NCBI GenBank assembly: GCA_016186495.1
Contig: JACPLO010000010.1
Coordinates: 26,905 to 90,904 of the forward strand
Reading direction: 5' to 3'
Origin: Candidatus Niyogibacteria bacterium
Lineage (GTDB): Bacteria > Patescibacteriota > Minisyncoccia > JACROR01
Length of the DNA stretch: 64,000 nucleotides
The notes beneath the pieces are model-generated. The model did not search any database, was not told the DNA's origin, and saw only the letters and a program-made list of their open reading frames with translations. Made by a program: the position numbers and the translations under genes. This document shows, in pieces, positions 1-64,000 of this stretch (positions are counted from its first letter, which is position 1; each line of letters starts with the position of its first letter).

Positions 1-102
1 CTCCCAAACAAAGAAAAAAGGCGGAAAATTTTTAAAAAATGCGGAATTCCGGAAAAAGCCCGCGCCGAAAATTTAACGCTTGAAAACTGGGCTTGCCTTT
101 GC

Positions 103-139
103 GAAAAAAAATAACCCCCACGCTTATAAAGCGTGGGGG
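103..139 (-). terminator. Intrinsic terminator hairpin for minus-strand gene 154..753
   Basis: Hairpin CCCCCACGCTTATAAAGCGTGGGGG at 115-139; A-run 103-112 on + (= T-run on minus) lies 3' of the stem in the minus-strand orientation, placing the terminator just downstream of the stop codon at 154. Confidence 0.5.
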
Positions 140-153
140 GACGGATTCTATAT

Positions 154-753
154 TTATAAATATAGAATCCAGCCAACCCACTGATTACCGATTTGGTAAT
201 CAGTGGGATTACCATCAATGTACAGAGAATTCGTATAAGGCCGCCCCTCTGTACTTTTAAAAATAAACTGCCCAGTATAGGCAAAAACATTAAACCTATA
301 CTGGCCCAATGGCAGTTTTATGAAAAGGACATTTATCCTTTCATAATAATTACCGTTTTCCCGGCGGCCAGAAGTATCAAACATAATTTCCTTGATACTT
401 CCATTTTCATCGCGTAATCGCAAAGTAATGCTTTGCGAAAACGGCGATTCAAAATGAATGGCTTCTAAGCCGTCCACTTTAAGCCAATGAGAAGAAAGTT
501 TCTCCCAGAACCATTTCTGATTCTGGTTGTCATATCTAAGTACCCGGCCCGGAGTAAGAACTTCAGCCGCGCCTCTATATGGAATCCAAAGGTTTTGCTC
601 CCCTTGGACAAAAATTTCTACATCTTTGCTGACGCCGCGGTCTTGATTAATCAGGGCGCCAAGCTGGGCATCCTTATTTCTTTCAGCAAACCCCCCGGGC
701 GAGGTTTTTATTGCTCCTTGATTTCTAAGATCGTTCGCCAGATTAGCGAGCAC
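154..753 (-). CDS. hypothetical protein
   Basis: 199-aa ORF from track; no recognisable motif. Confidence 0.35.
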   Translation of the reverse strand: MLANLANDLRNQGAIKTSPGGFAERNKDAQLGALINQDRGVSKDVEIFVQGEQNLWIPYRGAAEVLTPGRVLRYDNQNQKWFWEKLSSHWLKVDGLEAIHFESPFSQSITLRLRDENGSIKEIMFDTSGRRENGNYYERINVLFIKLPLGQYRFNVFAYTGQFIFKSTEGRPYTNSLYIDGNPTDYQIGNQWVGWILYL

Positions 754-954
754 AGCTGGCCCGCCTTTTGCTGTGAAAAATATAACCTAAAAGCATTATT
801 CTTTTCATTTTAAACACCTCCTTACTCTTAAAATAGACTTAATATTAGATTCATATTTTTCCTCCTTTTATCCTAAGGGTAACCCTTGGGAATTATTTTC
901 AAAAAACTAATCGTATTTATTATAATTATATCAGAAAATATAAATTTGTCAACT

Positions 955-963
955 TGTGGATAA
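955..963 (+). promoter_or_regulatory. Perfect DnaA-box 9-mer (TGTGGATAA, reverse orientation) upstream of ORF 1025..2011
   Basis: Exact complement of TTATCCACA read from sequence; functional role unproven. Confidence 0.3.
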
Positions 964-1024
964 AAAATCGGGAAAAACAAGAAAAAAAGTGCTAAAATAA
1001 AAATAGCAGAAACTGACCGCAAAT

Positions 1025-2011
1025 TTGAATTTTGCCGGTATTTTGAATTATTCAATGTTTTGGCCAAGCAAAAAAATAATTTATTTAATCGCCGGAATAG
1101 GAACAGCCGGATTACTGCTGTTTTTTCTGCCAATCGTTAAATCTGGACTAAACAAGAATCAAGAATCAAAATTTAAAATTTTTAGTTCAAGCAACCAGGA
1201 ATTAATCCAGAAATTGGAGCAGGAAGCGCAAAAAGACAGCGACAACGACGGCCTAAAAGATTGGGAGGAAGCGCTCTGGAAAACCGATCCGCTGAATCCG
1301 GATACGGATAAAGACAATACCTTAGACGGCGAAGAAATCAGGCAAAATCGCGACCCGCTCAAAGCCGGACCGAACGACCAATTGCCGGATTTAAAAATTG
1401 GAGCGGAAAATAAAATTATTGGCTTGAATTCCCAAGATTTTGCCGCGACAAATTTAACCGGCCAGATCGCCAAGACTCTCGGTTTTAAAGCTTTAAGCGG
1501 CGCGGAAAATAAAAATTTCAGTGTGCCGGCTGATTCGGAATTGCTGGATTCCGCCGCGGAAAAAACTTTGGCGGATTTCACCGCTTTGTTTCATCCGCAA
1601 ATTTCCGAAAACGAATTGATTGTCATAAACGACAACAGTGAAAAAAATTTTGCTGAATACCTTCAATCGTTCAGTAAAGTTATCGCTGAAAATCCTTTGC
1701 CAAAAATATCGCAGGAAGAAGCTTTTCTCCAAGCGGTTCAAGATAAAGATTTTTCCAACAGCAACGAATACCTGAATTATTACCAAAAAATAACGTGGGA
1801 GCTGAAAGAAATTCCCGCGCCAAAAACCTTTGTTTCCAGCCATAAACGGATCATTGAACTTCTGCTCGGAAAAATAGTCGTGCTGGAAAATTTAAAAGAA
1901 ATTGAACGCGATCCTTTGAAAACGATAATCGCCCTTCAAGAACATGAAAAAATCAACGAAGAAATCCGGCAACTGATGAATAAATTTGCTGATTTTTTTA
2001 AGAAGATATAA
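1025..2011 (+). CDS. membrane-anchored protein with acidic Asp-rich (DxDxDG-like, calcium-binding-type) repeats
   Basis: N-terminal hydrophobic helix (IYLIAGIGTAGLLLFFLPIV); DSDNDGLKDWEE / DPLNPDTDKDNTLDGEE repeats. Confidence 0.4.
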   Translation: MNFAGILNYSMFWPSKKIIYLIAGIGTAGLLLFFLPIVKSGLNKNQESKFKIFSSSNQELIQKLEQEAQKDSDNDGLKDWEEALWKTDPLNPDTDKDNTLDGEEIRQNRDPLKAGPNDQLPDLKIGAENKIIGLNSQDFAATNLTGQIAKTLGFKALSGAENKNFSVPADSELLDSAAEKTLADFTALFHPQISENELIVINDNSEKNFAEYLQSFSKVIAENPLPKISQEEAFLQAVQDKDFSNSNEYLNYYQKITWELKEIPAPKTFVSSHKRIIELLLGKIVVLENLKEIERDPLKTIIALQEHEKINEEIRQLMNKFADFFKKI

Positions 2012-2055
2012 ATTAAAATCCTAAATTCCAAATCCTAAATCCTAAATAAATTCCG

Positions 2056-2421
2056 ATGATCAAAATTCAAAATTCAAAACAATATGATTTAGAAGAACGA
2101 ACGTTTGAGTTTGCAAAAATGGTTAGAAGTTTCATTAAGAACTTACCCAAAACCACAGGAAATTTTGAAGACGGAAAACAGGTAATTAGATCTTCCGGCT
2201 CAATCGGCGCGAATTACATTGAGGCAAATGAATCATTAAGCAAAAAAGATTTTATAATGAGAATTAAAATCTGCCGAAAAGAAGCCAAGGAAACGGAATA
2301 CTGGCTAAAGCTAATTGATGTAAATAATAGCGCTGAATTAGAAATTGAAGAACAAAAACTTATTAGAGAAGCTGTTGAATTGAGAAAAATTTTCGGCGCC
2401 ATTTTAGAAAAATCAAAATAA
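2056..2421 (+). CDS. four-helix-bundle protein (23S rRNA intervening-sequence protein family)
   Basis: 121 aa; SIGANYIEANESLSKKDFIMRIKICRKEAKETEYWLKL matches the conserved core of the four-helix-bundle family; flanked by inverted AAATCCTAAA/TTTAGGATTT repeats. Confidence 0.55.
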   Translation: MIKIQNSKQYDLEERTFEFAKMVRSFIKNLPKTTGNFEDGKQVIRSSGSIGANYIEANESLSKKDFIMRIKICRKEAKETEYWLKLIDVNNSAELEIEEQKLIREAVELRKIFGAILEKSK

Positions 2422-2494
2422 TGTTTCGATCATTAGAATTTTGAATTTAGATATTGTTTAGAATTTAGATATTAGAGTTTAGGATTTTGTTTAA

Positions 2495-5269
2495 ATGAAT
2501 CAATTTTCAAACAAAAATTCAAAAACGCGAAAAATCTTAGCCGGAATTTTGCTTTTGATAATTTTATTTTCCGCAAGCTCTTTTTATCCGCGCCAAGCTA
2601 AAGCTGAAACGCCGGTCGCCGATTGGTTTATGAGAATCACTTCTGCATCCGGTTGGGCGTCAGCTATCGCTAATTATGCCAAAGAAGCGGCTGAAAAAGC
2701 GGCTAATATCGCGACCGCGACCTTCCGAAAAATGATTTTGGATATGATTGTGGATGAAATAATCGCCTGGATTTCCGGCGAAGGAACTTCGACTTTTGAC
2801 ACCGGCGATTGGGGGCAATTTTTTGATAAAGCGGCCCAGCAAGCCGGCGGCATATCCTTGGAAGAAATAACCGGGCCGGCTATAATGCAGCAGCTTTGCG
2901 ACGCTGATTGGGCCGGCCAAGTTCGGCTCGCTCTCCAAACTCCTAAAAAATTTGCCCAAAAAGCCCGCTGCACTCTTAGAGACATCGGCGTGAATTTTGA
3001 CGCTTTTATGGATAATTTTGAAAACGGCGGCTGGGCCGCCTGGATTAAAATTTCCGAAAGCCAAAACAATCCTTATGGCTATTTTCTTTCCGCGGTTAAT
3101 GAAAAACTAGCAAAAGAAACGCAGAAAAAACTGGGACTGGAAAAAGAGCTTACCGCTTCCGGCGGATTTTTAAGCGATAAAGTTTGCCGTAAAATATCCT
3201 GCCAAACGCGTTTGAAAATTGCGGGAACACAAGAAGCCGAATATAAAGAAGAAACGGGAAAATGGAAAGAAGATGAAATACCTATAAAAGACGGGACACC
3301 GTGCACTTGCGAAAAATGGGAAACCCTCACCCCAGGCAAGACAATGGCGGATTCTTTAAGCAAAACTGTTTTTAAAGATGTTGACTGGCTGAATGAAAAT
3401 TCAGAATGGTATAATTACGTGGTGGCGATCGGCGACGCGATTGTCAACCGGCTGACTAAAGAAGGGGTAAAAGCCATAAAATCCGCGGTCCCGCGAGGTT
3501 TGCCCACCTCTGTTTCTCAAGGCGTTACCGGCAAGGTTGATTACACGCCTCCTTTAACCTCGGCTAAAATTATTGATGTTTGGCAGGTAAAATTAACCGC
3601 CAATGAACCGGGAGACACTTATTACACTCTTGACGGAACAAAACCGCGCGTTCGCGCTTCTCCTAAATACAACGGTAAAGCGCTGACTATTATCAGCTCC
3701 ACCGCTCCGGGCGCAGCCACGGCCCAGTTAAAATGGCTTAGCGTGGATGACGCTTTCAATACCGAAGATCCGCGCAGCCTGCCGGTTTTTCTGCGCAGCC
3801 CTTTTAATTATTCAACTTTAACCGCTTATCTGGCCAGCCAAGACATCAGCATTCCCGAAAGCATCAAAGAAGCGCTGATAAAATTCTTCCGCGACGAAGA
3901 AAACGGAAAAGAAGCCGCAAAAATCGCCAAGGAAACTTTTATTCCCGCGAATATCCGCGAAGATTTAAAAAACTATCTGAAAATAGAAGATTTAAGAATC
4001 CAGTTAGGCAAAGAGTCTTTAATTAATCCGATCCAACGCAGCCAATTAGACGCTATTTTGGCGACTTACGAAGATTTTAATTCCGCTAATGACGGAAAGC
4101 TTACTGATCTCATTAATGTTTTAATAAAAATAAAAGAAGCGGGAATTAAAGCGTTTATTGACATTCAAACTCATGCCGAAGAAATCAAAGACCGGCGAAA
4201 TAATTTACAATCAATTCTCTCTTATCTCAACGGAGTAATCGCCAGCCTTGAAATATGTTCAAAAGCCCAGGCCGCGGCCGTTATTCGGGAAGGAGAAACA
4301 GCCGAAGAATTCGCCGTCAGAATAGCCGTTGAATCCAGCGCTTGCCAAAAAAACGCCAAAGCCGGCGCTTTTCCCGTTAATCTCAACGGCTTATCCTCGG
4401 GCTTAGCAACGGATCCGCTCTTTTCCGAGCTTAAAGATAAAACAGATAAAATAATTTTGGAACGTTCTTTATTCACGATTGATCCGGCCGGCAATTGGAG
4501 CAAACCTTCCGCCGCGCTCGCGCCAACGGATTCCGGACACGCGGCGATTCTTTCATTTAATCCTTTAACCGACAAACCCACGGCGATTTTCTTTAAACAA
4601 TCATCTTGGGAGACGGCAAATGATCGCAGCGCCGCAGTATCACTTCGTTTTAATAATCAAATTAACGGCTTTTATTATAAACAAGCTTTGGCTGTTCCGT
4701 CCGCAGTGAGTTCCGGCGGCACTGAAATCTGGTATGGAGCGATTGACGCGGCCGGCAATTGGACGGAAGAAAAAACGACTCAAGAATTTAACGCGGATTT
4801 TACCGATCTCCCTCCGCTCACTGATTTTGTCAAGCCAATCGCGGAAATTAAAAATCCGGTTAAAGGAAGTGACGGATATTTTATCTTAGACCCTTCGCTT
4901 TCCGTTGATTTTGACAGCACGCCGCGGATTAGCGGCTATGAATGGGATTTTATTAATAACCGCGGCGCTACGACAACAACCCAATCGCTCCAATATGAAT
5001 GGGAAGCTTTTGATTTAAACCGCGACGGCATTTTTACCGAAAACAACCAATGCCTTTATAATTTTTATTTAAATAATAATGAGGGAACGGTCGTCACCGG
5101 TATGGCTGGTTCAGACACATATTACGTGAACAACGACAACACCCGAGCAGTATCCGGCAGCTTAAGTCAAAAATATTATGACGCGGCTCATAGCTCGCCT
5201 TACAATAAAGCTCCCAATACAAGGCCGTTATATCTCAATCTGCAGCCAACCTGCCTAAAAAACAAATAA
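2495..5269 (+). CDS. large secreted/cell-surface protein (signal peptide; chitobiase/hexosaminidase-C-like YYTLDGTKP motif; Ig/PKD-like C-terminal regions); possible -1 frameshift extension to 5532
   Basis: 924-aa ORF, N-terminal signal/TM segment; downstream frame (5209-5532) encodes a PKD-like segment with no start codon and overlaps a slippery A AAA AAC at the stop. Confidence 0.55.
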   Translation: MNQFSNKNSKTRKILAGILLLIILFSASSFYPRQAKAETPVADWFMRITSASGWASAIANYAKEAAEKAANIATATFRKMILDMIVDEIIAWISGEGTSTFDTGDWGQFFDKAAQQAGGISLEEITGPAIMQQLCDADWAGQVRLALQTPKKFAQKARCTLRDIGVNFDAFMDNFENGGWAAWIKISESQNNPYGYFLSAVNEKLAKETQKKLGLEKELTASGGFLSDKVCRKISCQTRLKIAGTQEAEYKEETGKWKEDEIPIKDGTPCTCEKWETLTPGKTMADSLSKTVFKDVDWLNENSEWYNYVVAIGDAIVNRLTKEGVKAIKSAVPRGLPTSVSQGVTGKVDYTPPLTSAKIIDVWQVKLTANEPGDTYYTLDGTKPRVRASPKYNGKALTIISSTAPGAATAQLKWLSVDDAFNTEDPRSLPVFLRSPFNYSTLTAYLASQDISIPESIKEALIKFFRDEENGKEAAKIAKETFIPANIREDLKNYLKIEDLRIQLGKESLINPIQRSQLDAILATYEDFNSANDGKLTDLINVLIKIKEAGIKAFIDIQTHAEEIKDRRNNLQSILSYLNGVIASLEICSKAQAAAVIREGETAEEFAVRIAVESSACQKNAKAGAFPVNLNGLSSGLATDPLFSELKDKTDKIILERSLFTIDPAGNWSKPSAALAPTDSGHAAILSFNPLTDKPTAIFFKQSSWETANDRSAAVSLRFNNQINGFYYKQALAVPSAVSSGGTEIWYGAIDAAGNWTEEKTTQEFNADFTDLPPLTDFVKPIAEIKNPVKGSDGYFILDPSLSVDFDSTPRISGYEWDFINNRGATTTTQSLQYEWEAFDLNRDGIFTENNQCLYNFYLNNNEGTVVTGMAGSDTYYVNNDNTRAVSGSLSQKYYDAAHSSPYNKAPNTRPLYLNLQPTCLKNK

Positions 5270-5538
5270 GCGAGAGTGAATTCAACGGCCATCCGATTGA
5301 AGAGCGGCAAGGAGCAAAATTTGATATCACTGATTCAACTTATAAAAAACTTTCCAAAATTACGTCTTCAATCGGCACCGGCGCTTCTTATGAAGATATG
5401 AAAATTGTTGACCCTAATAACGGCATTATCAAAGTGAAATTCACGGCCAAAAGCGGCCCGTTGACCATTGGCTTGAGAGTAACCGACGATGAAGGCCTAA
5501 CCGCAACCGCATCCGTTGAAATCAATCCTTAATAAAAA

Positions 5539-7380
5539 ATGAAAAAAAATTTGCCGGACAAAAAATATATTTTAATCGCGTTAGCCAGCCTGATAATCAT
5601 TCTCGGGCCGTTCGCGGCGGAAACAACGTTCGCTTGGCTTCCTTCTGTTTTTCCTTCCATTGAAGATATATTTGCTTCTTTAGGTAATGTGATACTCTGG
5701 ATTGTTTCCTGGGTTTTATGGCTGGCCGCGCAACTTTTTGAAATGACCCTTAAATTAACTCTAAACAACGGCGCTTTTGCCAAGATCAGCGCCATTAATC
5801 TTGGCTGGAAGATTATTCGGGATGTGGTTAATCTATTTTTTATTTTTATTCTTCTTTATATCGCCATCGGCGCCATTTTGCGCCTGGCCGGCCATGATAC
5901 CAAAAAACTCCTGGTTAATTTAATCATCGCGGCTCTTTTAATAAACTTCAGTCTGCCTATTACTAAAGCCATTATTGACGCTTCCAACATTCTGGCTTTG
6001 GAATTTTACGATAACATCGGAAAAGACAAAGACGGAAATGATATCGGCGTAACTAGAACAATGATGAATGGCCTGCGCCTGACTTCTGTTTATAATAACA
6101 AAGTGTTAGAAATACCTCCCGGAACAGCGGATAAAGAAGGAGCTGCTTTCCAAAATATTATTATAGGCGCAATCGGCGGATCAGCCCTTATCTTAGTCAC
6201 GGCTTTTGTTTTTCTCGCCGCCACTTCTCTTTTTATTTTCCGGACAATCATACTTTTATTTTTAATGATTCTTTCACCTTTGGCTTTTGGCGCGATGATC
6301 CTGCCTAACACCAAACAATACGCTGACCGTTGGTGGAAAGAACTGGGCTGCCAATGTCTGCTGGCGCCGGCTTTTATGTTTATGATTTATTTGGTGGTGA
6401 TGATTATTAATAACGAGGATTTTTCTGCCGTGATCAGCGGAATTGGCGGAAACCAATCAGCAAGCATCGCTGAAGCCTTTACCAGCGGCATAGAAAAATC
6501 AGTTGGGGTTGTCCTTAATTTCTTGCTTTTAATCGGCTTAATGATCGGTTCCCTGATTATTTCTAAAAATTTGGCTTGCGCCGGCGGCAGCCAGGCAATG
6601 GCCGCGGCTAACTGGACAAAAGGAAAGGTCCAAGGATACGCGAAAAGCTATGGTAAAAGAGGCATTGGCACCGCAGCGGAATACGCGATGGAAAAAGGGA
6701 AGAAAATAGAAGAAAAAGGAGGTCGTTGGGGAAAAATAATGGGGGTTATCAGAAAAACTCCGGGCGTGGGCCGCGGCTTAGCCGCGCTATCCGCGGGCCG
6801 AGAAGAAGAGCTTGCCGCCAAACGCAAACAATATGAAAAACAATATAAAGGCTACAGCGATACCGGCTTGCAAACCATGCTGGAAACGGAAATCATTACT
6901 CCAGAAAAAAGAGAAGTTATTAAAAAAATCCAAACAGGAAGACAGGTGAAGAAAGAAATTGAAGCCAAAGAAAAAGCAAAATACAAAGAAATAGTCGGCG
7001 GCGAGGAAACCGAAATTGAATATGAAAAAGAAGGAAAAACGGTGAAAGAAAAAATAACAACCATCGGCAAACTTGGAGAAATAAATGAACAACTAAGCAA
7101 AATAACGGGAGGAATAAATAAAGATATCGGCAGTTATCTGGACGGAATTGAAGCGGAATTAGGAAAATTAAGCGGCAATACTTCAGGCAGAGCCCAACAA
7201 AGACAAGGAGAACTTGTTTTCAACCGAAATAAAATAAACAGATTAATGAAAGAAAAAGAAAAACTGGAAGCAATAAAAGAAAAACTGGAAGAAAAACAGC
7301 AAAGCGAAACGGAAAAAAAGAAACTTGAAGAAAGATTGGGAAAACTTGAACAAAAACCCGAACCAAAAGAAATAATTTAA
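5539..7380 (+). CDS. polytopic membrane protein, VirB6/TrbL-like, with Lys/Glu-rich coiled-coil C-terminus
   Basis: 613 aa, multiple hydrophobic helices in the first ~350 aa, position upstream of the VirB3/VirB4 genes; assignment by architecture and context. Confidence 0.45.
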   Translation: MKKNLPDKKYILIALASLIIILGPFAAETTFAWLPSVFPSIEDIFASLGNVILWIVSWVLWLAAQLFEMTLKLTLNNGAFAKISAINLGWKIIRDVVNLFFIFILLYIAIGAILRLAGHDTKKLLVNLIIAALLINFSLPITKAIIDASNILALEFYDNIGKDKDGNDIGVTRTMMNGLRLTSVYNNKVLEIPPGTADKEGAAFQNIIIGAIGGSALILVTAFVFLAATSLFIFRTIILLFLMILSPLAFGAMILPNTKQYADRWWKELGCQCLLAPAFMFMIYLVVMIINNEDFSAVISGIGGNQSASIAEAFTSGIEKSVGVVLNFLLLIGLMIGSLIISKNLACAGGSQAMAAANWTKGKVQGYAKSYGKRGIGTAAEYAMEKGKKIEEKGGRWGKIMGVIRKTPGVGRGLAALSAGREEELAAKRKQYEKQYKGYSDTGLQTMLETEIITPEKREVIKKIQTGRQVKKEIEAKEKAKYKEIVGGEETEIEYEKEGKTVKEKITTIGKLGEINEQLSKITGGINKDIGSYLDGIEAELGKLSGNTSGRAQQRQGELVFNRNKINRLMKEKEKLEAIKEKLEEKQQSETEKKKLEERLGKLEQKPEPKEII

Positions 7381-7416
7381 CCCTGTTAAATGTTTTGCTT
7401 TGCAAAATTTAACAGG
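7381..7416 (+). terminator. hairpin CCCTGTTAAAT...ATTTAACAGGG following the VirB6-like gene
   Basis: perfect 11-bp inverted repeat read directly. Confidence 0.45.
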
Positions 7417-7435
7417 GTTAATCCATTAAATTAAA

Positions 7436-8077
7436 ATGAAATCATACACCGAACAAGAATTGGAAAAAAAATACAAACAACTTCCGGCAACAGTAGAGGA
7501 AGTGATTTTCAGCGCTAATGCGGCAAAAACTCTGGAAGAAATCAGGAAAAAATACAAACTTCAGATAGACCAACTGGGGATTTTAGCCAATGAAACCCGA
7601 CTGGTGATGCTCGGCCTGACCCATCCTAAAGATTTTATCAATAATCTGGCGGAAGGGCTGGAATTAAACAAAGAAATCGCAAAAAACATCGCCCAAGAAA
7701 TAAATCAGCGGATTTTTTACAAAATCAGGGAAGAATTAAAAAAAATGCACAGCATCGGCGAACCGGCTGATTTTTCGCCAAAGGCAGGTTCGCCTCTTCC
7801 GCCTAAAGCTGGCCAGCCTTCGGCTGGGGCTAAAAAATTCAGAATTCAGGATTTAAAAAAAACAGCGGAATTGCCGCCGATTATTGAACCAACGCCGTTA
7901 GAGCCGCCGCCAACAGAACCGCCGCCGTTAATCGCGGAAAAACCAAAAATCCCTGCCGTGCCGTTTGAACACAAACTGAAAAGCGAAGAAACAATCCGGC
8001 AGCCGCTTGAAAAAATCAAAACTTCACCGGATAAAAAATATCCCGGAGAAGACCCGTACCGCGAACCGATTATTTGA
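7436..8077 (+). CDS. hypothetical protein with Pro-rich C-terminal half
   Basis: 213-aa ORF; PPxEPPP repeats; no known domain recognised. Confidence 0.35.
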   Translation: MKSYTEQELEKKYKQLPATVEEVIFSANAAKTLEEIRKKYKLQIDQLGILANETRLVMLGLTHPKDFINNLAEGLELNKEIAKNIAQEINQRIFYKIREELKKMHSIGEPADFSPKAGSPLPPKAGQPSAGAKKFRIQDLKKTAELPPIIEPTPLEPPPTEPPPLIAEKPKIPAVPFEHKLKSEETIRQPLEKIKTSPDKKYPGEDPYREPII

Positions 8078-8126
8078 TAATATTTTTTATAAATTAAGAA
8101 ATACGGACAAATTGCTTTAAATTTTT

Positions 8127-8534
8127 ATGCAATATCAAGTTCCCCAATTTACCGAGGTTGAAGATAAAATTTTCGGGCCCCTGACTTTCAAACAGTTCGT
8201 TTATATTCTGGGCGCCGCGGCTTCCGCTTTTCTTTTTTGGCGCCTTTTGCCTAAATGGCTGGCTGTTCTTTTAATCGTTCCGATCAGCGGATTTTTTCTG
8301 GCGCTGGCTTTTTTAAAAATCAACGGCCAGCCTCTGCTTAAAGTTTTAACCAGCGCTCTTAATTTTTCCATCGGCAGCCGGCTTTATATCTGGAAAAAAA
8401 CCGAAGAAAAACCATTAGAAAAAAAAGAGGAGACGCTCGCCGAAAAAGAAGCGCTGGCTCTGCCCAAACTTACGGAAAGCAAATTAAAAGAGCTGGCGTG
8501 GAGTTTGGACATCCACCAAAAATTAAAACGTTAA
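8127..8534 (+). CDS. PrgI/VirB3-like small membrane protein
   Basis: 135 aa; KIFGPLTFKQFVYILGAAASAFLFW motif typical of the PrgI family, followed by two TM helices; sits immediately upstream of VirB4. Confidence 0.5.
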   Translation: MQYQVPQFTEVEDKIFGPLTFKQFVYILGAAASAFLFWRLLPKWLAVLLIVPISGFFLALAFLKINGQPLLKVLTSALNFSIGSRLYIWKKTEEKPLEKKEETLAEKEALALPKLTESKLKELAWSLDIHQKLKR

Positions 8535-8538
8535 TTCA

Positions 8539-9174
8539 ATGAAATCTAACCCCAGCCAACAATTAATTCCCATTTCGGAAATTCGCGACGACGTCGTTAT
8601 TCTGAAAGACGGCTCTTTCAGAATGATTTTAATGGCTTCTTCCATTAATTTTTCCCTTAAATCTCTGGAAGAACAAAAAGCGATTATTTCCCAATACCAG
8701 TACTTCCTGAATACTTTGGATTTTTCCGTCCAATTTCTCATCCATTCCGCTTCTTTGGATATTAATCCTTATCTGACGATGCTGAAAGAAAAAGAAAAAA
8801 CGCAGACCAATGAACTTTTAAAAATCCAAACGCGGGAATATTCGGAATTCATTAAAAACTTCATTGAAACGAATAAAATAATGTCCAAGACTTTTTATGT
8901 CGCCGTTTCTTATACCGCCGCGGTTGTTCCCGCTGCCGGCGGCCTCTTGGAAAGTTTTAAAAAATTAACCGGCCAGAAAGAAAAAAGCTCGGAGTCGGAG
9001 GAAAAATTTTTGGAACATAAAAACCAGCTCTGGCAAAGAATAGACGCGGTCACCGAGGGCCTGGCGCGCTGCGGCGTGCGCACTGTTCCGCTGAAAACCG
9101 AGGAATTGATTGAATTATTTTATCAGCTTTACAATCCCGGCGAAACCGCAGAAGGAATAGCGCTTAAAACATAA
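8539..9174 (+). CDS. VirB4/TraE-family N-terminal domain (split from the ATPase domain)
   Basis: IPISEIRDDVVILKDGSFRMILMASSINFSLKSLEEQKAIISQYQYFLNTLDFSVQFLIHS resembles the CagE/TrbE/VirB4 N-terminus; stop TAA at 9172-9174, next ATG at 9176 in the +1 frame. Confidence 0.55.
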   Translation: MKSNPSQQLIPISEIRDDVVILKDGSFRMILMASSINFSLKSLEEQKAIISQYQYFLNTLDFSVQFLIHSASLDINPYLTMLKEKEKTQTNELLKIQTREYSEFIKNFIETNKIMSKTFYVAVSYTAAVVPAAGGLLESFKKLTGQKEKSSESEEKFLEHKNQLWQRIDAVTEGLARCGVRTVPLKTEELIELFYQLYNPGETAEGIALKT

Positions 9175-9175
9175 C

Positions 9176-11005
9176 ATGGCTTTACTTGATTTTTTCAAAT
9201 CAAAAAAGAAAGAAGAAAAAGAGGAGGAAATCTTGCCGGTTTTCCCCGCGGAAATTTATGAAGCCGGCGCTTTGGAATTAAAAGACGTCATCGCGCCTTC
9301 CGCTTTTGAAATAAGCTCAAATTTCATAAAAATCGGCAATAAAATCGCTAAAACTATTTTTGTGTATTCTTATCCCCGTTATCTTTCCACGGAATGGTTT
9401 TCCCCGATCATTAACTTGGATCAAATTTTTAATGTTTCTATTTTTATCCATCCCATCAACACCGAAACAGTCCTGAAACAAATGCAGAAAAAAGTGGCGG
9501 AAGTCCAGTCGCAGATCAGCATCCGCGAAGAAAAAGGGCTGGTTCGCGATCCGATTTTAGATACCGCCTTAAACGATCTGGAAAATCTGCGCGACAAACT
9601 CCAGCAAGCCCAGGAAAAACTTTTCAGCGCGGGAATTTACCTTACTATTTACGGCGACACGCTTCAGGAAGCGAACCAAAATGAGGCGGAAATCCGCCAT
9701 ATTTTAAACGCCAAACTGATTCAAACCAAACCTGCTCTTTTTCAGCAACAAGAGGGATTTGACAGTGTTTTGCCGTACGTCACCGACAAACTCCAGATCA
9801 ACAACCGCCTTAATTCCGAGCCTTTGTCTTCTATTTTTCCTTTTGTCTCTTTTGACCTCACCTCGGATAAAGGCATCCTTTACGGCATAAATCGCCACAA
9901 TAACTCGCTGATCCTTTTTGATCGCTTCAGTTTGGAAAATTACAATTCGGTTATCTTTGCCAAAGCCGGCGCCGGAAAATCATACACCACCAAATTAGAA
10001 GTCCTCCGTTCTTTAATGTTCGGCATAGACGTGATGATTATTGACCCGGAAAGAGAGTATGAATATTTGGCGGAAACCGTGGACGGCCGCTATATCAACA
10101 TTTCTTTAACTTCAAAAAATCATATTAATCCTTTTGATTTGCCGATTCCGCGGGAAGATGAATCGCCTTCCGATGTTTTGCGCTCTCATATCATTAATCT
10201 GGTCGGCCTTTTCCGCTTAATGCTGGGAGGATTGACGCCGAAAGAAGACTCTATTTTAGATCAAGCCATCACCGAAACCTACGCCGCCCATGACATTACT
10301 TTTGGAGCGGATTTTACCAAAGTTACGCCGCCTATTCTTTCCGATCTGGAAATGATTCTCGCTTCCACCGAAGGCGGGGAAGGATTGGCCCAGCGCCTGA
10401 AAAAATACACCAGCGGCAGTTGGGCGGGATTTTTAAACCAGCCCACTAACGTTGATATTAATAAACACTTGATTGTTTTTTCCGTCCGGGATATGGAGGA
10501 AGAATTAAAACCCGTGGCTATGTATCTGATCACCCATTATATCTGGAACGCGGTGCGGCTAACTTTAAAAAAACGGCTTTTAATCATTGATGAGGCTTGG
10601 TGGATGATGAAAACAGAGGATGGGGCTTCCTTCCTTTTCGGTTTGGCCAAACGGGCGAGAAAATATTATCTGGGAGTCTGCACCATCACTCAAGATGTCG
10701 GAGATTTTTTAAATTCTCCGTACGGCAAAGCGATTATCACTAATTCCTCAATGCAGCTTCTTTTGCGCCAATCTCCCGCGGCAATGGATCAACTGCAGGA
10801 AACATTCAACCTGACGGATGAAGAAAAATATCTTCTGTTGGAAGCGGACGTGGGCGAAGGCGTCTTTTTTGCCGGTTTAAAACACGTGGCGATAAAAGTG
10901 CTGGCTTCTTACACCGAAGATCAAATCATCACTTCTGATCCGGCCCAAATGCTGGCGATTAAAAAAGCGAAAGAAGAATATCAGCAATCCCAAGAAACGG
11001 GTTAA
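9176..11005 (+). CDS. virB4: VirB4-family type IV secretion ATPase (C-terminal NTPase part)
   Basis: Walker A AKAGAGKSYTTK; Walker B-like LLIIDEAWWMM; 609 aa; combined with 8539..9174 gives ~820 aa, normal for full-length VirB4. Confidence 0.8.
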   Translation: MALLDFFKSKKKEEKEEEILPVFPAEIYEAGALELKDVIAPSAFEISSNFIKIGNKIAKTIFVYSYPRYLSTEWFSPIINLDQIFNVSIFIHPINTETVLKQMQKKVAEVQSQISIREEKGLVRDPILDTALNDLENLRDKLQQAQEKLFSAGIYLTIYGDTLQEANQNEAEIRHILNAKLIQTKPALFQQQEGFDSVLPYVTDKLQINNRLNSEPLSSIFPFVSFDLTSDKGILYGINRHNNSLILFDRFSLENYNSVIFAKAGAGKSYTTKLEVLRSLMFGIDVMIIDPEREYEYLAETVDGRYINISLTSKNHINPFDLPIPREDESPSDVLRSHIINLVGLFRLMLGGLTPKEDSILDQAITETYAAHDITFGADFTKVTPPILSDLEMILASTEGGEGLAQRLKKYTSGSWAGFLNQPTNVDINKHLIVFSVRDMEEELKPVAMYLITHYIWNAVRLTLKKRLLIIDEAWWMMKTEDGASFLFGLAKRARKYYLGVCTITQDVGDFLNSPYGKAIITNSSMQLLLRQSPAAMDQLQETFNLTDEEKYLLLEADVGEGVFFAGLKHVAIKVLASYTEDQIITSDPAQMLAIKKAKEEYQQSQETG

Positions 11006-11034
11006 TTCGTTTTTGATGATTAATTTTTACGACT

Positions 11035-11406
11035 ATGGACGGAGACGAAAATCAAAGATTAATGGAGTTACAGCAAGCGCGGCTGGGAGCGCTGGAAACG
11101 GCAAAAACACCGGCGCAAGAAATGAAAGAAGCGCTTTCTTTCGGAAAAAAAGTTTCCGAACATTGGCTGATTTTGGGAATTGCCGCGCTTTTTGACCTTT
11201 TAGCTCTGATTCCTTTTGCCAGCGTTTTTTTTAATTTTTGTTTCGGCGGCGTTTTATTTTTTTATTTCGGGCCAAAAAGAAAACCGGGCGATTCGGAATT
11301 GGCAAAAATTTTTCTGCCGATAATGGCCGGCAGTATTTTTGATTTTTTTATCAGTATTCTGCCGATTAATATCGCCGCTGCCCTGATTAGAATCGCGCTG
11401 AGTTAA
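11035..11406 (+). CDS. small integral membrane protein
   Basis: 123 aa, 3 hydrophobic helices; within the T4SS-like cluster. Confidence 0.35.
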   Translation: MDGDENQRLMELQQARLGALETAKTPAQEMKEALSFGKKVSEHWLILGIAALFDLLALIPFASVFFNFCFGGVLFFYFGPKRKPGDSELAKIFLPIMAGSIFDFFISILPINIAAALIRIALS

Positions 11407-11421
11407 TTGTTATAATAAAAT

Positions 11422-12405
11422 ATGCCGAATTATCGTAAAAATATCATTTTATTGCTTATTTTATTTATCCTTTTATCGCTGCCCGCTGAAATCAAGGCGA
11501 TCGGCGATGATTTTTTCATCACCTTTCTCCCCGATAATCCAACGCCGAATTCTCCGGTCACCGTTAAACTGAAAAGTTATCAGTTTGACGTTAACCGGGC
11601 GGCGATTACTTGGGAAGTTGACGGAAAAGTCATTGCCGGCGGATTAAGCGAAAAAACTATTCAGCTGACCAGTCCGGATTTAGGCAAAACTAAAAAACTC
11701 ATTGTTTATGTCACCACGGCTGACGGCATTCAAGCCAGCCAAACTTTTATTCTAAACGGCAACGATCTTGATTTTCTTTGGGAAGCGATGACCTCGGTGC
11801 CGGCCGGCTACAAAGGCAAAGCTCTTCCCAGCGCGGGATCAACCGTAAAAGTTTCCGCTATTCCTTATCTCTTTAAAGACAATAAAAAATTATCGCCGGA
11901 AAGTTTAGTTTACGAATGGTCGCTTGATTTTAATAAAAAAATCAGCGCCTCGGGCGCGGGAAAAGATTCTTTTACTTTTTCTCTTGACGGCAATCAAGAC
12001 CGCACAATCGTCTTAAAAGTTTCCGACCGCCTGGAAACAATCAGTTTTGAAAAAGGATTTACCATTTCCGGCGATAATACGCCGCCGGAAATCTTGTTTT
12101 ACGAAGAACATCCTCTGGAAGGGCCGATTTATCGCCGGGCGCTCCTCGAAGAAGTCAGCCTCCGCGCCAACGACTTGGCTCTGCGCGCCGAACCTTTTTA
12201 TTTTTCGCAAGAAAACATCGCTAACCTTTCCTATGAATGGAAAATGAACAATAAGCCGCTGGCTAACGAAGAAAGGCCGCGCGTTTTGAATCTTTTGGCG
12301 CCGGCCCAAAGCGCGGGAAAAACCGCGATTGAAGTTACGATTAAACATCCGGATAAATTTTTACAGTTTGCCGATGCGGCGCTTGATATAATTTTTGGAG
12401 AATAA
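11422..12405 (+). CDS. secreted protein (signal peptide), unknown function
   Basis: 327 aa; N-terminal ILLLILFILLSLPAEIKA signal; beta-rich composition. Confidence 0.4.
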   Translation: MPNYRKNIILLLILFILLSLPAEIKAIGDDFFITFLPDNPTPNSPVTVKLKSYQFDVNRAAITWEVDGKVIAGGLSEKTIQLTSPDLGKTKKLIVYVTTADGIQASQTFILNGNDLDFLWEAMTSVPAGYKGKALPSAGSTVKVSAIPYLFKDNKKLSPESLVYEWSLDFNKKISASGAGKDSFTFSLDGNQDRTIVLKVSDRLETISFEKGFTISGDNTPPEILFYEEHPLEGPIYRRALLEEVSLRANDLALRAEPFYFSQENIANLSYEWKMNNKPLANEERPRVLNLLAPAQSAGKTAIEVTIKHPDKFLQFADAALDIIFGE

Positions 12406-12413
12406 ACCTTGTC

Positions 12414-13007
12414 ATGAATAAATCAAAACAAATAATTTTAATAACAGTTTTGTTAGCCGCGATTTTCATTCCGCTGATTTTTGTTTCTAGCGCTTACACG
12501 CCAATGGAGCCGCTTCCCGGTATTAAAAAAGATACAGCGGTTAATCTAACCGACTATCTATCCGCTCTTTTTAAATATGCCATTACCGTGGCCGCGGTTT
12601 TAGCGGTCATAATGATTGTCATCGGCGGAATGCAGTATATCGGCGCCAGCGGCAACACCAGTGTGGTTGAAGACGCCAAAGACCGGATTTATTGGGCGAT
12701 TGTCGGCCTGATTTTAGCGCTCGGCTCCTGGCTGATTTTAAATACCATTAACCCAAATTTAAAAAACTTAGAATTAAAAGGAATAGAAAAGCAAAGTATA
12801 AAAGACATAACAACAACTGAACTCTTTAGTGAAATTAATGGAAATATTAGCACTGTTGAAAAAAAATCTGCTGAATATCAATGGAAGTCAGCACCTTATG
12901 GAAAAGATTGCGCTGATATTATACCGGGTTGTGTAGGCGTTGATTCAAAAAAATGTGGAGAAACAAAGCCCGCTGAAAAAAATATATGCTGTGCTTGTCC
13001 TAACTAA
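12414..13007 (+). CDS. TrbC/VirB2-like T4SS pilin candidate with Cys-rich C-terminal tail
   Basis: 197 aa; signal-like N-terminus, two hydrophobic helices separated by a GASGNTS loop (the VirB2/TrbC hairpin architecture); C-terminal CxxxxxGC...CC.C cluster. Confidence 0.45.
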   Translation: MNKSKQIILITVLLAAIFIPLIFVSSAYTPMEPLPGIKKDTAVNLTDYLSALFKYAITVAAVLAVIMIVIGGMQYIGASGNTSVVEDAKDRIYWAIVGLILALGSWLILNTINPNLKNLELKGIEKQSIKDITTTELFSEINGNISTVEKKSAEYQWKSAPYGKDCADIIPGCVGVDSKKCGETKPAEKNICCACPN

Positions 13008-13035
13008 TAATTTAATTTTATTTGTATTTTAATTT

Positions 13036-14208
13036 ATGATAACAAACCGCAAAAAAATAATTATTGTTGTTTCCGGCGCCGTTAGCCTGATTATTTTAGG
13101 ATTGATTTTGATTTACTTTTTACTTTTCCGAAGCGTGCCAACGGCGGAACGGGGAGTGATCGGCCGGCTGTTTCCCGCGGCTGAAGAAAAAGAACAATCA
13201 TTCGCTGAAACCATCCTTGGGACAGAACAAAAAGAGGAAAAAATCAAAAAAAGTTTAACCCAACTGACCACGGTCGCGGTCACCGGCTTAAAAGCAATTT
13301 CCAACGGCCGCGTGCGCTACCTGGAAAAAGCCACAGGCCATCTTTATGAAATAGGCGGCGACGGCGAAGAACGGGTGCGGATTTCCAACACCACGATTCC
13401 GAAAATATCCGACGCTTTCTGGTCCGCGGACGCGGACAAAGCAATTTTAAGCATTTTTGACGATGAAAACATTAAATATTTTTCCGCGGTTTTTACCGGC
13501 ACCAGTACCCAAGGAGTGTTTTTGCTTCCGGATATCAATCTCGGCGGATACGCGCCGCGAAAAGACCAGTTTTTATACGGCGCGGCAATCAACGGACGCA
13601 ATTCTTTAATTACCGCTGATCCGAAAAATGCCAAACAAACTAAAATTTACAGCACTCCTTTCGGCGATTTTTCAATCAGCTGGCCCGCGGAAAACGCGAT
13701 CAGCCTGCTGACCCGGCCTTCTGGAACAACCGAAGGTTATCTATATAAAATCAACCCGCAGACCGGCATTTTCAGCAAAATCATCGGCGGCTTAAGAGGA
13801 CTGGAAGCGCTTTGGTCTCCGGACGGAGAAAAAATTTTAATTTCCCAAATCTTGCCGGCTAACGGAGAAATAGTTTCTTCTCTTATTTCCGCTCAAGGAA
13901 AAGAAATTAGTTTAGGGCCGAAAACCATGGCTTCCAAATGCGCTTGGGCCGCCACCACCACGGCCAGCGTAATTTATTGCGGCGTTCCGGTTTATTTTCC
14001 AGCCGGCGTTTATCCCGATGATTGGTTTAAAGGAAAAATATCGTTTAACGACCGTTTGTTCAAAATAAACACCGCTTTTCCGGAAACAGGAGAAATTCTA
14101 ACGGAACAAACTTTTGACATAGAAAAAATAACTGTTGATCCAAAAAGCCACTATCTTTATTTCACGGATAAAAAAGACGAAACTTTATGGGGATTGAAAT
14201 TAGATTAA
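13036..14208 (+). CDS. membrane-anchored TolB-like beta-propeller (PD40 repeat) protein
   Basis: N-terminal TM; LWSPDGEKILIS-type PD40 repeats. Confidence 0.45.
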   Translation: MITNRKKIIIVVSGAVSLIILGLILIYFLLFRSVPTAERGVIGRLFPAAEEKEQSFAETILGTEQKEEKIKKSLTQLTTVAVTGLKAISNGRVRYLEKATGHLYEIGGDGEERVRISNTTIPKISDAFWSADADKAILSIFDDENIKYFSAVFTGTSTQGVFLLPDINLGGYAPRKDQFLYGAAINGRNSLITADPKNAKQTKIYSTPFGDFSISWPAENAISLLTRPSGTTEGYLYKINPQTGIFSKIIGGLRGLEALWSPDGEKILISQILPANGEIVSSLISAQGKEISLGPKTMASKCAWAATTTASVIYCGVPVYFPAGVYPDDWFKGKISFNDRLFKINTAFPETGEILTEQTFDIEKITVDPKSHYLYFTDKKDETLWGLKLD

Positions 14209-14227
14209 CGCTTTTGAAATTGAAAAT

Positions 14228-14731
14228 TTATAAATATGGCTTGATAACCACCCGCCGATTAGGTTCTTCCCCAATGCTTTCCGTAAGAATATCCGGACAT
14301 TCGGTCAGAACAGAATGGATAACGCGCCGCTCATAAGCGTTCATCGGCGGCATTAAAATTTCTTTTTTAAAATATCTGACTTTCTGGGCGTTCATTTTAG
14401 CCATATCCTCCAAAGATTCATTTTTTTGTTTTTGGTAATCATTGACATCTAAAAAAAACTGAGGAACATCATCTTCAGTTATATTTATTTTGGCGATTTT
14501 TTTCACCAAATGATTTAAAGCCGCCAAGTTAGCGCCGTTATTTCCGATAAGCATTCCGGCATTTTTCGTTTTAAGGGTAAATCTAACGCCGGCTGAAGAA
14601 AAATTTTCTTCCACTTCCGCGATTATTCCCATTTTTTCAACCAAGATTCGGATAATTTCTTTGACTTGAGCGGAAATTTCTTTTTTAACCGGAATGGTCT
14701 GGGGGCGGAGCGGTTTGAGCAAATTGTCCAT
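14228..14731 (-). CDS. jag: Jag/KhpB-like RNA-binding protein (KH + R3H)
   Basis: 167 aa; NAYERRVIHSVL...EPNRRVVIKP R3H motif; immediately downstream of yidC, as in the standard oriC-region operon. Confidence 0.7.
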   Translation of the reverse strand: MDNLLKPLRPQTIPVKKEISAQVKEIIRILVEKMGIIAEVEENFSSAGVRFTLKTKNAGMLIGNNGANLAALNHLVKKIAKINITEDDVPQFFLDVNDYQKQKNESLEDMAKMNAQKVRYFKKEILMPPMNAYERRVIHSVLTECPDILTESIGEEPNRRVVIKPYL

Positions 14732-15452
14732 ATTGTATTTTTTTTGCTTTATATCTTACGATGCCTTCGTGAATTATAGTAAAAATATTCGTTGTTGTCC
14801 AATACAAAGCCACGGCCGCCGGAAAATTATAAGCAAAAATTCCGATAAAAACCGGCAGAACGTAAATCATCTGAATTTTCATCGCGCGGCTGAAATCTCC
14901 CTTTAAAGATTCGTTTGATTTTTTTTCAGAAGAAAAAGACGGCGGCTGCGTTAATTTTGCCTGAATAAATTGGGATAAGCCGGCGGTAATCGCTAAAAAT
15001 AAGCTGGCCGCGCCCAAATCAATCAATCCCAAGAATTTCATCCGCGTTATTTCAGGAAAAGCAATAAAAGAATAAAGATGGCCTTGCGTTAAATTTAAAC
15101 CTCGCCAAAAAAGACGATAAAGAGCGATTAAAATAGGAAATTGAACAAATAACACTAAAAATCCGGAGAAAGGATTTATGCCGTGTTGGCGATAAAGTTC
15201 CATTATTTTTTTAGCCTGCTCTTCTTTATTCGGATGTCTGGCCCGCAATTCTTTTATTTCCGGCTCAATCTCTTTCATTTTAAATTGAGTTTTAATTGAA
15301 TGATGAGTTAAAGGAAAAAGAGCGCTTCTGATTAAAACTGTCAGCCCGATAATCGCCAAACCCGCATCGCGCCCGGGCATAATGCTGATTAAAAAAATTA
15401 AAGCGTTAAAAAGAGGGCGGGAGAGAAATTCGGTATAAATAAAAGAAAACAT
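14685..15452 (-). CDS. yidC: membrane protein insertase YidC (short Gram-positive type)
   Basis: 255 aa; ...HGINPFSGFLVLFVQFPILIALYRLF..., YidC/Oxa1 core; operon position. Confidence 0.8.
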   Translation of the reverse strand: MFSFIYTEFLSRPLFNALIFLISIMPGRDAGLAIIGLTVLIRSALFPLTHHSIKTQFKMKEIEPEIKELRARHPNKEEQAKKIMELYRQHGINPFSGFLVLFVQFPILIALYRLFWRGLNLTQGHLYSFIAFPEITRMKFLGLIDLGAASLFLAITAGLSQFIQAKLTQPPSFSSEKKSNESLKGDFSRAMKIQMIYVLPVFIGIFAYNFPAAVALYWTTTNIFTIIHEGIVRYKAKKIQYGQFAQTAPPPDHSG

Positions 15453-15461
15453 AATTTCCTG

Positions 15462-15800
15462 ATTATTTTAATAATTTTGCTTTTTTAAAAATTTCTAAAA
15501 TATTTTTTTCAAGTTCAAGATAAGAAAGTTCGGTTGCTCCTTTTTTAAAAACTAAAATTATTGCCCCGCCTTCTTTTAAATCAGGCAAATAACGCCTGAT
15601 AATGGAATAAGAACGTCTTCTTAATTTATTTCTCGCCACGGCTTTTTGCCGGCCTTTTTTGAAATCACGCAGGCAAACTTGCTGTGATCTCGGCTGATTT
15701 TCAGATAAACCGTCAAATAATCGGTGAAAAATCTCTTCCCGGTCCGATAAATAAGAAAAAAAACATCCCTGCCTTTCAGTTTGCGGGATTTAGGCAGCAT
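15462..15800 (-). pseudogene. rnpA: RNase P protein component, interrupted by a 1-nt frameshift near 15621-15630
   Basis: Manual translation: MLPKSRKLKGRDVFFLIYRTGKRFFTDYLTVYLKISRDHSKFACVISKKAGKKPWREIN* (59 aa), then the RnpA-like C-terminal part (KLRRRSYSIIRRYLPDLKEGGAIILVFKKGATELSYLEL...) continues in another frame; total span 338 nt, not a multiple of 3. Confidence 0.5.
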
Positions 15801-15806
15801 AAAAAA

Positions 15807-15942
15807 CTAAACCGCCAGCCGTTGACGCCCCTTTCTTCTTCTTTTTTTAATAATTTTACGGCCGCTGGTATTTTTTTTTCTTTTTAAAAAACCATGAGTG
15901 CGAGCGCGTTTTCTTTTTTTAGGCTGATAAGTAATAGACATA
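15807..15942 (-). CDS. rpmH: 50S ribosomal protein L34
   Basis: Manual translation [44 protein letters not shown]; classic rpmH-rnpA-yidC-jag order. Confidence 0.75.
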
Positions 15943-15986
15943 TAAATACTATACAATATATCAGATTTAAAAACAATTTTTACAGG

Positions 15987-15995
15987 TTATCCACA
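15987..15995 (+). promoter_or_regulatory. Perfect DnaA box TTATCCACA upstream of dnaA
   Basis: exact 9-mer read from sequence, 113 bp upstream of the dnaA start. Confidence 0.5.
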
Positions 15996-16107
15996 TTATA
16001 TTAAGATTTTATGATGGTTTTTAATAAAAACAAACATTTGTCTAAACCGGATTTTAATTAGATAATTAAAAAATCAACATTGTAAAAAAATAATTGAAAA
16101 ATAAATC

Positions 16108-17475
16108 ATGACCAATGAAGAACTTTGGAAAGCGGCTTTAAATGAAATTGAACTGGAAGTTTCAAGAGCTAATTTTATTACCTGGTTTAAAAATACGCAG
16201 ATTGCTGAAAATAAAGAAGGGGTTATCACCATTAACGTTCCCAATACTTTTATTAAAGAATGGCTGGAAGATAAATACCAAAAATTAATCTTAAAATCTT
16301 TACGCAATTATCATCAGGAAATTAGAAATATTTCTTACAATATTGTCGCGCACGCCAATCCTAATCTTAATATGAATTACTTGCTTCTTAAAAAACAGAA
16401 ATCCGCTCCTCTGCCGGAAACCCAGCTGGAATTTAAAGAATTTCAAAATAATAATGAAACCGGCCTTAATCACCGTTACACTCTTGATTCTTTTATCGTG
16501 GGATCTTTTAATGAATTAGCGCACGCCGCTTCCGTGGCGGTCACAAAAAATATCGGCACTCTTTATAATCCTCTTTTTATTTATGGCGGCGTGGGACTTG
16601 GAAAAACCCATCTTATCCAGGCAACCGGAAATGAAATTAAAAAAAACAATCCCGCGGCTAAAATAAAATATGTGACTTCTGAAAAATTTACCAGTGAAGT
16701 GGTGGATGCCATCCAAAAAAACGAAATGCCGGCTTTTAAAACAAAATATCGGGGATATGATGTTTTAATCATTGACGACGTCCAATTTTTTTCCCGAACC
16801 GTTCAGGGGCAAGAACAGCTTTTTCACACTTTCAACACTCTTTATGACAGCAACAAGCAAATAATTTTATCCGCCGACCGTCCGCCGCGCTCAATCGGCG
16901 ACATTGAAGAAAGATTAAGATCACGTTTTGAAGGCGGGATTATGACCGACGTTTCCGAACCGGAATATGAATCAAGGTTAGCAATTTTAAAAGTAAAAAG
17001 TTCCGCTAAAAATCACTATCTTTTAGATGAAACTTTGGAATATATTGCCTCCAGCGTTAAACATAATATCAGGGAATTGGAGGGAGCTTTAACTTTAGTG
17101 ATCGCTAAAGAAAAATTAATAGGCCGTCCTTTGAATTTAGACCAAGTAAAAGAAATTTTAAATAAAAACACTCAGCCAAAAAAACTTTTAACCGCGACGC
17201 AAATTATTAAAACCGTGGCTAATTATTATAATATTGAAGAAAAAAATTTATTTAAAAAAACCAGAAAAAAAGAAATAGTCAAACCCCGCCAAGTGGCGAT
17301 GTATCTTTTACGCGAAGATTTTAACGGCTCTTATCCTTATATCGGCCAAAAATTCGGCGGGCGCGACCACACCACCGCCATTCATTCTTGCGAAAAAATT
17401 ATTGAAGATTTAAAAAAAGATGAGCGTTTAATAGAAGAAATAAAAAAAATAAGAGAAATCCTTTACACTAATTAA
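16108..17475 (+). CDS. dnaA: chromosomal replication initiator DnaA
   Basis: 455 aa; AAA+ Walker A GGVGLGKTHL; C-terminal DnaA-box binding HTH (QVAMYLLRE...GGRDHTTAIH). Confidence 0.95.
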   Translation: MTNEELWKAALNEIELEVSRANFITWFKNTQIAENKEGVITINVPNTFIKEWLEDKYQKLILKSLRNYHQEIRNISYNIVAHANPNLNMNYLLLKKQKSAPLPETQLEFKEFQNNNETGLNHRYTLDSFIVGSFNELAHAASVAVTKNIGTLYNPLFIYGGVGLGKTHLIQATGNEIKKNNPAAKIKYVTSEKFTSEVVDAIQKNEMPAFKTKYRGYDVLIIDDVQFFSRTVQGQEQLFHTFNTLYDSNKQIILSADRPPRSIGDIEERLRSRFEGGIMTDVSEPEYESRLAILKVKSSAKNHYLLDETLEYIASSVKHNIRELEGALTLVIAKEKLIGRPLNLDQVKEILNKNTQPKKLLTATQIIKTVANYYNIEEKNLFKKTRKKEIVKPRQVAMYLLREDFNGSYPYIGQKFGGRDHTTAIHSCEKIIEDLKKDERLIEEIKKIREILYTN

Positions 17476-17759
17476 AAATATAAGTAAATTTATTATAAAA
17501 TATTTTTAATAAAACATAGTAAAAAGTGTTGAAAAATATGTTAATAAATTATTTAAAAAATAAAAAACAATAATTTAATTTAAATAAAAATTAATTTTTT
17601 AAAAAAAATCTTCTTATTTTCCCCAAGTTATTAATAAAATAAATAATTAAAAACATTAAAATTAAAGGTTAATTTAAACATTTCCCCATTTCCACAGTTT
17701 TATATATAATAATAATAATTTTTAATTTAAAATTAATTAATTAATTATTATAAATAATT
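17476..17759. other. extremely AT-rich dnaA-dnaN spacer, candidate DNA-unwinding element of oriC
   Basis: 284 bp composed almost entirely of A/T runs between dnaA and dnaN. Confidence 0.5.
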
Positions 17760-18860
17760 ATGAAAATTACTTGTTTTAAAAATCATCTGAAAGAAAAATT
17801 ATTTTTTGCGGAAAAAAATGCCGCTAAAATTTCCAATATACCGGTTTTAAGCGGTGTTTATTTAGAAACTGATAAAAATAGTTTAAAAATAATTTCCACT
17901 AATTTAGAAACCGGTTTTGAAGCGGTGATTCCCGCTAAAATTCATCAAGAAGGTAAAATAATAATTCCGGCTAAGATAATAACACAATTAATTAATACTT
18001 TATCTGATGAAAAAATAACTTTAGAATCAATCGGACAAAATATTAATCTCTCAACTGAAAAAATTTCCAGTTTAATAAAAGGATATCCTCTTGAAGATTT
18101 TCCTAGTTTGCCTAAAATAAAAAAATCTTATATTTTTACCATTTCTTCCCAAGAATTAAATCAAGGATTAAAATTAGTTTGCAATGCCGCTTCTAATTCT
18201 GGTTTAAAACCAGAAATCGCCAGTATTCTTTTTTATATTCAAAATAAAAATCCTTTAAAATTAGTGGCCACTGATTCTTTTCGTTTAGCGGAAAAAACTT
18301 TAAACTGCGCGGTAAAAAACGCGGAATCTTTTATTTTACCGATAAAAAGCGCGGTTGAAATTATTAAATTATTAGAAAATAAAGAAGAAGATATTCAAAT
18401 TTCTTTTAATCTGAATCAAATAAATTTTTCCGGAAAAGATTTTAATTTTATTTCCCGTTTAATTGAAGGTGTTTTTCCGAGTTATGAATCAATTATTCCA
18501 AAAAAATTCTGCACCGAGGTGTTGATAAAAAAAGACCAGTTAATTGACGCTTTTCGTTCCGCCAGTATTTTTTCCAGTTATTTAAATGAAATAACTTTAA
18601 ATATCGTTCCGGAGGATAATTTAATGGAAATCAGAACTAAATCCGGAGAAATAGGGGAGCACACCTCGCAATTAAACGTTAAAATAACCGGCGAAAAAAT
18701 CAGTTTAAATTTTAATTATTATTATCTTTTAGACGGTCTTCAGAATATCAATCATTCCGAGGTTTTACTTAGGTTTAGCGGTGAAAATCATCCGCTTTTA
18801 ATTCAATTTCCCGGCGACTCTTCTTATTTTTATCTGGTGATGCCGATGAAAAATACTTAA
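17760..18860 (+). CDS. dnaN: DNA polymerase III beta sliding clamp
   Basis: 366 aa; three-domain clamp length; position after dnaA. Confidence 0.85.
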   Translation: MKITCFKNHLKEKLFFAEKNAAKISNIPVLSGVYLETDKNSLKIISTNLETGFEAVIPAKIHQEGKIIIPAKIITQLINTLSDEKITLESIGQNINLSTEKISSLIKGYPLEDFPSLPKIKKSYIFTISSQELNQGLKLVCNAASNSGLKPEIASILFYIQNKNPLKLVATDSFRLAEKTLNCAVKNAESFILPIKSAVEIIKLLENKEEDIQISFNLNQINFSGKDFNFISRLIEGVFPSYESIIPKKFCTEVLIKKDQLIDAFRSASIFSSYLNEITLNIVPEDNLMEIRTKSGEIGEHTSQLNVKITGEKISLNFNYYYLLDGLQNINHSEVLLRFSGENHPLLIQFPGDSSYFYLVMPMKNT

Positions 18861-18885
18861 AACCAGTCTTAAAAATAACTTTTAA

Positions 18886-21441
18886 TTATTTTTCAAAAAC
18901 AAAAGGATATTCCAGAATTTTCTTATTGCCCGCTTCATCATAAGCTTTAATGATCAGATTGGCTTTTTCGGAAAAATAATTTCTGGCTGTAAAATCATAA
19001 GATAATTCATAAGGCGGCATTTTTTTAGAGCCTAAAAAAATGCCGTCTAAAAAGAAATCAACCTGAATAATTTTAAAATAACTTTGGATTTCCGTTTTAA
19101 CGTAAAAATTATTCCGTGAAACTAATTCATTTTTTTTCGGAAAAATAAGATTAATTTTTGGCTGATATTCCGGTTTGTGAACATCGTCAAATTCTTTAGG
19201 CAGACTTTCGTTTGTTTCTTCTGAAATATTTTGAGCAGCCGCCCATTTTCTGATGGGAAATTCCCATAGTTTAAATTGCGGATCATTTTCAGGATTAACG
19301 GATTCGGAACCGAGGGGGTTGTTTTTATCCAACCAATAAAGAATTGAATGGATTTGAGTCAGAATTTTTTCTTCAATCGTTTCCGGCGGCGTAAAATTAG
19401 TGGCTAATTTTTTTGAAATTTTATCAATAAAATAAATTTCTCCTCCTTGCCACCGGCCTTTAAGAACCGGTTTGGTTGCGGAATTTTCTTTTGCTTTTTT
19501 AAATTCTTCTTTAGGCAGTTCTTTTAAAACTTCTTTCATAAACGCGTTCCACATCGGCGCCACGATAAAGCCCGCCACTTTTTTTTCCATCGCGGAGTTA
19601 TTGTTGTTTCCCACCCATGCGCCCAGCGCGAAATTCGGCGCGTAGCCGATAATCCACGCGTCGCGATAATCGTTGGTGGTGCCGGTTTTAGCCGCCACCG
19701 GCCGGTCGGGAAAATAAAGCCAGGAGTTTTCTCCGAAAGCGGGAGTGCGCGCTTTATTGTCCGAAAGCACGTCGTTGATCAGGCGGGCGACTTGTTCATC
19801 CAAAATTCTTTTTTCTTCCGGCTGATGTTCTTCTAAAATTTTTCCATCGGCGCTTTCCACTTTTTTTATGAAATAAGGAGAAGTTTTTACGCCGTCATTC
19901 GCAAAAACAGCGTAAGCGCCGACCATTTCCAAAAGTTTAACTTCGCCGCCGCCCAAAACCAACGTTAAGCCGTATCTTTGAGGATCGGTCAGGGTGGTGA
20001 TGCCCATTTCCCGCGCGGTTTTTATGGTATCCGTTAAACCGGCCAGATATAAAGTTTTTACCGACGGCAAATTAATGGATTGAGCCAACGCTTCTCTCAT
20101 TGTGACCGTCCCCCGAAAAATATTGTCATAATTTATCGGATGATAGCATTTGTCTTCGTAGTCCGGATTTTTAGCTAAAATTTCGGCGGTTATTTTTTCC
20201 TGGATTTTTACATCAGGATCGCAGTCGGGATTAAATTCCGTCGGCAGGTCAAAAAGCGCCGTTTCAGGAGTATATCCTTTTTTAAATGCCGTGGCGTAAG
20301 CAAAGGGCTTGAAAGCCGAGCCGGGCTGGCGCCGGGCAAGAGCGGCGTTAAAATTTCCTTCAAAAAAACAGTTAACGCCGGGAGAACATCCTTTCGGTTC
20401 CGGCTCCGCAAAATAATCTTTTGATCCGACTATTGCCAAAACCGCGCCGGTTTTAGGATCAATAGCGGCCAGCGCGGCGTTAAAAGCGTTGAATTTATTT
20501 TTATTTTCTTCAGCGTATTGTTTTACGATTTTTTCGGCTTTTTTCTGAAAATCCCAGTTAAGGGTAGTGTCAACTTTCAATCCGCCGCTGGAAACCATTT
20601 CTTCTCCATATTTTTCTTCCAGATATTTTTTTACCATTATCGTAAAATGCGGCGCTCTCATGGTTTCATCTTCGTTTTTGTTTAAAAATTCAACTTTTTC
20701 TTTTTGGCCGGCTTCTTTTTCTTCCTGGCTGATGAAACCAAGGATCGCCATTCTTTCCAAAACGAGATTTTTCCTTTTTTCCAATTCGTCCTGATGATAG
20801 CCGTAAGGCGAATAATAACTGGGCGCTTTAGGCAAAGCCGCGAGGTAAGCGGCTTGAGCTAAATCAAGATCTTCGGCGTTTTTGGCAAAAAAAGTTTGGG
20901 CCGCGGCTTCTATTCCATAACTGCTTAAGCCGTAAGGAATTTCATTTAAATAAAGTTCAAGAATTTTTTCTTTGGAATATTGTTTTTCTATCTTAAGCGT
21001 TAAAATAAGTTCTTTTAATTTACGGGTTAAAGTGCGCTCCGGCGTTAAAAAACTGTTTTTTACCAATTGCTGGGTGATGGTTGAGCCGCCTTGAGTAATT
21101 TTACCCGCCGTAAAGTTGGCGATAAAAGCCCGGCCAATGGAGAAAAAATCAATTCCCCAATGATAGTAAAAATTATCGTCTTCAATGGCCACGGTGGCAT
21201 TTTTAATATGGCGGGGAATTTTGGAAAAAGGAATCAATGTTCTTTTTATGTCCTGATGAACGTCATATAAAAGCGTTTTACCGCTTTGATCGTAAATTTT
21301 CGTGGACTGCACGATTTTTCTTTCCAAAAGAGCGTTAAAATCCGGAATTTTAACGCTTAAAGCCAAAACGCCTAAAAAACCGGCGGAAGCGGCGCCGATG
21401 ATCAGGCCGGACAGAAAGATTTTTTTTGCCAGAAACTTCAT
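18886..21441 (-). CDS. class A penicillin-binding protein (glycosyltransferase + transpeptidase) with C-terminal extension
   Basis: 851 aa; N-terminal TM anchor; GT51 motifs (EDxxFYxHxG, GGSTITQQ); transpeptidase SxxK (SAFKPF) and KTGTT. Confidence 0.85.
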   Translation of the reverse strand: MKFLAKKIFLSGLIIGAASAGFLGVLALSVKIPDFNALLERKIVQSTKIYDQSGKTLLYDVHQDIKRTLIPFSKIPRHIKNATVAIEDDNFYYHWGIDFFSIGRAFIANFTAGKITQGGSTITQQLVKNSFLTPERTLTRKLKELILTLKIEKQYSKEKILELYLNEIPYGLSSYGIEAAAQTFFAKNAEDLDLAQAAYLAALPKAPSYYSPYGYHQDELEKRKNLVLERMAILGFISQEEKEAGQKEKVEFLNKNEDETMRAPHFTIMVKKYLEEKYGEEMVSSGGLKVDTTLNWDFQKKAEKIVKQYAEENKNKFNAFNAALAAIDPKTGAVLAIVGSKDYFAEPEPKGCSPGVNCFFEGNFNAALARRQPGSAFKPFAYATAFKKGYTPETALFDLPTEFNPDCDPDVKIQEKITAEILAKNPDYEDKCYHPINYDNIFRGTVTMREALAQSINLPSVKTLYLAGLTDTIKTAREMGITTLTDPQRYGLTLVLGGGEVKLLEMVGAYAVFANDGVKTSPYFIKKVESADGKILEEHQPEEKRILDEQVARLINDVLSDNKARTPAFGENSWLYFPDRPVAAKTGTTNDYRDAWIIGYAPNFALGAWVGNNNNSAMEKKVAGFIVAPMWNAFMKEVLKELPKEEFKKAKENSATKPVLKGRWQGGEIYFIDKISKKLATNFTPPETIEEKILTQIHSILYWLDKNNPLGSESVNPENDPQFKLWEFPIRKWAAAQNISEETNESLPKEFDDVHKPEYQPKINLIFPKKNELVSRNNFYVKTEIQSYFKIIQVDFFLDGIFLGSKKMPPYELSYDFTARNYFSEKANLIIKAYDEAGNKKILEYPFVFEK

Positions 21442-21494
21442 TTAATTATATACTAACATACATACTGGCGGAGGAATTATCAAGCGATTGATTT

Positions 21495-22661
21495 ATGATA
21501 AGCGATAAAAATCTTAAAGAAGTTTTAACCCGCGGCGTGAAGAAAATTATAAAAAAAGAAAGTCTGGAAAAAAAATTAGCCTCGGGAAAAATTTTAAGAA
21601 TCAAGCACGGCGTTGATCCCACGACCGCGGATTTGCATTTAGGCTACGCGGTGATTTACCGCAAATTAAAACAGTTCCAGGATTTAGGGCATAAGATAAT
21701 TTTTTTAATCGGCGATTTTACCGGCCGTTTCGGCGACCCTACGGAGCAGGCCGCCGGGCCGCGGCCGATGCGCGATAAAAAAGAAGTTAAAGAATTGGCT
21801 AAAAATTATTTAAAACAAGCGGGAAAAATTCTTGATTTAAAAAAACTTGAAGTAAGACACAACAGCGAATGGTATGACCGAATGAGCGCGGAAGAGCTTC
21901 TTCGTCTAATGTCCCGTTTTACCGCGGCCCGGATGATGGAACGGGATATGTTTCAGGAAAGGATAAAAAAGGGGCTGGATATCGGCCTGCACGAGCCGGT
22001 CTACCCCGCGCTTCAAGGATATGATTCGGTAATGCTGAAATCGGATTTGGCCGTCATCGGCAGCGATCAGGAGTTTAATGAATTTCAAGGCCGGAAAGCG
22101 CAAGAAAAATTCGGCCAAGAACCGCAGGATCTTTTAATTATGCCGCTTTTAACCGGTTTGGACGGCCAAAGAAAAATGAGCCAGAGTTTGGGAAATTATA
22201 TCGGCTTGGTTGAGAATCCTGATTCGCAATACGGAAAAATTATGTCTTTGCCGGATAATTTAACGGAAGAATACGTTATTTTACTGACTGATTTGGATTA
22301 CGGAGAAATAAAAAAACTTCATCCTCGCGACGCGAAAATGCGGTTGGCGCGCGAAATCTTAAAAAATTGCCATGGGGAAAAGGCCGCCGCTGAAGCGGAA
22401 AAAAATTTTAAAAAAGTTTTTCAAAAAGGCGGTTGGCCGGAAAAAATGCCGGAAGTTTTCATAAAATTTCCCGTAAAATTGTCAAAGATTTTGCTTGCCC
22501 GAAAAATAATTCTTTCCAACGCCGAATTCAGGAGATTAGTGAAATCCCAGGGAATTGAAGTTGACCAAAAAATAATTTCTGACGTTAATTTGATAATTGA
22601 TAAGCCAACGGCGGTCAGAATAGGCAAGTTTAGATTTTTAAAGATAAGCTCCGTTAAATAG
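21495..22661 (+). CDS. tyrS: tyrosyl-tRNA synthetase (class I, with C-terminal S4-like domain)
   Basis: GVDPTTADLHLGY (HIGH-type) ... LIGDFTGRFGDP ... KMSQS motif; 388 aa. Confidence 0.7.
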   Translation: MISDKNLKEVLTRGVKKIIKKESLEKKLASGKILRIKHGVDPTTADLHLGYAVIYRKLKQFQDLGHKIIFLIGDFTGRFGDPTEQAAGPRPMRDKKEVKELAKNYLKQAGKILDLKKLEVRHNSEWYDRMSAEELLRLMSRFTAARMMERDMFQERIKKGLDIGLHEPVYPALQGYDSVMLKSDLAVIGSDQEFNEFQGRKAQEKFGQEPQDLLIMPLLTGLDGQRKMSQSLGNYIGLVENPDSQYGKIMSLPDNLTEEYVILLTDLDYGEIKKLHPRDAKMRLAREILKNCHGEKAAAEAEKNFKKVFQKGGWPEKMPEVFIKFPVKLSKILLARKIILSNAEFRRLVKSQGIEVDQKIISDVNLIIDKPTAVRIGKFRFLKISSVK

Positions 22662-22696
22662 TTGCGAAGCAAGTTTAATCGGGTAAATTTTAAATA

Positions 22697-22729
22697 ACCA
22701 AAAAGTCCCGCAACGCGGGACTTTTTGGT
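22697..22729. terminator. bidirectional intrinsic terminator between tyrS and the minus-strand acidic ORF
   Basis: ACCAAAAAGTCCCGCAACGCGGGACTTTTTGGT: 8-bp GC-rich stem, symmetric A/T runs on both sides. Confidence 0.65.
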
Positions 22730-22735
22730 TTAATT

Positions 22736-22972
22736 TTAGTAATAATTGTCTTCTTCTCCTTCTATTTCTTTTTCATCAATTTCATCAATTTTATCTTCGT
22801 CTTCCATTTCATCAAAATCAGTTATTTCTTTATCTTCTTCTTCTTCTTCTTCGTTATCTTCATTAAAAAGCGTGTTTTTGAAAATAAAATCCATACGCGG
22901 TTTAGTTGATATCTTTGATAAATCGACCCTTTCCCGTTTTTTAACAAACCTATTTATTTTGTAAAGAGGCAA
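22736..22972 (-). CDS. small highly acidic protein (poly-Glu/Asp tail)
   Basis: 78 aa; EEEEEEDKEITDFDEMEDEDKIDEIDEKEIEGEED; could be low-complexity artefact. Confidence 0.3.
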   Translation of the reverse strand: MPLYKINRFVKKRERVDLSKISTKPRMDFIFKNTLFNEDNEEEEEEDKEITDFDEMEDEDKIDEIDEKEIEGEEDNYY

Positions 22973-22991
22973 ATTTTAATTTTGGGGATAA

Positions 22992-23073
22992 ATCCCGTTA
23001 GAAAGTTCGCAATTTATGTCAAAAGAGACTAAAAAATTAAAAATAGAATCAATTAAGGTTCTTTCAACGGGAT
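22992..23073. mobile_element. MITE-like element, CCGTTAGAAA family (copy 1)
   Basis: ATCCCGTTAGAAAG at the left end, CTTTCAACGGGAT at the right (imperfect TIR); flanking GATAAATC-like direct duplication; intergenic. Confidence 0.55.
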
Positions 23074-23076
23074 AAA

Positions 23077-23574
23077 TCAATATGGTTTTTGATAGCTGAA
23101 AGCTGTAAGCGCCGTGGCTAAAGCGTCTGTCGCATCATCGTGTTCAGGCGCCGCTTTTAATTTTAAAAGAATTTTAATCATATTCTGGATTTGTTTTTTA
23201 TCCGCCTTGCCGTAGCCGCAGACCGCGACTTTAATTTCCAGCGGCGTATATTCTAAAACCGGCATTTTGGCGATGCTGGCCAGATAAATAGCAATTCCTC
23301 TGGCTTCCGCTACTTGGAGAGCAGTTTTCTGATTGGTGGTAAAAAAAAGTTTTTCAATCGCCATCGCTTCCGGGCGGTGTTTGCTGATTATTTTTTCAAT
23401 TCCTTCGCCGATCCGGCGGATTCGTTCCGGATGGGGTGTTTTGCTTGTTGTTTCAAAACAGCCCATTTCCTCCGCTAAATAATCATTTTTTTTTCGGCTG
23501 ACAACAGCCCAGCCCATTCGTCCGAAACCCGGATCAATCCCGAGAATTTTATTTATCCCGTTAGAAGTTTTCAT
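23077..23574 (-). CDS. ruvC: Holliday junction resolvase RuvC
   Basis: 165 aa; ILGIDPG...; annotated N-terminus MKTSNGINK is encoded by a solo ATCCCGTTAGAAG repeat arm (23565-23577), so the true start may be downstream. Confidence 0.85.
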   Translation of the reverse strand: MKTSNGINKILGIDPGFGRMGWAVVSRKKNDYLAEEMGCFETTSKTPHPERIRRIGEGIEKIISKHRPEAMAIEKLFFTTNQKTALQVAEARGIAIYLASIAKMPVLEYTPLEIKVAVCGYGKADKKQIQNMIKILLKLKAAPEHDDATDALATALTAFSYQKPY

Positions 23575-23676
23575 ATGAACGCGTTTTAATGATTAGAAAG
23601 CCGAAGCCCCGCTCTTTTCGCAAAAATGGCTGGGCGAAGGCGAATTCGCTCGCCTTCAGAAATGATACTATCGGGA

Positions 23677-24210
23677 TTATTCCACATTGGTGTAAATTTC
23701 CTGCACATCATCATGATTATCTAATTCTTCTATCAGCTGGTTAAGCGCGGCGGCGTTTTGTTCGTTCAAAACAAGCGGCGTTTTGGTTTTCCATTGGCCG
23801 TTTATTTTTTCAAACGCCCAAATCACCGCGTCGGTTCCCGCTAGTTTGGCATTATGTTTGGAAAGAATGTGCTTTATTTCTGAAACCAGGCGATTTTTGT
23901 TATCCGTGATCGTTTCAATAATAATCGCCGCGCCGCCCGGGCCATAGGCTTCATATCTGGCATTTTCAAGTTTGGCGCCCGCCAGTTGGCCGCCGCCTTT
24001 TTTAATGGCGCGGGCAATATTTTCCGCGGGCAGATTGGCGGCTTTGGCTTTTTCCACGGCCGCGCGAAGTTCGGGATTAGCATTTGGGTCAGCATTTTTT
24101 CTGGCCGCGATTTGAATTATTTTTGCGAGTTTGCCGAAAATTTGCCCGCGTTTGACGTCGGTTTGCGCTTTTTTATGCTTTATTTGCGACCATTTAGAGT
24201 GTCCGCTCAT
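23677..24210 (-). CDS. yebC: YebC/PmpR-family transcriptional regulatory protein
   Basis: [32 protein letters not shown]... typical YebC N-terminus. Confidence 0.85.
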
Positions 24211-24706
24211 ATTGGTTTAAGATTTGATTTTTCTTTACGTATTCTAAAATAATATTTTTAACTTGCTCGGGATAAGGAATATCTTTAATTATGAAAGATT
24301 GCGCTCCGGCGGTTTGGACCGTAATGTTCCCGAATTTAAAAACAGTGGCGAGAAAATTAGGAATTTCAACGGTGACGTCCTGAACGCGCGAAAGCATAAA
24401 TTCAGAAATCTTTCGTTGAAAAAGTTTTTTTTGCTCAATATCAATAATCCGCTCACTGGTCACAATCCACATATCCAGATAAAAATTCACCCAAAAAATA
24501 AAAGCGACAAGCAAAATAATCAGAACATAAACAGTTAAAATAAACATTGCCAAGACGATGTATTCCGGCAGATAATTGATCGCGGCCGTTAAAATAATAA
24601 CGGCGATTAAAAGCATCACGGCGATCACGGTCATTTTGCCGGCGATGACCAGCCAATGCCGGTGAATGGATAAAATTATTTTTTCTTCCGGTTTTAGATG
24701 GAACAT
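24194..24706 (-). CDS. membrane protein with bacterial PH (YdbS-like) domain
   Basis: 2 TM helices followed by a ...[17 protein letters not shown]...GNITVQTAG bPH_2-like segment. Confidence 0.45.
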
Positions 24707-24709
24707 ATT

Positions 24710-24919
24710 TTAAAGCGGAATTATTTTATTCCATGGCGTTAAAAAAAAGAGCAGAGCGGAAATTATCATAAATATAACAATCGCTCCCAGAAAAATATTA
24801 ATAACCCAGCGATATTTGTCTTGCGGCAGGATATATTGATTGATATTCCAAAAAATCGCGATAATAAATAAAATATAAAATATTATAAATAAAATATAAG
24901 CGATCAGGGGAATAATCAT
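24710..24919 (-). CDS. small membrane protein
   Basis: 69 aa, two hydrophobic helices; 4-bp overlap with ruvB stop. Confidence 0.3.
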   Translation of the reverse strand: MIIPLIAYILFIIFYILFIIAIFWNINQYILPQDKYRWVINIFLGAIVIFMIISALLFFLTPWNKIIPL

Positions 24920-25974
24920 AATAATTCAGGCTGATTGTTTTTAAGCGGGATTTTGCCGAGATGTTTGAAAGCTTGCGGCGTGGCAAGGCGGCCGCGCGAG
25001 GTTCTTTCAATAAAACCCAGTTGGATCAGATACGGTTCATAGACTTCTTCAATAGTTTCCGCTTCTTCGGAAAGGGAAGCGGCAATGGTTTTTACGCCCA
25101 CCGGGCCGCCGTTGAATTTTTCAATAATGGCTTTAAGAATTTGGCGGTCGTGCGCTTCCAGCCCTTTTTCGTCAATTTCCAAAAGTTTTAACGCGGCAGA
25201 AGCTTCTTTAACGGTAATTTCGGTTATTTTATTGACTTGAGAATAATCCCTGACGCGTTTTAAAAGACGGTTAGCCACCCGGGGCGTGCAGCGGGAACGG
25301 TCGGCGATAAATTCAGCCGCTTCCTGAATCAGGTTTATTTTAAGAATTTTGGCGGAGCGGGAGACGATTTCTTTCATTTCTTTCTGGTTGTAAAAATTAA
25401 GGCGAAAACTGCCGCCGGAAAATCTGGAGCGCAAAGGAGAAGAAAGAAGAGAAATGCGGGTTGTGGCGCCGATCAGAGTAAAAGCCGGCAGCTCCAATTG
25501 AATGGAGCGCGCCGAAGGGCCTTTGCCGATGATAATATCCAAACTGCGGTTTTCCATCGCCGGATAAAGAATTTCTTCCACTGTTTTGTTTAAGCGATGA
25601 ATTTCATCAATAAACAAAATATCGCCTGTTGACAGATTAGTCAAAAGGGAGGCTAAATCTCCCACCCGTTCAATCGCCGGGCCGGAAGTGATTTTAATCG
25701 GCGAGCCGGTTTCTTTGGAAATCAGATGGGCAATGGTGGTTTTTCCCAAACCCGGGGGGCCGTAAAAGAGCAGATGTTCAATGCAATCTCCGCGTTCTTG
25801 AGCCGCTTGGATGAGAATTTTTAAATTATTTTTAATTGTTTCTTGGCCGATATATTCATTCCAGCGCCGGGGACGAAGAGTTAAATCCAGATTTTCATCC
25901 TCATTTGTTTGTTTGGGCGCTATGGTTGAGCTTGACATATTTTTATTATTAATATATAATGCCTCAAAAAGCAA
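24916..25974 (-). CDS. ruvB: Holliday junction branch-migration ATPase RuvB
   Basis: GPPGLGKTT Walker A; RuvB C-terminal winged helix; 352 aa. Confidence 0.9.
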   Translation of the reverse strand: MLFEALYINNKNMSSSTIAPKQTNEDENLDLTLRPRRWNEYIGQETIKNNLKILIQAAQERGDCIEHLLFYGPPGLGKTTIAHLISKETGSPIKITSGPAIERVGDLASLLTNLSTGDILFIDEIHRLNKTVEEILYPAMENRSLDIIIGKGPSARSIQLELPAFTLIGATTRISLLSSPLRSRFSGGSFRLNFYNQKEMKEIVSRSAKILKINLIQEAAEFIADRSRCTPRVANRLLKRVRDYSQVNKITEITVKEASAALKLLEIDEKGLEAHDRQILKAIIEKFNGGPVGVKTIAASLSEEAETIEEVYEPYLIQLGFIERTSRGRLATPQAFKHLGKIPLKNNQPELL

Positions 25975-26180
25975 AATCCGGTTGTTATTATTCAGCGATT
26001 ATTTAGTTAGCGCTTTAAAGTCTCTAGGCGATATTCCGTTTTTAACGGAATTGGGATTTTCTTTAAAGGGCAATTTGGCGCCATGTTTTACATGGAGAGC
26101 TGGACTGTTTCTTTGGGATGATTCTATCTTATGGTTTTAATCATTTAGTATATTGCCTAGAGACTTAAACGCGTTATCCG

Positions 26181-26352
26181 CCTATTGCCTCGTGCCATTC
26201 GGCACATCGGCAATTTTTTGCTTTCAGCGAAAATCGGATAAAAAACAAAGCAGTTTGCTTTTTACCACCTATTGCCTCGTGCCATTCGGCACATCGGCAA
26301 TTTTTTGCTTTCAGCAAAAATCAGATAAAAAGCAAAGCAGTTTGCTTTTTAT
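26181..26352. repeat. 2 x 87-bp tandem repeat, each unit with two hairpins (GTGCCATTCGGCAC; AAAAAGCAAAGCAGTTTGCTTTTT)
   Basis: units 26181-26267 and 26268-26352 differ at ~5 positions; shares the CAAAGCAGTTTG hairpin core with the 159-bp tRNA-Leu-associated repeats. Confidence 0.7.
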
Positions 26353-28019
26353 CCCAACACTCTTTCTAATTCTTCCAAACTGCTTTTTCCCGCTAAAACT
26401 TTAAGCGCCGCGTCTTGCCCCATCGTCATCATTCCCTGTTTTTGGGCGATTTTTTTAAATTCTGATTCCAGCGGCATCGGGCCTAAAATAACGCGCTCGG
26501 TTTCGTCATCCACCCGGAAAGCTTCAAAGACGCCGACTCTTCCTTTATAGCCGGTTTGATTGCAAAGTTCGCAGCCCACGGCTTTAAACAGAAAAAGATT
26601 TTTAAAATCCGGTTTTTTTATGTCTGCCGGCAGATCAGCGAGAATTTTTTCCAGCCGCGCTTTTTCTTCGGCGCCGGCTTTTACTTTCTTTTTACATTGT
26701 TGGCAAAGCGTTCTAATAAGGCGCTGGGCCATGGCCATGGTAATCGCCGGCGCGACAATGTTGGGTTTAGCGCCGATGTCAATCAGGCGGGGAATGGTGC
26801 CAAAAGCGTTATTGGTGTGGAGCGTGGAAAAAACCAAATGGCCGGTCAGCGCGGCGTTAAGCGCGGTGCGGGCGGTTTCCAAATCCCTGATTTCTCCCAC
26901 TAAAATAACATCGGGGTCCTGGCGCATAATCGCGCGCAAAGCAGTGGAAAAATCATAACCCTTGTCAAAATTAACTTGAGATTGGCTGATGCCTTCAATA
27001 TGGTATTCTATCGGGTTTTCAATAGTGATAATTTTAATATCCGGCGTAAGAACTTTTTTAATAAAAGCGTAAAGCGTGGTGGTTTTTCCCGAGCCGGTGG
27101 GGCCGGTGGTTAAAATCATTCCGTTCGGCCTTTTGATTTCTTTTTCCATTATTTTCAGCAAGTTTTCCTGCATGCCTAAATTTTCAAAAGAAATAGAGAT
27201 GGTTTTAGGATGGAGGATTCTCATAACGATTGTTTCCCCGTAGGCGCTGGGCAGGACGGAAACCCTTACTTCCACATCCAGATCTTTTATTTTTATGGTA
27301 AAGCGTCCGTCTTGGGCGCGATCAGAAACGTTTAATTTAAGTTTGGCGATTAATTTAAGGCGGGACAGCAAGAGCCGATAAATAAAAAAAGAAAAATCAA
27401 TCACGTTATAAAGCATGCCGTCCAGCCGGAATCTCAAGCGGACTTGTTCTTCTTGCGGTTCAAGATGGATGTCCGAGGCTTCCAGAGCGTAAGCGCCGGC
27501 CAAAATTACTTCCGCGATGTTTGATATTTTTTGAACTTCTTTGGCGTTGAAAAGAGGAGTCAGAATTTTTTGCAGATCAGAAATGTTTTTAATTTCTTTA
27601 AGGTATGTTTCAAGATTTTGAGAAGAGATGCTGATCAGGCCCGCGGAAACAGCTTCAAATTTTGGAATTTCTTCGTATTTTCCCCAAGCTCTTTTTAAGC
27701 TGTTTTCGGAAACCAAAAAAAGCCGGCTTTGGTATAATTCTTTTTTAAGATTTTCCAAAATCGCCTTGGTCAGAGGAAGTTCCGGGTTTTTTACGGCTAC
27801 GCTTATTTTTTTGCCCGTTTTTTGAAAAATCGCCAATTGGCCGTCGCGCGCTTCTTTTTCCGGAATGATTTTTAAAGCGTCTATTTCAATGGTTATCCGG
27901 GAAAGATCGGCGTAAGGCAAGCCATATTTTTGAGAAAGAATTTGCGCTAAATCTTCCGCTTCCTTTTTTTTTATTTCTTTTAGTTTTTCTTCTCTTTTTT
28001 CCGCGAGATTATTGTTCAT
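26349..28019 (-). CDS. pilB: type IV pilus / type II secretion assembly ATPase (GspE/PilB family)
   Basis: 556 aa; Walker A GPTGSGKTT; tetracysteine CxxC...CxxC motif near C-terminus; N-terminal GspE_N-like region. Confidence 0.85.
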   Translation of the reverse strand: MNNNLAEKREEKLKEIKKKEAEDLAQILSQKYGLPYADLSRITIEIDALKIIPEKEARDGQLAIFQKTGKKISVAVKNPELPLTKAILENLKKELYQSRLFLVSENSLKRAWGKYEEIPKFEAVSAGLISISSQNLETYLKEIKNISDLQKILTPLFNAKEVQKISNIAEVILAGAYALEASDIHLEPQEEQVRLRFRLDGMLYNVIDFSFFIYRLLLSRLKLIAKLKLNVSDRAQDGRFTIKIKDLDVEVRVSVLPSAYGETIVMRILHPKTISISFENLGMQENLLKIMEKEIKRPNGMILTTGPTGSGKTTTLYAFIKKVLTPDIKIITIENPIEYHIEGISQSQVNFDKGYDFSTALRAIMRQDPDVILVGEIRDLETARTALNAALTGHLVFSTLHTNNAFGTIPRLIDIGAKPNIVAPAITMAMAQRLIRTLCQQCKKKVKAGAEEKARLEKILADLPADIKKPDFKNLFLFKAVGCELCNQTGYKGRVGVFEAFRVDDETERVILGPMPLESEFKKIAQKQGMMTMGQDAALKVLAGKSSLEELERVLG

Positions 28020-28039
28020 ACGCTTGATTAAATAATAAT

Positions 28040-29128
28040 CTAATCCGAGTTCTTTAACAATTGGCGCAAGTTTTTTTCCGCGGCGGAAAAATTCGGATAA
28101 TCAGGCAAGCGGATGAAATTATTTTGAGGTTTTAAGCCGAGTTTTCGGCTTAAAAAAGAAAATCCGTTTTCGCTTCGGCAATACAGCAATCCTTTAACTT
28201 CTCCTTTTTCTTTCCAAAGCAGAAAATGACGGTCTTTTTCGGCGATTACCCGGTTGAAAGATTTGACTAAAGAAGAGAATAACTCTAAAGACGGCTGGGT
28301 GTTGGTTTTTTGAAAATCCTGTTCGGTAAAAAAAGTCCAAGCGGCGTTTGTTTTTTCATCGGCGTAAGTGCGGGCCAAAGCCCGGCCTAAAAATTGGTTG
28401 GCGGCTGGCCGGGAAAACTGTATTTTTTTTATCGTTTCTTTGTCGGCGCCATTTTCTAAAAATGTTCCGGCTAAGTCCAAAATTTCCTTAGAGGTATTTT
28501 TATTAAAATTTTCCGTTTCCACGATCAGGCAGGCAAAAAGCAAAGTGGCGATTATTTTATTTTGGCAGATTTCTTTTCCCAGCAGTCCGATCAATTCGTT
28601 TATTTTTTGGATTAAAGAATAAGAATGGTCAGGCGAAATAAGAACGATATTTTCTTTGGTTGGCCAGGATTGTTTGTTTTGGATATTTTCCAATTCTTCT
28701 TCTTTTTCAAAAAAAGCAAAAATTGCTTCCGGCGCCGGCATTATTTTTTGGATGGAAATTTCTTGAGAATTTATCTCGCCGGATTTCGGGGTAATGGAAA
28801 AAACGAGAAAATCATCCTCTTCATCATAGCTGGCTTCGGCGATGCCGTTTTTTTTTGGAATTTTTATTTTCAACGTCGGCGTTATCGCGGATTTTTCAGA
28901 ATTTGGCAAAGAAATTATTTCTTGCCATTTTAATTTTAAATCCGTTGATTTTTCTTCGCCGTTAATTACATTCTTTCCGGCGTTTTCCAAAGCTAAACGC
29001 AAAGCTTCTTTAGCTAAAAATTCTTCTTCTCGGGGATTTGGCCGCAAGAATAATTTAAAATTTTTTTTGTTTAAGATAGTTTTTATTTTTTTGAGTTTTT
29101 CGCCGTCCATTGCGGTTATTTTTAACAT
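28040..29128 (-). CDS. hypothetical protein upstream of pilB in the same operon
   Basis: 362-aa ORF; no confident motif. Confidence 0.35.
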   Translation of the reverse strand: MLKITAMDGEKLKKIKTILNKKNFKLFLRPNPREEEFLAKEALRLALENAGKNVINGEEKSTDLKLKWQEIISLPNSEKSAITPTLKIKIPKKNGIAEASYDEEDDFLVFSITPKSGEINSQEISIQKIMPAPEAIFAFFEKEEELENIQNKQSWPTKENIVLISPDHSYSLIQKINELIGLLGKEICQNKIIATLLFACLIVETENFNKNTSKEILDLAGTFLENGADKETIKKIQFSRPAANQFLGRALARTYADEKTNAAWTFFTEQDFQKTNTQPSLELFSSLVKSFNRVIAEKDRHFLLWKEKGEVKGLLYCRSENGFSFLSRKLGLKPQNNFIRLPDYPNFSAAEKNLRQLLKNSD

Positions 29129-29163
29129 TTAGCGCCGTGTTTTTCAAGATAAAAAATGATAAG

Positions 29164-29628
29164 ATGAAATTGATGAAAGAAATAAAAATTATCACCAAAA
29201 AAACCAAAGAAACTCAAATTTTGGCCGGATTTTTGGCTCAGGAATGTTTAAAGGTTTCTTTGGGAAAAAGGGCGTTAGTCATCGGCTTGGAAGGCGAATT
29301 AGGCGCAGGAAAAACTTATTTCGTCAAAGGATTTGCCGAAGGTTTAGGCGTTAAGGAAACAGTGGTCAGCCCGACTTTTGTTTTGCTTAAAATTTTTAAA
29401 CTATTCCGAAAAAAATTCAAACAGCTTATCCATATTGACGCTTATCGGGTAAATTTCAGAAAAGAGCTTCAGGCGCTCGGCTGGGAAAAATTCTTAAAAG
29501 ATCCTCAAAATATAATTATCATTGAATGGGCGGATAAAGCGCGCGGAATTTTACCGAAAAATTATCTTCAGGTAAAGTTTAAACATTTTAAGGAAGATGA
29601 GAGAAAAATAATTTTTAAAATAAAATAA
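29164..29628 (+). CDS. tsaE: tRNA threonylcarbamoyladenosine biosynthesis ATPase TsaE
   Basis: LVIGLEGELGAGKTYFVKGFAEGLGV...VSPTF P-loop; start moved to the internal ATG at 29164 (track ORF starts 29110). Confidence 0.7.
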   Translation: MKLMKEIKIITKKTKETQILAGFLAQECLKVSLGKRALVIGLEGELGAGKTYFVKGFAEGLGVKETVVSPTFVLLKIFKLFRKKFKQLIHIDAYRVNFRKELQALGWEKFLKDPQNIIIIEWADKARGILPKNYLQVKFKHFKEDERKIIFKIK

Positions 29629-29629
29629 A

Positions 29630-32017
29630 ATGAAAGAAAAAAAACAAAATATTCTTGTTTTACTTGACGCTCACGCCATTCTTCACCGCGCTTTTCACGC
29701 TTTGCCGGCTTTCACTTCGCCCAACGGGGAGCTGACCGGCGCGCTTTACGGCTTTGCGGCCATGCTTTTGAAAATTATCCGCGAGTTTAAACCGGATTAC
29801 CTGGCGGCTTGCTATGATTTGCCCGTGCCCACTTTCCGCCATATTGCTTACGAGAAATATAAAGGAAAAAGGCCAAAAATGGATGAAGGCCTGGCAATTC
29901 AAATCAACCGCTCGCGCGATATTTTAAAAGTTTTTGGGATTCCTATTTATGACGCGCCGGGTTTTGAAGCGGACGATGTTCTCGGCACAATCACGAAACA
30001 AGCAAATGATCCGAAACTCAAGATTATTGTCGCTTCCGGCGATTTGGATACGCTTCAATTGGTGCGAGGCAAAGATGTTGTCGTTTATACTCTCAAAAAA
30101 GGCATTCAAGACGCGATTGTTTACGATGAGGAAGGAGTAAAGGAGCGATTCGGTTTTTTACCGAAGTTTTTACCGGATTTTAAGGGCCTGAAAGGGGATC
30201 CTTCGGATAATATTTTAGGCATACCCGGCATCGGCGATAAAGGCGCGGCCGAGCTTATTCAAAAATTCGGCGGTTTGGAAGAAATCTACCGGTTTTTAGA
30301 AAAAAACGAAAAGAAATTTTTAGCCGCGGGCTTTAAACCGAGAATCGTAAAATTATTAAAAGAACACAAAGAAGAAGCGTTTTTTTCAAAAGAATTAGCC
30401 GTGATCCGGCGGGATGTGCCGATAAAATTCAGATGGCCGGATTTGGTTTGGAAAAAAAAATACCGTTTTTCTGAAGCGGAAAAACTTTTTCAAGAACTCG
30501 GCTTTAAAAGTTTGCGCGAGCGCTTGCCCGGCCAAAAATCCGCTGGCCAAGATAATTTTTCGTTAAAGGAAATTTCTTCCAAACAGCTTAAAAAGCTGCA
30601 GGTGGCCGCCTGGCTTCTGGATTCCCGCCGCGTTAACAAATCATTGGAAGATATTCTGGAAATTATCGGCGTTCGGTCAGTCAAGGAAGTTGAAAAAATT
30701 TTAGAAGAAAAAATCAAAAAAGAAAACTTGAAAGATTTTTTTGAAAAAACAGAATTGCCGTTAATGGATATTTTGGAGGAAATGCAAAAAACCGGCGTTT
30801 TGATAGACAGCGTTGTTTTGAAGAAACTTTCTTTAAAATACGAAAAAGAAATTACGGGTTTGAAAAAAAAGATTTGGGATTTGGCGGGCCAGGAATTTAA
30901 CGTCAGTTCTCCCCGCCAGCTGGGCGTTATTCTTTTTGATAAGCTGAAAATTTCCGTTAAAAGCATAAAAAAAACCGGCGGCGGCGGCTGGTCCACCGGC
31001 TTTTTGGAGCTTCAAAAATTGCGGCCGCTCCATCCGATCATTGATCTGATTTTAAAACATCGCGAATTGGCAAAATTAAAGACCACTTATTTAGACGCTT
31101 TGCCGAAATTAGCGGATAAAAATTCGCGTCTTCACACCACTTTTAATCAAGCCGGGACAATGACCGGGCGTTTTTCTTCGCAAAATCCGAATTTGCAGAA
31201 TATTCCCGTAAAAAACGAACGCGGAAAAGAGATAAGAAGAGCTTTTATCGCGCCGGCCGGCTGGGTTTTTTTGGCGGCGGATTATTCCCAAATTGAACTG
31301 CGCATTGCCGCTCTTCTTTCCGGGGATAAAATTATGACCGATGCTTTTTTAAAAGGAGATGACATTCATTCCGCCACGGCTTCGGCGATTTTTAACGTTT
31401 CGCCGGATAAAGTGACGGCGCAAATGCGGCGGCAGGCCAAAGTGATAAATTTTGGAATTTTATACGGGATGGGAGTCAGGTCTTTGGCTCAAAATTTAGG
31501 CGTGGCTAAAGAAGAAGCGCAGAAATTTTACGATGAGTATTTCAGCGATTTTTCCGGCATTCGCGAATATATTGAAAAAATAAAAGAGAAAGCCAAGGAA
31601 GACGGCTTTGTTGAGACTTTGTTCGGCCGAAAGCGTTATTTTCCCGAACTTCAAAATTTGCCGCCGTATCTTCATCATGAATTTTTGCGGATGGCGGTGA
31701 ATACTCCGATTCAAGGCACTGCCGCGGATTTTATGAAAATAGCCATGGTGGCGGCGGATCAGGCGATTAAAAAAGATTCTATTTTGCGGGATAAAGTGAA
31801 AATGGTTTTACAAATTCACGACGAACTTTTATTTGAAGTGAAAAAAGAAGTTTTGCCAAAAGCCGCCGAATTGATTAAAAAAGAAATGGAAGGAGTGTCT
31901 AAAAACAAAATTCCTTTTCCGGCGGATATCAGCGCCGGCCCCAATTGGGCGGAAATGAATCCCGTTAGAGATTGCGAGGGCTCACAGCATAAAATCTCTA
32001 ACGGGATGAAAAAATAA
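29630..32017 (+). CDS. polA: DNA polymerase I (5' nuclease + polymerase; reduced proofreading region)
   Basis: 795 aa; motif A DYSQIELR, motif B RRQAKVINFGILYGM, motif C QIHDELLFE; last ~19 aa (NPVRDCEGSQHKISNGMKK) are encoded by an inserted CCGTTAGAGA repeat copy. Confidence 0.9.
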   Translation: MKEKKQNILVLLDAHAILHRAFHALPAFTSPNGELTGALYGFAAMLLKIIREFKPDYLAACYDLPVPTFRHIAYEKYKGKRPKMDEGLAIQINRSRDILKVFGIPIYDAPGFEADDVLGTITKQANDPKLKIIVASGDLDTLQLVRGKDVVVYTLKKGIQDAIVYDEEGVKERFGFLPKFLPDFKGLKGDPSDNILGIPGIGDKGAAELIQKFGGLEEIYRFLEKNEKKFLAAGFKPRIVKLLKEHKEEAFFSKELAVIRRDVPIKFRWPDLVWKKKYRFSEAEKLFQELGFKSLRERLPGQKSAGQDNFSLKEISSKQLKKLQVAAWLLDSRRVNKSLEDILEIIGVRSVKEVEKILEEKIKKENLKDFFEKTELPLMDILEEMQKTGVLIDSVVLKKLSLKYEKEITGLKKKIWDLAGQEFNVSSPRQLGVILFDKLKISVKSIKKTGGGGWSTGFLELQKLRPLHPIIDLILKHRELAKLKTTYLDALPKLADKNSRLHTTFNQAGTMTGRFSSQNPNLQNIPVKNERGKEIRRAFIAPAGWVFLAADYSQIELRIAALLSGDKIMTDAFLKGDDIHSATASAIFNVSPDKVTAQMRRQAKVINFGILYGMGVRSLAQNLGVAKEEAQKFYDEYFSDFSGIREYIEKIKEKAKEDGFVETLFGRKRYFPELQNLPPYLHHEFLRMAVNTPIQGTAADFMKIAMVAADQAIKKDSILRDKVKMVLQIHDELLFEVKKEVLPKAAELIKKEMEGVSKNKIPFPADISAGPNWAEMNPVRDCEGSQHKISNGMKK
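31959..32007. mobile_element. MITE-like element, CCGTTAGA family (short 49-bp copy) inside the 3' end of polA
   Basis: ATCCCGTTAGAGATT ... AATCTCTAACGGGAT perfect inverted repeat; flanked by ATGAAT-like duplication. Confidence 0.55.
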
Positions 32018-32018
32018 T

Positions 32019-32924
32019 ATGATTTATTTGCTTCACGGAAAAGATACTTACCGGAGCCGCCAAAATTTGCGCCAAATTACGCAGAAGTTTTTTGACGAAA
32101 AAAATCTGAAATATCATTTTTTCCGCCTGACGCCTGAAAATTTTAATTCCGCTCTTTTTTTTGATTTAGCGAAAAACCAGACAATGTTCGGTGGAAGATA
32201 TTTGGCGGCCGCCGAAGAATTATTGGCGGATAAAAATTTTGGTTCTTTAATCCTTGAGAATATGCCTATTCTGGCCGAGAGCGAAAACATCTTTGTTTTT
32301 TGGGAAAGGGAATTGGCGGCTGATTTGCTTGAAAAAATAAAAACCCGGGCGAAAAAAACACAAGAATTTTTGCCGCTTTCCGGCGTTAAATTAAAAAATT
32401 GGATTAAGGCGGAATCTAAAAAACTGAATTTTAACGTTTCCGGCGAGATTCTGGAAAATTTAATCCAGCAGCACGGTTCGGATCTTTGGGCGATTAGCCG
32501 GGCATTGGAAATTATCGCGTTGGGCGGAATGTTTAAACAGGAAACGATAAAAAAAGAAAAAGATAAAGCCGCGATGTTTGATTTAACCGACGCTTTTGCT
32601 TCGCGGGATCAAAAAAGAGCAATCTTACTTTTTGAAAAATACCGAAAAATGGGCGTGCCGGCGGAAGATATTTTTTGGCGTCTTTCTTGGCAGATTAAAA
32701 CGCTTTTAGCGGTTAAAAGTTTGGCGGACCAGCCGCTTTCCGAGATTCAAAAACAGACTGGTTTTAAGGAATATCCGATAAAAAAAGCGCTGGCCGCCGG
32801 CGCCGGCTTTAAAAAAGAAGAGTTGAAAAAAATATTCAGAGAATTTTTAACGGCTTATCATCAGTCAAGAATCAGCGCCGCGGAGTTTGATAGCCGCCTT
32901 TACGATATTTTAATCAAACTTTAA
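32019..32924 (+). CDS. holA: DNA polymerase III delta subunit (HolA-like)
   Basis: 301 aa; N-terminal IYLLHGKDTYRSRQNL typical of HolA; position after polA. Confidence 0.6.
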   Translation: MIYLLHGKDTYRSRQNLRQITQKFFDEKNLKYHFFRLTPENFNSALFFDLAKNQTMFGGRYLAAAEELLADKNFGSLILENMPILAESENIFVFWERELAADLLEKIKTRAKKTQEFLPLSGVKLKNWIKAESKKLNFNVSGEILENLIQQHGSDLWAISRALEIIALGGMFKQETIKKEKDKAAMFDLTDAFASRDQKRAILLFEKYRKMGVPAEDIFWRLSWQIKTLLAVKSLADQPLSEIQKQTGFKEYPIKKALAAGAGFKKEELKKIFREFLTAYHQSRISAAEFDSRLYDILIKL

Positions 32925-33171
32925 TGAATTTAGCGAGCCGGGATTTTTTGCGGCTGGCGGTGTTTTTTTTGATTACGCCGCGTTTGGCCGCTTTATCAAT
33001 GGCTTGATAAGCGAGAGAAAGAAGATTTTTAGCTTCTTCGTTTTTTCCTTCCATTTTTAAAAGGCGCGTTTTTTTAACGGATTCTTTCATTGTTTTTTTT
33101 ATTCTTGAATTAAGCGCCTGTCTTTTTTTAGATTGCCTTAAATTTTTTTTAGCGGATTCAATGTTCGGCAT
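32914..33171 (-). CDS. rpsT: 30S ribosomal protein S20
   Basis: MPNIESAKKNLRQSKKRQALNSRIKKTMKES... S20 signature. Confidence 0.85.
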   Translation of the reverse strand: MPNIESAKKNLRQSKKRQALNSRIKKTMKESVKKTRLLKMEGKNEEAKNLLSLAYQAIDKAAKRGVIKKNTASRKKSRLAKFIKV

Positions 33172-33220
33172 AAATGTTAATTTACCTTAATTGGAAATTT
33201 GAGTCAAGATCAATAATAAT

Positions 33221-33255
33221 CCCCGTTAAATTTGCTTCGTAACTATTTAACGGGG
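33221..33255. repeat. 35-bp hairpin CCCCGTTAAAT...ATTTAACGGGG (variant of the CCGTTAGAAA inverted-repeat motif) just upstream of gpmI
   Basis: perfect 11-bp arms read directly. Confidence 0.5.
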
Positions 33256-33267
33256 TAAAATTAAAAA

Positions 33268-34938
33268 ATGCCGAACTTATTAAATTTTTTTCAATCGCTG
33301 AATTTTTTTAAAAAAATCGTTAAAAAAAATCAAGAAAAAAAAACACCGGCGCAAAAGCCTTTTTATCGGCCGGTAACGCTTTTGATTTTAGACGGCTTCG
33401 GCGTTAATGTTTCGGTGCCGGAATCCACTTGGCGCTACGCCAAACGGCCGTCATTTGAAGAATTGGAGAAATATTGGCCTTTTACCGCACTTCAGGCCTC
33501 GGGCATCGCGGTCGGGCTTCCTTGGAATGAGCCGGGGAACAGTGAAGTCGGCCATTTAACGATTGGCGCGGGACGCGCACTCTATCACCATCTGCCGCGC
33601 ATTATCAGCGCGATCAGCGACGGCTCGTTTTTTAAAAATGAAGCGTTTAAGGTGGCGGCGGAACGCGCTAAAGAGCCGGGCCAGAGTCTCCATTTAATGG
33701 GACTTTTTTCTTCCGGTTCGGTCCATGCTTATGCGGAACATCTTTACGCTTTAATGGATTTGGCAAAAAAAGAAAAAATATCCGAAGTCTGGCTTCATCT
33801 TTTTTCAGACGGAAAAGACGCGCCGCCTAAAGAATTTTACGATTTTTTAGGAAAATTCGCTGAAAAATTAAAAGATTATCCCAAAGTCAGGATCAGTTCG
33901 CTTTTAGGACGTTCTTTCGCGATGGATCGGGATGAAAATTGGGATAAAATTAAAATTACTTACCGGCTTTTAACCGAAGGCCGCGGTCAACCGTTTAAAG
34001 ACCCTCTGGTTCACGTTGAAGAATCTTACCGAATGGGAAAAAATGACGCTGATCTTTTACCGGGTTTTTTAGCGGACGAAAATAACCGGCCTTTGGGAAG
34101 AATTAAAGACGGCGATGCGGTGATTTTTTATAATTTTCGGGAAGACAGCGCCCGGGAATTAACCAGTGCTTTTATTAGCGAACAGTTTGACCGGTTTGGA
34201 CGCGAAAGCTGGCTGAAAAATCTTTTATTCGTGACCATGACCGAATATGACAAGCGGTTTTCCGTTAAAGCGGCGTTTCCGTCGCTGGATGTTGAACGGC
34301 CTCTGGCGCGGGTGGTTTCGGAAGCCGGTTTAAAACAGCTTCACATCGCGGAAACGGATAAATACGCCCACATCACTTATTTTTTAAACGGCGGCCGGGA
34401 AAAGCCGTTTTCCGGCGAAGACCGGATTCTAATTCCTTCGTTGCCGGCGGAAAGCTATGATCAACGGCCGGAAATGTCCGCCCGTCAGATCACTGAAGCC
34501 GTGATTAAAAATCTTGAAAATTATGATTTTATCGCCGTGAATTTTGCGAATGGCGATATGGTGGGGCACACGGGGAATTTTGAAGCCACGGTAAAAGCGA
34601 TTGAGGTTTTAGATTTTTCCGTGGGAAAAATCATCGCCAAGGCCCTGGAAGTCGGCGGCGCGGTTTTAATTATCGCGGATCACGGGAACGCCGAGGAAAA
34701 AAGATACCGTTTAACCGGCGAAGAAAGAACCCAGCATACGATCAATCCGGTGCCGTGTTATCTGGCGGCCCCGGGTTTTAAACGAACATCTTCGCGCGCC
34801 GCCGAGGAGATTAGCGGTCATTATCGCAAGATTGGCGGGGTTTTGATTGACGTGGCGCCGACTGTTTTGAATCTTTTAGGATTAAAAGCGCCGCCGGAGA
34901 TGAATGGTGAAAATCTTCTTGATAAAACTTTAAAATAA
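33268..34938 (+). CDS. gpmI: 2,3-bisphosphoglycerate-independent phosphoglycerate mutase
   Basis: 556 aa; RPVTLLILDGFG metal-binding N-terminus, ...ADHGNAEE... C-terminal motif. Confidence 0.85.
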   Translation: MPNLLNFFQSLNFFKKIVKKNQEKKTPAQKPFYRPVTLLILDGFGVNVSVPESTWRYAKRPSFEELEKYWPFTALQASGIAVGLPWNEPGNSEVGHLTIGAGRALYHHLPRIISAISDGSFFKNEAFKVAAERAKEPGQSLHLMGLFSSGSVHAYAEHLYALMDLAKKEKISEVWLHLFSDGKDAPPKEFYDFLGKFAEKLKDYPKVRISSLLGRSFAMDRDENWDKIKITYRLLTEGRGQPFKDPLVHVEESYRMGKNDADLLPGFLADENNRPLGRIKDGDAVIFYNFREDSARELTSAFISEQFDRFGRESWLKNLLFVTMTEYDKRFSVKAAFPSLDVERPLARVVSEAGLKQLHIAETDKYAHITYFLNGGREKPFSGEDRILIPSLPAESYDQRPEMSARQITEAVIKNLENYDFIAVNFANGDMVGHTGNFEATVKAIEVLDFSVGKIIAKALEVGGAVLIIADHGNAEEKRYRLTGEERTQHTINPVPCYLAAPGFKRTSSRAAEEISGHYRKIGGVLIDVAPTVLNLLGLKAPPEMNGENLLDKTLK

Positions 34939-34956
34939 AAAAAGATCGCGCTTTTT

Positions 34957-35592
34957 TTAAGACGGTTTATTTTTTTTGTTATTATTTTTTGAGTTTGGCG
35001 GATGATTGATTTCCACTTTAGATTTGATGATTTTATCCACAATGCCGTATTGTTTGGCTTCTTCGGCGCTCATAAAAAAGTCGCGGTCCGTATCCTCTTC
35101 TATTTTAGAAAGCGGCTTGTTGGTGTGATAAGCAAGAATTTTATTTAATTGTTCTTTTACTTTTAAAATATGGCGGGCGGAAATTTCAATTTCCGTGGCC
35201 TGGCCTTCGGCCGCCCCTATCACTTGATGAATCATCACTTCGGAATTTGGCAGGATATACCGTTTTCCTTTTGCGCCGGCGCTTAGAATAATCGCTCCGC
35301 CCGAAGCGGCTACGCCAACGCAAATTGTGGCGACATCCGGCTTAATATGCTGAATCGTGTCATAAATGGCTAAAGTGGCGGTCACCGAACCGCCCGGCGA
35401 ATTTACATAAAGATTAATGTCTTTTTTAGGATCGCGGGATTCCAGAAACAAAAGCTGGGCGATAATGGTGTTCGCCATCGGATCAATGATCGGTCCGCCT
35501 AAAAAAACAATTCGTTCTTCTAAAAGCCGAGAATAAATATCATAAGCTCTTTCGCCGAATTGGCTTTTTTCAATAACGGTTGGAATAAGCAT
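34957..35592 (-). CDS. clpP: ATP-dependent Clp protease proteolytic subunit
   Basis: 211 aa; GGSVTA catalytic Ser region, ...MIHQ..., typical ClpP. Confidence 0.9.
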
Positions 35593-35638
35593 AATTAAAG
35601 AATAACCGATTAAAAATTAAGAATCAAGATTTATTATT

Positions 35639-36262
35639 TTAAAATCCCAAGCCGGTAATCAATTGGAAAAGGCCGAAAACAATAGGCAGGATAATGCTCC
35701 AAAAAAAGAAAATAAAAATTAAAAGAATGAAGAATCCGTATTGTTCCAGAAAAATTTGGAGATGGCGCCAGCGATAAGGCAGGAGCGCGAAAAACACTTT
35801 GGAACCGTCTAAAGGAGGAATGGGGATTAAATTAAAAACCGCCAGAATAATGTTGATAAAAACAATTGAAGCGGTAATTTTTAGGAAAGCGTCGGAAATA
35901 AATCCGTTAGCCGCGCCGAATCTTATAATCAAGCCGAAGATAATCGCGATCAGGATATTAGCCAAAGGTCCGGCCGCGGCGACCGCGCCGGGCCCCCATT
36001 TTTGATTTTTTAAATTATAAGGATTATAAGGCACGGGACGAGCCCAGCCGAAAATAAAACCGCCGATAAGATAAGTGGTTGCCGGCACGATGATTGAACC
36101 GATTGGATCAAGGTGTTTTAAGGGATTTAAAGTAAGTCGTCCCTGAAGCCGGGCCGTGGGATCGCCTAAAGCATTGGCGCTGAAGCCGTGAGAAACTTCA
36201 TGAATCACCACTGACATGATTAAGATGGCGATCGCGAAGAAAAATTCAATTTCTGAAAACAT
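35639..36262 (-). CDS. M50-family (site-2 protease-like) zinc metalloprotease
   Basis: HEVSHG (HExxH) in a TM helix, NLIPIPPLDGS (LDG motif); 207 aa. Confidence 0.7.
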   Translation of the reverse strand: MFSEIEFFFAIAILIMSVVIHEVSHGFSANALGDPTARLQGRLTLNPLKHLDPIGSIIVPATTYLIGGFIFGWARPVPYNPYNLKNQKWGPGAVAAAGPLANILIAIIFGLIIRFGAANGFISDAFLKITASIVFINIILAVFNLIPIPPLDGSKVFFALLPYRWRHLQIFLEQYGFFILLIFIFFFWSIILPIVFGLFQLITGLGF

Positions 36263-36637
36263 GTTAAAAATTTAAAATTACTTGAATCTCCGATATTTTT
36301 ATAGTAAACTTTTTTTTATGGCAAACAATGTTTAATTTGTGGAAAAGGGTCGCGGATGGGGGGTAAAAGAAATCTTTTGCGCGGAAAATATAATCCTACT
36401 CCTAAAAAACGAAAATATCCCAATCTTCAGTGGGCGAGTTTTCCGGCTGGCGGCAGGATAAAAATTTGCACCCGTTGTCTCAAGAAAAATAAACTGCTTT
36501 ATTTTTCTTCCGATTCTTTGCAAAGCAAAAAAATTGCCAGTATGCCGAAGGCGCGAAGCAATAAGGAACAGAATCTCCATCTCAAAAAAACGGCTGTAAA
36601 ATAACCGTTTTTTGAGATAATAGTAAATAATAAATAT

Positions 36638-36810
36638 CGGGCCATAGTATAATGGCAGTACGCAAGGCTGGCTTTTCAAGTAATTTATCGGGATGTCGTA
36701 TAGTGGCAGTACGCATGCATGGGGTGCATGCAGTCCGAGTTCGATTCTCGGCATCCCGACCAATTACTTGAAAAGTTGCAACTTGGGTTCAATTCCCAGT
36801 GGCCCGACCA
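36638..36810 (+). other. tRNA-like outer halves (acceptor CGGGCCA/TGGCCCG-ACCA; D-arm and T-arm intact) separated by a 13-bp stem enclosing tRNA-Pro
   Basis: 5' part CGGGCCATAGTATAATGGCAGTACG... and 3' part ...TTGGGTTCAATTCCCAGTGGCCCGACCA; CTTTTCAAGTAAT (36672-36684) pairs with ATTACTTGAAAAG (36765-36777). Confidence 0.5.
36689..36762 (+). tRNA. tRNA-Pro (anticodon GGG), encoded CCA
   Basis: CGGGATG acceptor / CATCCCG-A-CCA; anticodon stem CATGC, loop ATGGGGT; T-arm CCGAG-TTCGATT-CTCGG. Confidence 0.75.
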
Positions 36811-36986
36811 TTCAAAATTAAATCAGATTAGAGAAAATCGCGAAGAAAAATGCCTTAAAATCGGCGATTCGTATTTGAATTTAACGCCGCTGATTTTATT
36901 TTTTTGTTTAATCAGCCGCGCGAAGGATTCAACCACATAATCAAAATGTTCTTTGTTGTAGACGCGGCGCGGAATGGCAAGGCGCA
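36805..36986. repeat. 182-bp direct repeat, copy 1 (starts in the tRNA 3' end; carries an orphan copy of the tryptophanase 3' end)
   Basis: ~98% identical to 38690-38871 (3 mismatches). Confidence 0.85.
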
Positions 36987-37244
36987 TTTCTTTGTTTCCT
37001 TTCTTAATTCGATTATTCTTTCTTTAATCCTGATCGGTGTTTCTCTGGGATTAGTTTTTGGCCTCTTTGATTTATTTTCCAGCCCTTCCAATCCGCTTTT
37101 TCTGTAATCAACCAACCAGTATTTAAGCGACCTTTCTGAAAAAGGACACACTCTGACCATATTCTTAATTGATATTTCTTTGTCTAATATCGGTTTAATC
37201 CATCTAAATTTTTCTTCTTTTGTTGATTTGGGCATAGTTTTCAT
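36912..37244 (-). pseudogene. transposase N-terminal HTH fragment (IS481/IS3-type), DDE domain absent
   Basis: FSERSLKYWLVDYRKSGLEGLENKSKRPKTNP resembles transposase HTH; ORF runs out into the direct repeat, no catalytic domain. Confidence 0.4.
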
Positions 37245-37300
37245 ATGCCCTTAGATTATTCAAAAAAGTGCAATATGTGTGTGTAGATTACCGCAAGCAC

Positions 37301-37329
37301 TTGACTTGTGGCAAAAAATAAACTATAAT
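37301..37329 (+). promoter_or_regulatory. consensus sigma70-type promoter (TTGACT - 17 bp - TATAAT)
   Basis: read directly; followed by SD GGAGGTG (37365-37371) 6 nt before ATG 37378. Confidence 0.6.
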
Positions 37330-37377
37330 ACGACGAGCATTTATCGAACCTTAAAAACCTCGATTGGAGGTGATCAC

Positions 37378-38415
37378 ATGAAGCAAACCAAAACTCTACT
37401 TCGAGTGCTATTGTCCCTTCTCATATTAGAGTCCGCGTTCGCAATTCACGAATACGGTCATCTAAGAGAGTTCCAGAAACGCGGCGTCCCTGTCAAGGAG
37501 TTTTCACTCGGGATCGGTCCCAGCATGTACCAATACCAAACTGATTCTTCGCTAACTGTAAGTTTCCGACTCATACCGATAATGGCGTATGTCGCGCCAA
37601 CGGAAGAGGGCGGAAACTTGTTTAAGAAGCAAGGATCGCTTTGGAACAAAATCGCTGTCGATTTGGCTGGAGTGCGTAATAACTTCTTGGTTGGCTTGGC
37701 CATCATACTCTTTCTGCAAATTCTTGGTTGGAGAAGAGGAAATCTCTCCGCAAAGGAACTCGCAGGAACAGCGATGGTTACGCCGTTCAAGATTCCGCTC
37801 CGCTTCGTCGCATTCCTCGTCGGATGCGTGACGTGGGGTCGCATCAACCTGGCGGAGAAATTTCTTCTCTCAACGGGGGGCATCGATCCGCCTAAGCCGC
37901 TCAAATCGCTCATCCTTTGGAACTTGACGCTTGGTCTTTTCAATCTTGCGCCAATTCCTCCACTTGACGGCGGTCACGCGCTAGAAGCTGTCTTACTCTC
38001 GGCAGGAACTAGCATCTACATATCAGAGATTCCGAAGTTTGTGGGCGTTATCCTTTTTGCCGTATATTGCACGACTGCTGGCAATCAGGATATGCGCGTG
38101 CTTGAAGTTGAACCAAGAAGCGACTCCGTGGAATCAAGAAGGGGCACAACGAAAAGAAGATCAAGCGGGGCGCTTGGCCGTTGGGAAGAAGAGGGAGAAG
38201 AAGCCCCCAGCTTCTTTTTGGTCCGGAGGATCACCCACACACATCTTCCGACTCGTGTCAGGAATATTCTCGAAGACTCCAGTATCTGCACGATTGGCGA
38301 ACTGCGGGAAACTACCGCAAGCCAGTTATTGCAGATCAAGGGTTTTGGTCTGAAATCTCTGGAAGCTGTCGAAAAACTTTTACGAGATAAAGGGCTATCC
38401 CTAAAACCGGAGTGA
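37378..38415 (+). CDS. chimeric ORF: RseP/M50-like N-terminal fragment fused to an RNA polymerase alpha-CTD-like HhH domain
   Basis: HEYGHL HExxH + NLAPIPPLDGGH (M50); C-terminal LPTRVRNILEDSSICTIGELRETTASQLLQIKGFGLKSLEAVEKLLRDKGLSL matches the alpha-CTD pattern; GC-rich; track ORF starts 37279 but the RBS-supported start is 37378. Confidence 0.5.
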   Translation: MKQTKTLLRVLLSLLILESAFAIHEYGHLREFQKRGVPVKEFSLGIGPSMYQYQTDSSLTVSFRLIPIMAYVAPTEEGGNLFKKQGSLWNKIAVDLAGVRNNFLVGLAIILFLQILGWRRGNLSAKELAGTAMVTPFKIPLRFVAFLVGCVTWGRINLAEKFLLSTGGIDPPKPLKSLILWNLTLGLFNLAPIPPLDGGHALEAVLLSAGTSIYISEIPKFVGVILFAVYCTTAGNQDMRVLEVEPRSDSVESRRGTTKRRSSGALGRWEEEGEEAPSFFLVRRITHTHLPTRVRNILEDSSICTIGELRETTASQLLQIKGFGLKSLEAVEKLLRDKGLSLKPE

Positions 38416-38436
38416 GAGTAGCTTCTCGACCATCGC

Positions 38437-38480
38437 GGGGGGCGCGCAGAGCAATCTGTGCGCCCCCCTTTTTCTTTTTC
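38437..38480 (+). terminator. strong intrinsic terminator (14-bp GC stem GGGGGGCGCGCAGA/TCTGTGCGCCCCCC + T-run)
   Basis: read directly after stop of 37378..38415. Confidence 0.75.
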
Positions 38481-38689
38481 AGAATTTCAAAGAACAAATC
38501 TTTGCGAAAACAAATTTTTTTAGCTATTCTTTATTTGTATTTGTATTTGTTTCCGCAACTATCGGCGCGAATTTTTCCGAAGCGAGGGCGGGGCGGAATT
38601 CCTCCCTTCCAATCCTCTCCTTCCGCCGCGCCCGAGCGGAGCGATCAGGAATTTTTCTCAAAATGGGTTCGCGCTAAATTCAGAATACG

Positions 38690-38871
38690 CGACCATTCAA
38701 AATTAAATCAGATTAGAGAAAATCGCGAAGAAAAATGCCTTAAAATCGGAGATTCGTATTTGAATTTAACGCCGCTGATTTTATTTTTTTGTTTGATCAG
38801 CCGCGCGAAGGATTCAACCACATAATCAAAATGTTCTTTGTTGTAGACGCGGCGCGGAATGGCCAGGCGCA
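38690..38871. repeat. 182-bp direct repeat, copy 2 (contains the functional 3' end of the tryptophanase gene)
   Basis: matches 36805-36986. Confidence 0.85.
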
Positions 38872-40063
38872 AAAGTTCTCGGGGCGCGCGCCGGTTTTCT
38901 TTGGTTTGCGGATCGCGGCCCTCCATTATTGATCCGATTTCAACTCCGCGCACGCCGCCTTCAATATATAAGGCGATTGCCAAAGAATGCGCCGGAAATT
39001 TGTTCCAGGCAATATGAGGCAAAAATTTGTCGGCGACAACATAAACCGCGTGGCCGCCGATCGGGCGAATGACCGGAACGCCAAGATTATGAAGCGATTC
39101 TCCCAAATATTTCGTCTGATTGACGCGATAGCGCAGATAATTTTCGTCAATTCCTTCATAAAGCCCTTGGGCCACTGTTTCTATGTCGCGGCCGGACATT
39201 CCTCCGTAATTTAAAAATCCTTCCATTAAAATCGCCTGCGGCGCCAGCTTTTCAAAAAGTTTGCGGTTTCTTAAAGCGATAAAACCGCCCATATTGGCGA
39301 TAGCGTCTTTTTTGGCGCTCATCAAAACGCCGTCGGCGTATTTCATCGTTTCCAAAACAATGTTTTTTATCGGCCAGCTTTTATATTTTTTTTCGCGCTC
39401 TTTTATAAAAAAAGAATTTTCGGCAAAGCGGGCAATGTCGTAAAACAGCGGAATTTTATATCGCCGGCAGATTTTTGAAACCGCTTTTATGTTTGTCAAA
39501 GACATCGGCTGGCCGCCGACGCTGTTGCAGGTAATTGTCAATAAAACATAAGCAGTTTTCTTGGAATTGAGAGTTTTTTCAAGTTTTTTCAAATCAACAT
39601 TGCCCTTGAAACCGAACAAACTTTCCGCATTCCAGGCGTTTTGGCAGGCGCAATCAATGATTTTACCGCCGCGATTTTCAATATGGGCCCGTGTCGTGTC
39701 AAAGGGAGAATTGCCGGCAATGATATCGCCGTCTTTGACAAGAACTTTATTGAAAACCTGTTCGGCGCCTCGGCCTTGATGAGTCGGGATAATATACGGA
39801 AATCCCATGATTTTTTGGATTGCTTTTTCAAGCCGCTGAAAGCTGGTTGAACCGGCATAGGATTCGTCGCCTTGCATCAGGGCCGACCATTGGTCTTCGG
39901 ACATCGCGCCGGTTCCGGAATCGGTTAACAAATCAATCGTTATATCGTCGGATTTTAAGAAAAATAAATTATATCCGGCTTTTTTTATTTTTTTGATCCG
40001 CTCTTCTTTTGTCAGAGTTTTTATTGGCTCTACCATTTTTGTTTTGTACGGCGGAAAAGTCAT
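38708..40063 (-). CDS. tnaA: beta-eliminating lyase: tryptophanase / tyrosine phenol-lyase family
   Basis: 451 aa; ...DLLTDSGTGAMS..., IPTHQGRGAEQ, PLP-lysine region SAKKDAIANMGG; close to full-length TnaA/TPL pattern. Confidence 0.8.
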   Translation of the reverse strand: MTFPPYKTKMVEPIKTLTKEERIKKIKKAGYNLFFLKSDDITIDLLTDSGTGAMSEDQWSALMQGDESYAGSTSFQRLEKAIQKIMGFPYIIPTHQGRGAEQVFNKVLVKDGDIIAGNSPFDTTRAHIENRGGKIIDCACQNAWNAESLFGFKGNVDLKKLEKTLNSKKTAYVLLTITCNSVGGQPMSLTNIKAVSKICRRYKIPLFYDIARFAENSFFIKEREKKYKSWPIKNIVLETMKYADGVLMSAKKDAIANMGGFIALRNRKLFEKLAPQAILMEGFLNYGGMSGRDIETVAQGLYEGIDENYLRYRVNQTKYLGESLHNLGVPVIRPIGGHAVYVVADKFLPHIAWNKFPAHSLAIALYIEGGVRGVEIGSIMEGRDPQTKENRRAPRELLRLAIPRRVYNKEHFDYVVESFARLIKQKNKISGVKFKYESPILRHFSSRFSLI

Positions 40064-40078
40064 TTTGGCGAGTTATTT

Positions 40079-41344
40079 TTAATTTAATTTGAGGTTGCCG
40101 TCGGCTTTGAGGGTATTGATATTTTTAACAAATATTTTTTTAAGCGCTTTCAGGCAGCCAACCGCGGCGATCATCGCCGCGTTATCTCCGGCAAATTGGA
40201 TTTCCGGCAGGCGAAGCAATATTTTTGGAAATTTTTTGTTTAATTCTTTTTTAATCTGCTTTCTTAATTCTTGATTAGCGGCCACGCCGCCGCCAAGAAT
40301 GATGGTTTTTGGTTTATATTTCTGGGCGGCTTTTAAGGTTTTAGCGATTAAAACATCAACTGCCGCTTGCTGGAATTCTCGGCAGATTTGAGCTTTTATT
40401 TCGGGCGTTAATTCGGGTAATTTTCTGACAAGATATAAAACTGCGGTTTTTAAACCGGAAAAACTGAAATCAAAATCGCGGGAATCAATCATCGGCCTCG
40501 GCAATTTGATTTGAGGCTGAAGTAATTCTGATTTAGAAATCGCGGTTTTTGCTAAAGCAGAAACCGCGGGTCCGCCGGGATAACCTAATCCTAAAAGTTT
40601 AGCTGTTTTGTCAAAAGCCTCGCCAGCCGCGTCGTCTCGCGTCCGGCCGATCACTTTATATTTAAGAAATTGCTTCATTAAAACCAGTTCCGTATGCCCG
40701 CCGCTGATCAAAAGCGCCAGGGCGGGGAAAGAAATTAAAAATTCTTGTTTGTTCAAGAAAACGGATAAAATATGCCCTTCCAGATGATTGGCCGCGATCA
40801 GCGGTTTTTCCCAGATTAAAGCAAGGGCTTTGGCAAAATTCACTCCGGTCCAAAGCGCGGGCTCAAGTCCCGGTCCGCTGGTTACGGCAATCGCGTCTAT
40901 TTTAGGTTTTTTAATTTTTGAAATCTCTTTAAAAAACTTTTTTAACAATTCTGGTTCGCGTTTTAATATTTTGTTTATGTTATTTTCAGTTTGTTTAGAG
41001 ATTAAAAATTGAGAATTAGAAATCAATAAATTTGATTTCTTTAATGCTTTTTTTAGAACAAGGATTAAATTTGCCTGATGTTCTCTTTTGGCAAGCGACG
41101 GCACTACGCCGCCCCAGGGCGCGTGGATTTTTATCTGTGAAGAAACGATATTGGCTAAAATTTTGAAACGCGGGTTTTTAAAATTGCCCTTTGCTTCTAA
41201 AATTGCCGCTCCGGTTTCATCGCATGATGTTTCAATGGCGAGAATTTTTATCCCGTTAGAAAGTCTTTTTGTTTGGCTTTCTTGCCCAACAATTTTTTTC
41301 TTAACATAATTAGTTGTCTTTCTAACGGGATTTATTCTTTTCAT
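40079..41344 (-). CDS. tsaD: tRNA N6-adenosine threonylcarbamoyltransferase TsaD
   Basis: ILAIETSCDETGAAIL..., HxxGH metal site (HLEGH); annotated N-terminal ~35 aa are encoded by an inserted repeat (41250-41331), true start uncertain. Confidence 0.85.
   Translation of the reverse strand: MKRINPVRKTTNYVKKKIVGQESQTKRLSNGIKILAIETSCDETGAAILEAKGNFKNPRFKILANIVSSQIKIHAPWGGVVPSLAKREHQANLILVLKKALKKSNLLISNSQFLISKQTENNINKILKREPELLKKFFKEISKIKKPKIDAIAVTSGPGLEPALWTGVNFAKALALIWEKPLIAANHLEGHILSVFLNKQEFLISFPALALLISGGHTELVLMKQFLKYKVIGRTRDDAAGEAFDKTAKLLGLGYPGGPAVSALAKTAISKSELLQPQIKLPRPMIDSRDFDFSFSGLKTAVLYLVRKLPELTPEIKAQICREFQQAAVDVLIAKTLKAAQKYKPKTIILGGGVAANQELRKQIKKELNKKFPKILLRLPEIQFAGDNAAMIAAVGCLKALKKIFVKNINTLKADGNLKLN
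41250..41331. mobile_element. MITE-like element, CCGTTAGAAA family (copy inside annotated 5' end of tsaD)
   Basis: ATCCCGTTAGAAAGTC ... GTCTTTCTAACGGGAT inverted repeat (1 mismatch). Confidence 0.55.
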
Positions 41345-41401
41345 TAAGTTGATTTTACCTTAAATTTTGATTAAACTACAAAATAACTTGTTTGATAATC
41401 T

Positions 41402-41476
41402 GACCCTATCGTCTAGCCCGGCCTAGGACGTGTCCCTTTCACGGACAAAACGCGGGTTCAAATCCCGCTAGGGTCA
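41402..41476 (+). tRNA. tRNA-Glu (anticodon TTC)
   Basis: near-identical architecture to canonical bacterial tRNA-Glu (GTCTAG...CCCTTTCACGG...GGTTCAAATCC); acceptor GACCCTA/TAGGGTC. Confidence 0.8.
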
Positions 41477-41496
41477 TGCGAAATAATTGTTTGTTT

Positions 41497-41551
41497 CGGA
41501 CGCGAGTAAATTACTTTACTCGTATCGGGATTTGAAATCCCGCTAGGGTCA
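41497..41551 (+). repeat. hairpin + degenerate copy of the tRNA-Glu 3' end (CGGGATTTGAAATCCCGCTAGGGTCA)
   Basis: CGAGTAAATTACTTTACTCG hairpin, then 26 nt matching the T-arm/acceptor 3' strand of the upstream tRNA-Glu. Confidence 0.6.
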
Positions 41552-41590
41552 ATTGTTTTGCCTTTTTTGCGCCTTTAGCTTAATGGCAGA

Positions 41591-41791
41591 GCGTTCTCTT
41601 GCCCCGTTAGAAACCAATACGCGCGGTTAGCTCAGTGGTAGAGCATTCGCTTGACGTGCGAAGGGTCATAGGTTCAAATCCTATACCGCGCACCGCAAGT
41701 TTCTAACGGGGTGAATGCAAAAGGCTGTAGGTCTGTCCCGTAGCCAGACGAAGTCTGTGGTACTGGGATTCAATCCCTACAAGGCGCACAC
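41591..41791 (+). other. tRNA-like outer halves (GCGCCTT...D-arm... / ...GGGATTCAATCCC-TACAAGGCGC-ACA) flanking an inverted-repeat-enclosed tRNA-Val
   Basis: 5' GCGCCTTTAGCTTAATGGCAGAGCG (acceptor + D-arm) and 3' AAGGCGC perfectly complementary acceptor strand; inner IR CCCCGTTAGAAACC (41602-41615) / GTTTCTAACGGGG (41699-41711). Confidence 0.4.
41621..41694 (+). tRNA. tRNA-Val (anticodon GAC)
   Basis: GCGCGGT acceptor, TAGCTCAGTGGTAGAGC D-arm, loop TTGACGT, T-arm GGTTCAAATCC, ACCGCGC-A-CC. Confidence 0.8.
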
Positions 41792-41969
41792 TTTAGAAAA
41801 TGGCAAGCCAGAAGAAACCGAATTTTTAAAAGTTTCGGCTGGCTGCTGGAAGACTCTTCTTATGTTCTTTAATTTGACTCCATGAGGTTTTTTTAGCTTC
41901 ATAGAGTTTCTTTATAAAAAAGGTATAATGTAAATGTCGAATAATTATCGTTAAAAAAATAAAAAAAAT

Positions 41970-42224
41970 ATGAATGAAAAACCTTTAGGCAAAGTTACCC
42001 ATTACTACGACAAGGCGATGGTGGCAATAATAAAACTTATCGGCGGCGGACTGAAAATCGGCGATGCGGTGAAATTCGTTAAAGGCGAAAATGAATTTAT
42101 TCAAAACATTGAATCAATGCAGATTGAACACGAAACATTAAAATCTGCCAAAAAAAACCAGGAAGTCGCGGTAAAAGTCAGCCAGCCGGCCAAAGAAGGC
42201 ACGCTTGTTTATAAAGCCGAATAA
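41970..42224 (+). CDS. small beta-barrel protein (EF-Tu domain-2-like), hypothetical
   Basis: 84-aa ORF with RBS-like upstream A-rich region; weak similarity pattern only. Confidence 0.3.
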   Translation: MNEKPLGKVTHYYDKAMVAIIKLIGGGLKIGDAVKFVKGENEFIQNIESMQIEHETLKSAKKNQEVAVKVSQPAKEGTLVYKAE

Positions 42225-42263
42225 TGATAACTTATTGTTCTAAGTAAAGGCAAAATAAATAAT

Positions 42264-42336
42264 GGTGAGCGTAGCTCAATGGCAGAGCTCTCGGTTGTGG
42301 TCCGAGCGGTTGCGGGTTCAAATCCCGTCGCTCACC
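42264..42336 (+). tRNA. tRNA-His (anticodon GTG) with encoded G-1
   Basis: G-1 + GTGAGCG acceptor, loop TTGTGGT, T-arm GCGGG-TTCAAAT-CCCGT, CGCTCAC-C. Confidence 0.8.
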
Positions 42337-42351
42337 CTAAAAAAAATAAAA

Positions 42352-42378
42352 AGGCTGCCTTCTGGCAGCCTATTTTCT
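42352..42378. terminator. bidirectional terminator AGGCTGCC-TTCT-GGCAGCCT + T-run
   Basis: read directly between tRNA-His and the minus-strand acyl-CoA dehydrogenase gene. Confidence 0.7.
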
Positions 42379-42380
42379 AT

Positions 42381-44258
42381 CTAATTGATAATCCCTTTTT
42401 GAATAAAATCATAGCGGTTATTCAATAAATTCTTAGCGATGATTTTGGCGCTGGCGTCATCGTTGTCCCGCAATGACGCAAAATAATGCTTTATTCGACG
42501 CTTGGCCGCGCGACAATATGCTTTTGCCAATTCCATTACCGGATCAGAATAATTTGAATCAAAAAATTGTTTTTTCAGAGCAAACGACCAAACAGCCGCC
42601 ATCAAAAACAATTCAGCCGCGATCCAAAACAATCGATCAATCATCAGTTGCTTATTAACCATTTGATCCCGGTGCTTAGCGGAATAAATAATAATGGCGC
42701 GGGCTAATTTTCGCGCGTTTTTTTCCACAAACTTGAAATCAGATCGCACCTGGCGCGGCAAATTATCAGGCAATCGCGAACTAAAACTTAATTTAAAATA
42801 TTGCCAGGCAAATCCGATAACCGCGGATATTTTTTCAACCAAATTACCTTTATCAAGAAACGGCTCGCCGCGTTTAAGATAATTATCAAGCCCTTCGCGA
42901 ATCACATATTGGCTTAAAATTTGCGTAGAGCCCTCAAAAATACGGTTAGGCCGGTTATCCGTGAACATTTGGTCTATTGACGGCGCTTGTTCCCGCGGCG
43001 CCAGCGATTCAAACGACTCATAGCCGCGTCCGCCGCGAAGCTGCATTGCGTCATCCATTATCTTCCAACCCCATTCAGAAGCAATCACTTTGCAGATTGC
43101 CGCTTCAAGACGGCAATCTTGCTTGCGATCCGCTAAACCGGCGGCGTAATCGGTTATCGCTTCCATCGCGAATGTTCGGACAACTGCCGGAACCAGCATG
43201 CCGCTTCCGATTAATTCCTTTTCGCCGATAAAAGCGCCCCACTGCCAGCGGGTTTTAGCCCACCAATTCATTATTTTCAGACATTTTTTAGAATTTGCAA
43301 CACAACTTCCGGCAATAGAAATACGGCCGGTATTCAACGCCCGAAGAGCAATTTTAAAACCATTGCCCTCGCCGCCGACCAGCGCGCGATTATCAACTTC
43401 AACGCCGTTAAAAGAAAGAATTCCGTTAAAAATCCCCGGCATACCCATAAAACGCGCTCGCTGGATAATTGCCACCCGGTTTAATTTTTCGCTGGCGTTC
43501 GGGACAATAAAAACGCCGAAACAATAACCTTTTTTTGAATTATCCAAATCTTCGGGTAAATCTAAAATCTTGGCGACCACCGCGAGATACTCGGCTAGCG
43601 GTTCGCCGGTGCGCCAGACTGAGTTGGTCGCGTACCATTTTTCGCCGTAAATTTTATAACCGACAACTTTACCGTTTTGATCGCGCAAACGGAGAGCGTA
43701 AGTTCGCATCCGCGCCGGATCAGAACCGACTTCTTTTTCGGTAAAACAGAAAGCAGACGGCCATTTCATAAGCGCCGGCAAATAAAGAGAAATTTGTTCG
43801 GGTGTTCCGTAATTAAGCACCGAAAATTTGGCGCCAATGGTATTATCAGCTGAAATCATAATGCCGATTGAAGGGCAAAACGCGCTTAAAAGAGCGATAA
43901 CATGAGTATAAGTTGTTTGGGATAAACCAAGACCGCCGTATTTTTCGGGCACTTTAAGTTTAAACAGGCCGAAATCAGCCATCGCTTCAATCAATTCAAG
44001 GGTAATATCTTTTTTGCCGTGAATAATGTCCGGTTCAATTTTTGATTCAAGAAATTCTTTTAAATCGGAAATAATTTTGGCTTCTTTTTGAGCATCTTCC
44101 GGATTTTGCTCCGGCCACGGAAACAAAAGATTAAAATTAGGCGCTCCTTCAAAAAGAGAAGCGACAAAACCTTTATTGACACTGGCATCCCTGTGCTCCT
44201 CGGCAATCTGGACGCCTTTTCCCAGCTTATTAAAAAACGCACTGCTTGTTTTAGGCAT
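42381..44258 (-). CDS. long-form acyl-CoA dehydrogenase family protein
   Basis: 625 aa; ACAD N-, middle- and C-terminal domain pattern (...GSDPARMRT..., ...YEGTSQI-like FEGSTQIL...). Confidence 0.75.
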   Translation of the reverse strand: MPKTSSAFFNKLGKGVQIAEEHRDASVNKGFVASLFEGAPNFNLLFPWPEQNPEDAQKEAKIISDLKEFLESKIEPDIIHGKKDITLELIEAMADFGLFKLKVPEKYGGLGLSQTTYTHVIALLSAFCPSIGIMISADNTIGAKFSVLNYGTPEQISLYLPALMKWPSAFCFTEKEVGSDPARMRTYALRLRDQNGKVVGYKIYGEKWYATNSVWRTGEPLAEYLAVVAKILDLPEDLDNSKKGYCFGVFIVPNASEKLNRVAIIQRARFMGMPGIFNGILSFNGVEVDNRALVGGEGNGFKIALRALNTGRISIAGSCVANSKKCLKIMNWWAKTRWQWGAFIGEKELIGSGMLVPAVVRTFAMEAITDYAAGLADRKQDCRLEAAICKVIASEWGWKIMDDAMQLRGGRGYESFESLAPREQAPSIDQMFTDNRPNRIFEGSTQILSQYVIREGLDNYLKRGEPFLDKGNLVEKISAVIGFAWQYFKLSFSSRLPDNLPRQVRSDFKFVEKNARKLARAIIIYSAKHRDQMVNKQLMIDRLFWIAAELFLMAAVWSFALKKQFFDSNYSDPVMELAKAYCRAAKRRIKHYFASLRDNDDASAKIIAKNLLNNRYDFIQKGIIN

Positions 44259-44376
44259 CGTTTCCTCCTTTTTCTTAAAAAATTTAAAAGAACCGCGATA
44301 TTCAATATCGTATGAAAAAATTCATAAAAAAACAACTTCTCTGGATGCGCCGGAAAATTCGGAGTATTATAGACCA

Positions 44377-45381
44377 ATGGATTTAAGCCGATTGGAATTA
44401 ATTTTAGCGAACCAGCCAAAATACCGCCTTAAACAAGCAAAAGAGGCGGTTTTTAAGAATTTGGCGGCAAACTGGTCGGAAACGACTAATCTTCCGCCAA
44501 AATTAATAAAAGAATTAAATAAAAAATGCCCGCTCCAAATAAACGGCAGAATAATCCAATCTGCCGGTCACGATACAGCTAAAGCGATTATTATCCTGGC
44601 AGACGGCCTTAAAATAGAAAGCGTGCTGATGCCGCATCAAAGAAAACGTTTTACGGTTTGCGTTTCATCGCAGGTCGGCTGTCCTTTGGGGTGTAAATTT
44701 TGCGCGACCGGCGCTTCCGGTTTTCGCCGGAATCTGACGGCAATGGAAATCGTAGAGCAAGTTTTATTTTTCGCGCGGCATCTCAAAAAAACGTCGGCTG
44801 AAAAAATTACCAATGTTGTTTATATGGGAATGGGCGAACCGTTTTTAAATTATGACAATGTCTTGGCTTCAATAAAAATTTTGAATGACAAAGACGGCCT
44901 GAATATCGGCGCGCGTAAAATATCCGTTTCCACGAGCGGCTTGATTGAAGGAATAAAAAAATTAGCCGAAGAAAATCTGCAAGTCAATCTGGCAATTTCG
45001 CTTCATTCGCCGGAAACGGATTTGCGAAGCGCCTTGATGCCCGTCAACAGAAAATATCCGCTGAAAAATGTTTTAACCGCGGCAGATGATTATATCCGAA
45101 AAACTTCCCGAAAAGTGATGTTTGAATATATTTTATTAAAAGGCGTAAATGATACGCCGGCGCACGCCGAAAAGCTCGCTAAATTGATGCAAAAACCGCT
45201 TTACTTCGTAAATCTGATTCTTTACAATCCGGCCGGCCGCCAAGGACTAGAGCCGTCCACAGCCAAAGACGTCAAAAAATTCAAAGAAATTTTAGAGCGC
45301 GCGGGCGTGCCCGTTTCGGAACGTTACCGTTTCGGCCGCGAGATTAAGGCCGCCTGCGGCCAATTAGCCGCGAATTGTTAA
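44377..45381 (+). CDS. rlmN: 23S rRNA m2A2503 methyltransferase RlmN (radical SAM)
   Basis: CVSSQVGCPLGCKFCATG CxxxCxxC; start moved to ATG 44377 (track ORF 44176 overlaps the convergent gene). Confidence 0.85.
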   Translation: MDLSRLELILANQPKYRLKQAKEAVFKNLAANWSETTNLPPKLIKELNKKCPLQINGRIIQSAGHDTAKAIIILADGLKIESVLMPHQRKRFTVCVSSQVGCPLGCKFCATGASGFRRNLTAMEIVEQVLFFARHLKKTSAEKITNVVYMGMGEPFLNYDNVLASIKILNDKDGLNIGARKISVSTSGLIEGIKKLAEENLQVNLAISLHSPETDLRSALMPVNRKYPLKNVLTAADDYIRKTSRKVMFEYILLKGVNDTPAHAEKLAKLMQKPLYFVNLILYNPAGRQGLEPSTAKDVKKFKEILERAGVPVSERYRFGREIKAACGQLAANC

Positions 45382-45798
45382 TCTCCGCGCGAGATAAAAA
45401 GAAAGCGGAAGTAAAAACATCATTTGCAAAATCGGCAAGAGGCCGATATTTAAATAAGGAATTAAAGGCATCGCGCTGTCATAATTCCATTTGCCGGTGA
45501 AAAGCGCGTTTTTTTCTATAGCTGCAGCAATAATAAAACCAAGCGCGGCCAGAATAAAAAAATCACTTTTATTAAATTTAAATTTCAACGGCAATGCTTG
45601 TTTAATTAAAATCATAAAAAGCAACGCCGATAAATTGATCAGAACATCTCCAAGCGCGCCCTTCAAACATATTGAAAAATGGCTGAAAAAAGAAACAAAC
45701 CCCGCGTAAAAAGGCGCTTGAAGATTCTCCCATATAATATTCAAAATGAAAGAAATAACAACAAAAAAGAAAAAATAACGAACATTAAAATTTTTCAT
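45364..45798 (-). CDS. hypothetical integral membrane protein
   Basis: 144 aa, 4 predicted TM helices. Confidence 0.35.
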   Translation of the reverse strand: MKNFNVRYFFFFVVISFILNIIWENLQAPFYAGFVSFFSHFSICLKGALGDVLINLSALLFMILIKQALPLKFKFNKSDFFILAALGFIIAAAIEKNALFTGKWNYDSAMPLIPYLNIGLLPILQMMFLLPLSFYLARRLTIRG

Positions 45799-45986
45799 AT
45801 TTTTCTTCGGCGGAATTCGGATTACTGAAATTCTAACAAATTTTAGTCTTGAAGAGAATCTTATGAAAATTCTTCTTTTCTGTTTCTAACGGAATCTGGA
45901 ATTTCTTTTTGCCTCGAAAAATCCGTACGATTTGGTCGCCGAGCGAAGCGAGGCGAATCTTTAAAACTTGCAATTTCCTATGTGGT

Positions 45987-46302
45987 GCGCGGGAGAGGAT
46001 TTGGTCACAAATAAATTTCCTGACGGAAATTTTTCGCGACCCCGCCTCGCTTGTTCCGCTTCGCGGAACATCGTTCGGCTTTCAAATCCTCACGCGAACA
46101 AAGCAGTTTGTTCGCTTCCCGCGCCAATTCACCGTGTTCATTATGCGCGGGAGAGGATTTGGTCACAAATAAATTTCCTGACGGAAATTTTTTGCGACCC
46201 CGCCTCGCTTGTTCCGCTTCGCGGAACATCGCTGTGGCTTTCAAATCCTCACGCGAACAAAGCAGTTTGTTCGCTTCCCGCGCTAATTCACCGTGTTCAT
46301 TA
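45987..46302. repeat. 2 x ~159-bp tandem repeat downstream of tRNA-Leu(GAG); each unit starts with a copy of the tRNA 3' end (GCGCGGGAGAGGATTTG) followed by GTCACAAATAAATTTCCTGACGGAAA and two hairpins
   Basis: units from 45987 and 46145 ~97% identical; hairpins GTTCCGCTTCGCGGAAC and GCGAACAAAGCAGTTTGTTCGC; generates spurious ORFs on both strands. Confidence 0.8.
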
Positions 46303-46385
46303 TGCGCGGGAGAGGATTTGAACCTCCACGCCTTGCGGCATACGCCCCTCAAGCGTACGTGTCTACCGGGTTCCACCACCCGCGC
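46303..46385 (-). tRNA. tRNA-Leu (anticodon GAG), long variable arm
   Basis: minus strand GCGCGGG...GTG-GAACCCGGTAGA-CAC...TACGC-TTGAGGG-GCGTA...TGCCGCAAGGCGTG...GGTTCAAATCC...CCCGCGC-A. Confidence 0.7.
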
Positions 46386-46389
46386 ATTT

Positions 46390-46869
46390 TTATTCTTTTT
46401 TGGTTTCAGGAAGTTTTTCTTTTGTTTCCAGAGTGTTTTTTTCTTCAGCCGCGGCCGGTTTTTCCGTTTGAGTTGATAAAAGCATTATAGCTTCGGTTTT
46501 TAATTGTTTCATTTTCTTTTTGATTTCTTTGGCGGCTTTTTCGCGGATATGATAAAGCTTGGCGCGCCGGGTTTTTGAACGGCGCACCAGTTCTATTTTT
46601 TCAATATTAGGAGAATACAATGGGAAAACGCGTTCAACGCCAAAGCCGCCGCTCAATCGCCTGACCGTAAAAGTCGCTCCGGATTCGGCGCCGTGTTTTT
46701 TGGCGATGATTATTCCTTCAAAAGCCTGAAGCCGCGTTTTATCGCCTTCTTTGATTTTCTGCCAGACGCGCACCGTGTCTCCGGAACGAATGTCCGTTTT
46801 TTTTCTTTCTTTCATATTAACCGGCAAAAAATTGGCTGATATTACTGGCATATTAAATCTTTTTATCAC
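46390..46869 (-). CDS. rplS: 50S ribosomal protein L19 with Lys-rich C-terminal extension
   Basis: [32 protein letters not shown]...[13 protein letters not shown] typical L19. Confidence 0.85.
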
Positions 46870-46925
46870 AAATTTTAATTTTAATCAAACCCCCGCATTT
46901 ATAATAAGTGCGGGGGTTAAATGTT

Positions 46926-47612
46926 TCATTTCAATTTTTCCAGCGTATTTTTTAAATCTTCGGGCAAATCCGCTTCAAGTTTAAGGCGAGAACCGGCCGG
47001 CAAAGTCAATTCTAAAGAAAAAGCATGCAGGAAATGCCGTTTAAGGCCATTCGGGCATCGGAATAATTTTCCCGCGTAAAGCTGGTCGCAAGCTAACGGA
47101 TAGCCGATGGCTTTCAGATGCGTTCTTATCTGATGGGTGCGGCCGGTTTTCGGCTCAAGTTCAAGCAAAGTGTAGCCGTTGAATTTTTTCAAAACCTTAT
47201 AATAAGTAAGGGCTTCGCGCAATCGGCCGGAGGCTCTGACGCTGGCCGCGCGCTTAATGGGATTTTTTTTGGCGCGGCCGATCGGCAAATTTATTTTGCC
47301 TTTTTTTTGCCGGATTTCGCCGATTGCCAAAGCAAGATATTTTTTAACGATTTTTTGCCGCTGGAATTGTTTTTTTAAATAATCAAAAGTTTCCTGATTT
47401 TTTGCGATAAGTAAAATTCCGGAAGTGTCTTTGTCCAGCCGATGGACAACGCCGGGCCGCGCCGGATTATCTCCCACTTTTTTAATTTCCGGCCTTATCT
47501 CTGTTATTTTATCTATTAAAGTTTCTTTTTTGTGGTGGGCGTCGGGATGAACCACCAAGCCAGCCGGTTTATTGACCGCTAAAAGATCGCGGTCTTCGTA
47601 AATAATTTCCAT
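46926..47612 (-). CDS. RluA-family pseudouridine synthase (RluD-like)
   Basis: HRLDKDTSGILLIAK catalytic Asp motif; 228 aa. Confidence 0.8.
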   Translation of the reverse strand: MEIIYEDRDLLAVNKPAGLVVHPDAHHKKETLIDKITEIRPEIKKVGDNPARPGVVHRLDKDTSGILLIAKNQETFDYLKKQFQRQKIVKKYLALAIGEIRQKKGKINLPIGRAKKNPIKRAASVRASGRLREALTYYKVLKKFNGYTLLELEPKTGRTHQIRTHLKAIGYPLACDQLYAGKLFRCPNGLKRHFLHAFSLELTLPAGSRLKLEADLPEDLKNTLEKLK

Positions 47613-47689
47613 AAAATATTTAAAAGCGTATAATTAAATAATAGTCGATTTTTTAATGAAAAATAAATAGCAATTCAATAAAAGATAAT

Positions 47690-47926
47690 ATGAAGAAAGT
47701 AATTATTTATTCTACTCCGACCTGCGGTTATTGCCATATGGCCAAAGATTTTTTTAAGGAACATAACATAGATTATACGGATTATGATGTTGCGGCGGAT
47801 GATGCCAAGAGGCAGGAAATGATTGACCGTTCCGGCCAAATGGGCGTGCCGGTCATTGATATTGACGGCGAATTAACAATCGGATTTGACGAACAAAAAA
47901 TATCCAAACTTTTAGGAATTAAATAA
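47690..47926 (+). CDS. glutaredoxin-like protein (NrdH/YruB type)
   Basis: 78 aa; YSTPTCGYCHMAK CxxC motif. Confidence 0.7.
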   Translation: MKKVIIYSTPTCGYCHMAKDFFKEHNIDYTDYDVAADDAKRQEMIDRSGQMGVPVIDIDGELTIGFDEQKISKLLGIK

Positions 47927-48654
47927 TGGTTTCAAAGTGGCTTCAACAAAGTAATTCCTGGCATGAAAACAAGCATATCAAAGGAGGGCAATATTTAAAG
48001 AATATTGTTTATGGCGCCAATGACGGGATTATCACTACTTTTGCGGTGGTGGCCGGCGTAGCCGGAGCTTCTCTTTCTTCCGTTGTTATTGTGATTATGG
48101 GTTTGGTTAATCTTTTAGCGGACGGATTTTCAATGGCTGTTTCTAATTATCTTAGCATTAAATCAGAAATAGATATTTATCAGCGCGAAAAAGAAGTGGA
48201 AAAGAAAGAGATTCAAATTAATCCCGAACAGGAGAAAAAAGAAATCCGCAATATTTTAGCCAGCAAGGGTTATCAGGGAGAAGATTTGGAAAAAATAACG
48301 GCGCTGATTTCCAAAAATAAAACTTTTTGGCTTGATTTTATGATGCATGAAGAATTGAATTTTGCGCCCGCCGCCAGTTATCGGCCTAAAAGAGCGGCTC
48401 TCGCCACTTTTTTATCTTTTATCGCCGCCGGTTTTGTGCCGATTTTGCCTTATTTGATTTTTAAGGGAAGCGGAGACGAAGTATTTAAATACGCGGTGGC
48501 GATGACCGGCGTTGCTCTTTTTACGGTTGGTTCTTTACGCTCATTTTTTACTAATAAAAAATGGCATTTAGCCGGTTTAGAAATGCTTTTTGTCGGCAGT
48601 ATTGCCGCGGCGATCGCTTACGGCGCGGGATTTTTATTGAAAGGAATTACTTAA
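47926..48654 (+). CDS. VIT1/CCC1-family membrane protein (iron/manganese transporter-like)
   Basis: GANDGIITTFAVVAGVAGA signature; 242 aa. Confidence 0.7.
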   Translation: MVSKWLQQSNSWHENKHIKGGQYLKNIVYGANDGIITTFAVVAGVAGASLSSVVIVIMGLVNLLADGFSMAVSNYLSIKSEIDIYQREKEVEKKEIQINPEQEKKEIRNILASKGYQGEDLEKITALISKNKTFWLDFMMHEELNFAPAASYRPKRAALATFLSFIAAGFVPILPYLIFKGSGDEVFKYAVAMTGVALFTVGSLRSFFTNKKWHLAGLEMLFVGSIAAAIAYGAGFLLKGIT

Positions 48655-48692
48655 CTTTCTTTTGTTCTTCAAGCTGCAAAAGCACAGCGCTT

Positions 48693-49748
48693 TTAAATTT
48701 CTTCCAATTCAACTTGGGTTTGCGTTTTCTTCCCATTGCGAAGAATGGTCAGATTTATTTTTTCGCCGATTTTGAAGTTGGAGAGAATGTCCTCCAAAGT
48801 ATTTTCTTCGTTGATTTCTTTTTCATTGCATTTCAGCACAATGTCAAATTCTTGAAGGCCGGCTTTATCCGCGGGACTGTTTGAAATAATCGCGGTTTCT
48901 CCTTGAGGCAGGCCTTCGCTGACAATCAGCGCGCCGGTTGAGACCGGCAGATGAAATCTTTCTTGGATTTGATCGTTCAAAATAATATGGCGGAGTCCGA
49001 TAAAAGGGCGCCGGATGCGGCCGTATTTTTTAATTTCTTCCAAATCGCGTTTGGCTCTTTCAATGGGAATGGCAAAGCCGATATTTTGGGCGCCGAAAAC
49101 AACGGCGGAATTTATGCCGATAGCCCGGCCCTCAAGATCAATCATCGGTCCGCCGGAATTGCCGGGATTAATTGCCGCGTCGGTTTGAATAAGCCCTTTC
49201 AGCCGTTCTTGATGGCCGGCCATATCCGTTACCGCGGTGATTAAACGCGAGAGGCCGGAAACTACGCCGGTGGAAACCGTATTTTGAAATTCGTTTAAAG
49301 CATTGCCAATGGCGATGACGGTTTGCCCCAATTCCAAATCAAACGAAGAGCCTAATTCCAAGTGAGGAAGATTTTTACTTTTTATTTTTAAAATCGCTAC
49401 GTCATTTAAAGGATCTCTGGCCAGCACTTCGGCTTCATGTTTTTTCCCGCCGCCCATGATTATGCTGTATTCGGCGTCAGGATCAACCACCACGTGTTTA
49501 TTGGTTAAAATAATTCCCTCGGGGGAGATGACAAAACCGGATCCGCCTCCGACTTTAATATGCCCATGTTCGTCTTTGGGCGCTTGTTTTAATTTAGTTT
49601 CAATAAAAGCGCGGTCATAAGGATTGTTAAATAAAGGATTAAAAGAAAGTTCTTTGGCAATTTGTTCCAGGTCTTTGGAAATTGCCACGCTGACGACGGC
49701 CGGTAAAGTTTTTTTAACCGCATTTTTAATTTTTTGTTCGTAATCCAT
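48693..49748 (-). CDS. htrA: HtrA/DegP-family serine protease with PDZ domain
   Basis: GNSGGPMIDLEGRAIGINSA; TNKHVV (His), D...; C-terminal PDZ. Confidence 0.8.
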   Translation of the reverse strand: MDYEQKIKNAVKKTLPAVVSVAISKDLEQIAKELSFNPLFNNPYDRAFIETKLKQAPKDEHGHIKVGGGSGFVISPEGIILTNKHVVVDPDAEYSIIMGGGKKHEAEVLARDPLNDVAILKIKSKNLPHLELGSSFDLELGQTVIAIGNALNEFQNTVSTGVVSGLSRLITAVTDMAGHQERLKGLIQTDAAINPGNSGGPMIDLEGRAIGINSAVVFGAQNIGFAIPIERAKRDLEEIKKYGRIRRPFIGLRHIILNDQIQERFHLPVSTGALIVSEGLPQGETAIISNSPADKAGLQEFDIVLKCNEKEINEENTLEDILSNFKIGEKINLTILRNGKKTQTQVELEEI

Positions 49749-49888
49749 AATATAAGTTTGATTTTAACGCTGATAATGTATTATACTACGTATAATTTAC
49801 ATTCGCTCGGCAATGAACGGCAATGAAAAATTAATTTTTCTTTCATTGTTCTCGCTCATTTAATTATAAAGTATAGCATATTATTTTT

Positions 49889-49961
49889 CTCCTCGTAGTT
49901 CAACGGACCAGAACAACCCCGTCCTAAGGGGTAAATAGAGGTTCGATTCCTCTCGAGGAGA
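49889..49961 (+). tRNA. tRNA-Arg (anticodon CCT)
   Basis: CTCCTCG acceptor / CGAGGAG-A; anticodon stem ACCCC/GGGGT loop GTCCTAA; T-arm AGAGG-TTCGATT-CCTCT. Confidence 0.7.
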
Positions 49962-49984
49962 TTAAGTTTTGTTTTTTAAAACAG

Positions 49985-50056
49985 GCGCGCTTAGCTCAGT
50001 GGTAGAGCATCGCTTTTACACAGCGAGGGCCGGGGGTTCAATCCCCTCAGCGCGCA
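49985..50056 (+). tRNA. tRNA-Val (anticodon TAC)
   Basis: GCGCGCT acceptor, TAGCTCAGTGGTAGAGC, loop TTTACAC, GGTTCAATCC, AGCGCGC-A. Confidence 0.75.
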
Positions 50057-50328
50057 AAAAAATGAATGAAGTGAATTTTTGAGTGCGTTGAGCAAGCCAA
50101 CTGCTTGGCTTGCGCAGGGGATTGAAAAAATTTTCTATATCGCGAAGCGATAGAAAATTAGCGCCCTGCAAGGGCAATCCCCTCAGCGCGCAAAAAAATG
50201 AATGAAGTGAATTTTTGAGTGCGTTGAGCAAGCCAACTGCTTGGCTTGCGCAGGGGATTGAAAAAATTTTCTATATCGCAAAGCGATAGAAAATTAGCGC
50301 CCTGCAAGGGCAATCCCCTCAGCGCGCA
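50057..50328. repeat. 2 x 136-bp tandem repeat downstream of tRNA-Val(TAC), each unit ending with a copy of the tRNA 3' end (CAATCCCCTCAGCGCGCA)
   Basis: units 50057-50192 and 50193-50328 nearly identical; internal hairpins TTTCTATATCGC-GAA-GCGATAGAAA and GCAAGCCAA-CTG-CTTGGCTTGC; also an inverted partial copy GCGCAGGGGATTG. Confidence 0.8.
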
Positions 50329-50352
50329 CAAAAAATTATTATAATTATTAAA

Positions 50353-50435
50353 GGAAGGGTGCGCCGAATGGCAAGGCACCGCTCTCGAAAAGCGGAGCCC
50401 GCAAGGGCTTGTGGGTTCAAGTCCCACCCCTTCCG
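50353..50435 (+). tRNA. tRNA-Ser (anticodon CGA), long variable arm
   Basis: GGAAGGG acceptor; anticodon stem CCGCT/AGCGG loop CTCGAAA; variable arm GCCCGCAAGGGC; GGGTTCAAGTCCC; CCCTTCC-G. Confidence 0.75.
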
Positions 50436-50660
50436 TAAAAGTTAAATGGGTGGGACTTGAACGGAGCGATATTATCGCTCCGAGGAATTTCCTTAAGAGG
50501 AAATTAAGTCCCACCCCTTCCGTAAAAGTTAAATGGGTGGGACTTGGTCACAAATAATTTTCCTGACGGAAAATTATCGCGACCCCGCCTCGCGGCGCTC
50601 GCCTTTGCTTCGCAAAACTCGCGCATCGCTGCGGTTTTCAAATTCCAACGGAATTTGAAC
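50436..50660. repeat. structured repeat downstream of tRNA-Ser(CGA): TAAAAGTTAAATGGGTGGGACTTG twice, a copy of the tRNA 3' end (AAGTCCCACCCCTTCCG at ~50505-50522), palindromes GGAGCGATATTATCGCTCC and AATTTCCTTAAGAGGAAATT, then a GTCACAAATAATTTTCCTGACGGAAA family element
   Basis: read directly; the GTCACAAATAA...CGCGACCCCGCCTCGC segment matches the 45987-46302 repeat units. Confidence 0.75.
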
Positions 50661-50750
50661 GGAGCGATATTATCATCCGCGAGATTTTTTTATACGCGCG
50701 CATTACTCAATAAAATTGAAAAAATTTTTAAAAAAGGTATAATAAAATTC

Positions 50751-51215
50751 ATGAAATTCTTTAATGAAGATATTGTTTATTTCGCGGCCGGAACAGCGAT
50801 CGCGGCGATTTTAATTTTTATTTGGCTTATTATTTTGGAATGGCGGCTGAAAAAACTTTTTAAAGGAAGCGACGGCCGCGATCTGATGGGGATTTTAACC
50901 GGCCGCGGAAAAGAATTGAACGGCCTAAAAAAAAGAATGCTGGAAATAGAAAAATATCTTCAAGAATCCGAACTGCGCCTTCAAAAAAGCCTTAAAAATG
51001 TAGGATTGGTGAGATTTGATTCTTTTGAAGGAGTGGGCGGAAAGCAAAGTTTTTCAGCCGCGTTTTTAGATGAAAATAAAAACGGAACGGTTATTTCCAG
51101 CCTTTACGGCCGTGATTTTAACAGGATTTACGCCAAACCTGTGGAAAGCGGCATTTCGTCCCATTCGCTTTCGGAAGAAGAAAAAGAAGCGATCAAGAAA
51201 GCAATCAGCGAATAG
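50751..51215 (+). CDS. DUF4446-like small membrane-anchored protein
   Basis: start moved to ATG 50751 (MKFFNEDIVYFAAG...); the track ORF's first 69 codons are translation of the repeat element. Confidence 0.5.
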   Translation: MKFFNEDIVYFAAGTAIAAILIFIWLIILEWRLKKLFKGSDGRDLMGILTGRGKELNGLKKRMLEIEKYLQESELRLQKSLKNVGLVRFDSFEGVGGKQSFSAAFLDENKNGTVISSLYGRDFNRIYAKPVESGISSHSLSEEEKEAIKKAISE

Positions 51216-51266
51216 CTATAAGTGTTTTTATTTTTCTCATCGTAAATAATTCAATGTTTAATTTTT

Positions 51267-52841
51267 ATGTCTACCGAGCAGAAAAAAAATTTAATCCGCC
51301 AAAATTTACCTTCGGTAAACTTAAGTGGGAAAATCTCTCGTCCGCCGGTTGTCGTGGTTGTCGGCCATATTGATCATGGAAAAACCAAACTTTTGGATTA
51401 TATCCGAAAAAGCAATATCGCGGAAAAAGAATCAGGCGGCATTACCCAGCATATCGGCGCTTATGAAGCGGTAATCAATACCAAAGACGGCCGAACGGAA
51501 AAAATAACTTTTTTGGATACGCCGGGGCATGAGGCGTTTTCTCAAATTCGCTCACGTGGCGCCAAAGCGGCGGACGTGGCGATTTTAGTGGTGGCGGCGG
51601 ATGAAGGTGTTAAACCGCAAACTGAAGAATCAATCAAAGTTTTGAAAGACGCGAATTTGCCTTTTGTGGTGGCGATTAATAAAATTGACAAAGAAGGAGC
51701 GGATTCGGAAAAAGTTAAAAAAGAATTGGCGGAACGGGAAATTTTGGTGGAAAGCTGGGGCGGCAAGGTGCCGGCCGTGGAAATTTCCGCAAAACAAGGA
51801 ACCGGCGTGAAAGAACTTTTAGAAACTATTATTTTATTAGCTCAACTTGAGGAATTAAAAGCGGATCCAAGAATACCCGCCAAAGGCGTGGTTATTGAAT
51901 CCAGTTTAGAGCCGAAAAGGGGAAATGCGGCCACGCTTTTAATTCAGGACGGAACATTAAAAATCGGAAATTTCGTAGCGGCCGGAAACGCGATTTCTTC
52001 GGTTCGCGTTTTTGAGGATTTTTTAGGCCATTCTTTAAAAGAAGCTAGTTTTTCTTCGCCGGTCAGGGTGGTGGGATTTGATTATTTGCCGCCGGCAGGG
52101 ACGGTTTTTTCGGCTTTTCTTTCTAAAAAAGAGGCGGAAAAATTCTCAGCTAAAGAGAAAATAAGCAAAGATTTTTTGAAGGAAAAGGAAAAAAAAATAA
52201 TCAAAGAAGCGCCGGCCGCTTCCTTAATAATCGTGCCGGTGATTTTGAAAGCCGACACCTCCGGTTCTTTGGAAGCGCTTGAAAAAGAAGCGAAAAAATT
52301 TGATTCGGAAAAATTGAAAATAAAAATTTTGAAATCAGGCACCGGGCCAATTTCGGAAGATGATTTTAAAGTCGCTCTCAGCGCTCCTGAAACGATTATT
52401 TTATCTTTTCGGGCCGGCCTTGACGAAAAAATCATCGAGCTGCTTAGCCGCCGCGGCGTGATTTTCAAGAATTTTGAGATTATTTATGAAGCCAGTGATT
52501 GGCTTAAAGAGCAATTGGAAAAAAAATTGCCGCTTGAAATAGAAAGAACGGAAATCGGCCAAGCCAAGATTTTAAAATTATTTAAAAAATCCGGCCAAAA
52601 ACAAGTTATCGGCGGCAAAATAATTGACGGCTTGGTTAAAAACGAAGCGAGGTTTGAAATTATCAGAAATGAGCATAAAATCGGCGAAGGCAGAATAATA
52701 GAGCTCCAGCAAGCCAAAATTAAAACAAAAGAAGCGGCCAAAGGCAGTGAATTCGGAATTTTAGCCGATGCGGAAATAAGCATTGAGCCGGGAGATATTC
52801 TGCGTTTTTTTGAAGAAAAAACAATTAAACAAACATTATAA
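51267..52841 (+). CDS. infB: translation initiation factor IF-2 (short form, G domain to C-terminus)
   Basis: GHIDHGKT, DTPGH, NKID G-motifs; 524 aa; followed by rbfA as in the canonical operon. Confidence 0.85.
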   Translation: MSTEQKKNLIRQNLPSVNLSGKISRPPVVVVVGHIDHGKTKLLDYIRKSNIAEKESGGITQHIGAYEAVINTKDGRTEKITFLDTPGHEAFSQIRSRGAKAADVAILVVAADEGVKPQTEESIKVLKDANLPFVVAINKIDKEGADSEKVKKELAEREILVESWGGKVPAVEISAKQGTGVKELLETIILLAQLEELKADPRIPAKGVVIESSLEPKRGNAATLLIQDGTLKIGNFVAAGNAISSVRVFEDFLGHSLKEASFSSPVRVVGFDYLPPAGTVFSAFLSKKEAEKFSAKEKISKDFLKEKEKKIIKEAPAASLIIVPVILKADTSGSLEALEKEAKKFDSEKLKIKILKSGTGPISEDDFKVALSAPETIILSFRAGLDEKIIELLSRRGVIFKNFEIIYEASDWLKEQLEKKLPLEIERTEIGQAKILKLFKKSGQKQVIGGKIIDGLVKNEARFEIIRNEHKIGEGRIIELQQAKIKTKEAAKGSEFGILADAEISIEPGDILRFFEEKTIKQTL

Positions 52842-53174
52842 ATGTCCAATTTAAGGCAGGAAAAAATTTCTTCTCTTTTGAAGCGGTTGGCCGCCGAGTT
52901 TTTTTTGAAGAACGTGGGAGAGATCGGCGTTTTAGCGAGCGTGACTAAAGTGGAGATTTCCGCTGATTTGTTTAACGCTAAGATATTTTTTTCCGTTTTG
53001 CCTGAAAGTGAGGAAAGAAAAATTTTAAAACAGCTGTTCGCGCTTAAAAAAGATTTCCGGCGGCATATCGCGCACAATTTAAAAATAAAATTTATTCCTC
53101 GTGTTATTTTCCTGATAGATGATTCAATTAAAAAACAGCGAAAAATAGACGAGGCTTTGGCTGCTTTAAAGTAA
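52842..53174 (+). CDS. rbfA: ribosome-binding factor A
   Basis: 110 aa; start overlaps infB stop (TAAATG); RbfA-like KH fold sequence pattern. Confidence 0.75.
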   Translation: MSNLRQEKISSLLKRLAAEFFLKNVGEIGVLASVTKVEISADLFNAKIFFSVLPESEERKILKQLFALKKDFRRHIAHNLKIKFIPRVIFLIDDSIKKQRKIDEALAALK

Positions 53175-53214
53175 TCTAAGGTATAATATTTATGGCCTCC
53201 TGCAACACGCATTT

Positions 53215-53286
53215 GGCACGGTGGCGAAGAGGTAACGCGGTCGTCTGCAAAACGACTATGCGAGGGTTCGAATCCCTCCCGTGCCT
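53215..53286 (+). tRNA. tRNA-Cys (anticodon GCA)
   Basis: GGCACGG acceptor / CCGTGCC-T; anticodon stem GTCGT/ACGAC loop CTGCAAA; GGGTTCGAATCCC; TATAAT -10-like hexamer at 53181-53186. Confidence 0.75.
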
Positions 53287-53363
53287 ATTATAATTGTTAG
53301 TTATAAATTTTTGTTGTAGGTTATAAAAAACGCCCGGGTGGCAAAATTTGCCCCCACGTTAAT

Positions 53364-53456
53364 GCCGCGGTGGCGGAATTGGTATACGCGCACGACTTAA
53401 AATCGTGTCACTTTTTGTGATGAGGGTTCGACCCCCTCCCGCGGCATTAATGTAGG
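53364..53456 (+). tRNA. tRNA-Leu (anticodon TAA), long variable arm
   Basis: GCCGCGG acceptor; loop CTTAAAA; variable arm TCACTTTTTGTGATG; GGGTTCGACCCCC; CCGCGGC-A. Confidence 0.8.
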
Positions 53457-53495
53457 GGTGAATATCCGCACAACATTTATAATTCAAAACAATTT

Positions 53496-54431
53496 ATGCC
53501 GTTAACGATAAAAGAAAATGAAATTTTAGCTAATCATTCAACTTTCAGAATTGGCGGACCGGCCAAGTATTTTACTGCTGTTAAATCAAAAGAAGAATTG
53601 ATTGAGGCGTTTGATTTCGCGGGAAAAAAAAATCTGCCTTTTTTTGTTTTTGGCGGCGGAAGCAATATCCTATATCGCGATAAAGGATACGGCGGTTTGG
53701 CTATAAAAATCCAAAATTCAAAAATTTCACTTGCCAAAATTATCAAGGCTGGAGCCGGAACTTTATTTAGCCAGTTGATTAGAGAGTCAATTAACGCTAA
53801 TTTAACTGGCTTGGAATGGGCAACGGGAATTCCCGGGACTGTTGGCGGCGCGGTGGCCGGCAATGCCGGCGCTTACGGCCATTCCATATCCGAATTTGTG
53901 AAGAATGTCGCGATTTTAAGCAATAACGGAGCCGCGGGTTGGCGGATAAAAAATTATCCGGCCCAAAAATGCGATTTTATTTATCGCGGAAGCAGATTCA
54001 AAAAACCGGATAATCGTGAAATTATTTTAGAGGTTGAATTTAATTTGGAAAAAGGCGATTTAGAAAAAAGCAAAAAAATAATCCAAGGAATTTTGGAGGA
54101 AAGAAGAAACAAACTCGTTTCTTATCCTTCGGCCGGCTGCGTGTTTAAAAATATCATTATTGATGAATTAAAAAACAAAGAGGAATTTTTAAAATTAATT
54201 CCGCGGAATAAAATCAAAGGAGGAAAATTTCCGGCGGGCTGGCTGATTGAGAATTGCGGATTAAAGGGCAAGCAAATCGGCGGCGCTAAGATCGCGGAAG
54301 AACATGCTAATTATATTGTTAACGCCGGAGGAGCGACCGCCGATGATGTAATTCAACTGATTGATTTTTGCAGACAAAAAACGCAGGAAAAATTTAATCT
54401 GGATTTAGAAAAAGAAATCGTTGTAATATAA
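53496..54431 (+). CDS. murB: UDP-N-acetylenolpyruvoylglucosamine reductase
   Basis: 311 aa; FAD-binding N-terminal (FRIGGPAKYF...FVFGGGSNIL), C-terminal MurB domain (GCVFKN, GGAKI). Confidence 0.85.
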   Translation: MPLTIKENEILANHSTFRIGGPAKYFTAVKSKEELIEAFDFAGKKNLPFFVFGGGSNILYRDKGYGGLAIKIQNSKISLAKIIKAGAGTLFSQLIRESINANLTGLEWATGIPGTVGGAVAGNAGAYGHSISEFVKNVAILSNNGAAGWRIKNYPAQKCDFIYRGSRFKKPDNREIILEVEFNLEKGDLEKSKKIIQGILEERRNKLVSYPSAGCVFKNIIIDELKNKEEFLKLIPRNKIKGGKFPAGWLIENCGLKGKQIGGAKIAEEHANYIVNAGGATADDVIQLIDFCRQKTQEKFNLDLEKEIVVI

Positions 54432-54457
54432 TTTAATAAAATTATCCTCTTTAAAAT

Positions 54458-54541
54458 GCTGGGGTGGCGGAATTGGCAGACGCTCTAGCTTTAGAAGCTA
54501 GCGGGAGAAATCCCATAAGAGTTCAAATCTCTTCCCCAGCA
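54458..54541 (+). tRNA. tRNA-Leu (anticodon TAG), long variable arm
   Basis: GCTGGGG acceptor; anticodon stem CTAGC/GCTAG loop TTTAGAA; variable arm CGGGAGAAATCCCATA; GAGTTCAAATCTC; CCCCAGC-A. Confidence 0.8.
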
Positions 54542-54618
54542 TATCACATATCAGTAGAGAAAATCGCTAAAATTTTATCCACTTTTCTTTTGTTAAACTA
54601 ATGTTATAATAAAAGTAT

Positions 54619-55170
54619 ATGGTAAAAATTTTTTTTAAAGCTCTTATTTGGGGTATTGCGGTCTTGATTATATTGAATGTTTTAATTTTCTTTGGCGCGG
54701 GATTTTATGGCGGTTTTACCGTTAGTAATCTCGGCGTTTATGTTCCGCCAACTTTTATTATTATTTTTCGTTATGCTTCTTTGTTTTTGGCTTTCGGCGT
54801 TGCCGTCTTTGTTTTTTTAACAAGAAAAAAACAAATGCCGCCTTTATTTTCTCAATCTTCTCAACCGCCTCCTTTGCAAACATTTCCGCCTTTTATGCCG
54901 CCTGAATCAAAGCCGCCTGTTTCTCCGTTGGAAAAACCTTTCAAACAATTTGAATTTCCAAAAGAATTTCCGCCTGTCCAGCCGTCAGAGCCGACTCCGA
55001 TATTTCCGAAAAACCAAAATCAATCGCCTGTTTCTTTCGGTTCCGACAGTTTAGATTCTATGCCTATGCCTTCAAAAAATCAGCCGTCCGCGCCTTTTGA
55101 TTCCAAAGAGCTAAAATCTCCTTTTGAAGAAAAAAAGGAAGAAGAAAAAGGCGATATTCACTCGTTTTAG
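54619..55170 (+). CDS. membrane protein with Pro-rich extracellular tail
   Basis: 183 aa; two N-terminal TM helices then PPxxPP-rich low-complexity region. Confidence 0.35.
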   Translation: MVKIFFKALIWGIAVLIILNVLIFFGAGFYGGFTVSNLGVYVPPTFIIIFRYASLFLAFGVAVFVFLTRKKQMPPLFSQSSQPPPLQTFPPFMPPESKPPVSPLEKPFKQFEFPKEFPPVQPSEPTPIFPKNQNQSPVSFGSDSLDSMPMPSKNQPSAPFDSKELKSPFEEKKEEEKGDIHSF

Positions 55171-55192
55171 CCGCAGCGTAATTTATCTTAAA

Positions 55193-55267
55193 GCGGTCAT
55201 CGTATAATGGCTATTATGCGTCCTTGCCAAGGACGAAACGGGGGTTCGATTCCCCCTGACCGCACCA
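55193..55267 (+). tRNA. tRNA-Gly (anticodon GCC), encoded CCA
   Basis: GCGGTCA acceptor; anticodon stem CGTCC/GGACG loop TTGCCAA; GGGGGTTCGATTCCCCC; TGACCGC-A-CCA. Confidence 0.8.
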
Positions 55268-55301
55268 ATCCACAATAAACTACGTGTATCAACTGTAATC
55301 T

Positions 55302-55883
55302 ATGAGCAAGAACACATATATTTCTGCCACATTCGCCACTCTTATAATTTTGGGGATGATTTATATTGCAGGATTAAAACCCAAAAGTCCCAAACCAGAG
55401 TTTGCACAACAAGCACTTGCGGCAAAGTTTGAAGCATTGTCCCAAAGCGGAAATTCCTCTTGTTCTATGTCTTTTGCCAATTCCATTGAATCAATGCCTG
55501 ATTCAGAACGCCTTCAAGGCTCGTGCTGTTCAGCAATGAGTATGCACCGCTATAGCGAACAGGTTGAAGGGTTGAAGAAGTATGCGGAAATTAAAGAAAT
55601 TCCTCCTGACCCTTATGACATTGAAGCTAGCCTTGCCAAGAAATTAAAAAGATACTATAACATTGAGCTCACGCCAGAAGAACAACAAGCATACGATTAT
55701 GCGATGCAAAATTCGCACGAGAAGGGGCCGTGCTGTTGTAAGTGCTGGCGGTGGTATGTCTATGGTGGATTGGCAAAATTGCTGATTCAAAAGTATGACT
55801 TTACTGGAGAGCAAATTGCTGACGTATGGAATCTCTCGGATGGATGCGGTGGTGATAGCGAACATAATCACATAACCAGTTAA
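55302..55883 (+). CDS. membrane-anchored Cys-rich protein of atypical composition (possible horizontally acquired gene)
   Basis: 193 aa; N-terminal TM; Cys clusters SCSMS, GSCCSAMSMH, GPCCCKCWRW, DGCGGD; codon usage enriched in GCA/CCA/CAA relative to neighbours. Confidence 0.45.
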   Translation: MSKNTYISATFATLIILGMIYIAGLKPKSPKPEFAQQALAAKFEALSQSGNSSCSMSFANSIESMPDSERLQGSCCSAMSMHRYSEQVEGLKKYAEIKEIPPDPYDIEASLAKKLKRYYNIELTPEEQQAYDYAMQNSHEKGPCCCKCWRWYVYGGLAKLLIQKYDFTGEQIADVWNLSDGCGGDSEHNHITS

Positions 55884-55933
55884 ATCAATTTTGGAAATTA
55901 CTGGAAAACTCAACGGCTTTTTGAGAGCCATTT

Positions 55934-56017
55934 GGTGGGCGGCCGCAACGGTCGCCCACCAATAGAGATTCTAATAAAAACCGCCATAAACATTTAATAA
56001 ATGTTTATGGCGGTTTT
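55934..56017. terminator. pair of strong hairpins between convergent genes (GGTGGGCGGCCGCAACGGTCGCCCACC; AAAACCGCCATAAACATTT-AATAA-ATGTTTATGGCGGTTTT)
   Basis: perfect inverted repeats read directly; the second is flanked by A/T runs on both sides (bidirectional). Confidence 0.7.
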
Positions 56018-56022
56018 AAAAT

Positions 56023-57075
56023 TCAATAAAAATCTTTTATTTTTAACGCTAATTTTATTTTCAGCGTTAATTCTTCTTTTTGCCGGAGTATTTTTATTTC
56101 TACAATTGTGCCCGGCTTCTGAAAGGTTATTGCTCTTTCTATGTCTATGAAATTTCTTTGAGGTTTACCGTCTATTTCTAATATGACATCGCCTGGCCAC
56201 AAATTAGCATCTTGAGCCGGACTATCGGGGCAGACCTTAGTAATTAACAAACCCAAAATTTTTTTATTGGAATAGATATCTATTCCAATAAAACTTTTGC
56301 TTATTGGCCCTTTTTCCAGAAGTTGAGGGATGATAATGGCAATATCTTCACTTGAGATAGCCAGACTCATTCCTGAAGGTGAAAATCTGACATTTAAGCC
56401 GAGTAATTCGCCTTTGGCATTGATTAACGGCCCGCCGGAATTTCCCGGAACCATCAGTGCGTCAGAAATGATAAAGTGTTGCGGTATCTTTTTTGTTGTT
56501 GTTTTTATCACCGCCAATGCTTTGGAAATAACGCCTTTATCGAGAGACCAGGAAATCCCAAATGGGTGCCCAATCGTAAATATGGCTTGGCCGATTGCCG
56601 CGTTTCTTCCGAATTTAAAATAATCGGAATTATTAAAATCTATCTTTAATAAAGCCAAATCATTCTCCGAGTCATATCCGATTAATTGGGCAATCGCGCA
56701 TTCCACTTTTCCATAATTTTCATTAAAATCAAGATTTTCTATCTCGCCATTCGGCGGAAAATAACAAACCTCAATCTCTCCTTCGTCTTCCCTGATCATT
56801 TCAATAATATGGTAAGCGGTTAAAATATACCCGTTTTCTTTTATAAAAGCGCCGGCTCCGGTAATATTATGTTCGCGTCCATCCGTTTTTCTCGGCAGTT
56901 TAATCCTGACAATCACCACTTTTTTCATCGCTTCAATAAGTATTTTTTGTTCAGCAAGTATTTCTTGTTCAGCCATATTCGCCGGATCAAGTGTTTCAGA
57001 AAATGCGGGAGAAAGAAAAATAAAAAATAATGCCGCCAAAAACGTTAAAATCCGCTTCATTCTTATTTTTTTCAA
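56023..57075 (-). CDS. secreted trypsin-like (S1C/HtrA-type) serine protease with C-terminal PDZ
   Basis: signal peptide; TAYHII (His), GNSGGPLINAKGELLGLN (Ser); PDZ-like C-terminus. Confidence 0.75.
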   Translation of the reverse strand: MKKIRMKRILTFLAALFFIFLSPAFSETLDPANMAEQEILAEQKILIEAMKKVVIVRIKLPRKTDGREHNITGAGAFIKENGYILTAYHIIEMIREDEGEIEVCYFPPNGEIENLDFNENYGKVECAIAQLIGYDSENDLALLKIDFNNSDYFKFGRNAAIGQAIFTIGHPFGISWSLDKGVISKALAVIKTTTKKIPQHFIISDALMVPGNSGGPLINAKGELLGLNVRFSPSGMSLAISSEDIAIIIPQLLEKGPISKSFIGIDIYSNKKILGLLITKVCPDSPAQDANLWPGDVILEIDGKPQRNFIDIERAITFQKPGTIVEIKILRQKEELTLKIKLALKIKDFY

Positions 57076-57380
57076 TTTAATTCCCTCCTTTTATTCTTTA
57101 TTTAAATTTAAAAGTTCTAAAAAAAAATTCTGAAGGCTGGCCTTCAGAACAATATAAAAACTCCCCTTTAAGAATAGAGTCGTTTCCAGTTTTCACTGGA
57201 AGCCCTTTTTCTTAAAGTTTAATTAATTTTAATTCAAGCCAAAAAATTTGTCAAATTTTTCATCTGATTGCGCAATAATCGGACAAACAAGTAAAATTAG
57301 TTGTTAAATAAGCAATTTTGTTTTACCATAGGGTAAAGAATTCTTTGATAATTAAACTTTAACGAATGGAATAAACGGAG

Positions 57381-58376
57381 GTGAAAATGGCTGATAAAAA
57401 GAGTAAAAAAATCAGAGATGACATTAGAAACGATCTTATAGAAATTCCCGCTTTATTTTTTATTAATTACATTCTTTTGCCCGGCAGCGAATATGAAATA
57501 ACGCTCAATAAATTGCCGCAAATTTCTGAAAAAAATTACTTGAAATTGAAAATCATTCTCAATGAGCGGTATCAGAAGCAAATGGAAATAGCGATTGTCT
57601 GTTTTGAACGGACAGATTCCACTGTTTGTTTGCGGGAATGGGGCGTTATCGCCAGAATAACCGGCTTATTTCCGTTTAGAATTGACGCTTCACCCCTTGA
57701 TTTGCGGGTGCGAGTGATGGGACGTTGCCGGGTTTTCAGTTTTTCCCAAAATGAAGAACAAGATAATTGTTTTTTCGCGGCTATAAAAATCGCGCCTGTT
57801 CTGGCTATCAGCGAAGAAGAATGGCAAAGCAATGAAATCCAGAAATTAAAAAACGGCATTATTGAAGATTTTTTTGAATTTGCCGGTATTTGCGCGGAGA
57901 TTGCTGCGATTTTTTCCGAGAATAATCATAAAGATAAAGAAGAGAAATTTCTTTTTTTGTTTTTATTTTCTCAAAAAACCGCGATTAGCATGGAACTTTG
58001 TTTAAATTTTAAAGAATTCATTAAAATCATAAATGAATGGCTGGATTGCGTTTGTCTGGAAAAAGAAGCGGTTTTTAGTTATAAATTTCGTTTTTTAAGC
58101 TTGGATGGCGAACGCCAGCAGATGCGAATGATAAAAAATACGATAAATAATTTAATTGGCATGGCGGAAAATACGTTATTAAAGGGGGATTCCCCGTCTT
58201 TTAAAGAAGATTTATGGTCAGGAAAGAGAAATTTTTCAGCTGAAAACCGCCAATCATCGGAAAAATATGAAAGAGATTTTTCCGCCGCTCAAAAAGAATT
58301 ATCGGAGCGTTTGGAAGAGGTCTTAAAAAAACTGAACCTTTTAAAAAATGTTTTGACGGGAGGTGAAGAAAAATGA
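57381..58376 (+). CDS. stand-alone Lon N-terminal (LonN substrate-binding)-like domain protein
   Basis: IPALFFINYILLPGSEYEITL resembles the Lon N-domain start (lPvlPlr..vlfPg..lpl); central beta-rich region then a helical C-terminus; 4-bp overlap (ATGA) with the next gene. Confidence 0.45.
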   Translation: MKMADKKSKKIRDDIRNDLIEIPALFFINYILLPGSEYEITLNKLPQISEKNYLKLKIILNERYQKQMEIAIVCFERTDSTVCLREWGVIARITGLFPFRIDASPLDLRVRVMGRCRVFSFSQNEEQDNCFFAAIKIAPVLAISEEEWQSNEIQKLKNGIIEDFFEFAGICAEIAAIFSENNHKDKEEKFLFLFLFSQKTAISMELCLNFKEFIKIINEWLDCVCLEKEAVFSYKFRFLSLDGERQQMRMIKNTINNLIGMAENTLLKGDSPSFKEDLWSGKRNFSAENRQSSEKYERDFSAAQKELSERLEEVLKKLNLLKNVLTGGEEK

Positions 58377-59596
58377 CGATGGCTGATAAGGCGCAGGTTT
58401 TTGATTTCTCTCCGGGCAGGGCGGAAAAAAACATTATTTCTCATCTTAACCGATTTGTGGTTGGCCAAGAAAGAGCTAAAAAAAGAATAGTTGACATTGT
58501 TTTGCGCCGGGAAACCGGTTTTCGCGATCCGCGCCGGCCTTTAGGAGTGATTTTTCTTTTAGGTCCGACCGGCGTGGGAAAAACAGAATTGATTAAAGCG
58601 ACCGCTGATTTTTTGTTCGGTAATCTTGGCGCTTATACTCACATTAGCTGCCCTAATTTTCAAAACGGGCATGAAATTTCTCAATTAATCGGTTCGCCGG
58701 CCGGATATGTCGGCTATAATCAGGAACCGTTTTTATCGCAAAACAACATTGATAAACATGATTTTTACCGCCGAATGGAAATGATTGAAGATTTTGAAAA
58801 GCGGCTAAAATATCATAGTGAATCAATAAAATCAATAAATTCCGCCAATTTGAAACAGGAAAAAGAATCAATATTAAAAGAAATAGAATCTTTAATAGAG
58901 AGAATCTGGGTATTAAAAAATCAATTAAAAAATAAAAGATTTTTTTCGCTGGTGCTTTTTGATGAATTTGAAAAAGCTCATCCCAAGCTTCAGGAAATGC
59001 TTTTGGAAATTTTAAGCGACGGCGCGCTTTCTCTAATGAGCGGCAAAAGGGTGGATTTTACCAACACCATTATCGCTTTAACCGGAAATATCGCCAGCAA
59101 AGAGATTAAAGAAGAAATGAGCGGATCTAAAATCGGCCTTCGTTTTCATTCCGAGCTGACGGAAAATTCTTCTAAAAGAATCTATAAGATAGTTTTAGCC
59201 AGATTGGAAAAAACCGTTTCGCCGGAAATTTTGGGCCGAATCGGCAAGGAAGGCGTTGAGGTTTGTAATTTTCTAAACCAAGAAGAAATGGCCGAAGTTT
59301 TAGAACTTCAAATAAAAGGATTGGAGGAACGTGTAAAAAATAACGCAAAGGCGTTCAAACTTTATATCTGTGAAGGCGTAAAACAATTTCTGCTAAGCGA
59401 AATTCAAGACCGGACAAATATCTTTTTGGGCGCTCGCGCGCTTTTGAATGTTTTTAAAAAAAGAATTGAAAATCCTCTGAATAAGCTACTGGCCAAAGAT
59501 GAAGATGAAGGCGGCATTGCCAAGGGGGATATTGTGAAAATTCGGCTTAAAAAAAGCAAAGATAAAGAAGAACTGGAATTTACGCGCCAAATCTAA
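58373..59596 (+). CDS. single-ring Clp/Hsp100 D2-type AAA+ ATPase (ClpA/ClpC-like, with IGL ClpP-docking-type loop)
   Basis: Walker A GPTGVGKTE; LIGSPAGYVGY (Clp D2 signature); Walker B VLFDEFEKAH; sensor region VDFTNTIIALTGN; SKIGLRFH (IGL tripeptide); C-terminal ...GARALLNVFKKRIENPL small domain; no N-domain or D1. Confidence 0.7.
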   Translation: MTMADKAQVFDFSPGRAEKNIISHLNRFVVGQERAKKRIVDIVLRRETGFRDPRRPLGVIFLLGPTGVGKTELIKATADFLFGNLGAYTHISCPNFQNGHEISQLIGSPAGYVGYNQEPFLSQNNIDKHDFYRRMEMIEDFEKRLKYHSESIKSINSANLKQEKESILKEIESLIERIWVLKNQLKNKRFFSLVLFDEFEKAHPKLQEMLLEILSDGALSLMSGKRVDFTNTIIALTGNIASKEIKEEMSGSKIGLRFHSELTENSSKRIYKIVLARLEKTVSPEILGRIGKEGVEVCNFLNQEEMAEVLELQIKGLEERVKNNAKAFKLYICEGVKQFLLSEIQDRTNIFLGARALLNVFKKRIENPLNKLLAKDEDEGGIAKGDIVKIRLKKSKDKEELEFTRQI

Positions 59597-59664
59597 AAAT
59601 TATTTAATTTTTAAAAAAGCAATCTGTAACGGATTGCTTTTTTCTTTTTTCGCCGCTATAATGA

Positions 59665-59772
59665 ATCCCGTTAGAAATCAAAACCTTAAAATGTTATTTA
59701 GACCAATAAAATGTTTTATTATTAACCACAGCAGTTTTTAGAAATTTCTAAAGGAACTATTTCTAACGGGAT
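59665..59772. mobile_element. MITE-like element, CCGTTAGAAA family (108-bp copy)
   Basis: ATCCCGTTAGAAAT ... ATTTCTAACGGGAT perfect inverted repeat; ATGAATC-like flanking duplication; intergenic between the Clp-like ATPase and uvrA. Confidence 0.6.
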
Positions 59773-59808
59773 GAATCATTAAATTATTAAACTAATAAAA
59801 CATAATTT

Positions 59809-62721
59809 ATGGCCGGGCAAAAAAAGAAGAACCAAAATTTCATCAGCATCAAGGGAGCGTGCGTCCATAATTTGAAAAATATTTCTTTAGATATCCCGAA
59901 AAATAAATTAACGGTTATTACCGGACTTTCCGGATCGGGGAAATCATCTTTGGCGTTTGACACGATTTACGCCGAAGCCGAGCGCCGCTTGCTGGATTCT
60001 TTTTCCGGTTATGCCCGCCAATTTTTAAACGTTAAAAACAAGCCCGAAGTGGAAGAGATTTCCGGTCTATCTCCGGCCATTGCCATTAACCAAAAAAATC
60101 TGGCGAAAAATTCTCGCTCCACGGTCGGCACGATTACTGAAATTTATGATTATTTGCGGGCGCTTTTTGTCCGGTTGGGAGAGCCGCAATGCCCGAAATG
60201 CGGAAAACTTCTTAAAAAACAGACCGTTGAGGAAATGTTTCAGGCAATTATGCGAGAGAGCCGCCAAAAGGCGGGCCGTTTGCTCTTTATTTTTGCCATT
60301 TTGGCGCGCGCAAAAAAAGGAGAACATAAAAAAGCGCTGGAGGGAATAAGAAAACAAGGATTTTTAAGGGTTAGAATTGACGGCGGCATTATGAGAATTG
60401 AAGAAGCGCTTGATTTAGATTTAGATTACAAAAAAAAACATACTCTTGAGGTGGTGGTTGATCGTTTGATTTTGGATAAAGAAACGGAAAAAGCGCGTTT
60501 AATGGAATCTCTTGAAACCGCGCTTTCTCTTGGTAAAGGAACGGCGGTCGTTTCCTTGGCTGACGGCCAAGCCGCGTCTTCAGCCGTTGAATTTGTTTCT
60601 TTCAAAGGCGCTCAAGAAATAATTTTCAGCCGGAATTTTTCCTGCGTTGACTGCGGTTTTTCTTTGGCGGCTTTGGAACCGCGGCTTTTTTCTTTCAATA
60701 ATCCGCAGGGGGCTTGCGAAAAATGCAGCGGTCTGGGAAATTGTTTGGAAGCGGATCCGGAATTGATTATTCCTAATAAGGATTTGACGCTGGCGGAAGG
60801 GGCAATCCATCCTTGGGCGCGTTTTTCTTCGGCCGCGGGCAAAGAATCTTGGCAGGAATGGATGCTGAAAGATTTGGCCCAGAAGCATAAATTCAGTTTG
60901 AATGTGCCGGTTAAAAATTTATCAAAAAAAGCCGTTGAATTGGTGATTTTTGGCGATTCGGCTTGCCGACCGGAAGATAAGGCCGGAAATTTTCAAGGCG
61001 TGGCGGCTGATCTTAAAAAACGGTGGCGCGAAACTGATTCGGAAAGAACGCGTTCGGAATTGGAACGTTATATGAGAGAAACTCTTTGTTCGGCTTGCGG
61101 AGGAAAAAGATTAAAATTGGAAGCGCGGTCAATATTTTTAAATTTAAGCGATAAGAAAAAATACAGCATAACTGATATCTCTAAAATGCCGGTTAGCCGG
61201 CTGCTCGCGTTTTTCAGCCGGCTTTCCGGTAATCTTCAAAAAAAACAAGCCGCGCTGGCGACTCCTTTGATTTCTGAAATAATAAAACGTTTGCGATCTT
61301 TAACGGAAGTGGGATTGGATTATCTTACTTTGGAAAGATCTTCGGTTGATTTAGCCGGCGGCGAAGCTCAACGCCTCAAATTAGCGACACAAATTAGTTC
61401 TGATTTGACCGGCGTAATTTACGTTTTAGATGAACCATCAATCGGGCTCCATCCCCAAGATCATCATCGCCTTTTAATGGCGCTTAAGAATTTAAGAGAT
61501 GCCGGCAATACGGTTTTGGTGGTGGAACATGATCTGGAAACCATTAAATCCGCGGATTGGATTATTGATCTCGGTCCCGGCGCGGGCCGCGGCGGCGGCG
61601 AAATAATTTTTGAAGGGACGCCGAACGAATTAAAACGGGTTAAAACTCTCACTGCCGATTATTTTACCGCCAGAAAAAAAGTGGAAATCGTTGACCATAA
61701 ATTTTTAAAATCAAATTCAAAAATTTTAAAACTTACGATTAAAGGCGCGAGCGAACATAATTTGAAAGGCATTGACGTAAAAATTCCTTTAGGATTATTG
61801 GTTTGCGTGTCCGGCGTTTCCGGTTCGGGAAAAAGCACTTTAATCGGCGATATTTTAGCTTTGGCTTTACGCCGTCATTTTTACGGCGCCAAGGATTTGC
61901 CGGGAAAACATAAAGAAATTACCGGAATGGAACATTTGGATAAGGTTGTGATCGTGGATCAGTCGCCGATCGGCCGGACACCGCGCTCCAATCCCGTCAC
62001 TTACACCGGCATTTTTTCTTTTATGCGCGACCTTTTCGCTGAAAATCAGGAAGGCCGGCGCCGCGGTTTTAAAACAAGCCATTTTAGTTTTAACGTTAAA
62101 GGCGGGCGTTGCGAAGAATGTGAAGGACAGGGGATGAAAAAAATAGAAATGGTTTTTTTGCCGGATATTTACGTGGAATGCGAAGAATGCCGCGGCGCCA
62201 GATATTGTCGGGAGGTTCTTGACGTGCGCCATAATAATCTGAACATCGCCGAGGCGCTGGATTTGCCTGTAGAAGAAGCGCTTGTTTTTTTTAAAGACAT
62301 TCCTCAAATTCAGCGGCGTTTGGCGGTTTTGGCGGAAGTAGGTTTGGGATATTTAAAACTCGGCCAGCCGGCGACGACTCTTTCGGGCGGGGAAGCCCAG
62401 CGGGTCAAACTGGCCGACGAGCTGGCGATAAAAGAAACCGGCCGAACGCTCTATATTTTAGACGAACCGACAACCGGTCTTCATAGCGCTGATACGCAAA
62501 AACTTTTATCCATTCTTTCTTCTTTAGTGAAAAAAGGGAATTCTGTTTTGATAGTTGAACATAATCTTGAAATAATAAAAAATGCCGATTGGATTATTGA
62601 TTTAGGGCCGGAAGGAGGCGAAAAAGGCGGAGAAATCGTGGCGGAAGGCACGGTTGAAGATCTTATTAAAAATAAAAAATCTCAAACCGGCCAATGGCTG
62701 GCCCGCGCGCTTAAATTTTAG
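59809..62721 (+). CDS. uvrA: excinuclease ABC subunit A
   Basis: 970 aa; two ABC modules ([18 protein letters not shown]), LSGGE signatures, zinc-finger CxxC pairs. Confidence 0.95.
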
Positions 62722-62819
62722 CAAACAGATTTTGTTAAAATTTAAAAAAATAGTAAGATAATATTATTAAGTTTTTTAATAATTTACTTCGATAGAAGTT
62801 TATCAGATAAATACGGAGG

Positions 62820-63617
62820 TTGATATTGGAAAATAATCAGATTGATTTAGATGAAGGGGCGTGGCGCTGGCTTTTTGACAACAGGACGGAAATTGAAATA
62901 GCGATGATTATTAACGCCGTTTGGCTTGATCCGGCGTATAAAATTAATGTTCTAAAATTTGGAAAGGAAATAAAAATAAATAGAAAAGCGGATGGATTGT
63001 TTTTCCGCCATTTTTCGTCGGCGAATAAAAACAGCCGCCATCATCGCCGGCCAAGATCAATCGGCGGCAAGAGCGGCGGTCAAAACGTTATTTTGGTGAA
63101 TCGCGATGATCATTGGGCGTGGCATAAATTATTCCGCAATTTTAGGCCCGATAAAATTGTGGAAAAAATAAACAGAAAATTTCTTTATTTAAATTCCGAT
63201 TATTGTTTTAAGCTTGTTTATTTGGCGGACCCTGAAGCCGGTAATGGCGTGGATAAAGAATCTTTGTTTTGTTGTGAAATATGCGGCGAGTCGTATTTTA
63301 GCGAAATGGAAGCCAGAAAATGCCGGAAACAAGGATGGCTGGCGCCGCGTTTTGCTTGCGGTGAAAGAGTGCTGATAAAAATAAAAGGTTGCTCGCCTCA
63401 AATAGGCACGATCGCGGGTTGGGATAACGCTTTTTCAATTAATTTTCATTTTTATGAAATGTATCTCGTGGAGACGGGGAACGGAGTGATGAAAAATGTG
63501 AATGCCAAGAAAATAAAATATGTTTTGAAAAATAACGGGCGCAGAGAAAAAAGAAAAAAACACGTTGTTTTTTCTAAAAAAGCGTTTAAAAAAGCGATAA
63601 AAAGGAAAAAATTTTAA
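62820..63617 (+). CDS. HNH-like nuclease-domain protein with C-terminal Cys4 zinc ribbon and basic tail
   Basis: TTG start after GGAGGT; SRHHRRPRSIGGKSGGQNVILVNRDDHWAWHKLF fits HH..P.S.GG....N..L.....H...H (HNH without Cys ligands); FCCEICGE...CRKQG...ACGE. Confidence 0.4.
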   Translation: MILENNQIDLDEGAWRWLFDNRTEIEIAMIINAVWLDPAYKINVLKFGKEIKINRKADGLFFRHFSSANKNSRHHRRPRSIGGKSGGQNVILVNRDDHWAWHKLFRNFRPDKIVEKINRKFLYLNSDYCFKLVYLADPEAGNGVDKESLFCCEICGESYFSEMEARKCRKQGWLAPRFACGERVLIKIKGCSPQIGTIAGWDNAFSINFHFYEMYLVETGNGVMKNVNAKKIKYVLKNNGRREKRKKHVVFSKKAFKKAIKRKKF

Positions 63618-63693
63618 GTTTTTAACAAAAATTCTAAAAAGAAGGCGAACCCGCCTTCTTTTTTATTAATGATTGAATTTCAAACCGAAGTTG

Positions 63694-63773
63694 ATCCCGT
63701 TAGAAAGTTAATAATAATTTTATGTTGAAAATATTTAATTATTATAATTTGCAAAGCGAGCTTTCTAACGGGG
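63694..63773. mobile_element. MITE-like element, CCGTTAGAAA family (80-bp copy)
   Basis: ATCCCGTTAGAAAGTT ... AGCTTTCTAACGGGG inverted repeat; intergenic upstream of groES. Confidence 0.55.
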
Positions 63774-63855
63774 TTGACAGAGTTTTTAATTTGTCTAAAA
63801 TACTTACATTAGCAATCTTTGGTCAAGACTGCTAAATCTAAATTTTATTTGAATT

Positions 63856-64000
63856 ATGGCAAAAATTAACATTAAACCTCTTGGCGATCGGGTTTTGATT
63901 GAACCAATCGCCGAAGATTTGAGAACCAAATCCGGCATTGTGATTCCGGATACCGCGGAAAAAGAGCGGCCGGAAAAAGGGAAAGTAGTTGCCGCGGGCG
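63856..64000 (+). CDS. groES: co-chaperonin GroES (partial; runs off window end)
   Basis: [48 protein letters not shown]. Confidence 0.85.

Follow-up and report, generated by a model that had tools for sequence, protein, structure and literature searches.

Within the window, i.e. the whole stretch of 64,000 nucleotides of DNA analyzed here, a composite locus at positions 36638-36810 (locus 1) consists of a complete tRNA-Pro(GGG), placed between perfect 13 bp arms and enclosed by a second tRNA (outer #1), whose acceptor, D and T arms are all intact. The 5' half of outer #1 (36638-36671, forward strand, as for all features below) contains the acceptor strand CGGGCCA (36638-36644), the D arm GTATAATGGCAGTAC (36647-36661), the anticodon stem strand CAAGG and the loop bases CTGG, and ends at anticodon-loop nucleotide 35. 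It is followed by the left arm CTTTTCAAGTAAT (36672-36684), one strand of the 13 bp helix, by a four nucleotide spacer or leader, TTAT (36685-36688), by the inner tRNA-Pro(GGG) with its encoded CCA (36689-36762; called by ARAGORN, and scoring 55 bits against Rfam RF00005) and by the right arm ATTACTTGAAAAG (36763-36775), which directly abuts the CCA of the inner tRNA. The 3' half of outer #1 (36776-36810) features TTG, CAAC, the T arm TTGGG-TTCAATT-CCCAG (36783-36799), the acceptor strand TGGCCCG (36800-36806), pairing with the one found in the 5' half, and finally A and CCA. The insert thus measures 104 nt; the arms reach 14 bp when the pair T36685-A36762 is counted and, together with the acceptor stem, form a nearly continuous inverted repeat of 27 nt (repeat I1). 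All the elements listed by the sequence-only reading for two tRNA halves around tRNA-Pro, and the perfect 13 bp helix it had drawn between them, were recovered where it had placed them.

The inner tRNA-Pro(GGG) is presumed to be the functional gene. Upstream of the composite, a -10-like box, GAGATAAT (36614-36621), read from the sequence just 3' of a terminator-like hairpin (36590-36613), is likely to be the promoter of the composite transcript: a homologous box, GATATAAT, lies 5' of the un-nested tRNA-Pro in L050-L052 (comparison loci are labeled by L and a number, e.g. L040). A simple promoter scan left the box at 36614-36621 uncalled. For the 3' half of outer #1, no homologue was found among the comparison loci. 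Independent contigs, retrieved by means of the M50 gene, end near 36512, about 125 nt upstream of locus 1, and none of them spans it; the HTH and M50-alpha-CTD genes next to the locus retrieved no other assembly.

The same layout is found at locus 2, a nest built on tRNA-Val(GAC). Its existence had been pointed out before, at 41591-41791: the recurrence of the arrangement holds, while the coordinates do not, as the composite runs from 41569 to 41788. The 5' half of the outer tRNA (outer #2, 41569-41601), a former 'X-type' tRNA-Val(GAC), starts with the acceptor strand GCGCCTT (41569-41575), pairing with AAGGCGC (41781-41787), and ends at loop nucleotide 34 (TTG). Then come the left arm CCCCGTTAGAAAC (41602-41614), which is a terminal inverted repeat of the palindromic family described below, the spacer CAATAC (41615-41620), conserved in L040 and L032, the inner tRNA-Val(GAC) (41621-41694; ARAGORN, Rfam 73 bits), of the type canonical for related genomes, and the right arm GTTTCTAACGGGG (41699-41711), for a total insert of 110 nt. 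The 3' remnant of outer #2 (41712-41788) includes a decayed anticodon-stem strand and variable loop, the T stem GTAGG (41727-41731), the T loop TTCAATC (41769-41775), CCTAC (41776-41780), the acceptor strand and a final A. Between T stem and T loop a second insertion, a 37-nt hairpin (41732-41768), is evident from the comparison with L050 and from the fold; it is unique among the sequences compared. The anticodon stem and loop of outer #2 are mutated. Outside outer #2 no remnant of serial nesting was seen. The whole locus was recovered at 100% identity in an independent assembly of the same strain (L023).

The strength of the enclosing helix was evaluated by shuffling the flanks: at either locus, none of 5000 shuffles equaled the 13 bp of the arms (best values, 10 and 11 bp). 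An enclosing stem longer than 7 bp was found for none of 38 tRNAs in related loci. The composites are predicted to fold stably, with z scores of -6.2 for locus 1 and -4.7 for locus 2. By fold inspection, the helix features 13 bp, with a single bulge of 3-6 nt on the 5' side and 0-1 nt on the 3' side; as a leader/trailer duplex it is 13 bp long, 16 when G-U pairs are included. Elsewhere in the window, tRNA-Leu(taa) (53363-53447) features a leader/trailer helix of 13 bp, with two mismatches, and is ambiguous as an arm-flanked cassette.

Uninterrupted versions of both outer tRNAs were found in related genomes. A plain, un-nested tRNA-Pro(GGG) is present in L040 and in L049-L061, adjoining the same rpmB-like and M50 genes as locus 1; over 36647-36671 (positions 10-34 of the half, nucleotides 10-35 of the tRNA), outer #1 is identical to it at 25 of 25 positions. 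An intact tRNA-Val(GAC) is found in L050 (c[3518-3589]), after tRNA-Glu, and matches outer #2 on either side of the insertions, with 93.5% identity over the 5' half and 100% over the last 20 nt. These alignments show the outers to be orthologues of intact tRNAs; since the uninterrupted genes lie at the same chromosomal sites in close relatives, the outers may be described as former tRNA genes. Both were split in the anticodon loop, after nucleotide 35 for Pro and after nucleotide 34 for Val, and at both loci inner and outer tRNAs carry the same anticodon. More distant relatives, whose M50 neighbor is 68-74% identical, have a different synteny and no nests.

In L040 and L032 only a 5' remnant of the shell remains around an inner tRNA-Val(GAC) 98.6% identical to that of the window: as judged from these loci, the shell is dispensable and decaying. 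Alleles of tRNA-Pro(GGG) differ greatly between genomes 88-90% related, the inner gene of locus 1 resembling the L050-type allele, and tRNA-Val alleles also differ sharply. When compared to its L040 orthologue, outer #1 differs in the acceptor and T stems by double changes which compensate each other. Having kept its CCA and all the pairs of the acceptor, D and T stems, it does not resemble a pseudogene in free decay: either the resident allele differed, or selection still acts on the tRNA-like shape.

Three additional nests were found in related Patescibacteria, all featuring the same anticodon inside and outside: a Val(GAC) within a Val(GAC) in L002, where the outer loop, TTGACAC, is intact; a Val(TAC) in L032, within the orthologue of the un-nested Val(TAC) of the window; and a Val(CAC) in L033, within the orthologue of the intact Val(CAC) of L074. 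All five nests are cognate, and in three of them the insertion is at position 35/36. The X-type Val gene, which is the outer gene in the window, is the inner one in L002. When inner tRNAs were removed with variable flanks and ARAGORN was run again, a tRNA spanning the junction was obtained for 3 of about 104 tRNA calls (the Pro nest of the window, the Val(gac) nest of L002 and the Val(tac) nest of L032). No arm-flanked tRNA cassette was seen outside a tRNA gene, with the exception of the ambiguous tRNA-Leu(taa) locus. Scans of the neighboring genes against Pfam and PHROG revealed no recombinase or transposase next to the nests; the sole ORF resembling a transposase encodes an N-terminal fragment of IS481 type, 110 aa long (36912-37244).

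Two more nests, arm-less and non-cognate, are found in phage tRNA arrays (L085 and L260). Here the boundaries coincide exactly with the mature ends of the inner tRNA, and its exact removal restores a canonical tRNA-Lys(UUU) and a canonical tRNA-Arg(UCU). A phage origin of the window itself was rejected: it is a Patescibacteria chromosome, and megablast against known phages matched the tRNA-His only.

The arms of the Val nests belong to a genome-wide family of palindromic repeats, ATCCCGTTAGAAA...TTTCTAACGGGAT, with which they share a conserved core of 9-13 nt. At least six paired copies are present in the window (at 22992, 31959, 33221, 41250, 59665 and 63694), and more are found in L032, L040, L049 and L005. 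Only the 13-14 nt arms are conserved, while the interiors, about 2 to 106 nt long, are unrelated, and include non-tRNA, AT-rich sequences. Filled and empty sites, with a 2 bp duplication, are observed at the 3' end of polA and at the 5' end of tsaD, where the copies lie in frame within the coding sequences. The 84-nt insertion in tsaD is presumably translated in frame; splicing of the repeat out of the mRNA was considered and rejected, since the removal of 82 nt from tsaD would shift the frame. The arms co-vary between copies: nine pairs are changed on both sides, a number reached in none of 500 shuffles. The Val arms may accordingly be described, on these comparisons, as terminal inverted repeats of a polymorphic family.

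Target duplications are less regular. When compared to L050, the Val nest of the window features a TG duplication, the only clean one among the nests; L032 has a CA duplication, with extra bases, and its flanks leave an 11-nt loop. None was found at the Pro and L002 nests; for Pro, a duplication may be obtained only by assuming a 10-nt deletion. Among the sequences compared, the Pro arms do not belong to any repeat family, and the L002 arms are not repeated: the label of mobile element is thus drawn from the Val nests only. The arrangement typical of MITEs, a short non-coding stretch delimited by terminal inverted repeats, is found at both loci, in the form of the 13 bp arms. In viral contigs, the Val arm pattern gave three chance matches, with no tRNA between the arms.

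Taken together, these data make it rather probable that the composite loci are former tRNA genes, interrupted in the anticodon loop by a cassette whose own tRNA has their anticodon, and that the inner tRNA has taken over as the working gene. An ordinary tRNA gene would have been split by about 105-110 bp of DNA, in which two complementary 13 bp arms enclose a complete tRNA gene; short spacers separate this tRNA from the arms, except on the 3' side of the Pro tRNA. The outer halves would have lost the decoding function, and persist as 5' leader and 3' trailer of a transcript starting at the promoter of the old gene. In this transcript the arms may pair, closing off the inner tRNA as a folding domain of its own, so that it does not pair wrongly with outer halves of much the same sequence. 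Its release would then fall to RNase P and to an activity processing 3' ends, and the shell would decay over time. An RNase III-type stem, which had been suggested as a separate explanation, is compatible with such a disrupted gene, as a route for insulation and release of the inner tRNA. We infer that the composites are co-transcribed and processed and that the inner tRNA is the only functional copy, and likewise how the cassette was inserted. For Val, the cassette would be a small mobile element of palindromic structure, resembling MITEs or RPEs (Rickettsia palindromic elements), with a tRNA as its interior.

Disruption of a tRNA gene by a mobile element carrying tRNA-Pro was among the options of the sequence-only reading, and is the one supported by the uninterrupted outers of the relatives and by the polymorphic repeat family of the Val arms. 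It has to be amended in two respects: the inserted tRNA always has the anticodon of the gene hit, and the Pro arms were not found to be repeated. Random transposition cannot explain nests which are cognate in five cases out of five, with no arm-flanked cassette seen outside tRNA genes save for the ambiguous tRNA-Leu(taa) locus; a targeting or capture step is needed. As a guess, cognate landing may come from homology-anchored capture at a palindrome in the gene, from the survival of only those insertions which compensate the damage, or from both.

A bolder version, which we regard as a tentative and rather unlikely extension, is that of self-compensating, gene-specific mobile tRNA cassettes, about 110 bp long and protein-less, guided by homology into the cognate anticodon loop. 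Insertion would be harmless, as the cassette would replace the function it destroys, and in repeated rounds the tRNA alleles of Patescibacteria would be turned over in 'Russian-doll' fashion. The phage nests of L085 and L260 would be a related, spliceable form, in which the inner tRNA is cut out by RNase P and RNase Z, after which a ligase rejoins the outer halves.

Generation of the nests without any mobile element, as a side effect of diverged tRNA alleles recombining or being repaired on each other, is an unlikely alternative, although several observations agree with it. Incoming DNA could undergo homology-facilitated illegitimate recombination, or templates could be switched at hairpins, with quasi-palindrome correction making or perfecting the inverted repeats. 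The nests are always cognate, and the inner alleles match those which sister lineages carry at that locus (L050 type for Pro, canonical type for Val); the divergence of tRNA-Pro(GGG) alleles mentioned above suggests a frequent turnover. Arms of unique sequence, as in the Pro and L002 nests, and the extended inverted repeat I1 also fit. The Val arms, however, share their core with a dispersed family, and are therefore not locally generated. Simple homologous exchange, moreover, would yield chimeric tRNAs rather than nests, and we know of no documented process giving rise to a nested-tRNA topology.

Similarly improbable is the idea that the whole arrangement is a functional processing scaffold, where the helix acts as an element for recognition or insulation (for example by RNase III), and the outer halves either aid the inner tRNA or have a two-piece role of their own. 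Perfect 13 bp helices of different sequence at two loci, the co-variation of the arms across copies and the intact fold of outer #1 are in favor of it, as is the helix around tRNA-Leu(taa). On the other hand, the arms also flank interiors which are not tRNAs, lie in frame in tsaD and polA and are polymorphic, which points to selfish DNA rather than to a signal devoted to tRNAs; in sister lineages these tRNAs are made with no shell, or with a half-deleted one; and 13-16 bp is short for RNase III.

The possibility that one tRNA is the intron of the other, both being functional, with the inner one excised by RNase P and a 3' endonuclease and the outer halves joined by an RNA ligase, fares worse and is judged very improbable; the sequence-only reading had listed an intron-like insertion, itself a tRNA, among its options. 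The perfect arms and CCA of outer #1, the compensated changes in its stems relative to L040 and the intact outer loop of L002 all speak in its favor, as do the exact boundaries of the two phage nests. In the bacterial nests, in contrast, excision of the inner tRNA leaves arms and spacers behind; if the arms are removed as well, the loops are 11-13 nt long in L032, while in the window the loop is not a Val loop. At locus 1, 1225 combinations of excision boundaries (36655-36789) were tried, and none gave a tRNA-Pro or a Pro anticodon loop, so that the intron reading is unsupported there; lenient ARAGORN runs on this series called Ala, Ser, Phe, Glu and Leu, never Pro, and are uninformative on the anticodon. 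In intron mode (0-300 nt) ARAGORN called the inner tRNAs only. The earlier failure to fold a canonical anticodon arm for the outer molecule is thus confirmed by both types of run. Outer #2, in addition, carries an insertion in its T loop and is decayed, L040 and L032 have lost the shell and kept the inner tRNA, and, with the same anticodon inside and outside, nothing would be gained from splicing the outer tRNA.

Other signs of splicing are likewise missing from the sequences searched. Group I introns of tRNA genes feature a catalytic core (P3-P9, RF00028) and are typically longer than 200 nt: an Rfam scan of positions 35000-57000, at E <= 1, returned tRNA matches only, with no group I core at either locus. 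A bulge-helix-bulge motif (3-nt bulge, 4-bp helix, 3-nt bulge) was absent from both loci by fold inspection, and no EndA/Sen splicing endonuclease or ligase was seen among the ORFs scanned in the 64-kb window. ARAGORN found no tmRNA, and the outers feature G3-C70, not the G3-U70 pair of alanine identity. The inserts contain no integrase gene, no repeated 3' part of a tRNA and no ORF, their flanks being two different halves of one gene. Since the relatives keep the older gene uninterrupted, the nests look like the replacement of tRNA genes, by a previously undescribed route, rather than like introns.

An assembly artefact, fusing strain variants of one tRNA locus, may be practically dismissed, even if several assemblies break upstream of locus 1 and no independent contig covers it, as an independent assembly contains locus 2 at 100% identity, unrelated assemblies provide four further nests (L002, L032, L033 and L023, the latter from the strain of the window), and perfect, unique 13 bp inverted repeats are not expected from a mis-join.

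Several known systems resemble the split genes with their replacement cassettes. RPEs, Correia elements, REPINs and MITE-like repeats are also small, non-coding, hairpin-forming and dispersed, in a reduced genome; RPEs, in particular, insert in frame into protein genes, as found here for the polymorphic copies at the 5' end of tsaD and at the 3' end of polA, and also into structural RNA genes. Unlike RPEs and MITEs, only the 13-14 nt arms are conserved here and the interiors are unrelated; the interior of a nest is a complete tRNA gene, with the anticodon of the gene hit, and the Pro arms were not found to be repeated. No description of such nests was found in the literature on nested tRNAs, on tRNA-carrying MITEs or RPEs and on palindromic repeats of Patescibacteria.

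Islander-type islands and prophages integrate into tRNA and tmRNA genes, and restore them (PMC4383910). In both cases a tRNA gene is split, with the anticodon or T-loop region as a frequent site, and the insert brings what keeps the tRNA functional. Islands, however, are kilobases long, encode a tyrosine integrase and supply a copy of the 3' part of the gene, the displaced fragment forming a direct repeat; here about 105-110 bp, coding for no protein, bring a whole independent tRNA, and both old halves are left at its sides. Patescibacteria are also known to have group I introns in tRNA anticodon loops, at position 35/36 among others (PMC13011429): phylum and site are the same, and standard tRNA finders miss the interrupted genes, but the inserts described here have no core, are about 105 nt long, are themselves tRNAs and cannot be cut out precisely so as to give back the outer tRNA. 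Disrupted archaeal tRNAs (with bulge-helix-bulge introns, split as in Nanoarchaeum, or permuted) also have halves held together by a helix, about 12-14 bp long and arising from intervening sequence, and non-canonical interruption sites, to be compared with the T loop of outer #2. The nests differ from them in the bacterial host, in the lack of bulge-helix-bulge geometry, in having the halves in cis and in normal order, and in an outer tRNA which is decaying rather than spliced.

If the cassette reading is true, insertion into an essential, single-copy RNA gene may be made harmless without splicing, by bringing in a complete replacement gene, and the very small genomes of Patescibacteria would have a route for the horizontal exchange of tRNA alleles. 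The repeat family and the exact-boundary phage nests, taken together, point to the possibility that one tRNA may be an intron of another. For annotation, standard finders report the inner gene only, and outer halves may pass as extra or 'split' tRNAs, a source of error for tRNA counts and for surveys of introns or split genes.

A different kind of rearrangement is seen 3' of the un-nested tRNA-Val(TAC) of the window, where tandem units of 136 nt each end in the last ~21 nt of the tRNA. Repeats ending in a tRNA 3' end are also present at the tyrT locus of E. coli; unlike the nests, such repeats are 3'-end duplications downstream of an intact gene. The 136-nt units indicate that tRNA loci are recombination hot spots in this genome.

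Two loci of the window feature an ordinary tRNA gene, recognized as such by both ARAGORN and Rfam, lying inside the two halves of another tRNA gene. At the first, the inner tRNA-Pro(GGG) occupies 36689-36762, CCA included. The 5' half of the outer gene is composed of an acceptor strand (CGGGCCA, 36638-44), a D arm (GTATAATGGCAGTAC, 36647-61) and a G followed by the anticodon-stem strand CAAGG and the loop bases CTGG (36662-71). The left arm of a 13-nt inverted repeat (CTTTTCAAGTAAT, 36672-84) and a spacer, TTAT (36685-88), precede the inner tRNA; the right arm (ATTACTTGAAAAG, 36763-75) follows it. The outer 3' half contains TTG and CAAC (36776-82), a T arm, TTGGG-TTCAATT-CCCAG (36783-99), and the terminal TGGCCCG, A and CCA (36800-10). 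The second locus is arranged likewise: tRNA-Val(GAC) at 41621-41694, arms CCCCGTTAGAAAC (41602-14) and GTTTCTAACGGGG (41699-711), and an outer gene running from GCGCCTT (41569-75) through AAGGCGC-A (41781-88). The sequence-only reading had noticed this recurrence, placing it at 41591-41791; the layout stands, while the coordinates are corrected to 41569-41788.

The folds of both composites are much more stable than those of shuffled sequence (z = -6.2 at the first locus and -4.7 at the second), and a perfect 13-bp enclosing helix appeared in 0 of 5000 flank shuffles; among the tRNAs of related loci, no enclosing stem exceeds 7 bp. As a control for the outer tRNA, each called tRNA was deleted together with 0-39 nt per side and ARAGORN was run again: a junction-spanning tRNA resulted for only 3 of about 104 tRNA calls. 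The proposed nesting of tRNA-Pro in a second, split tRNA with a 13-bp stem is confirmed. An independent assembly contains locus 2 in identical form. Independent contigs of the same strain lack locus 1, probably because these end beside the copy, at 36482-36563, of a repeat of about 83 nt. Other copies of this repeat are found at 26174-26256 and 26259-26343, and at 11-102 of the related locus L032.

The window encodes PolA, DNA polymerase III delta subunit, ClpP, TsaD, IF-2, MurB and HtrA, and its relatives are Patescibacteria MAGs; one of its proteins goes under Candidatus Niyogibacteria in the source record. It is bacterial chromosome, not phage DNA. The outer halves were compared with two sister lineages that share the gene neighbourhood and whose proteins there are about 88-90% identical. 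An un-nested tRNA-Pro(GGG) is located after the rpmB-like ORF in L040 and L049-L061, beside the M50 gene. Over nt 10-35 (GTATAATGGCAGTACGCAAGGCTGG) it matches the outer gene of locus 1 at 25/25 positions; this outer gene therefore ends exactly after anticodon-loop nt 35. The same site in L050-L052 carries a different tRNA-Pro(GGG) allele, similar to the inner tRNA-Pro of the window and preceded by a terminator hairpin and a GATATAAT box, homologous to window 36585-36621. In L050, an intact tRNA-Val(GAC) follows tRNA-Glu (GCGCCTTTAGCTCAATGGCAGAGCGTTCGCTTGACGTGCGAAAGGCTGTAGGTTCAATCCCTACAAGGCGCA), and the outer gene of locus 2 is a tRNA-Val(GAC) of this type with two interruptions: one, after loop nt 34, consists of the arms and tRNA-Val; the other, which separates the T stem from the T loop, is a perfect hairpin of 37 nt (TCTGTCCCGTAGCCAGACGAAGTCTGTGGTACTGGGA, 41732-68), absent in the L050 orthologue and devoid of repeat copies in the sequences compared. 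In L040 and L032 the inner tRNA-Val is 98.6% identical to that of the window and the shell of outer halves is reduced to a mutated 5' remnant (TGGCAGAGCGTTTACTTTTGTCTTATTAGAAACCAATAC), indicating that the shell is dispensable and decays. To judge from these comparisons, the outer halves are former tRNA genes: the uninterrupted outer tRNA, which the sequence-only reading had suggested looking for in related genomes, was found for both Pro (L040, L049-L061) and Val (L050).

The outer gene of locus 1 looks too well preserved for a decaying gene. In the acceptor and T stems, its departures from the L040 orthologue are double changes that compensate each other, and for its 3' half the sequences compared contain no homologue. 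Perhaps the resident allele was simply another one, given that L040 and L050 are equally far apart in their Pro alleles; alternatively, the shape of the outer tRNA may still be under selection.

In total, five nests (4 Val, 1 Pro) are present in four genomes, and in 5/5 the inner and outer anticodons are the same: this strict cognate rule, with the recurrence, constitutes their main interest. In L002, where TsaD is 62% identical to that of the window, an L050-type tRNA-Val(GAC) lies inside another tRNA-Val(GAC) (8440-8627, minus strand), inserted after nt 38, with the outer anticodon loop TTGACAC still intact; the L050-type gene is the invader here, and the invaded one in the window. In L032 (1296-1480) a tRNA-Val(TAC) is inserted after nt 35 of a host tRNA-Val(TAC), orthologous to the un-nested tRNA-Val(TAC) at 49985-50056 of the window. 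In L033 (119-1, minus strand, at the contig end) a tRNA-Val(CAC) is similarly inserted after nt 35 of a tRNA-Val(CAC), the orthologue of the intact gene at 10779-10853 of L074.

The arms of the Val nests belong to a repeat family. Those of L032 (TCCCGTTAGAGAT / ATCTCTAACGGGA) are homologous to the Val arms of the window, each of the 3 differing positions being compensated in the partner arm. The consensus arms ATCCCGTTAGAAA...TTTCTAACGGGAT also bound other short segments, both in the window (22992-23073, 31959-32007, 33221-33255, 41250-41331, 59665-59772 and 63694-63774) and in its relatives (L032 1841-1865 and 5808-5889; L040 5036-5117; L049 13033-13108; L005 17806-17929). The interiors are unrelated, and about 2-106 nt long. 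Across 11 copies the left and right arms co-vary, with 9 pairs changed on both sides, a number reached in 0/500 shuffles. For the Pro arms and the L002 arms, no repeat copies were found in the sequences compared.

The copy at 31959-32007, in frame at the end of the polA ORF (29630-32017), takes the place of the last PolA codons; the corresponding site is empty in L049 and L050. The copy at 41250-41331, within the 5' end of the tsaD ORF (40079-41344, minus strand), is an in-frame insertion of 84 nt, or about 28 codons, which accounts for 31 extra N-terminal residues: TsaD homologues align only from residue ~32. This site is empty in L050, and L049 also lacks the copy. Both sites feature an apparent 2-bp target duplication. 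The Val nest of the window reads T-TG-(arms and tRNA)-TG-AATGCAAA, versus T-TG-ACGTGCGAA in L050; these junctions would fit a TG duplication and later decay. The family is one of mobile palindromic repeats, resembling the Rickettsia palindromic elements, found in frame within genes and once in a tmRNA gene (PMC1458961); the in-frame location is common to both. Val nests are such palindromic elements with a tRNA as interior. No enzyme candidate was found beside any nest.

Most probably, transcription would start from the promoter of the former gene, which lies before the outer 5' half. By pairing, the arms would keep the inner tRNA apart from the D-arm and anticodon-stem sequences of the outer gene, which are nearly identical to its own; it would then be released by RNase P and 3' processing, and the outer halves would be discarded, free to decay. 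The competing explanation, where the inner tRNA is an intron of a functional outer tRNA, cut out by RNase P and RNase Z, is not supported: removal of the inner tRNA alone would leave arms and spacers attached, and splicing would gain nothing, as the outer anticodon is the same as the inner one. Neither a group I core (Rfam) nor a bulge-helix-bulge motif was found, the outer genes are not called by ARAGORN in intron mode, and no excision boundary pair yields a Pro loop. Taking out arms and inner tRNA together yields loops of 11-13 nt in L032; in the window it yields a loop that is not that of a tRNA-Val. The intron-like insertion offered by the sequence-only reading was thus not borne out at the window loci.

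That idea is possibly realised in phages instead, as suggested by viral (IMG/VR) contigs, which were scanned for pairs of D arms or of T loops too close for separate tRNAs. The D-arm pattern gave 102 matches, a subset of which was inspected. Most matches of the scan turned out to be tandem genes or 5' fragments of tRNAs; two were clean, arm-less, non-cognate nests within phage tRNA arrays. In L085 (6111-6260) a tRNA-Asn(GTT) with CCA sits exactly between nt 36 and 37 of a tRNA-Lys(UUU), and its exact removal generates a canonical 75-nt tRNA-Lys; in L260 (about 4975-5125) nt 34 and 35 of a tRNA-Arg(UCU) are separated by a tRNA-Phe(GAA) plus CCC, exact removal of which again leaves a canonical outer tRNA. 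Cutting at the mature tRNA ends would open the outer anticodon loop at a nick with 3'-OH and 5'-phosphate ends, sealable by a ligase. These nests suggest that one tRNA may serve as the intron of another, with RNase P and RNase Z excising it and a ligase rejoining the outer tRNA. A third phage nest (L206, about 4995-5145) is less clean. In phage tRNA arrays, a 5' tRNA fragment (acceptor strand and D arm, about 25-30 nt), without a matching 3' half, is often found 20-50 nt upstream of a complete tRNA (for example L113 5203-5265, L129 795-865, L135 1047-1107 and L169 about 942).

As to the cognate targeting of the arm-bearing nests, random transposition followed by selection predicts that tRNA cassettes flanked by arms should occur at many other places in the genome; none was seen, with the possible exception of tRNA-Leu(TAA) at 53363-53447. 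Homology-anchored capture at a fragile palindrome within the gene would fit, as a speculation. The acceptor stem of tRNA-Leu(TAA) continues into leader and trailer (region 53332-53460) for 13 bp, 2 mismatches included; these arms (CCCCCACGTTAAT / ATTAATGTAGGGG) directly adjoin the stem and resemble the palindromic family, and the 19 nt upstream (GCCCGGGTGGCAAAATTTG) look like an older tRNA-Leu 5' end. The locus may be a decayed nest.

The searchable literature yielded no description of a tRNA gene lying within a cognate one, nor of palindromic elements with a tRNA as cargo; a recent survey of Patescibacteria tRNA introns describes group I and II introns only (PMC13011429). Known kinds akin to the nests are palindromic insertion elements, and tRNA-gene insertions compensating their own damage.

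Other repeats are found near tRNA genes. Units directly downstream of tRNAs each end in a copy of the last ~20 nt of that tRNA: two 136-nt tandem units (50057-50192 and 50193-50328) after tRNA-Val(TAC), one 74-nt unit (41478-41551) after tRNA-Glu, and one after tRNA-Glu in L050 (3754-3615, minus strand). Hairpins (tcaNgaagtga and gcaagccaactgcttggcttgc) and an inverted T-arm copy are common to these units, which resemble the tyrT repeats of E. coli or integration sites that have decayed. A 182-bp direct repeat (36805-36986 and 38690-38871, 98% identical) starts within the 3' end of the outer gene of locus 1 and includes the 3' end of a beta-eliminating lyase gene, absent in L040 between tsaD and the repeat point. 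It brackets an N-terminal fragment of an IS481-type transposase (110 aa, 36912-37244) and an M50 / RNA polymerase alpha-CTD fusion ORF (37279-38415).

Follow-up and report, generated by a model that had tools for sequence, protein, structure and literature searches.

The window, that is, the whole stretch of 64,000 nucleotides that was analysed, contains, in this order, a tRNA-Pro locus, a 182-nt sequence (DR1), the remnant of an insertion sequence (IS), a gene for a membrane metalloprotease that ends in a domain homologous to the C-terminal domain of RNA polymerase alpha (M50-alphaCTD), a second copy of the 182-nt sequence (DR2) and a tryptophanase-family gene (tnaA). The coordinates are collected in Table 1.

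Table 1. Features of the tRNA-Pro to tnaA region, in window coordinates.
Feature	Position	Strand	Remarks
Outer tRNA-Pro-like gene, disrupted	36639–36810	+	Both parts correspond to the single tRNA-Pro(GGG) in the relative L073
DR1 (repeat copy 1)	36805–36986	.	Derived copy, orphan; tnaA 3' flank with the final 54 codons
IS481-family IS remnant	36987–37291	-	Element end, 5' UTR and first ~87 transposase codons (HTH)
Clade-typical module	37292–38693	+	DNA homology to relatives, where it lies downstream of tRNA-Pro
Promoter-like TTGACT-17-TATAAT	37301–37329	+	11 of 12 consensus positions
Shine-Dalgarno GGAGGTG	37366–37372	+	
M50-alphaCTD gene, 345-aa membrane metalloprotease	37378–38415	+	Pfam, family alignment, structure matches
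Terminator hairpin	38437–38468	+	14 bp with 11 G-C pairs, then a T run
GC-rich palindromic element	38557–38659	+	Followed by a conserved 34-nt module tail
DR2 (repeat copy 2)	38690–38871	.	Native tnaA 3' flank and last 54 codons
Tryptophanase/tyrosine phenol-lyase family gene, 451 aa	38708–40063	-	Pfam PF01212, NCBIfam NF009709

The tRNA-Pro locus has a nested organization. Between the 5' part (36639–36672) and the 3' part (36776–36810) of the outer tRNA-Pro-like gene lie a leader/trailer helix of 16 bp and, at 36689–36762, a complete tRNA-Pro(GGG); ARAGORN and Rfam detect only this inner tRNA at the locus. The nested RNA folds with a predicted energy of −76.4 kcal/mol (z = −6.4). Displaced tRNA 3' fragments are found downstream of tRNA-Pro(GGG) in the window and in the relatives L081 and L084, and the locus documents a hot spot of recombination around this tRNA in the Patescibacteria concerned. 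The nested tRNA is, in our view, more intriguing than the repeats that follow it.

The two direct repeats lie exactly where they had been predicted to lie, and are 182 nt long and identical at 179 positions. The three mismatches (variant bases 36865, 36910 and 36979 in DR1) are all synonymous third-position changes when read in the tnaA frame. Chance does not produce a 182-nt repeat at 98% identity in 64 kb. In content, the repeat consists of 6 nt of tRNA (CGACCA) and 176 nt of tnaA 3' flank and coding sequence. The hexamer at the start of DR1 is the final hexamer of the outer tRNA-Pro-like sequence, and the orphan tnaA end forms an ORF on the minus strand (36823–36987) that encodes the last 54 codons of the tryptophanase-family gene. 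The portion of DR1 derived from tnaA spans approximately 36811–36977, while 6 nt at its outer end and ~9 nt at its inner end are microhomologies with the sequences to which it is joined. DR2 is continuous with the full-length tnaA ORF. The original prediction, that the first copy starts in the end of the tRNA and carries an orphan tnaA end and that the second copy supplies the real one, is borne out on both counts. The product of the intact gene matches Beta_elim_lyase (PF01212, 2.3e-73) and the NCBIfam tryptophanase subfamily (NF009709, 644 bits). Its closest relatives, 69–72% identical, are found in other Parcubacteria (Sungbacteria, Azambacteria, Niyogibacteria) with different neighbours; none of these closest tnaA genes adjoins a tRNA, and the search for an empty site by tnaA synteny was uninformative.

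Directly inside DR1 lie the 5' ~300 nt of an IS481-family element. Its transposase ORF (36912–37244, minus strand) encodes an N-terminal HTH region (HTH_28, 6.8e-7; HTH_32, 2.8e-6) with a weak match to LZ_Tnp_IS481 (0.0017, below its cut-off), and the Pfam scan found no DDE (rve) catalytic domain in this ORF, as expected of the catalytically incomplete HTH fragment that had been described here. The fragment has 109 homologues, the closest of which, N-termini of Patescibacteria transposases, are 94% identical. These homologues go on (...RKETKKCALKLKW...) into the stretch leading to the DDE domain; the window ORF departs from them after ...RKETKKCAL, where its frame continues into DR1. The DNA of a related element, L086, aligns from ~37287 to the joint between DR1 and the IS. 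The HTH domains, the weak leucine-zipper match and one recognisable end are characteristic of IS481-family elements; unlike an intact member of the family, the remnant stops at about codon 87 and lacks the DDE domain, the second end and any recognisable target duplication. The single end (~37287–37291) is set by the L086 alignment and by the start of the module homology. The fragment is AT-rich, with a GC content of 0.335.

The gene that follows encodes a complete membrane protease core (Peptidase_M50, PF02163, 1.1e-24, residues 15–210) with four hydrophobic segments. Both catalytic motifs of the site-2 proteases, such as RseP and SpoIVFB, are present, HExxH (HEYGH) at residue 24 and NLAPIPPLDGG, with its LDG, at residue 196; there are no PDZ domains. 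A charged linker (residues ~235–280) joins this core to an alpha-CTD homologue at residues ~280–340 (RNA_pol_A_CTD, PF03118, 7e-9, 35.7 bits against a cut-off of 23.8, residues 282–336). The C-terminal 60–70 residues match only alpha-CTDs in the PDB, and the residues of the helix-hairpin-helix signature are conserved across the family alignment. In contrast with RNA polymerase alpha, the CTD is attached to a membrane protease and not to an alpha N-terminal domain; the dimerisation/insert domain is absent from the protein, which has the CTD only. Structure prediction of the fusion gives a confident CTD (pLDDT 78–94) and an M50 part below 55. A Candidatus Niyogibacteria MAG at NCBI has an annotated protein (P0001) of identical sequence.

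The ORF had been taken for a chimera of an N-terminal M50 fragment and an alpha-CTD-like domain. The domain content was correctly recognised; however, the protease core is not a fragment, and the protein belongs to a conserved Patescibacteria family with at least 16 members that have both domains, at 48–100% identity. The family is rare, with ~50 close homologues, ~20 of them with both domains, against more than 7,900 homologues of the clade's RpoA in the same database. The dN/dS of the gene against L073 is ~0.12, and the gene, with its own conserved promoter and terminator, is presumably functional. In RpoA of the clade, the alpha-CTD is missing in all 120 best homologues of the more than 7,900. 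No report of alpha-CTD loss in the CPR, or of an M50-alphaCTD fusion, was found in the literature searched. A protease/alpha-CTD fusion in a clade with a CTD-less RpoA is a more interesting by-product of this analysis than the repeats, and if the fusion and the loss of the RpoA CTD were connected, this would bear on transcription activation in these bacteria.

The gene is part of a module that is typical of the clade. Its DNA is 80–86% identical to that of L073 and L085 along the full stretch, and to that of L078, L079 and L083 along most of it. With L073 and L085, homology begins at 37292/37300 and stops at 38692/38693, exactly at the first bases of DR2. In seven of the nine contexts of relatives, tRNA-Pro lies directly upstream of the orthologous gene, as tRNA-Pro(GGG) in L073, L074/75, L078, L079, L081 and L084 and as tRNA-Pro(CGG) in L082; L083 carries the module without tRNA-Pro. 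The small M50 gene found upstream in the window is also present there in L073 and L074. Promoter and Shine-Dalgarno sequence are conserved among the relatives, and the terminator and spacer are kept in the closest ones, with compensatory changes in the terminator stem relative to L073. All three signals had been noted before, and the ribosome-binding site and the strong GC-rich terminator are confirmed; the promoter has the hexamers and spacing described but is one position short of the perfect consensus claimed for it. Relatives have the module gene beside the same tRNA, but their flanking genes differ and repeats of this kind are absent. Related genomes carry the same promoter and gene downstream of tRNA-Pro, which largely corresponds to the finding that the original prediction had itself named as one that would speak against it, the same interior with host-like composition in related genomes.

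That prediction held the segment to be an integrative element that had entered the tRNA 3' end site-specifically, with the repeats as attL and attR and an integrase that has since been lost. Islands and prophages that target tRNA genes do share with the window a repeat that begins inside the tRNA 3' end and a deviating composition between the repeats, and the recombination-prone appearance of the tRNA-Pro(GGG) locus in the clade, with its displaced 3' fragments in the window, L081 and L084, would suit such an event. The composition is indeed different, with a GC content of 0.459 for the whole interior against 0.406 for the window, and the M50-alphaCTD ORF has the highest GC (0.489) and GC3 (0.515) of 47 ORFs. 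However, this is only ~2 SD above the mean, and the IS fragment is AT-rich, so that the compositional contrast reported earlier applies to part of the interior. Moreover, the GC content of the gene is 0.48–0.53 in every host, in hosts of 0.42 as in hosts of 0.53; with the gene beside tRNA-Pro in the relatives as well, a one-off capture from a higher-GC donor is not upheld.

Other features of the segment also differ from those of a tRNA island. The ORF list and Pfam gave no integrase or other recombinase domain in 36805–38871, only HTH_28/HTH_32, Peptidase_M50 and RNA_pol_A_CTD. Only 6 of the 182 nt of the repeat are tRNA, the remainder being the 3' end of a convergent neighbouring gene, which is the opposite of a tRNA att core, and the inner end of DR1 cuts the transposase ORF within a microhomology. 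The enclosed gene, finally, is the normal neighbour of tRNA-Pro in related genomes. What had been read as a classic attL/attR signature is thus very unlikely to be one, and a direct repeat at a tRNA together with an unusual GC content is insufficient for calling an island.

The sequences at the joints point to a different origin. At the inner joint (J2, between DR1 and the IS remnant), the sequence is ...AAGAAATGCGCCCTGAAATT in the related IS L086, ...AAGAAATGCGCCTTGCCATTCC in the window and ...CTTTTGCGCCTGGCCATTCC in tnaA; the joint therefore falls within a microhomology of 7–9 nt. This sequence, TGCGCCT(T/G)G, is common to the transposase gene and to tnaA, the IS side being taken from L086, which is 93% identical; on this reading, intact copies of the IS would be expected to carry TGCGCCTTG at the truncation point. 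At the outer joints (J1 and J3), CGACCA ends the tRNA and, as CGA+CCA, also ends the conserved spacer. As DR2 starts where the homology to the relatives ends, either a coincidence of CGACCA or an older event that created the hexamer repeat is required, which is a difficulty for the explanation that follows.

We therefore regard the 182-bp repeats as a recombination scar rather than as attachment sites, flanking a resident module and no foreign island, with a probability of roughly 0.7. The resident arrangement of the clade is tRNA-Pro, promoter, M50-alphaCTD gene, terminator and spacer. An IS481-family element would have inserted ~10 nt upstream of the −35 box, and an illegitimate joint, formed in the shared TGCGCCT(T/G)G, would then have come to delimit a 1,885-bp unit (36987–38871) that starts midway in the IS, takes in the module and extends to the 54th codon from the end of tnaA. 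With X standing for the 3' segment of tnaA, the final order would be tRNA, X, truncated IS, module, X, tnaA. In this genome, the new features are the 5' ~300 nt of the IS and the orphan tnaA copy; DR1 and the HTH fragment are dead by-products.

There are two paths by which this order of events, as we infer it, could have been completed. In path (a), a conspecific would have donated the unit, in circular or linear form, and the unit would have recombined via X into a chromosome whose tRNA lay directly next to X, by a Campbell-type single crossover or by homology-facilitated illegitimate recombination (HFIR). In path (b), the unit would have been tandemly duplicated in place, and the upstream copy would then have been lost by deletion between the CGACCA at the 3' end of the tRNA and the CGACCA at the end of the spacer. 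The exclusively synonymous nature of the repeat mismatches favours path (a), and we rate the two as about equally likely, with a slight lean towards (a). Neither needs a dedicated recombinase. The earlier idea of an insertion survives in this form, since entry of a 1.9-kb unit into a site with a single 182-bp copy is still plausible, at roughly even odds within the class of explanations preferred here. When circularised DNA integrated by a single crossover in E. coli, the homologous segment was left duplicated over 109–950 bp (PMC3240628). As in Campbell-type or HFIR events in transformation or conjugation, the chromosomal segment of homology is present here as a direct repeat on both sides of the insert, with one homologous joint and one illegitimate joint at a short microhomology. 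In contrast with these, any donor here would have been nearly identical in the homology segment (three synonymous differences in 182 nt), and the event is read from a single sequence, with tandem duplication and deletion yielding the same product. The repeats now permit RecA-dependent pop-out of the unit, and predict a presence/absence polymorphism of 1.9 kb. By itself, the repeat is of little weight; it is one more case in which microhomology or short homology reshuffles a small, streamlined genome and kills an IS.

The DR1/IS joint was assembled independently in Logan contigs from at least three runs of two run series (SRR4343430, SRR4343428 and SRR12113430). Logan assemblies are built with k = 31. 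The contigs begin at 36949, 30 nt before the copy-1-specific base at 36979, as expected from a 31-mer graph in which both repeat copies exist, and they end at 38462–38686, short of DR2; the tRNA/DR1 and spacer/DR2 joints are seen in the source assembly only. It is conceivable that the genome has a single 182-bp copy and that the assembler threaded another locus or a strain variant through the segment, given that the repeat is longer than usual assembly k-mers, that the window is from a metagenome-assembled genome and that two of the three relevant joints come from one assembly. However, the independent contigs contain the copy-1-specific base, an overlap of 6 nt cannot generate the joint between module and DR2, and the order of small M50 gene, tRNA-Pro and M50-alphaCTD gene in the relatives backs the placement of the module beside the tRNA; an artefact of this kind is accordingly highly improbable. 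Neither an empty-site allele nor one with a full-length IS turned up in exact-protein look-ups and DNA scans: look-ups with tnaA (two alternative starts) and the 110-aa HTH ORF gave no conspecific contigs, and a 39-mer from the repeat had no match in JGI metagenome contigs or IMG/VR.

The divergence of the module raises a further question, that of its own mobility. Against L073, the dS of the module gene is 0.44, while that of the adjacent small M50 gene, the one flanking gene compared, is ~1.96 (saturated). Since the module gene shows less synonymous divergence than its neighbour, it is plausible that the module has been exchanged laterally. Taken further, the module could be a small mobilisable cassette that is exchanged between Patescibacteria and lands beside tRNA-Pro, by way of a tRNA homology anchor or its own inverted terminal elements, the 182-bp repeats of the window and a repeat of ~20 bp in L073 being the footprints of such insertions. 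Besides the dS values, this would fit the sharp homology boundaries, the similarity of the non-coding spacer (also ~81–85% identical), the constant GC of the gene from host to host, the rarity of the family and the presence of the module in L083 without the tRNA. It would also fit the inverted copies of the palindromic element (~100 nt) that flank the gene in L073 (42 nt, 95%) and L083 (29 nt, 100%). On the other hand, no transposase or integrase accompanies the module, the dS comparison rests on a single flanking gene, and stronger constraint on the gene could account for part of its lower divergence; the palindromic element and the L073 repeat (see below) do not help either. We consider this explanation unlikely. 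A fuller version would make the module an accessory cassette that Niyogibacteria-like Patescibacteria exchange laterally and that is anchored at tRNA-Pro. Its repeated gain and loss would have left the nested tRNA, the displaced tRNA fragments and the 182-bp repeat as footprints, and the protein would be a membrane-tethered, perhaps proteolytically released alpha-CTD where RpoA has lost its own. This version is similarly unlikely.

Two candidate elements in the spacer were considered and rejected. The palindromic element is not a multi-copy MITE, as it occurs once in the window and folds (z = 0.3) no better than shuffled sequences do. The end of the spacer (TGGGTTC..AATTC..CGACCA) looks like a tRNA T-arm and acceptor and was considered as an old att remnant, but has an alignment score within the shuffle range; in the predicted fold, the GGGTTCGCGC motif is paired with the palindromic element, which was counted against this candidate, and no intact T-arm fragment was found downstream of any of the modules.

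Two minor observations concern L073. The start of the repeat resembles the ancestral post-tRNA sequence at nominal significance in L073 only (2 of 1,000 shuffles), and not in four other relatives; this may be a hint of homology between the two. In L073, moreover, an imperfect repeat of ~20 nt (CGAAAAAA..TCTT..TAAAT) is found at the same two positions as the repeats of the window; its score is within the shuffle range, and its location hints at a more regular, possibly element-like process.

Two direct repeats of 182 nt (DR1 and DR2), identical at 179 of 182 positions, lie 1,885 nt apart. DR2 is the genuine 3' end of tnaA, a 451-aa beta-eliminating lyase of the tryptophanase subfamily (Pfam 2e-73; NCBIfam NF009709, 644 bits), and consists of 18 nt of 3' flank and the last 54 codons of the gene. 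DR1 is an orphan: its first bases, CGACCA, are the final 6 nt of a tRNA-Pro-like sequence interrupted by a complete tRNA-Pro(GGG), and its 54-codon ORF has nothing upstream and matches the tnaA C-terminus in every amino acid except the first (Met for Leu). The repeat draws 6 nt from the tRNA and 176 nt from the neighbouring gene. All three mismatches are synonymous third-position differences in the tnaA frame (TCG/TCT, ATT/ATC, CTT/CTG), the third (36979) sitting within the microhomology at the DR1/IS joint. The repeat is real, and the original prediction described its contents accurately.

Features of the repeat-bounded locus and of related loci (window coordinates unless a related locus is named)
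Feature	Location	Strand	Basis
DR1	36805-36986		
Orphan ORF in DR1	36823-36987		
DR2	38690-38871		
tnaA	38708-40063	minus	
IS481-family transposase remnant (end, leader, first ~87 codons)	36987 to about 37291	minus	Pfam + homologues
Module (promoter, SD, ORF, terminator, spacer with palindromic element)	37292 to 38693		
M50-alphaCTD gene	37378-38415	plus	
Unit bounded by microhomology	36987-38871		
Small M50 gene	35639-36262		
Conserved stretch	36325-36441		
82-aa ORF	36356-36604	plus	
tRNA-Pro-like gene with nested tRNA-Pro(GGG)	36639-36810		
Palindromic element, window	38557-38659		
Palindromic element copies	L073 3554-3595, 4903-4944; L083 3515-3543, 4847-4875; L079 340-435		
Recurring bases	L073 2548-2575, 5050-5075		
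Leader/trailer helix loci	L081 390-521; L084 7009-7153; L078 9395-9500; L079 255-355; window 36670-36790		
RpoA example	L078 13354-14109		

DR1 is followed by an AT-rich IS481-family transposase remnant, in which Pfam finds HTH_28 and HTH_32 and a weak match to the IS481 leucine zipper. It has 109 homologues, the closest 94% identical; each of them is either short or lies at the end of a contig, the usual picture for an element present in many copies. Longer ones run on as ...RKETKKCALKLKWQLEKEGINIH...GELVEIDV, toward the DDE domain; in the window the homology stops after ...KKCAL and the frame then enters DR1, in agreement with the predicted HTH fragment lacking a catalytic domain.

The rest of the interior is the M50-alphaCTD module. 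The gene is preceded by a promoter-like site, TTGACT-17-TATAAT, and the Shine-Dalgarno sequence GGAGGTG, and followed by a strong, GC-rich terminator hairpin, all as predicted, except that the promoter matches 11 of 12 consensus positions and is not perfect. The 345-aa product contains the M50 site-2 protease motifs HExxH (residue 24) and LDG (residue 196) in hydrophobic segments (M50 match at residues 15-210, Pfam 1e-24), then a charged linker and a C-terminal RNA polymerase alpha CTD (35.7 bits against a Pfam threshold of 23.8). Among solved structures this domain matched alpha subunits only (43 sequences, best E = 9.5e-6); the confidence of the AlphaFold model is limited to it. An identical protein is present in an NCBI Candidatus Niyogibacteria MAG, and both domains occur in at least 16 further proteins (48-90% identity); CTD-less relatives also exist. 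The dN/dS is about 0.12 against L073, the closest relative compared at the DNA level. With both motifs, the two-domain relatives and this ratio, the ORF is not the chimera with an M50 fragment that had been proposed.

Nine contexts of family members in related genomes (L073-L085) were compared. In L073, L074/75, L078, L079, L081 and L084 the gene immediately follows a tRNA-Pro(GGG) encoded on the same strand, and in L082 it follows a tRNA-Pro(CGG); no tRNA accompanies the L083 module, and the sequence of the L085 contig begins too near the gene to show one. L073, L074 and the window share the small M50 gene, divergently oriented and upstream of the tRNA; the outer neighbours differ in every genome compared. 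Homology of the module starts just upstream of the conserved -35 box, at 37292/37293 (L078, L079, L085) or 37300 (L073, L074), and ends at 38692/38693 in L073 and L085, the two relatives close enough to align across the spacer. The shared spacer end reads '...AATTCAGAATACGCGA' in these and the window, followed by CCATTC... in the window, AAAAATC... in L073 and CTGAATG... in L085. The terminator stem shows compensatory changes relative to L073. By synteny, the gene is the usual neighbour of a tRNA-Pro in the clade. Relative to that pattern, the novelty lies in the ~490 nt between tRNA and promoter (DR1 and the IS remnant), and not in the 'island'. L073 carries an IS110 in the equivalent place.

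The compositional deviation held in part: the M50-alphaCTD ORF tops the 47 window ORFs (GC 0.489, GC3 0.515) but exceeds the mean by only ~2 SD; the IS remnant is AT-rich. Across all relatives the orthologous gene stays at 0.48-0.53 GC, regardless of whether its surroundings are at 0.42 or 0.53, so that the high GC probably belongs to the gene itself and is no sign of a recent arrival in this genome. This and the shared tRNA-Pro linkage speak against a one-off capture from a higher-GC donor. It is plausible that related Patescibacteria exchange the module laterally, because of a low dS against L073 (0.44, versus a saturated ~1.96 for the adjacent small M50 gene), a non-coding spacer ~81-85% identical in relatives, inverted palindromic-element copies flanking the gene in L073 and L083, and the rarity of the family relative to the clade's RpoA. 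The probability of such exchange is kept low because only one flanking gene was compared and no mobility gene accompanies the module.

Mis-assembly of the repeat arrangement is highly improbable. Four runs, belonging to two run series, have Logan assemblies that contain the interior at 100% identity, and contigs of SRR4343430, SRR4343428 and SRR12113430 start at 36949, exactly 30 nt before the copy-1-specific base 36979. Logan uses k = 31, and such a start is expected of a 31-mer graph when the leftward sequence belongs to two contexts, so several samples do contain the DR1/IS joint as real DNA. At their other end the contigs stop at 38462-38686, before DR2, so the tRNA/DR1 and spacer/DR2 joints rest on the source assembly and the synteny argument; the 6-nt overlap is insufficient for an assembler to make the spacer/DR2 joint.

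At the DR1/IS joint, the minus strand reads AAGAAATGCGCCCTGAAATT in L086 (a related IS481-family element), AAGAAATGCGCCTTGCCATTCC in the window and CTTTTGCGCCTGGCCATTCC in tnaA (DR2). The transposase gene and tnaA share TGCGCC(T), so the crossover probably fell within 7-9 nt of microhomology, the IS side being read from L086. At the other joints, CGACCA closes the tRNA, and the conserved spacer closes with CGA, then CCA. The arrangement had been taken as a classic attL/attR signature at a tRNA. Microhomology at both novel joints, the absence of an integrase among Pfam matches in the repeat-bounded interior and the 6 + 176 nt make-up of the repeat all point the same way, suggesting illegitimate and homologous recombination, not att-site recombination. 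Most likely, then, this is a rearrangement scar of an ordinary kind, beside a dead IS.

It is possible that the 1.9-kb unit arose in an insertion-like manner, through homologous plus illegitimate recombination. The 1,885-nt unit is bounded by TGCGCCT microhomology, and two paths would give the observed product. In the first, the unit, circularised or linear, would come from a conspecific donor with IS, module, the tnaA 3' segment of the repeat and tnaA, and would recombine through that segment into a chromosome in which the tRNA abutted it, by a Campbell-type single crossover or homology-facilitated illegitimate recombination. In E. coli, such recombination is documented to duplicate homology segments of 109-950 bp (PMC3240628); the direct duplication seen here, of 182 nt, resembles those events. 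In the second, the unit would be tandemly duplicated in place and the upstream copy then deleted between CGACCA hexamers. The all-synonymous mismatches fit the donor path, both copies diverging within functional alleles; had DR1 drifted as dead DNA, a simple neutral model of the three sites makes the pattern ~6% likely (16% without base 36979). Because the sample is three sites, the donor path is favoured over in-place duplication at only about 55:45.

Several side observations are more unusual than the 182-bp repeat. The post-tRNA bases of L073 (CGAAAAAACTCTTGACTTAAAT) recur past the module end (CGAAAAAATCTTAATAAAAT), the same two positions as the window's repeat; the position is striking despite an alignment score within shuffle range. 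The window has a single copy of the GC-rich, ~100-nt palindromic element, downstream of the M50-alphaCTD terminator and with an unexceptional fold; in relatives the element also occurs inverted between tRNA and promoter, bracketing the gene with inverted copies. Upstream of the tRNA, a stretch 71-82% identical in L074 and L078 falls inside an 82-aa ORF ('...YPNLQ...CTRCLKK') with no significant Pfam match, and may be a small conserved gene or regulatory region.

L073 has a single tRNA-Pro(GGG), and the outer tRNA-Pro-like gene of the window matches it but lacks ~5 nt of the anticodon loop/stem. A 16-bp leader/trailer helix, which encloses the complete tRNA, interrupts the outer gene at the anticodon; the locus folds at -76.4 kcal/mol (z = -6.4), and the outer gene looks dead. 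Helices of 8-16 bp and varied sequence, with a covariation-like pattern, flank tRNA-Pro(GGG) in several relatives. The geometry is the same in the window, L081 and L084: the helix ends 4 nt before +1 and resumes right after CCA. Downstream, each of the three has a displaced copy of the last third of the tRNA (in L081 a perfect 34-nt repeat, 12 nt past the tRNA). Helices and displaced copies could either serve as a processing stem or record recurrent recombination.

RpoA of this Parcubacteria/Paceibacterota clade is 248-283 aa long, with N-terminal domains only (PF01000, PF01193); the alpha CTD (PF03118) is absent from 120 of the 120 best RpoA homologues, and a literature search found no report of CTD-less RpoA in the clade. 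The M50 fusion supplies the sole alpha-CTD-like domain in the loci examined; in L078 the fusion gene is 2.4 kb away from the rpoA operon. The L078 orthologue (10001-10987) is 86% identical in DNA to window 37293-38111 across its first 819 nt; its C-terminal third has diverged too far for blastn to align, and the whole protein is only 71% identical, a mosaic pattern suggestive of recombination inside the gene.

Follow-up and report, generated by a model that had tools for sequence, protein, structure and literature searches.

Nesting of a tRNA-Val(GAC) gene in the decaying shell of a second tRNA gene in Patescibacteria, and its possible origin by replacement with a mobile tRNA cassette

We identified a composite tRNA locus in a Patescibacteria (Niyogibacteria) chromosome in which a complete tRNA-Val(GAC) gene (41621-41692), flanked on both sides by the arms of a perfect 13-bp inverted repeat, lies between the two halves of a second tRNA gene (composite 41569-41788; Table 1). 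All positions refer to the stretch of 64 kb that was analysed, which is referred to as the window. The explanation that we favour, with moderate confidence, is that a mobile tRNA cassette bounded by inverted repeats landed in the anticodon loop of its cognate tRNA gene, replaced that gene and left it behind as a decaying shell.

The insert in the outer gene is 115 nt long, of which 72 nt are tRNA. The inner tRNA-Val(GAC) was called by ARAGORN, shows a canonical cloverleaf with the conserved positions present, and scored 73.1 bits with Rfam RF00005 (model positions 1-71), which is the top tRNA score of the window. The CC of the CCA end is encoded in the trailer, the terminal A is not. The inner gene is presumed to be functional; its expression, processing and aminoacylation are inferred in the absence of transcript data. 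The two arms CCCCGTTAGAAAC and GTTTCTAACGGGG are complementary at 13/13 positions, and the left arm forms with the preceding TTG the element end (C/T)TTG-CCCC. Structure prediction yielded the repeat helix, a single-stranded leader CAATAC and asymmetric internal loops at the junctions. In the outer gene the acceptor strand GCGCCTT is followed by TA and a D-arm (GCTT-AATGGCA-GAGC; together 41576-41592), and the acceptor 3' strand AAGGCGC (41781-41787), with the discriminator A next to it, pairs with GCGCCTT at 7/7 positions by Watson-Crick pairs. The T-stem (GTAGG/CCTAC) is paired at 5/5 and the D-stem at 4/4 positions. The chance expectation for a perfect 7-mer complement within a 100-nt stretch is about 0.006. 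Four independent Logan assemblies (L023, L025, L026, and L027) cover the entire composite at 100% identity. Of the six public contigs recovered, two stop within the inner tRNA-Val, at 41658 and 41660, and three more within the upstream tRNA-Glu. Groundwater datasets SRR12113430, SRR12113385, SRR12113420, SRR12113424, SRR4343428 and SRR4343430 contain this same population. Besides this tRNA-Glu, the neighbouring genes encode TsaD, an 84-aa protein and an acyl-CoA dehydrogenase. Promoter and terminator scans of the locus were uninformative, with counts at the level of shuffled sequence.

Table 1. Positions of the nested tRNA-Val(GAC) locus, the other nests and the cargo-less repeat copies within the window.
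Feature	Position	Strand	Evidence
Outer shell, 5' part: acceptor GCGCCTT (41569-41575), T8 A9, D-arm GCTT-AATGGCA-GAGC	41569-41592	+	sequence; match to L002 tRNA-Val(GAC); aligns with L108 and L096 shells
Position 26 remnant and anticodon-stem 5' strand (G TTC), then junction TCTTG	41593-41601	+	alignment; ARAGORN
Inverted repeat, left arm CCCCGTTAGAAAC	41602-41614	+	sequence; arm covariation in 22 family members
Leader CAATAC (6 nt) between left arm and inner tRNA	41615-41620	+	sequence
Inner tRNA-Val(GAC), canonical cloverleaf, presumed working gene	41621-41692	+	ARAGORN; Rfam RF00005, 73.1 bits
Trailer CCGCAA	41693-41698	+	sequence
Right arm GTTTCTAACGGGG (41699-41711) and constant element end TGAAT	41699-41716	+	sequence
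Start of shell 3' part: decayed anticodon-stem 3' strand GCAAA, variable region AGGCT, T-stem 5' strand GTAGG	41717-41731	+	alignment with L108 and L096; cloverleaf rescue test
Second insertion (37 nt), separating T-stem position 53 from T-loop position 54	41732-41768	+	ARAGORN calls return upon removal
Shell 3' end: T-loop TTCAATC, T-stem 3' strand CCTAC, acceptor AAGGCGC, discriminator A	41769-41788	+	sequence
Sister nest: tRNA-Pro(GGG) (36689-36762) bracketed by CTTTTCAAGTAATT / AATTACTTGAAAAG inside tRNA-Pro-like shell	36638-36810	+	
Third, partial nest: tRNA-Leu 5' relic (GCCCGGGTGGCAAAATTTG), arm CCCCCACGTTAA, tRNA-Leu(UAA), arm TTAATGTAGGGG, TGAAT	53332-53463	+	
Cargo-less copy of CCCGTTAGAAA repeat element, flanks TTTAT and ATTTAT	41252-41329		
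Further cargo-less copies	31961-32005, 59667-59770, 63696-63772		
GTTAAA variant copy	33222-33254		

The original prediction, made from sequence alone, had described the tRNA-Val(GAC), inverted repeats of 12-13 bp, an outer 5' acceptor strand with D-arm and the complementary strand AAGGCGC, and every one of these elements is present. Its reading of GGGATTCAATCCC as the outer T-arm failed, as the real T-arm consists of GTAGG (41727-41731), a 37-nt insert (41732-41768) and TTCAATC-CCTAC (41769-41780). It would have been refuted had the flanks been unrelated spacer; they are recognisable tRNA halves, though the outer gene is decayed and not conserved.

The outer gene is a dead, decaying shell that is unable to decode. 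Its anticodon is absent from the region 41593-41601, the anticodon-stem 5' strand is 2 nt shorter than in the aligned shells of L108 and L096, and the T-arm is split by the 37-nt insert. No single excision restores a tRNA: ARAGORN called a tRNA in 0/1920 single-excision variants, and in 465 of 960 excision variants (default threshold) when the 37-nt insert was deleted as well. Intron-aware ARAGORN runs on this nest and on the tRNA-Pro nest gave no call for the outer gene. No relatives of the 37-nt insert were found among the loci collected. The outer halves derive from an earlier tRNA-Val gene. Of 284 distinct tRNAs compared, the one that matched them best was the live tRNA-Val(GAC) of L002, a relative with a 62% identical TsaD (score 33, compared to 26 for the runner-up). 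In L002 this type of tRNA-Val(GAC) is in turn nested, within another tRNA-Val(GAC) shell for which ARAGORN gives a call at its default threshold after excision. A reading of the outer anticodon as GCC (Gly) was rejected, because TTGCC belongs to the element end (C)TTG-CCCC and the body matches tRNA-Val.

Nested loci were also found in other Patescibacteria. Metagenomes were scanned for two D-arms 15-45 nt apart; the pattern needed two intact co-oriented D-arms, which biases the sample to well-kept, co-oriented shells. The scan returned at least 120 loci, with a complete inner tRNA in 62, of which 21-25 have a well-formed shell. In 13 of 21 shells, positions 34-35 agree with the inner anticodon; the loop is replaced or shifted in the other 8, and a differing anticodon was found in none (0/100000 in a permutation test). 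Within this sample, inner and outer anticodons thus match wherever the shell anticodon is legible. Named hosts are Nomura-/Parcubacteria, Woykebacteria, Daviesbacteria and Roizman-/Levybacteria. In about 213 kb of sequence not chosen by the pattern, 3-4 of 33 tRNAs were nested, about one in ten. No description of nested, embedded or intron-encoded tRNAs in bacteria was found in the literature searches made.

Many of the scan loci share the repeat of the window (CCCCGTTAGA). In homologous composites that have this repeat and an intact shell, the interrupted gene is a tRNA-Val of matching anticodon, and the insert occupies its anticodon loop (L108, L096, L047, L052, L103, L106, L131, L147, and L155). 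The histories of cargo and shell are uncoupled in these loci: the shells of L052 and L103 are 95% and 87% identical and their inner tRNAs 78%, whereas between the window and L108 the inner tRNAs are 88% identical and the shells 69% and 52%. Layered relics, consisting of an additional right arm and 3' half, are present in L047 and L106, which indicates serial invasions. The junction lies at 35/36 in Val class A, Thr, Ile and Pro nests. Shell decay varies between loci; a recognisable 3' half remains in only about 40% of the shells with an intact 5' half, the T-loops of the L085 and L102 shells are ruined, and the L103 shell has lost CCA and carries G at T55 in its T-loop. Anticodon-less shells with flawless acceptor, D- and T-arms also occur (L108, L096, L153, L056, and the Pro shell of the window), and it is possible that these arms reflect a retained structural role rather than youth. 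In class A shells exactly C36 and A37 are missing in all, and in class B shells, which include the tRNA-Val shell of the window, only T32 and T38 are kept. These loop-loss patterns are not explained by the cassette-replacement model.

The repeat of the tRNA-Val nest belongs to a family. CCGTTAGAAA (at most one mismatch) occurs 24 times in the window compared to 7.1 times expected, and none of 100 shuffles reached 24. The window contains 6-7 arm pairs of 33-108 bp without an ORF inside, and the exact 9-mer GGGGTGAAT occurs only twice, each time at the right end of a tRNA-flanking repeat. The cargo-less copies are mobile as DNA. They are flanked by direct repeats of 5-6 bp (ATGAAT/ATGAAT, ATGAAT/ATGAAA, GTTGAT/GTTGAC, and TTTTAT/ATTTAT), and a filled site was found in L029 (a 95% relative), which has a cargo-less copy at the start codon of the 84-aa gene, where the window (41970) is empty. 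Among 22 family members both sides of the arms have changed in 5 of 12 pairs (32 cells), which was not reached in any of 500 shuffles. The elements end in (C/T)TTG-CCCC...GGGG-TGAA(T) or, in the opposite orientation, in TTCA-CCCC...GGGG-CAAG. One repeat with the latter ends occupies an identical junction in 10 or more loci, with three valine anticodons and in different hosts, a recurrence that points to a discrete unit with a specific site.

Movement of the nested copies as DNA is inferred. No target-site duplication was detected at the nested, tRNA-carrying copies in several registers tried. Their flanks (TCTTG and TGAAT in the window, TTCA and CAAG in class A) are constant and flip with the orientation of the element, and are therefore not duplications; the chemistry differs from that by which the cargo-less copies inserted, and remains unresolved. 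The comparison with orthologous loci lacking the insertion, which the original prediction had proposed as a check, recovered no empty tRNA-Val site via the downstream 84-aa gene, as synteny was lost in the relatives examined; the link between the 84-aa gene and tRNA-His is conserved in relatives and the tRNA-Glu/Val block is not. The proposal of a tRNA carried in a MITE-like element inserted into an older tRNA gene is supported by the shell identity, the homologous composites and the mobility of the cargo-less copies. The label MITE-like describes behaviour and the mechanism is unproven, given the missing target duplications at nested copies, the lack of a transposase partner and the unrelated repeat of the Pro nest. 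The alternative that the repeat family derives from tRNA-processing stems was not supported: the repeats in the window mostly flank AT-rich sequence that is not tRNA, and non-nested tRNAs lack repeat stems.

The window holds further nests and tRNA debris. The tRNA-Pro shell has C1-G72, A73, an encoded CCA and good D- and T-arms, and its junction follows G35. A reading of its outer anticodon as GGC (Ala) was rejected, since the shell has C1-G72 and A73 and is without G3-U70. The inverted repeat of this nest is unrelated to that of the tRNA-Val nest, and its count as a repeat family in the window is at chance level. One transposon family can therefore not account for all nests. The remaining debris comprises a lone second 3' half behind the tRNA-Glu next to the tRNA-Val nest, tandem 3'-end relic units behind tRNA-Val(UAC) and tRNA-Ser, and the 5' relic that precedes tRNA-Leu(UAA).

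No transposase or homing endonuclease was found for the tRNA-carrying repeat family, although the transposase search was far from exhaustive. The sole transposase trace in the window is a truncated IS481/IS3-like OrfA (36912-37244) adjoining the tRNA-Pro nest, which was rejected as mobiliser because the terminal repeats of full copies are unrelated (ends ACAGACATTTTGCACT). The same OrfA protein is encoded on an NCBI contig of 97,938 bp. In L094 (Pfam GIY-YIG, 4.9e-17), L058, L130, L084 and L002, tRNA cassettes with tRNA relics contain or adjoin a GIY-YIG nuclease ORF; the 64-kb window contains none. Where such genes adjoin tRNAs, these have one-sided relics (L130 and L084) or long direct repeats (L094 and L058). 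The enzyme behind the nesting is a matter of inference; it could be an unknown transposase or one of the small GIY-YIG nucleases.

According to the cassette-replacement explanation, a unit with the ends (C/T)TTG-CCCC...GGGG-TGAA(T) that carries a complete tRNA-Val(GAC), set off by a few spacer bases from the arms of the 13-bp inverted repeat, would have inserted into a resident tRNA-Val(GAC) gene, within its anticodon loop. The inner gene would be transcribed within the transcription unit of the old gene, shared with the upstream tRNA-Glu, which is inferred without expression data. Ordinary 5' and 3' tRNA processing, likewise inferred, would free the inner tRNA, with the repeat helix holding 6-nt single-stranded spacers beside the inner acceptor stem. 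The inner gene would then supply the function and the outer gene would decay. Inner and outer anticodons would match because the loss of an essential single-copy tRNA may be survivable only if the cassette brings the same anticodon. A bolder reading, towards which the evidence leans less than it does away from it, holds that these are undescribed selfish, 'self-complementing' tRNA cassettes which home to about 35/36 of the cognate gene, with serial nested turnover and Russian-doll shells. The process could conceivably be driven by small GIY-YIG nucleases or by a structure-specific enzyme that is still unknown. A variant of this bolder reading, which can only be called possible, is that intact shells remain in use as split or intron-containing tRNAs, through a maturation pathway not yet known in bacteria.

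Other explanations can be weighed against cassette replacement. We regard it as very improbable that the outer gene is a working tRNA with a tRNA-bearing intron near 35/36, in which RNase P and 3' processing would first free the inner tRNA while the acceptor stem and repeat helix hold the halves, which stay paired and would then be trimmed and ligated (e.g., by RtcB), similar to archaeal split tRNAs. In its favour, precise excision at 35/36 restores a perfect anticodon loop in L149 (TTCG|TAA) and L154 (CTTA|TAA), the excised L002 shell is called as tRNA-Val at the default threshold, many shells retain perfect stems, and 35/36 is also the site of reported group I introns in Patescibacteria tRNA-Asn and tRNA-Asp (PMC13011429). 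However, the window shell has no anticodon, a shortened anticodon stem and the 37-nt T-loop insert, and the class B shells L108 and L096 are equally well kept without an anticodon; preservation therefore does not imply decoding. Furthermore, no bulge-helix-bulge could be drawn by inspection at the junctions of L154, L149 and the window, no Rfam group I signal was found up to an E-value of 10, only about 35 nt of the insert is non-tRNA, the base preceding the junction is A or G and not U, and some shells carry damaging changes (L103: T55 to G and loss of CCA). Also unlikely is that the non-decoding shell is kept as a tRNA-shaped scaffold which stabilises the precursor or guides RNase P or 3'-end enzymes to the inner tRNA, a natural counterpart of the engineered 'tRNA scaffold' trick. 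The flawless acceptor, D- and T-arms and even the encoded CCA of anticodon-less shells (36638-36810; L108, L096, L153, and L056) and the arm complementarity maintained via double changes would fit such a role. It is contradicted by the decay continuum, in which a 3' half can be recognised in only about 40% of the shells whose 5' half is intact, by the tolerated 37-nt T-loop insertion at the window locus and the ruined T-loops of L085 and L102, and by the fact that most tRNAs in the same genome do without a shell; nor does it predict the matching-anticodon rule.

Unlikely, too, is a scenario without a dedicated cassette, in which the nests arose as side effects when tRNA genes underwent double-strand-break repair or illegitimate recombination, and palindromic mini-elements settled there later. 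The breaks would be the work of GIY-YIG nucleases, or would follow the uptake of foreign DNA that is anchored on conserved tRNA sequence. This explanation is favoured by the debris at tRNA-Glu, tRNA-Val(UAC), tRNA-Ser and tRNA-Leu(UAA), which requires no cassette, by the GIY-YIG genes beside relic-bearing tRNAs (L130 and L084) or long direct repeats (L094 and L058), and by the lack of target duplications at nested copies and the unrelated repeats in different nests. It is opposed by the recurrence, in at least 10 loci, of one repeat with constant ends at one and the same junction, and by the observation that in the window no repeat-flanked tRNA was seen without either a nest or a relic half. 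That the pattern arose by chance or from a chimeric assembly can all but be excluded. The two of six public contigs that break inside the inner tRNA (41658 and 41660) would be in line with an artefact, but the four independent assemblies at 100% identity, the 7/7, 5/5 and 4/4 shell pairs and the homologous composites in unrelated samples speak against it.

Several known types of insertion were considered and rejected. A group I intron is ruled out by the absence of an RF00028 match in 36000-56000 at an E-value of 10 and by the insert length of 115 nt compared to the more than about 200 nt needed; neither are the published group I criteria (PMC13011429) met, with 0/1920 tRNA calls for the window shell and A35 or G35 before the junction in relatives. 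A bulge-helix-bulge intron requires two 3-nt bulges and a 4-bp helix. Here the junctions form asymmetric internal loops of 5x5 (window class), 8x5 (class A) and 4-8 by 3-7 (L154 and L149), and no 4-bp central helix is possible. The locus does not fit an integrase-type genomic island, having nested 5' and 3' halves and no integrase among the neighbouring genes. An integron attC site was dismissed as the GTT...AAC order is the reverse of R''/R', and an IS200/IS605-type insertion 3' of TTGAT-like motifs as the original loop did not include the base that follows A35 and the two ends pair with one another instead of each forming its own hairpin.

tRNA genes are usually deemed among the most stable genes of a genome, and here about one in ten appears to have given way to a foreign copy of itself that inserted within it. 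If cassette replacement is correct, this would be an apparently new route for the horizontal replacement of an essential gene, with the fossil of the old gene remaining around the new one, and an apparently new strategy of a selfish element, which bears a spare copy of the gene that it breaks. In practice, shells and half-tRNAs escape or confuse standard tRNA finders and break short-read assemblies. Should some intact shells be functional, bacteria would gain their first example of a split tRNA or of protein-dependent tRNA splicing. The search for the responsible enzyme can start from the 35/36 junction and from the rule that the anticodons match.

The nests share features with several known systems. 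Group I introns have been reported in tRNA genes of Patescibacteria, including the unusual 35/36 site (Nakagawa et al., 2026; PMC13011429); phylum, gene class and place in the anticodon loop are the same, and the outer gene is likewise missed by standard tRNA finders. In contrast to these introns, the nests have no ribozyme, the insert holds a tRNA, A or G instead of U precedes the junction, and the outer gene cannot be restored at the window locus. Archaeal bulge-helix-bulge introns and split tRNAs (reviewed in PMC4090602 and PMC4390854) resemble the nests in having a second functional RNA within the intervening sequence of a tRNA, or halves joined by an extra helix; the intron of the Haloferax tRNA-Trp, for instance, encodes a box C/D RNA. 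The nest differs in being bacterial, in lacking a bulge-helix-bulge, in having a tRNA with the same anticodon as inner RNA and in its decayed outer gene, and bacteria are not known to possess a splicing endonuclease. Free-standing GIY-YIG homing endonucleases are present in phage tRNA clusters, such as SegB of T4 (PMC13096335). The target of T4 SegB lies in the tRNA region. The small GIY-YIG genes beside tRNAs with duplications and relics (L094, L058, L130, and L084) are similar, but neither the window nor the cassette contains one, and the phage enzymes drive co-conversion of neighbouring markers, not nesting.

Closer parallels in form are MITEs and palindromic mini-elements, among which the palindromic elements of Rickettsia sit inside RNA and protein genes. 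Like these, the family described here is short, non-coding and present in many copies, with terminal inverted repeats and interiors that are unrelated between copies, and its cargo-less copies show 5-6 bp target duplications and a filled/empty site. Unlike these, the cassette carries a complete, presumed working tRNA and sits in the anticodon loop of a gene with the same anticodon, its nested copies are without target duplications and no autonomous partner is known. tRNA and tmRNA genes are also the integration sites of tyrosine-integrase elements, and partial tRNA fragments have been discussed in this context (PMC9897764). These elements likewise target an essential tRNA gene, with the anticodon loop as classic crossover site, bring a sequence that restores its function and leave a displaced tRNA fragment. 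However, they are kilobases long, encode an integrase and duplicate part of the tRNA as direct repeats, whereas the nest described here comprises about 110 nt with a whole tRNA and inverted repeats, and its two tRNA genes are nested rather than placed side by side.

A tRNA-Val(GAC) nest was identified in the window, in which a complete inner tRNA gene, bracketed by inverted-repeat arms, lies between the two halves of an outer tRNA, referred to as the shell (Table). The inner gene has the top tRNA score of the whole window (73.1 bits), the repeat arms are complementary at 13/13 positions and the outer acceptor pairs at 7/7. The complete composite was found in four independent public assemblies, each 100% identical. 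The nested arrangement of inner tRNA-Val(GAC), inverted repeats and outer tRNA halves proposed in the original prediction held on the sequence and the four assemblies. Its outer T-arm assignment, the only slip, failed, as the true T-stem is GTAGG/CCTAC, split by the 37-nt insertion. With this insertion kept, a tRNA was called in 0/1920 single-excision variants; after its deletion, in 465 of 960 variants.

Features of the tRNA-Val(GAC) nest and of other elements in the window (window positions)
Feature	Position	Sequence
Outer acceptor 5' strand	41569-41575	GCGCCTT
Outer positions 8-9 and D-arm	41576-41592	TA GCTT-AATGGCA-GAGC
Outer stem remnant and junction	41593-41601	G TTC TCTTG
Left repeat arm	41602-41614	CCCCGTTAGAAAC
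Leader	41615-41620	CAATAC
Inner gene tRNA-Val(GAC)	41621-41692	
Trailer	41693-41698	CCGCAA
Right repeat arm	41699-41711	GTTTCTAACGGGG
Element end	41712-41716	TGAAT
Outer stem remnant and variable region	41717-41726	GCAAA AGGCT
Outer T-stem 5' strand	41727-41731	GTAGG
Second insertion, 37 nt	41732-41768	
Outer T-loop and T-stem 3' strand	41769-41780	TTCAATC CCTAC
Outer acceptor 3' strand and discriminator	41781-41788	AAGGCGC A
Chromosomal origin region	14200-18900	
Cargo-less copy in polA, 45 bp	31961-32005	CCCGTTAGAG...CTCTAACGGG; flanks ATGAAT/ATGAAA
Cargo-less copy	41252	flanks TTTTAT/ATTTAT
Cargo-less copy	59667	flanks ATGAAT/ATGAAT
Cargo-less copy	63696	flanks GTTGAT/GTTGAC
tRNA-Pro(GGG)	36689-36762	
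Truncated transposase OrfA and adjoining lyase-like fragment (- strand)	36823-37244	
Complete lyase gene	38708-40063	
tRNA-Glu(UUC)	41402-41476	
Extra tRNA-Glu 3' half	41497-41551	
Tandem units after tRNA-Val(UAC) and tRNA-Ser(CGA)	50057-50340 and 50436-50560	
tRNA-Leu(UAA)	53363-53447	
tRNA-Leu nest region	53332-53463	

Among 284 distinct tRNAs from all comparison loci (related or metagenomic, with L-numbers), the shell halves best matched the live tRNA-Val(GAC) of the relative L002 (score 33; runner-up 26). An outer anticodon GCC was rejected; the inserted element has TTG-CCCC as its end. Aligned with the homologous composites L108 and L096, the anticodon-stem 5' strand of the Val shell is 2 nt shorter, its 3' strand is now unpaired and the T-loop insertion has been gained. 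The outer tRNA-Val gene is dead and unable to decode, and a live inner gene within a dead outer one is well supported at this locus.

The window derives from a Patescibacteria (CPR) chromosome and includes polA, iPGM, uvrA, a short IF-2, tsaD and a dnaA-dnaN-yidC origin region. Its TsaD shares 77% identity with the TsaD of a 'Patescibacteria group' MAG, and another match, at 100% identity, links one of its proteins to a Candidatus Niyogibacteria MAG. The origin region, with a jag/KhpB-like gene, yidC, dnaA and dnaN, includes a stretch with only 30% GC between 16 and 18 kb and accounts for the dip in the composition profile.

The window contains 12 tRNA genes between 36.6 and 55.3 kb. tRNA-Pro(GGG) is flanked on both sides by a 14-bp repeat unrelated to that of the Val nest. 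Its shell is well preserved, with C1-G72/A73, the signature of bacterial tRNA-Pro, good D- and T-arms and CCA; the junction follows G35 and the anticodon-stem 3' strand is truncated. tRNA-Leu(UAA) has arms CCCCCACGTTAA / TTAATGTAGGGG, a 12-bp inverted repeat abutting the acceptor stem, and a 19-nt tRNA-Leu 5'-end relic upstream; no 3' relic is present at this locus. Its right end, GGGG-TGAAT, is identical to the Val cassette end, and the exact 9-mer GGGGTGAAT occurs twice in the window, only at these two right ends. Directly 3' of tRNA-Glu(UUC) lies a degenerate second 3' half, spanning the anticodon (TTTC-GGAC) to an identical 3' end TAGGGTCA, with a 20-nt palindrome CGAGTAAATTACTTTACTCG in the variable region and an altered T-loop; this is a one-sided relic, not a nest. 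A repeat search also showed two tandem units after each of tRNA-Val(UAC) and tRNA-Ser(CGA), consisting of an antisense T-arm/3'-end copy plus hairpins and then a terminal sense tRNA 3'-end copy, which may be stacked relics of repeated 3'-side replacement.

The repeat family moves as DNA. Its cargo-less copies, which enclose no tRNA, have unrelated AT-rich interiors and 5-6 bp direct repeats at their flanks. The copy in the polA 3' end lengthens the frame by ~19 codons, and removing it with one ATGAA repeat restores a normal C-terminus (...NWGEMKK stop). In L029, encoding an 84-aa protein 95% identical to that of the window, a copy flanked by ATGAAT lies on the start codon of this gene, and the window has a single ATGAAT and no copy at this site.

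Arms CCCCGTTA(G/A)A with constant ends were found in at least ten nests, and in element polarity the family ends are (C/T)TTG-CCCC...GGGG-TGAA(T). Element and tRNA polarity coincide in class B (window, L096 and L108); class A (L047, L052, L103, L106, L131, L147 and L155) is reversed, TTNA-TTCA-CCCC...GGGG-CAAG-Y. L122 and the window tRNA-Leu nest share the right-hand end GGGG-TGAAT of class B polarity but have a different repeat. Inner tRNA and shell are co-oriented in both classes, as imposed by the scan pattern. Arm complementarity is kept through compensatory changes (5/12 pairs, 32 cells; shuffles 0/500). Cargo and shell have separate histories: the shells of L052 and L103 are 95% and 87% identical and their inner tRNAs only 78%, whereas window and L108 share 88% in the inner tRNAs and 69% and 52% in the shells. 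An additional 'right arm + 3' half' unit in L047 and L106 could be the remnant expected from serial invasions and a subsequent deletion between the repeated arms. A palindrome, CCTGCCTGCCGGCAGGCAGG, recurs in or beside tRNA relics of several Patescibacteria loci (L130, reverse-complement ~7300-7320, L021 and L052). It resembles the arms CCCGCCTGCC / GGCGGGCAGG around nested tRNA-Thr, tRNA-Ile (L149, L154) and tRNA-Val (L002), and appears to represent a second family of palindromes associated with tRNA relics.

tRNA-in-tRNA nesting is a phylum-wide phenomenon. In L002 (TsaD 62% identical), a tRNA-Val(GAC) lies within another tRNA-Val(GAC), and ARAGORN called the outer one at default threshold after a 107-nt excision. 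A metagenome scan for two D-arms 15-45 nt apart, impossible for ordinary tandem tRNAs, returned at least 120 loci, with a complete inner tRNA in 62 and a well-formed shell (acceptor 6-7/7, anticodon stem 4-5/5, T-stem 4-5/5) in 21-25. Isotypes were Val (GAC, UAC, CAC), Thr, Ile and Met, and the named hosts were Paceibacteria and Microgenomatia lineages. All surviving shell anticodon bases match the inner anticodon (13/21, strict register; permutation test 0/100000); in the remaining 8 the loop is replaced or shifted by one, and a differing anticodon occurred in 0/21. In ~213 kb not chosen by the scan pattern, 3-4 of 33 tRNAs were nested. Some of the scan hits (L039, L083, L099, L126) are AT-rich, phage-like tRNA arrays in which a tRNA with a duplicated 5' fragment precedes an ORF with zinc-ribbon motifs. 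Judged from translations only, these ORFs may resemble HNH endonucleases; this is a different setting without a nest, and perhaps a different mechanism.

The most economical account, which we favour with some reserve, is that a mobile repeat-bounded tRNA cassette replaced the cognate tRNA gene from within, in line with one of the two readings offered in the original prediction, a tRNA in a MITE-like element inserted into an older tRNA gene; mobility is shown for cargo-less copies only. The anticodon loop of the cognate gene would have been the site of insertion, and the inner tRNA would have taken over the function of this gene, leaving it as a decaying shell. The matching anticodons would reflect selection, because an insertion killing an essential tRNA survives only if the same tRNA is supplied. 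It is inferred that the nested unit moved as DNA, that it is transcribed together with tRNA-Glu and that the usual tRNA processing sets the inner tRNA free.

Alternatively, the outer gene could be an intron-containing or split tRNA. This is excluded at the Val locus, where the shell cannot decode and single excision never restores a tRNA call; the best-preserved shells at other loci could still fit it. It also remains possible that shells are kept as a scaffold, or that nests have a purely recombinational origin.

Regarding the insertion chemistry of the favoured cassette, no target duplication was found at tRNA-carrying copies of the window's repeat family. Precisely two bases, C36 and A37, are missing from class A shells, only T32 and T38 remain in class B shells, and other nests show short anticodon-region duplications (TCAT in L043, TGATA in L119, TA in L062). 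No enzyme inserting tRNA cassettes was identified. A truncated IS481/IS3-like transposase OrfA (HTH_28/HTH_32, 110 aa) follows shortly after the tRNA-Pro nest and shares 100% identity with a protein from a Candidatus Niyogibacteria MAG. This OrfA was rejected as mobiliser; full IS copies elsewhere end in ACAGACATTTTGCACT, unrelated to the tRNA cassettes. The OrfA runs into a fragment that, judged only from its translation, resembles a beta-eliminating lyase C-terminus, and a complete lyase gene is also present.

The literature searched, including PMC13011429, which describes Patescibacteria group I introns located at 35/36, contained no description of the nested architecture. LAGLIDADG-domain inteins in ribonucleotide reductase and a UvrD-like helicase of relatives (L157 1-1936, L158 1-445) lend further support to homing-type elements being common in these genomes. 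No GIY-YIG gene is present in the window; in other loci, small genes for GIY-YIG nucleases occur within or next to relic-bearing tRNA cassettes. In L094 (Pfam 4.9e-17 for the ORF), a tRNA-like shell with 27-nt direct repeats encloses tRNA-Val and GIY-YIG, and L058 has the same design; the order is 5' relic, GIY-YIG, full initiator tRNA in L130, tRNA-Ala, GIY-YIG, 3' relic in L084, and tRNA-Ser then GIY-YIG in L002. Adjoining GIY-YIG ORFs are tRNA-like genes with a plain hairpin for anticodon arm, e.g., TCCCGAA-AGCA-TTCGGGA (L058 746-820; L094 13457-13500 and ~13865-13910; L084), one of which ARAGORN reports as a tRNA whose 'anticodon' has four bases; these might be shells that have healed, or sites targeted by the nuclease. 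By analogy, nuclease-driven homing is a possible candidate mechanism and no more, the GIY-YIG genes beside tRNA cassettes being reminiscent of the free-standing homing endonucleases in phage tRNA clusters.
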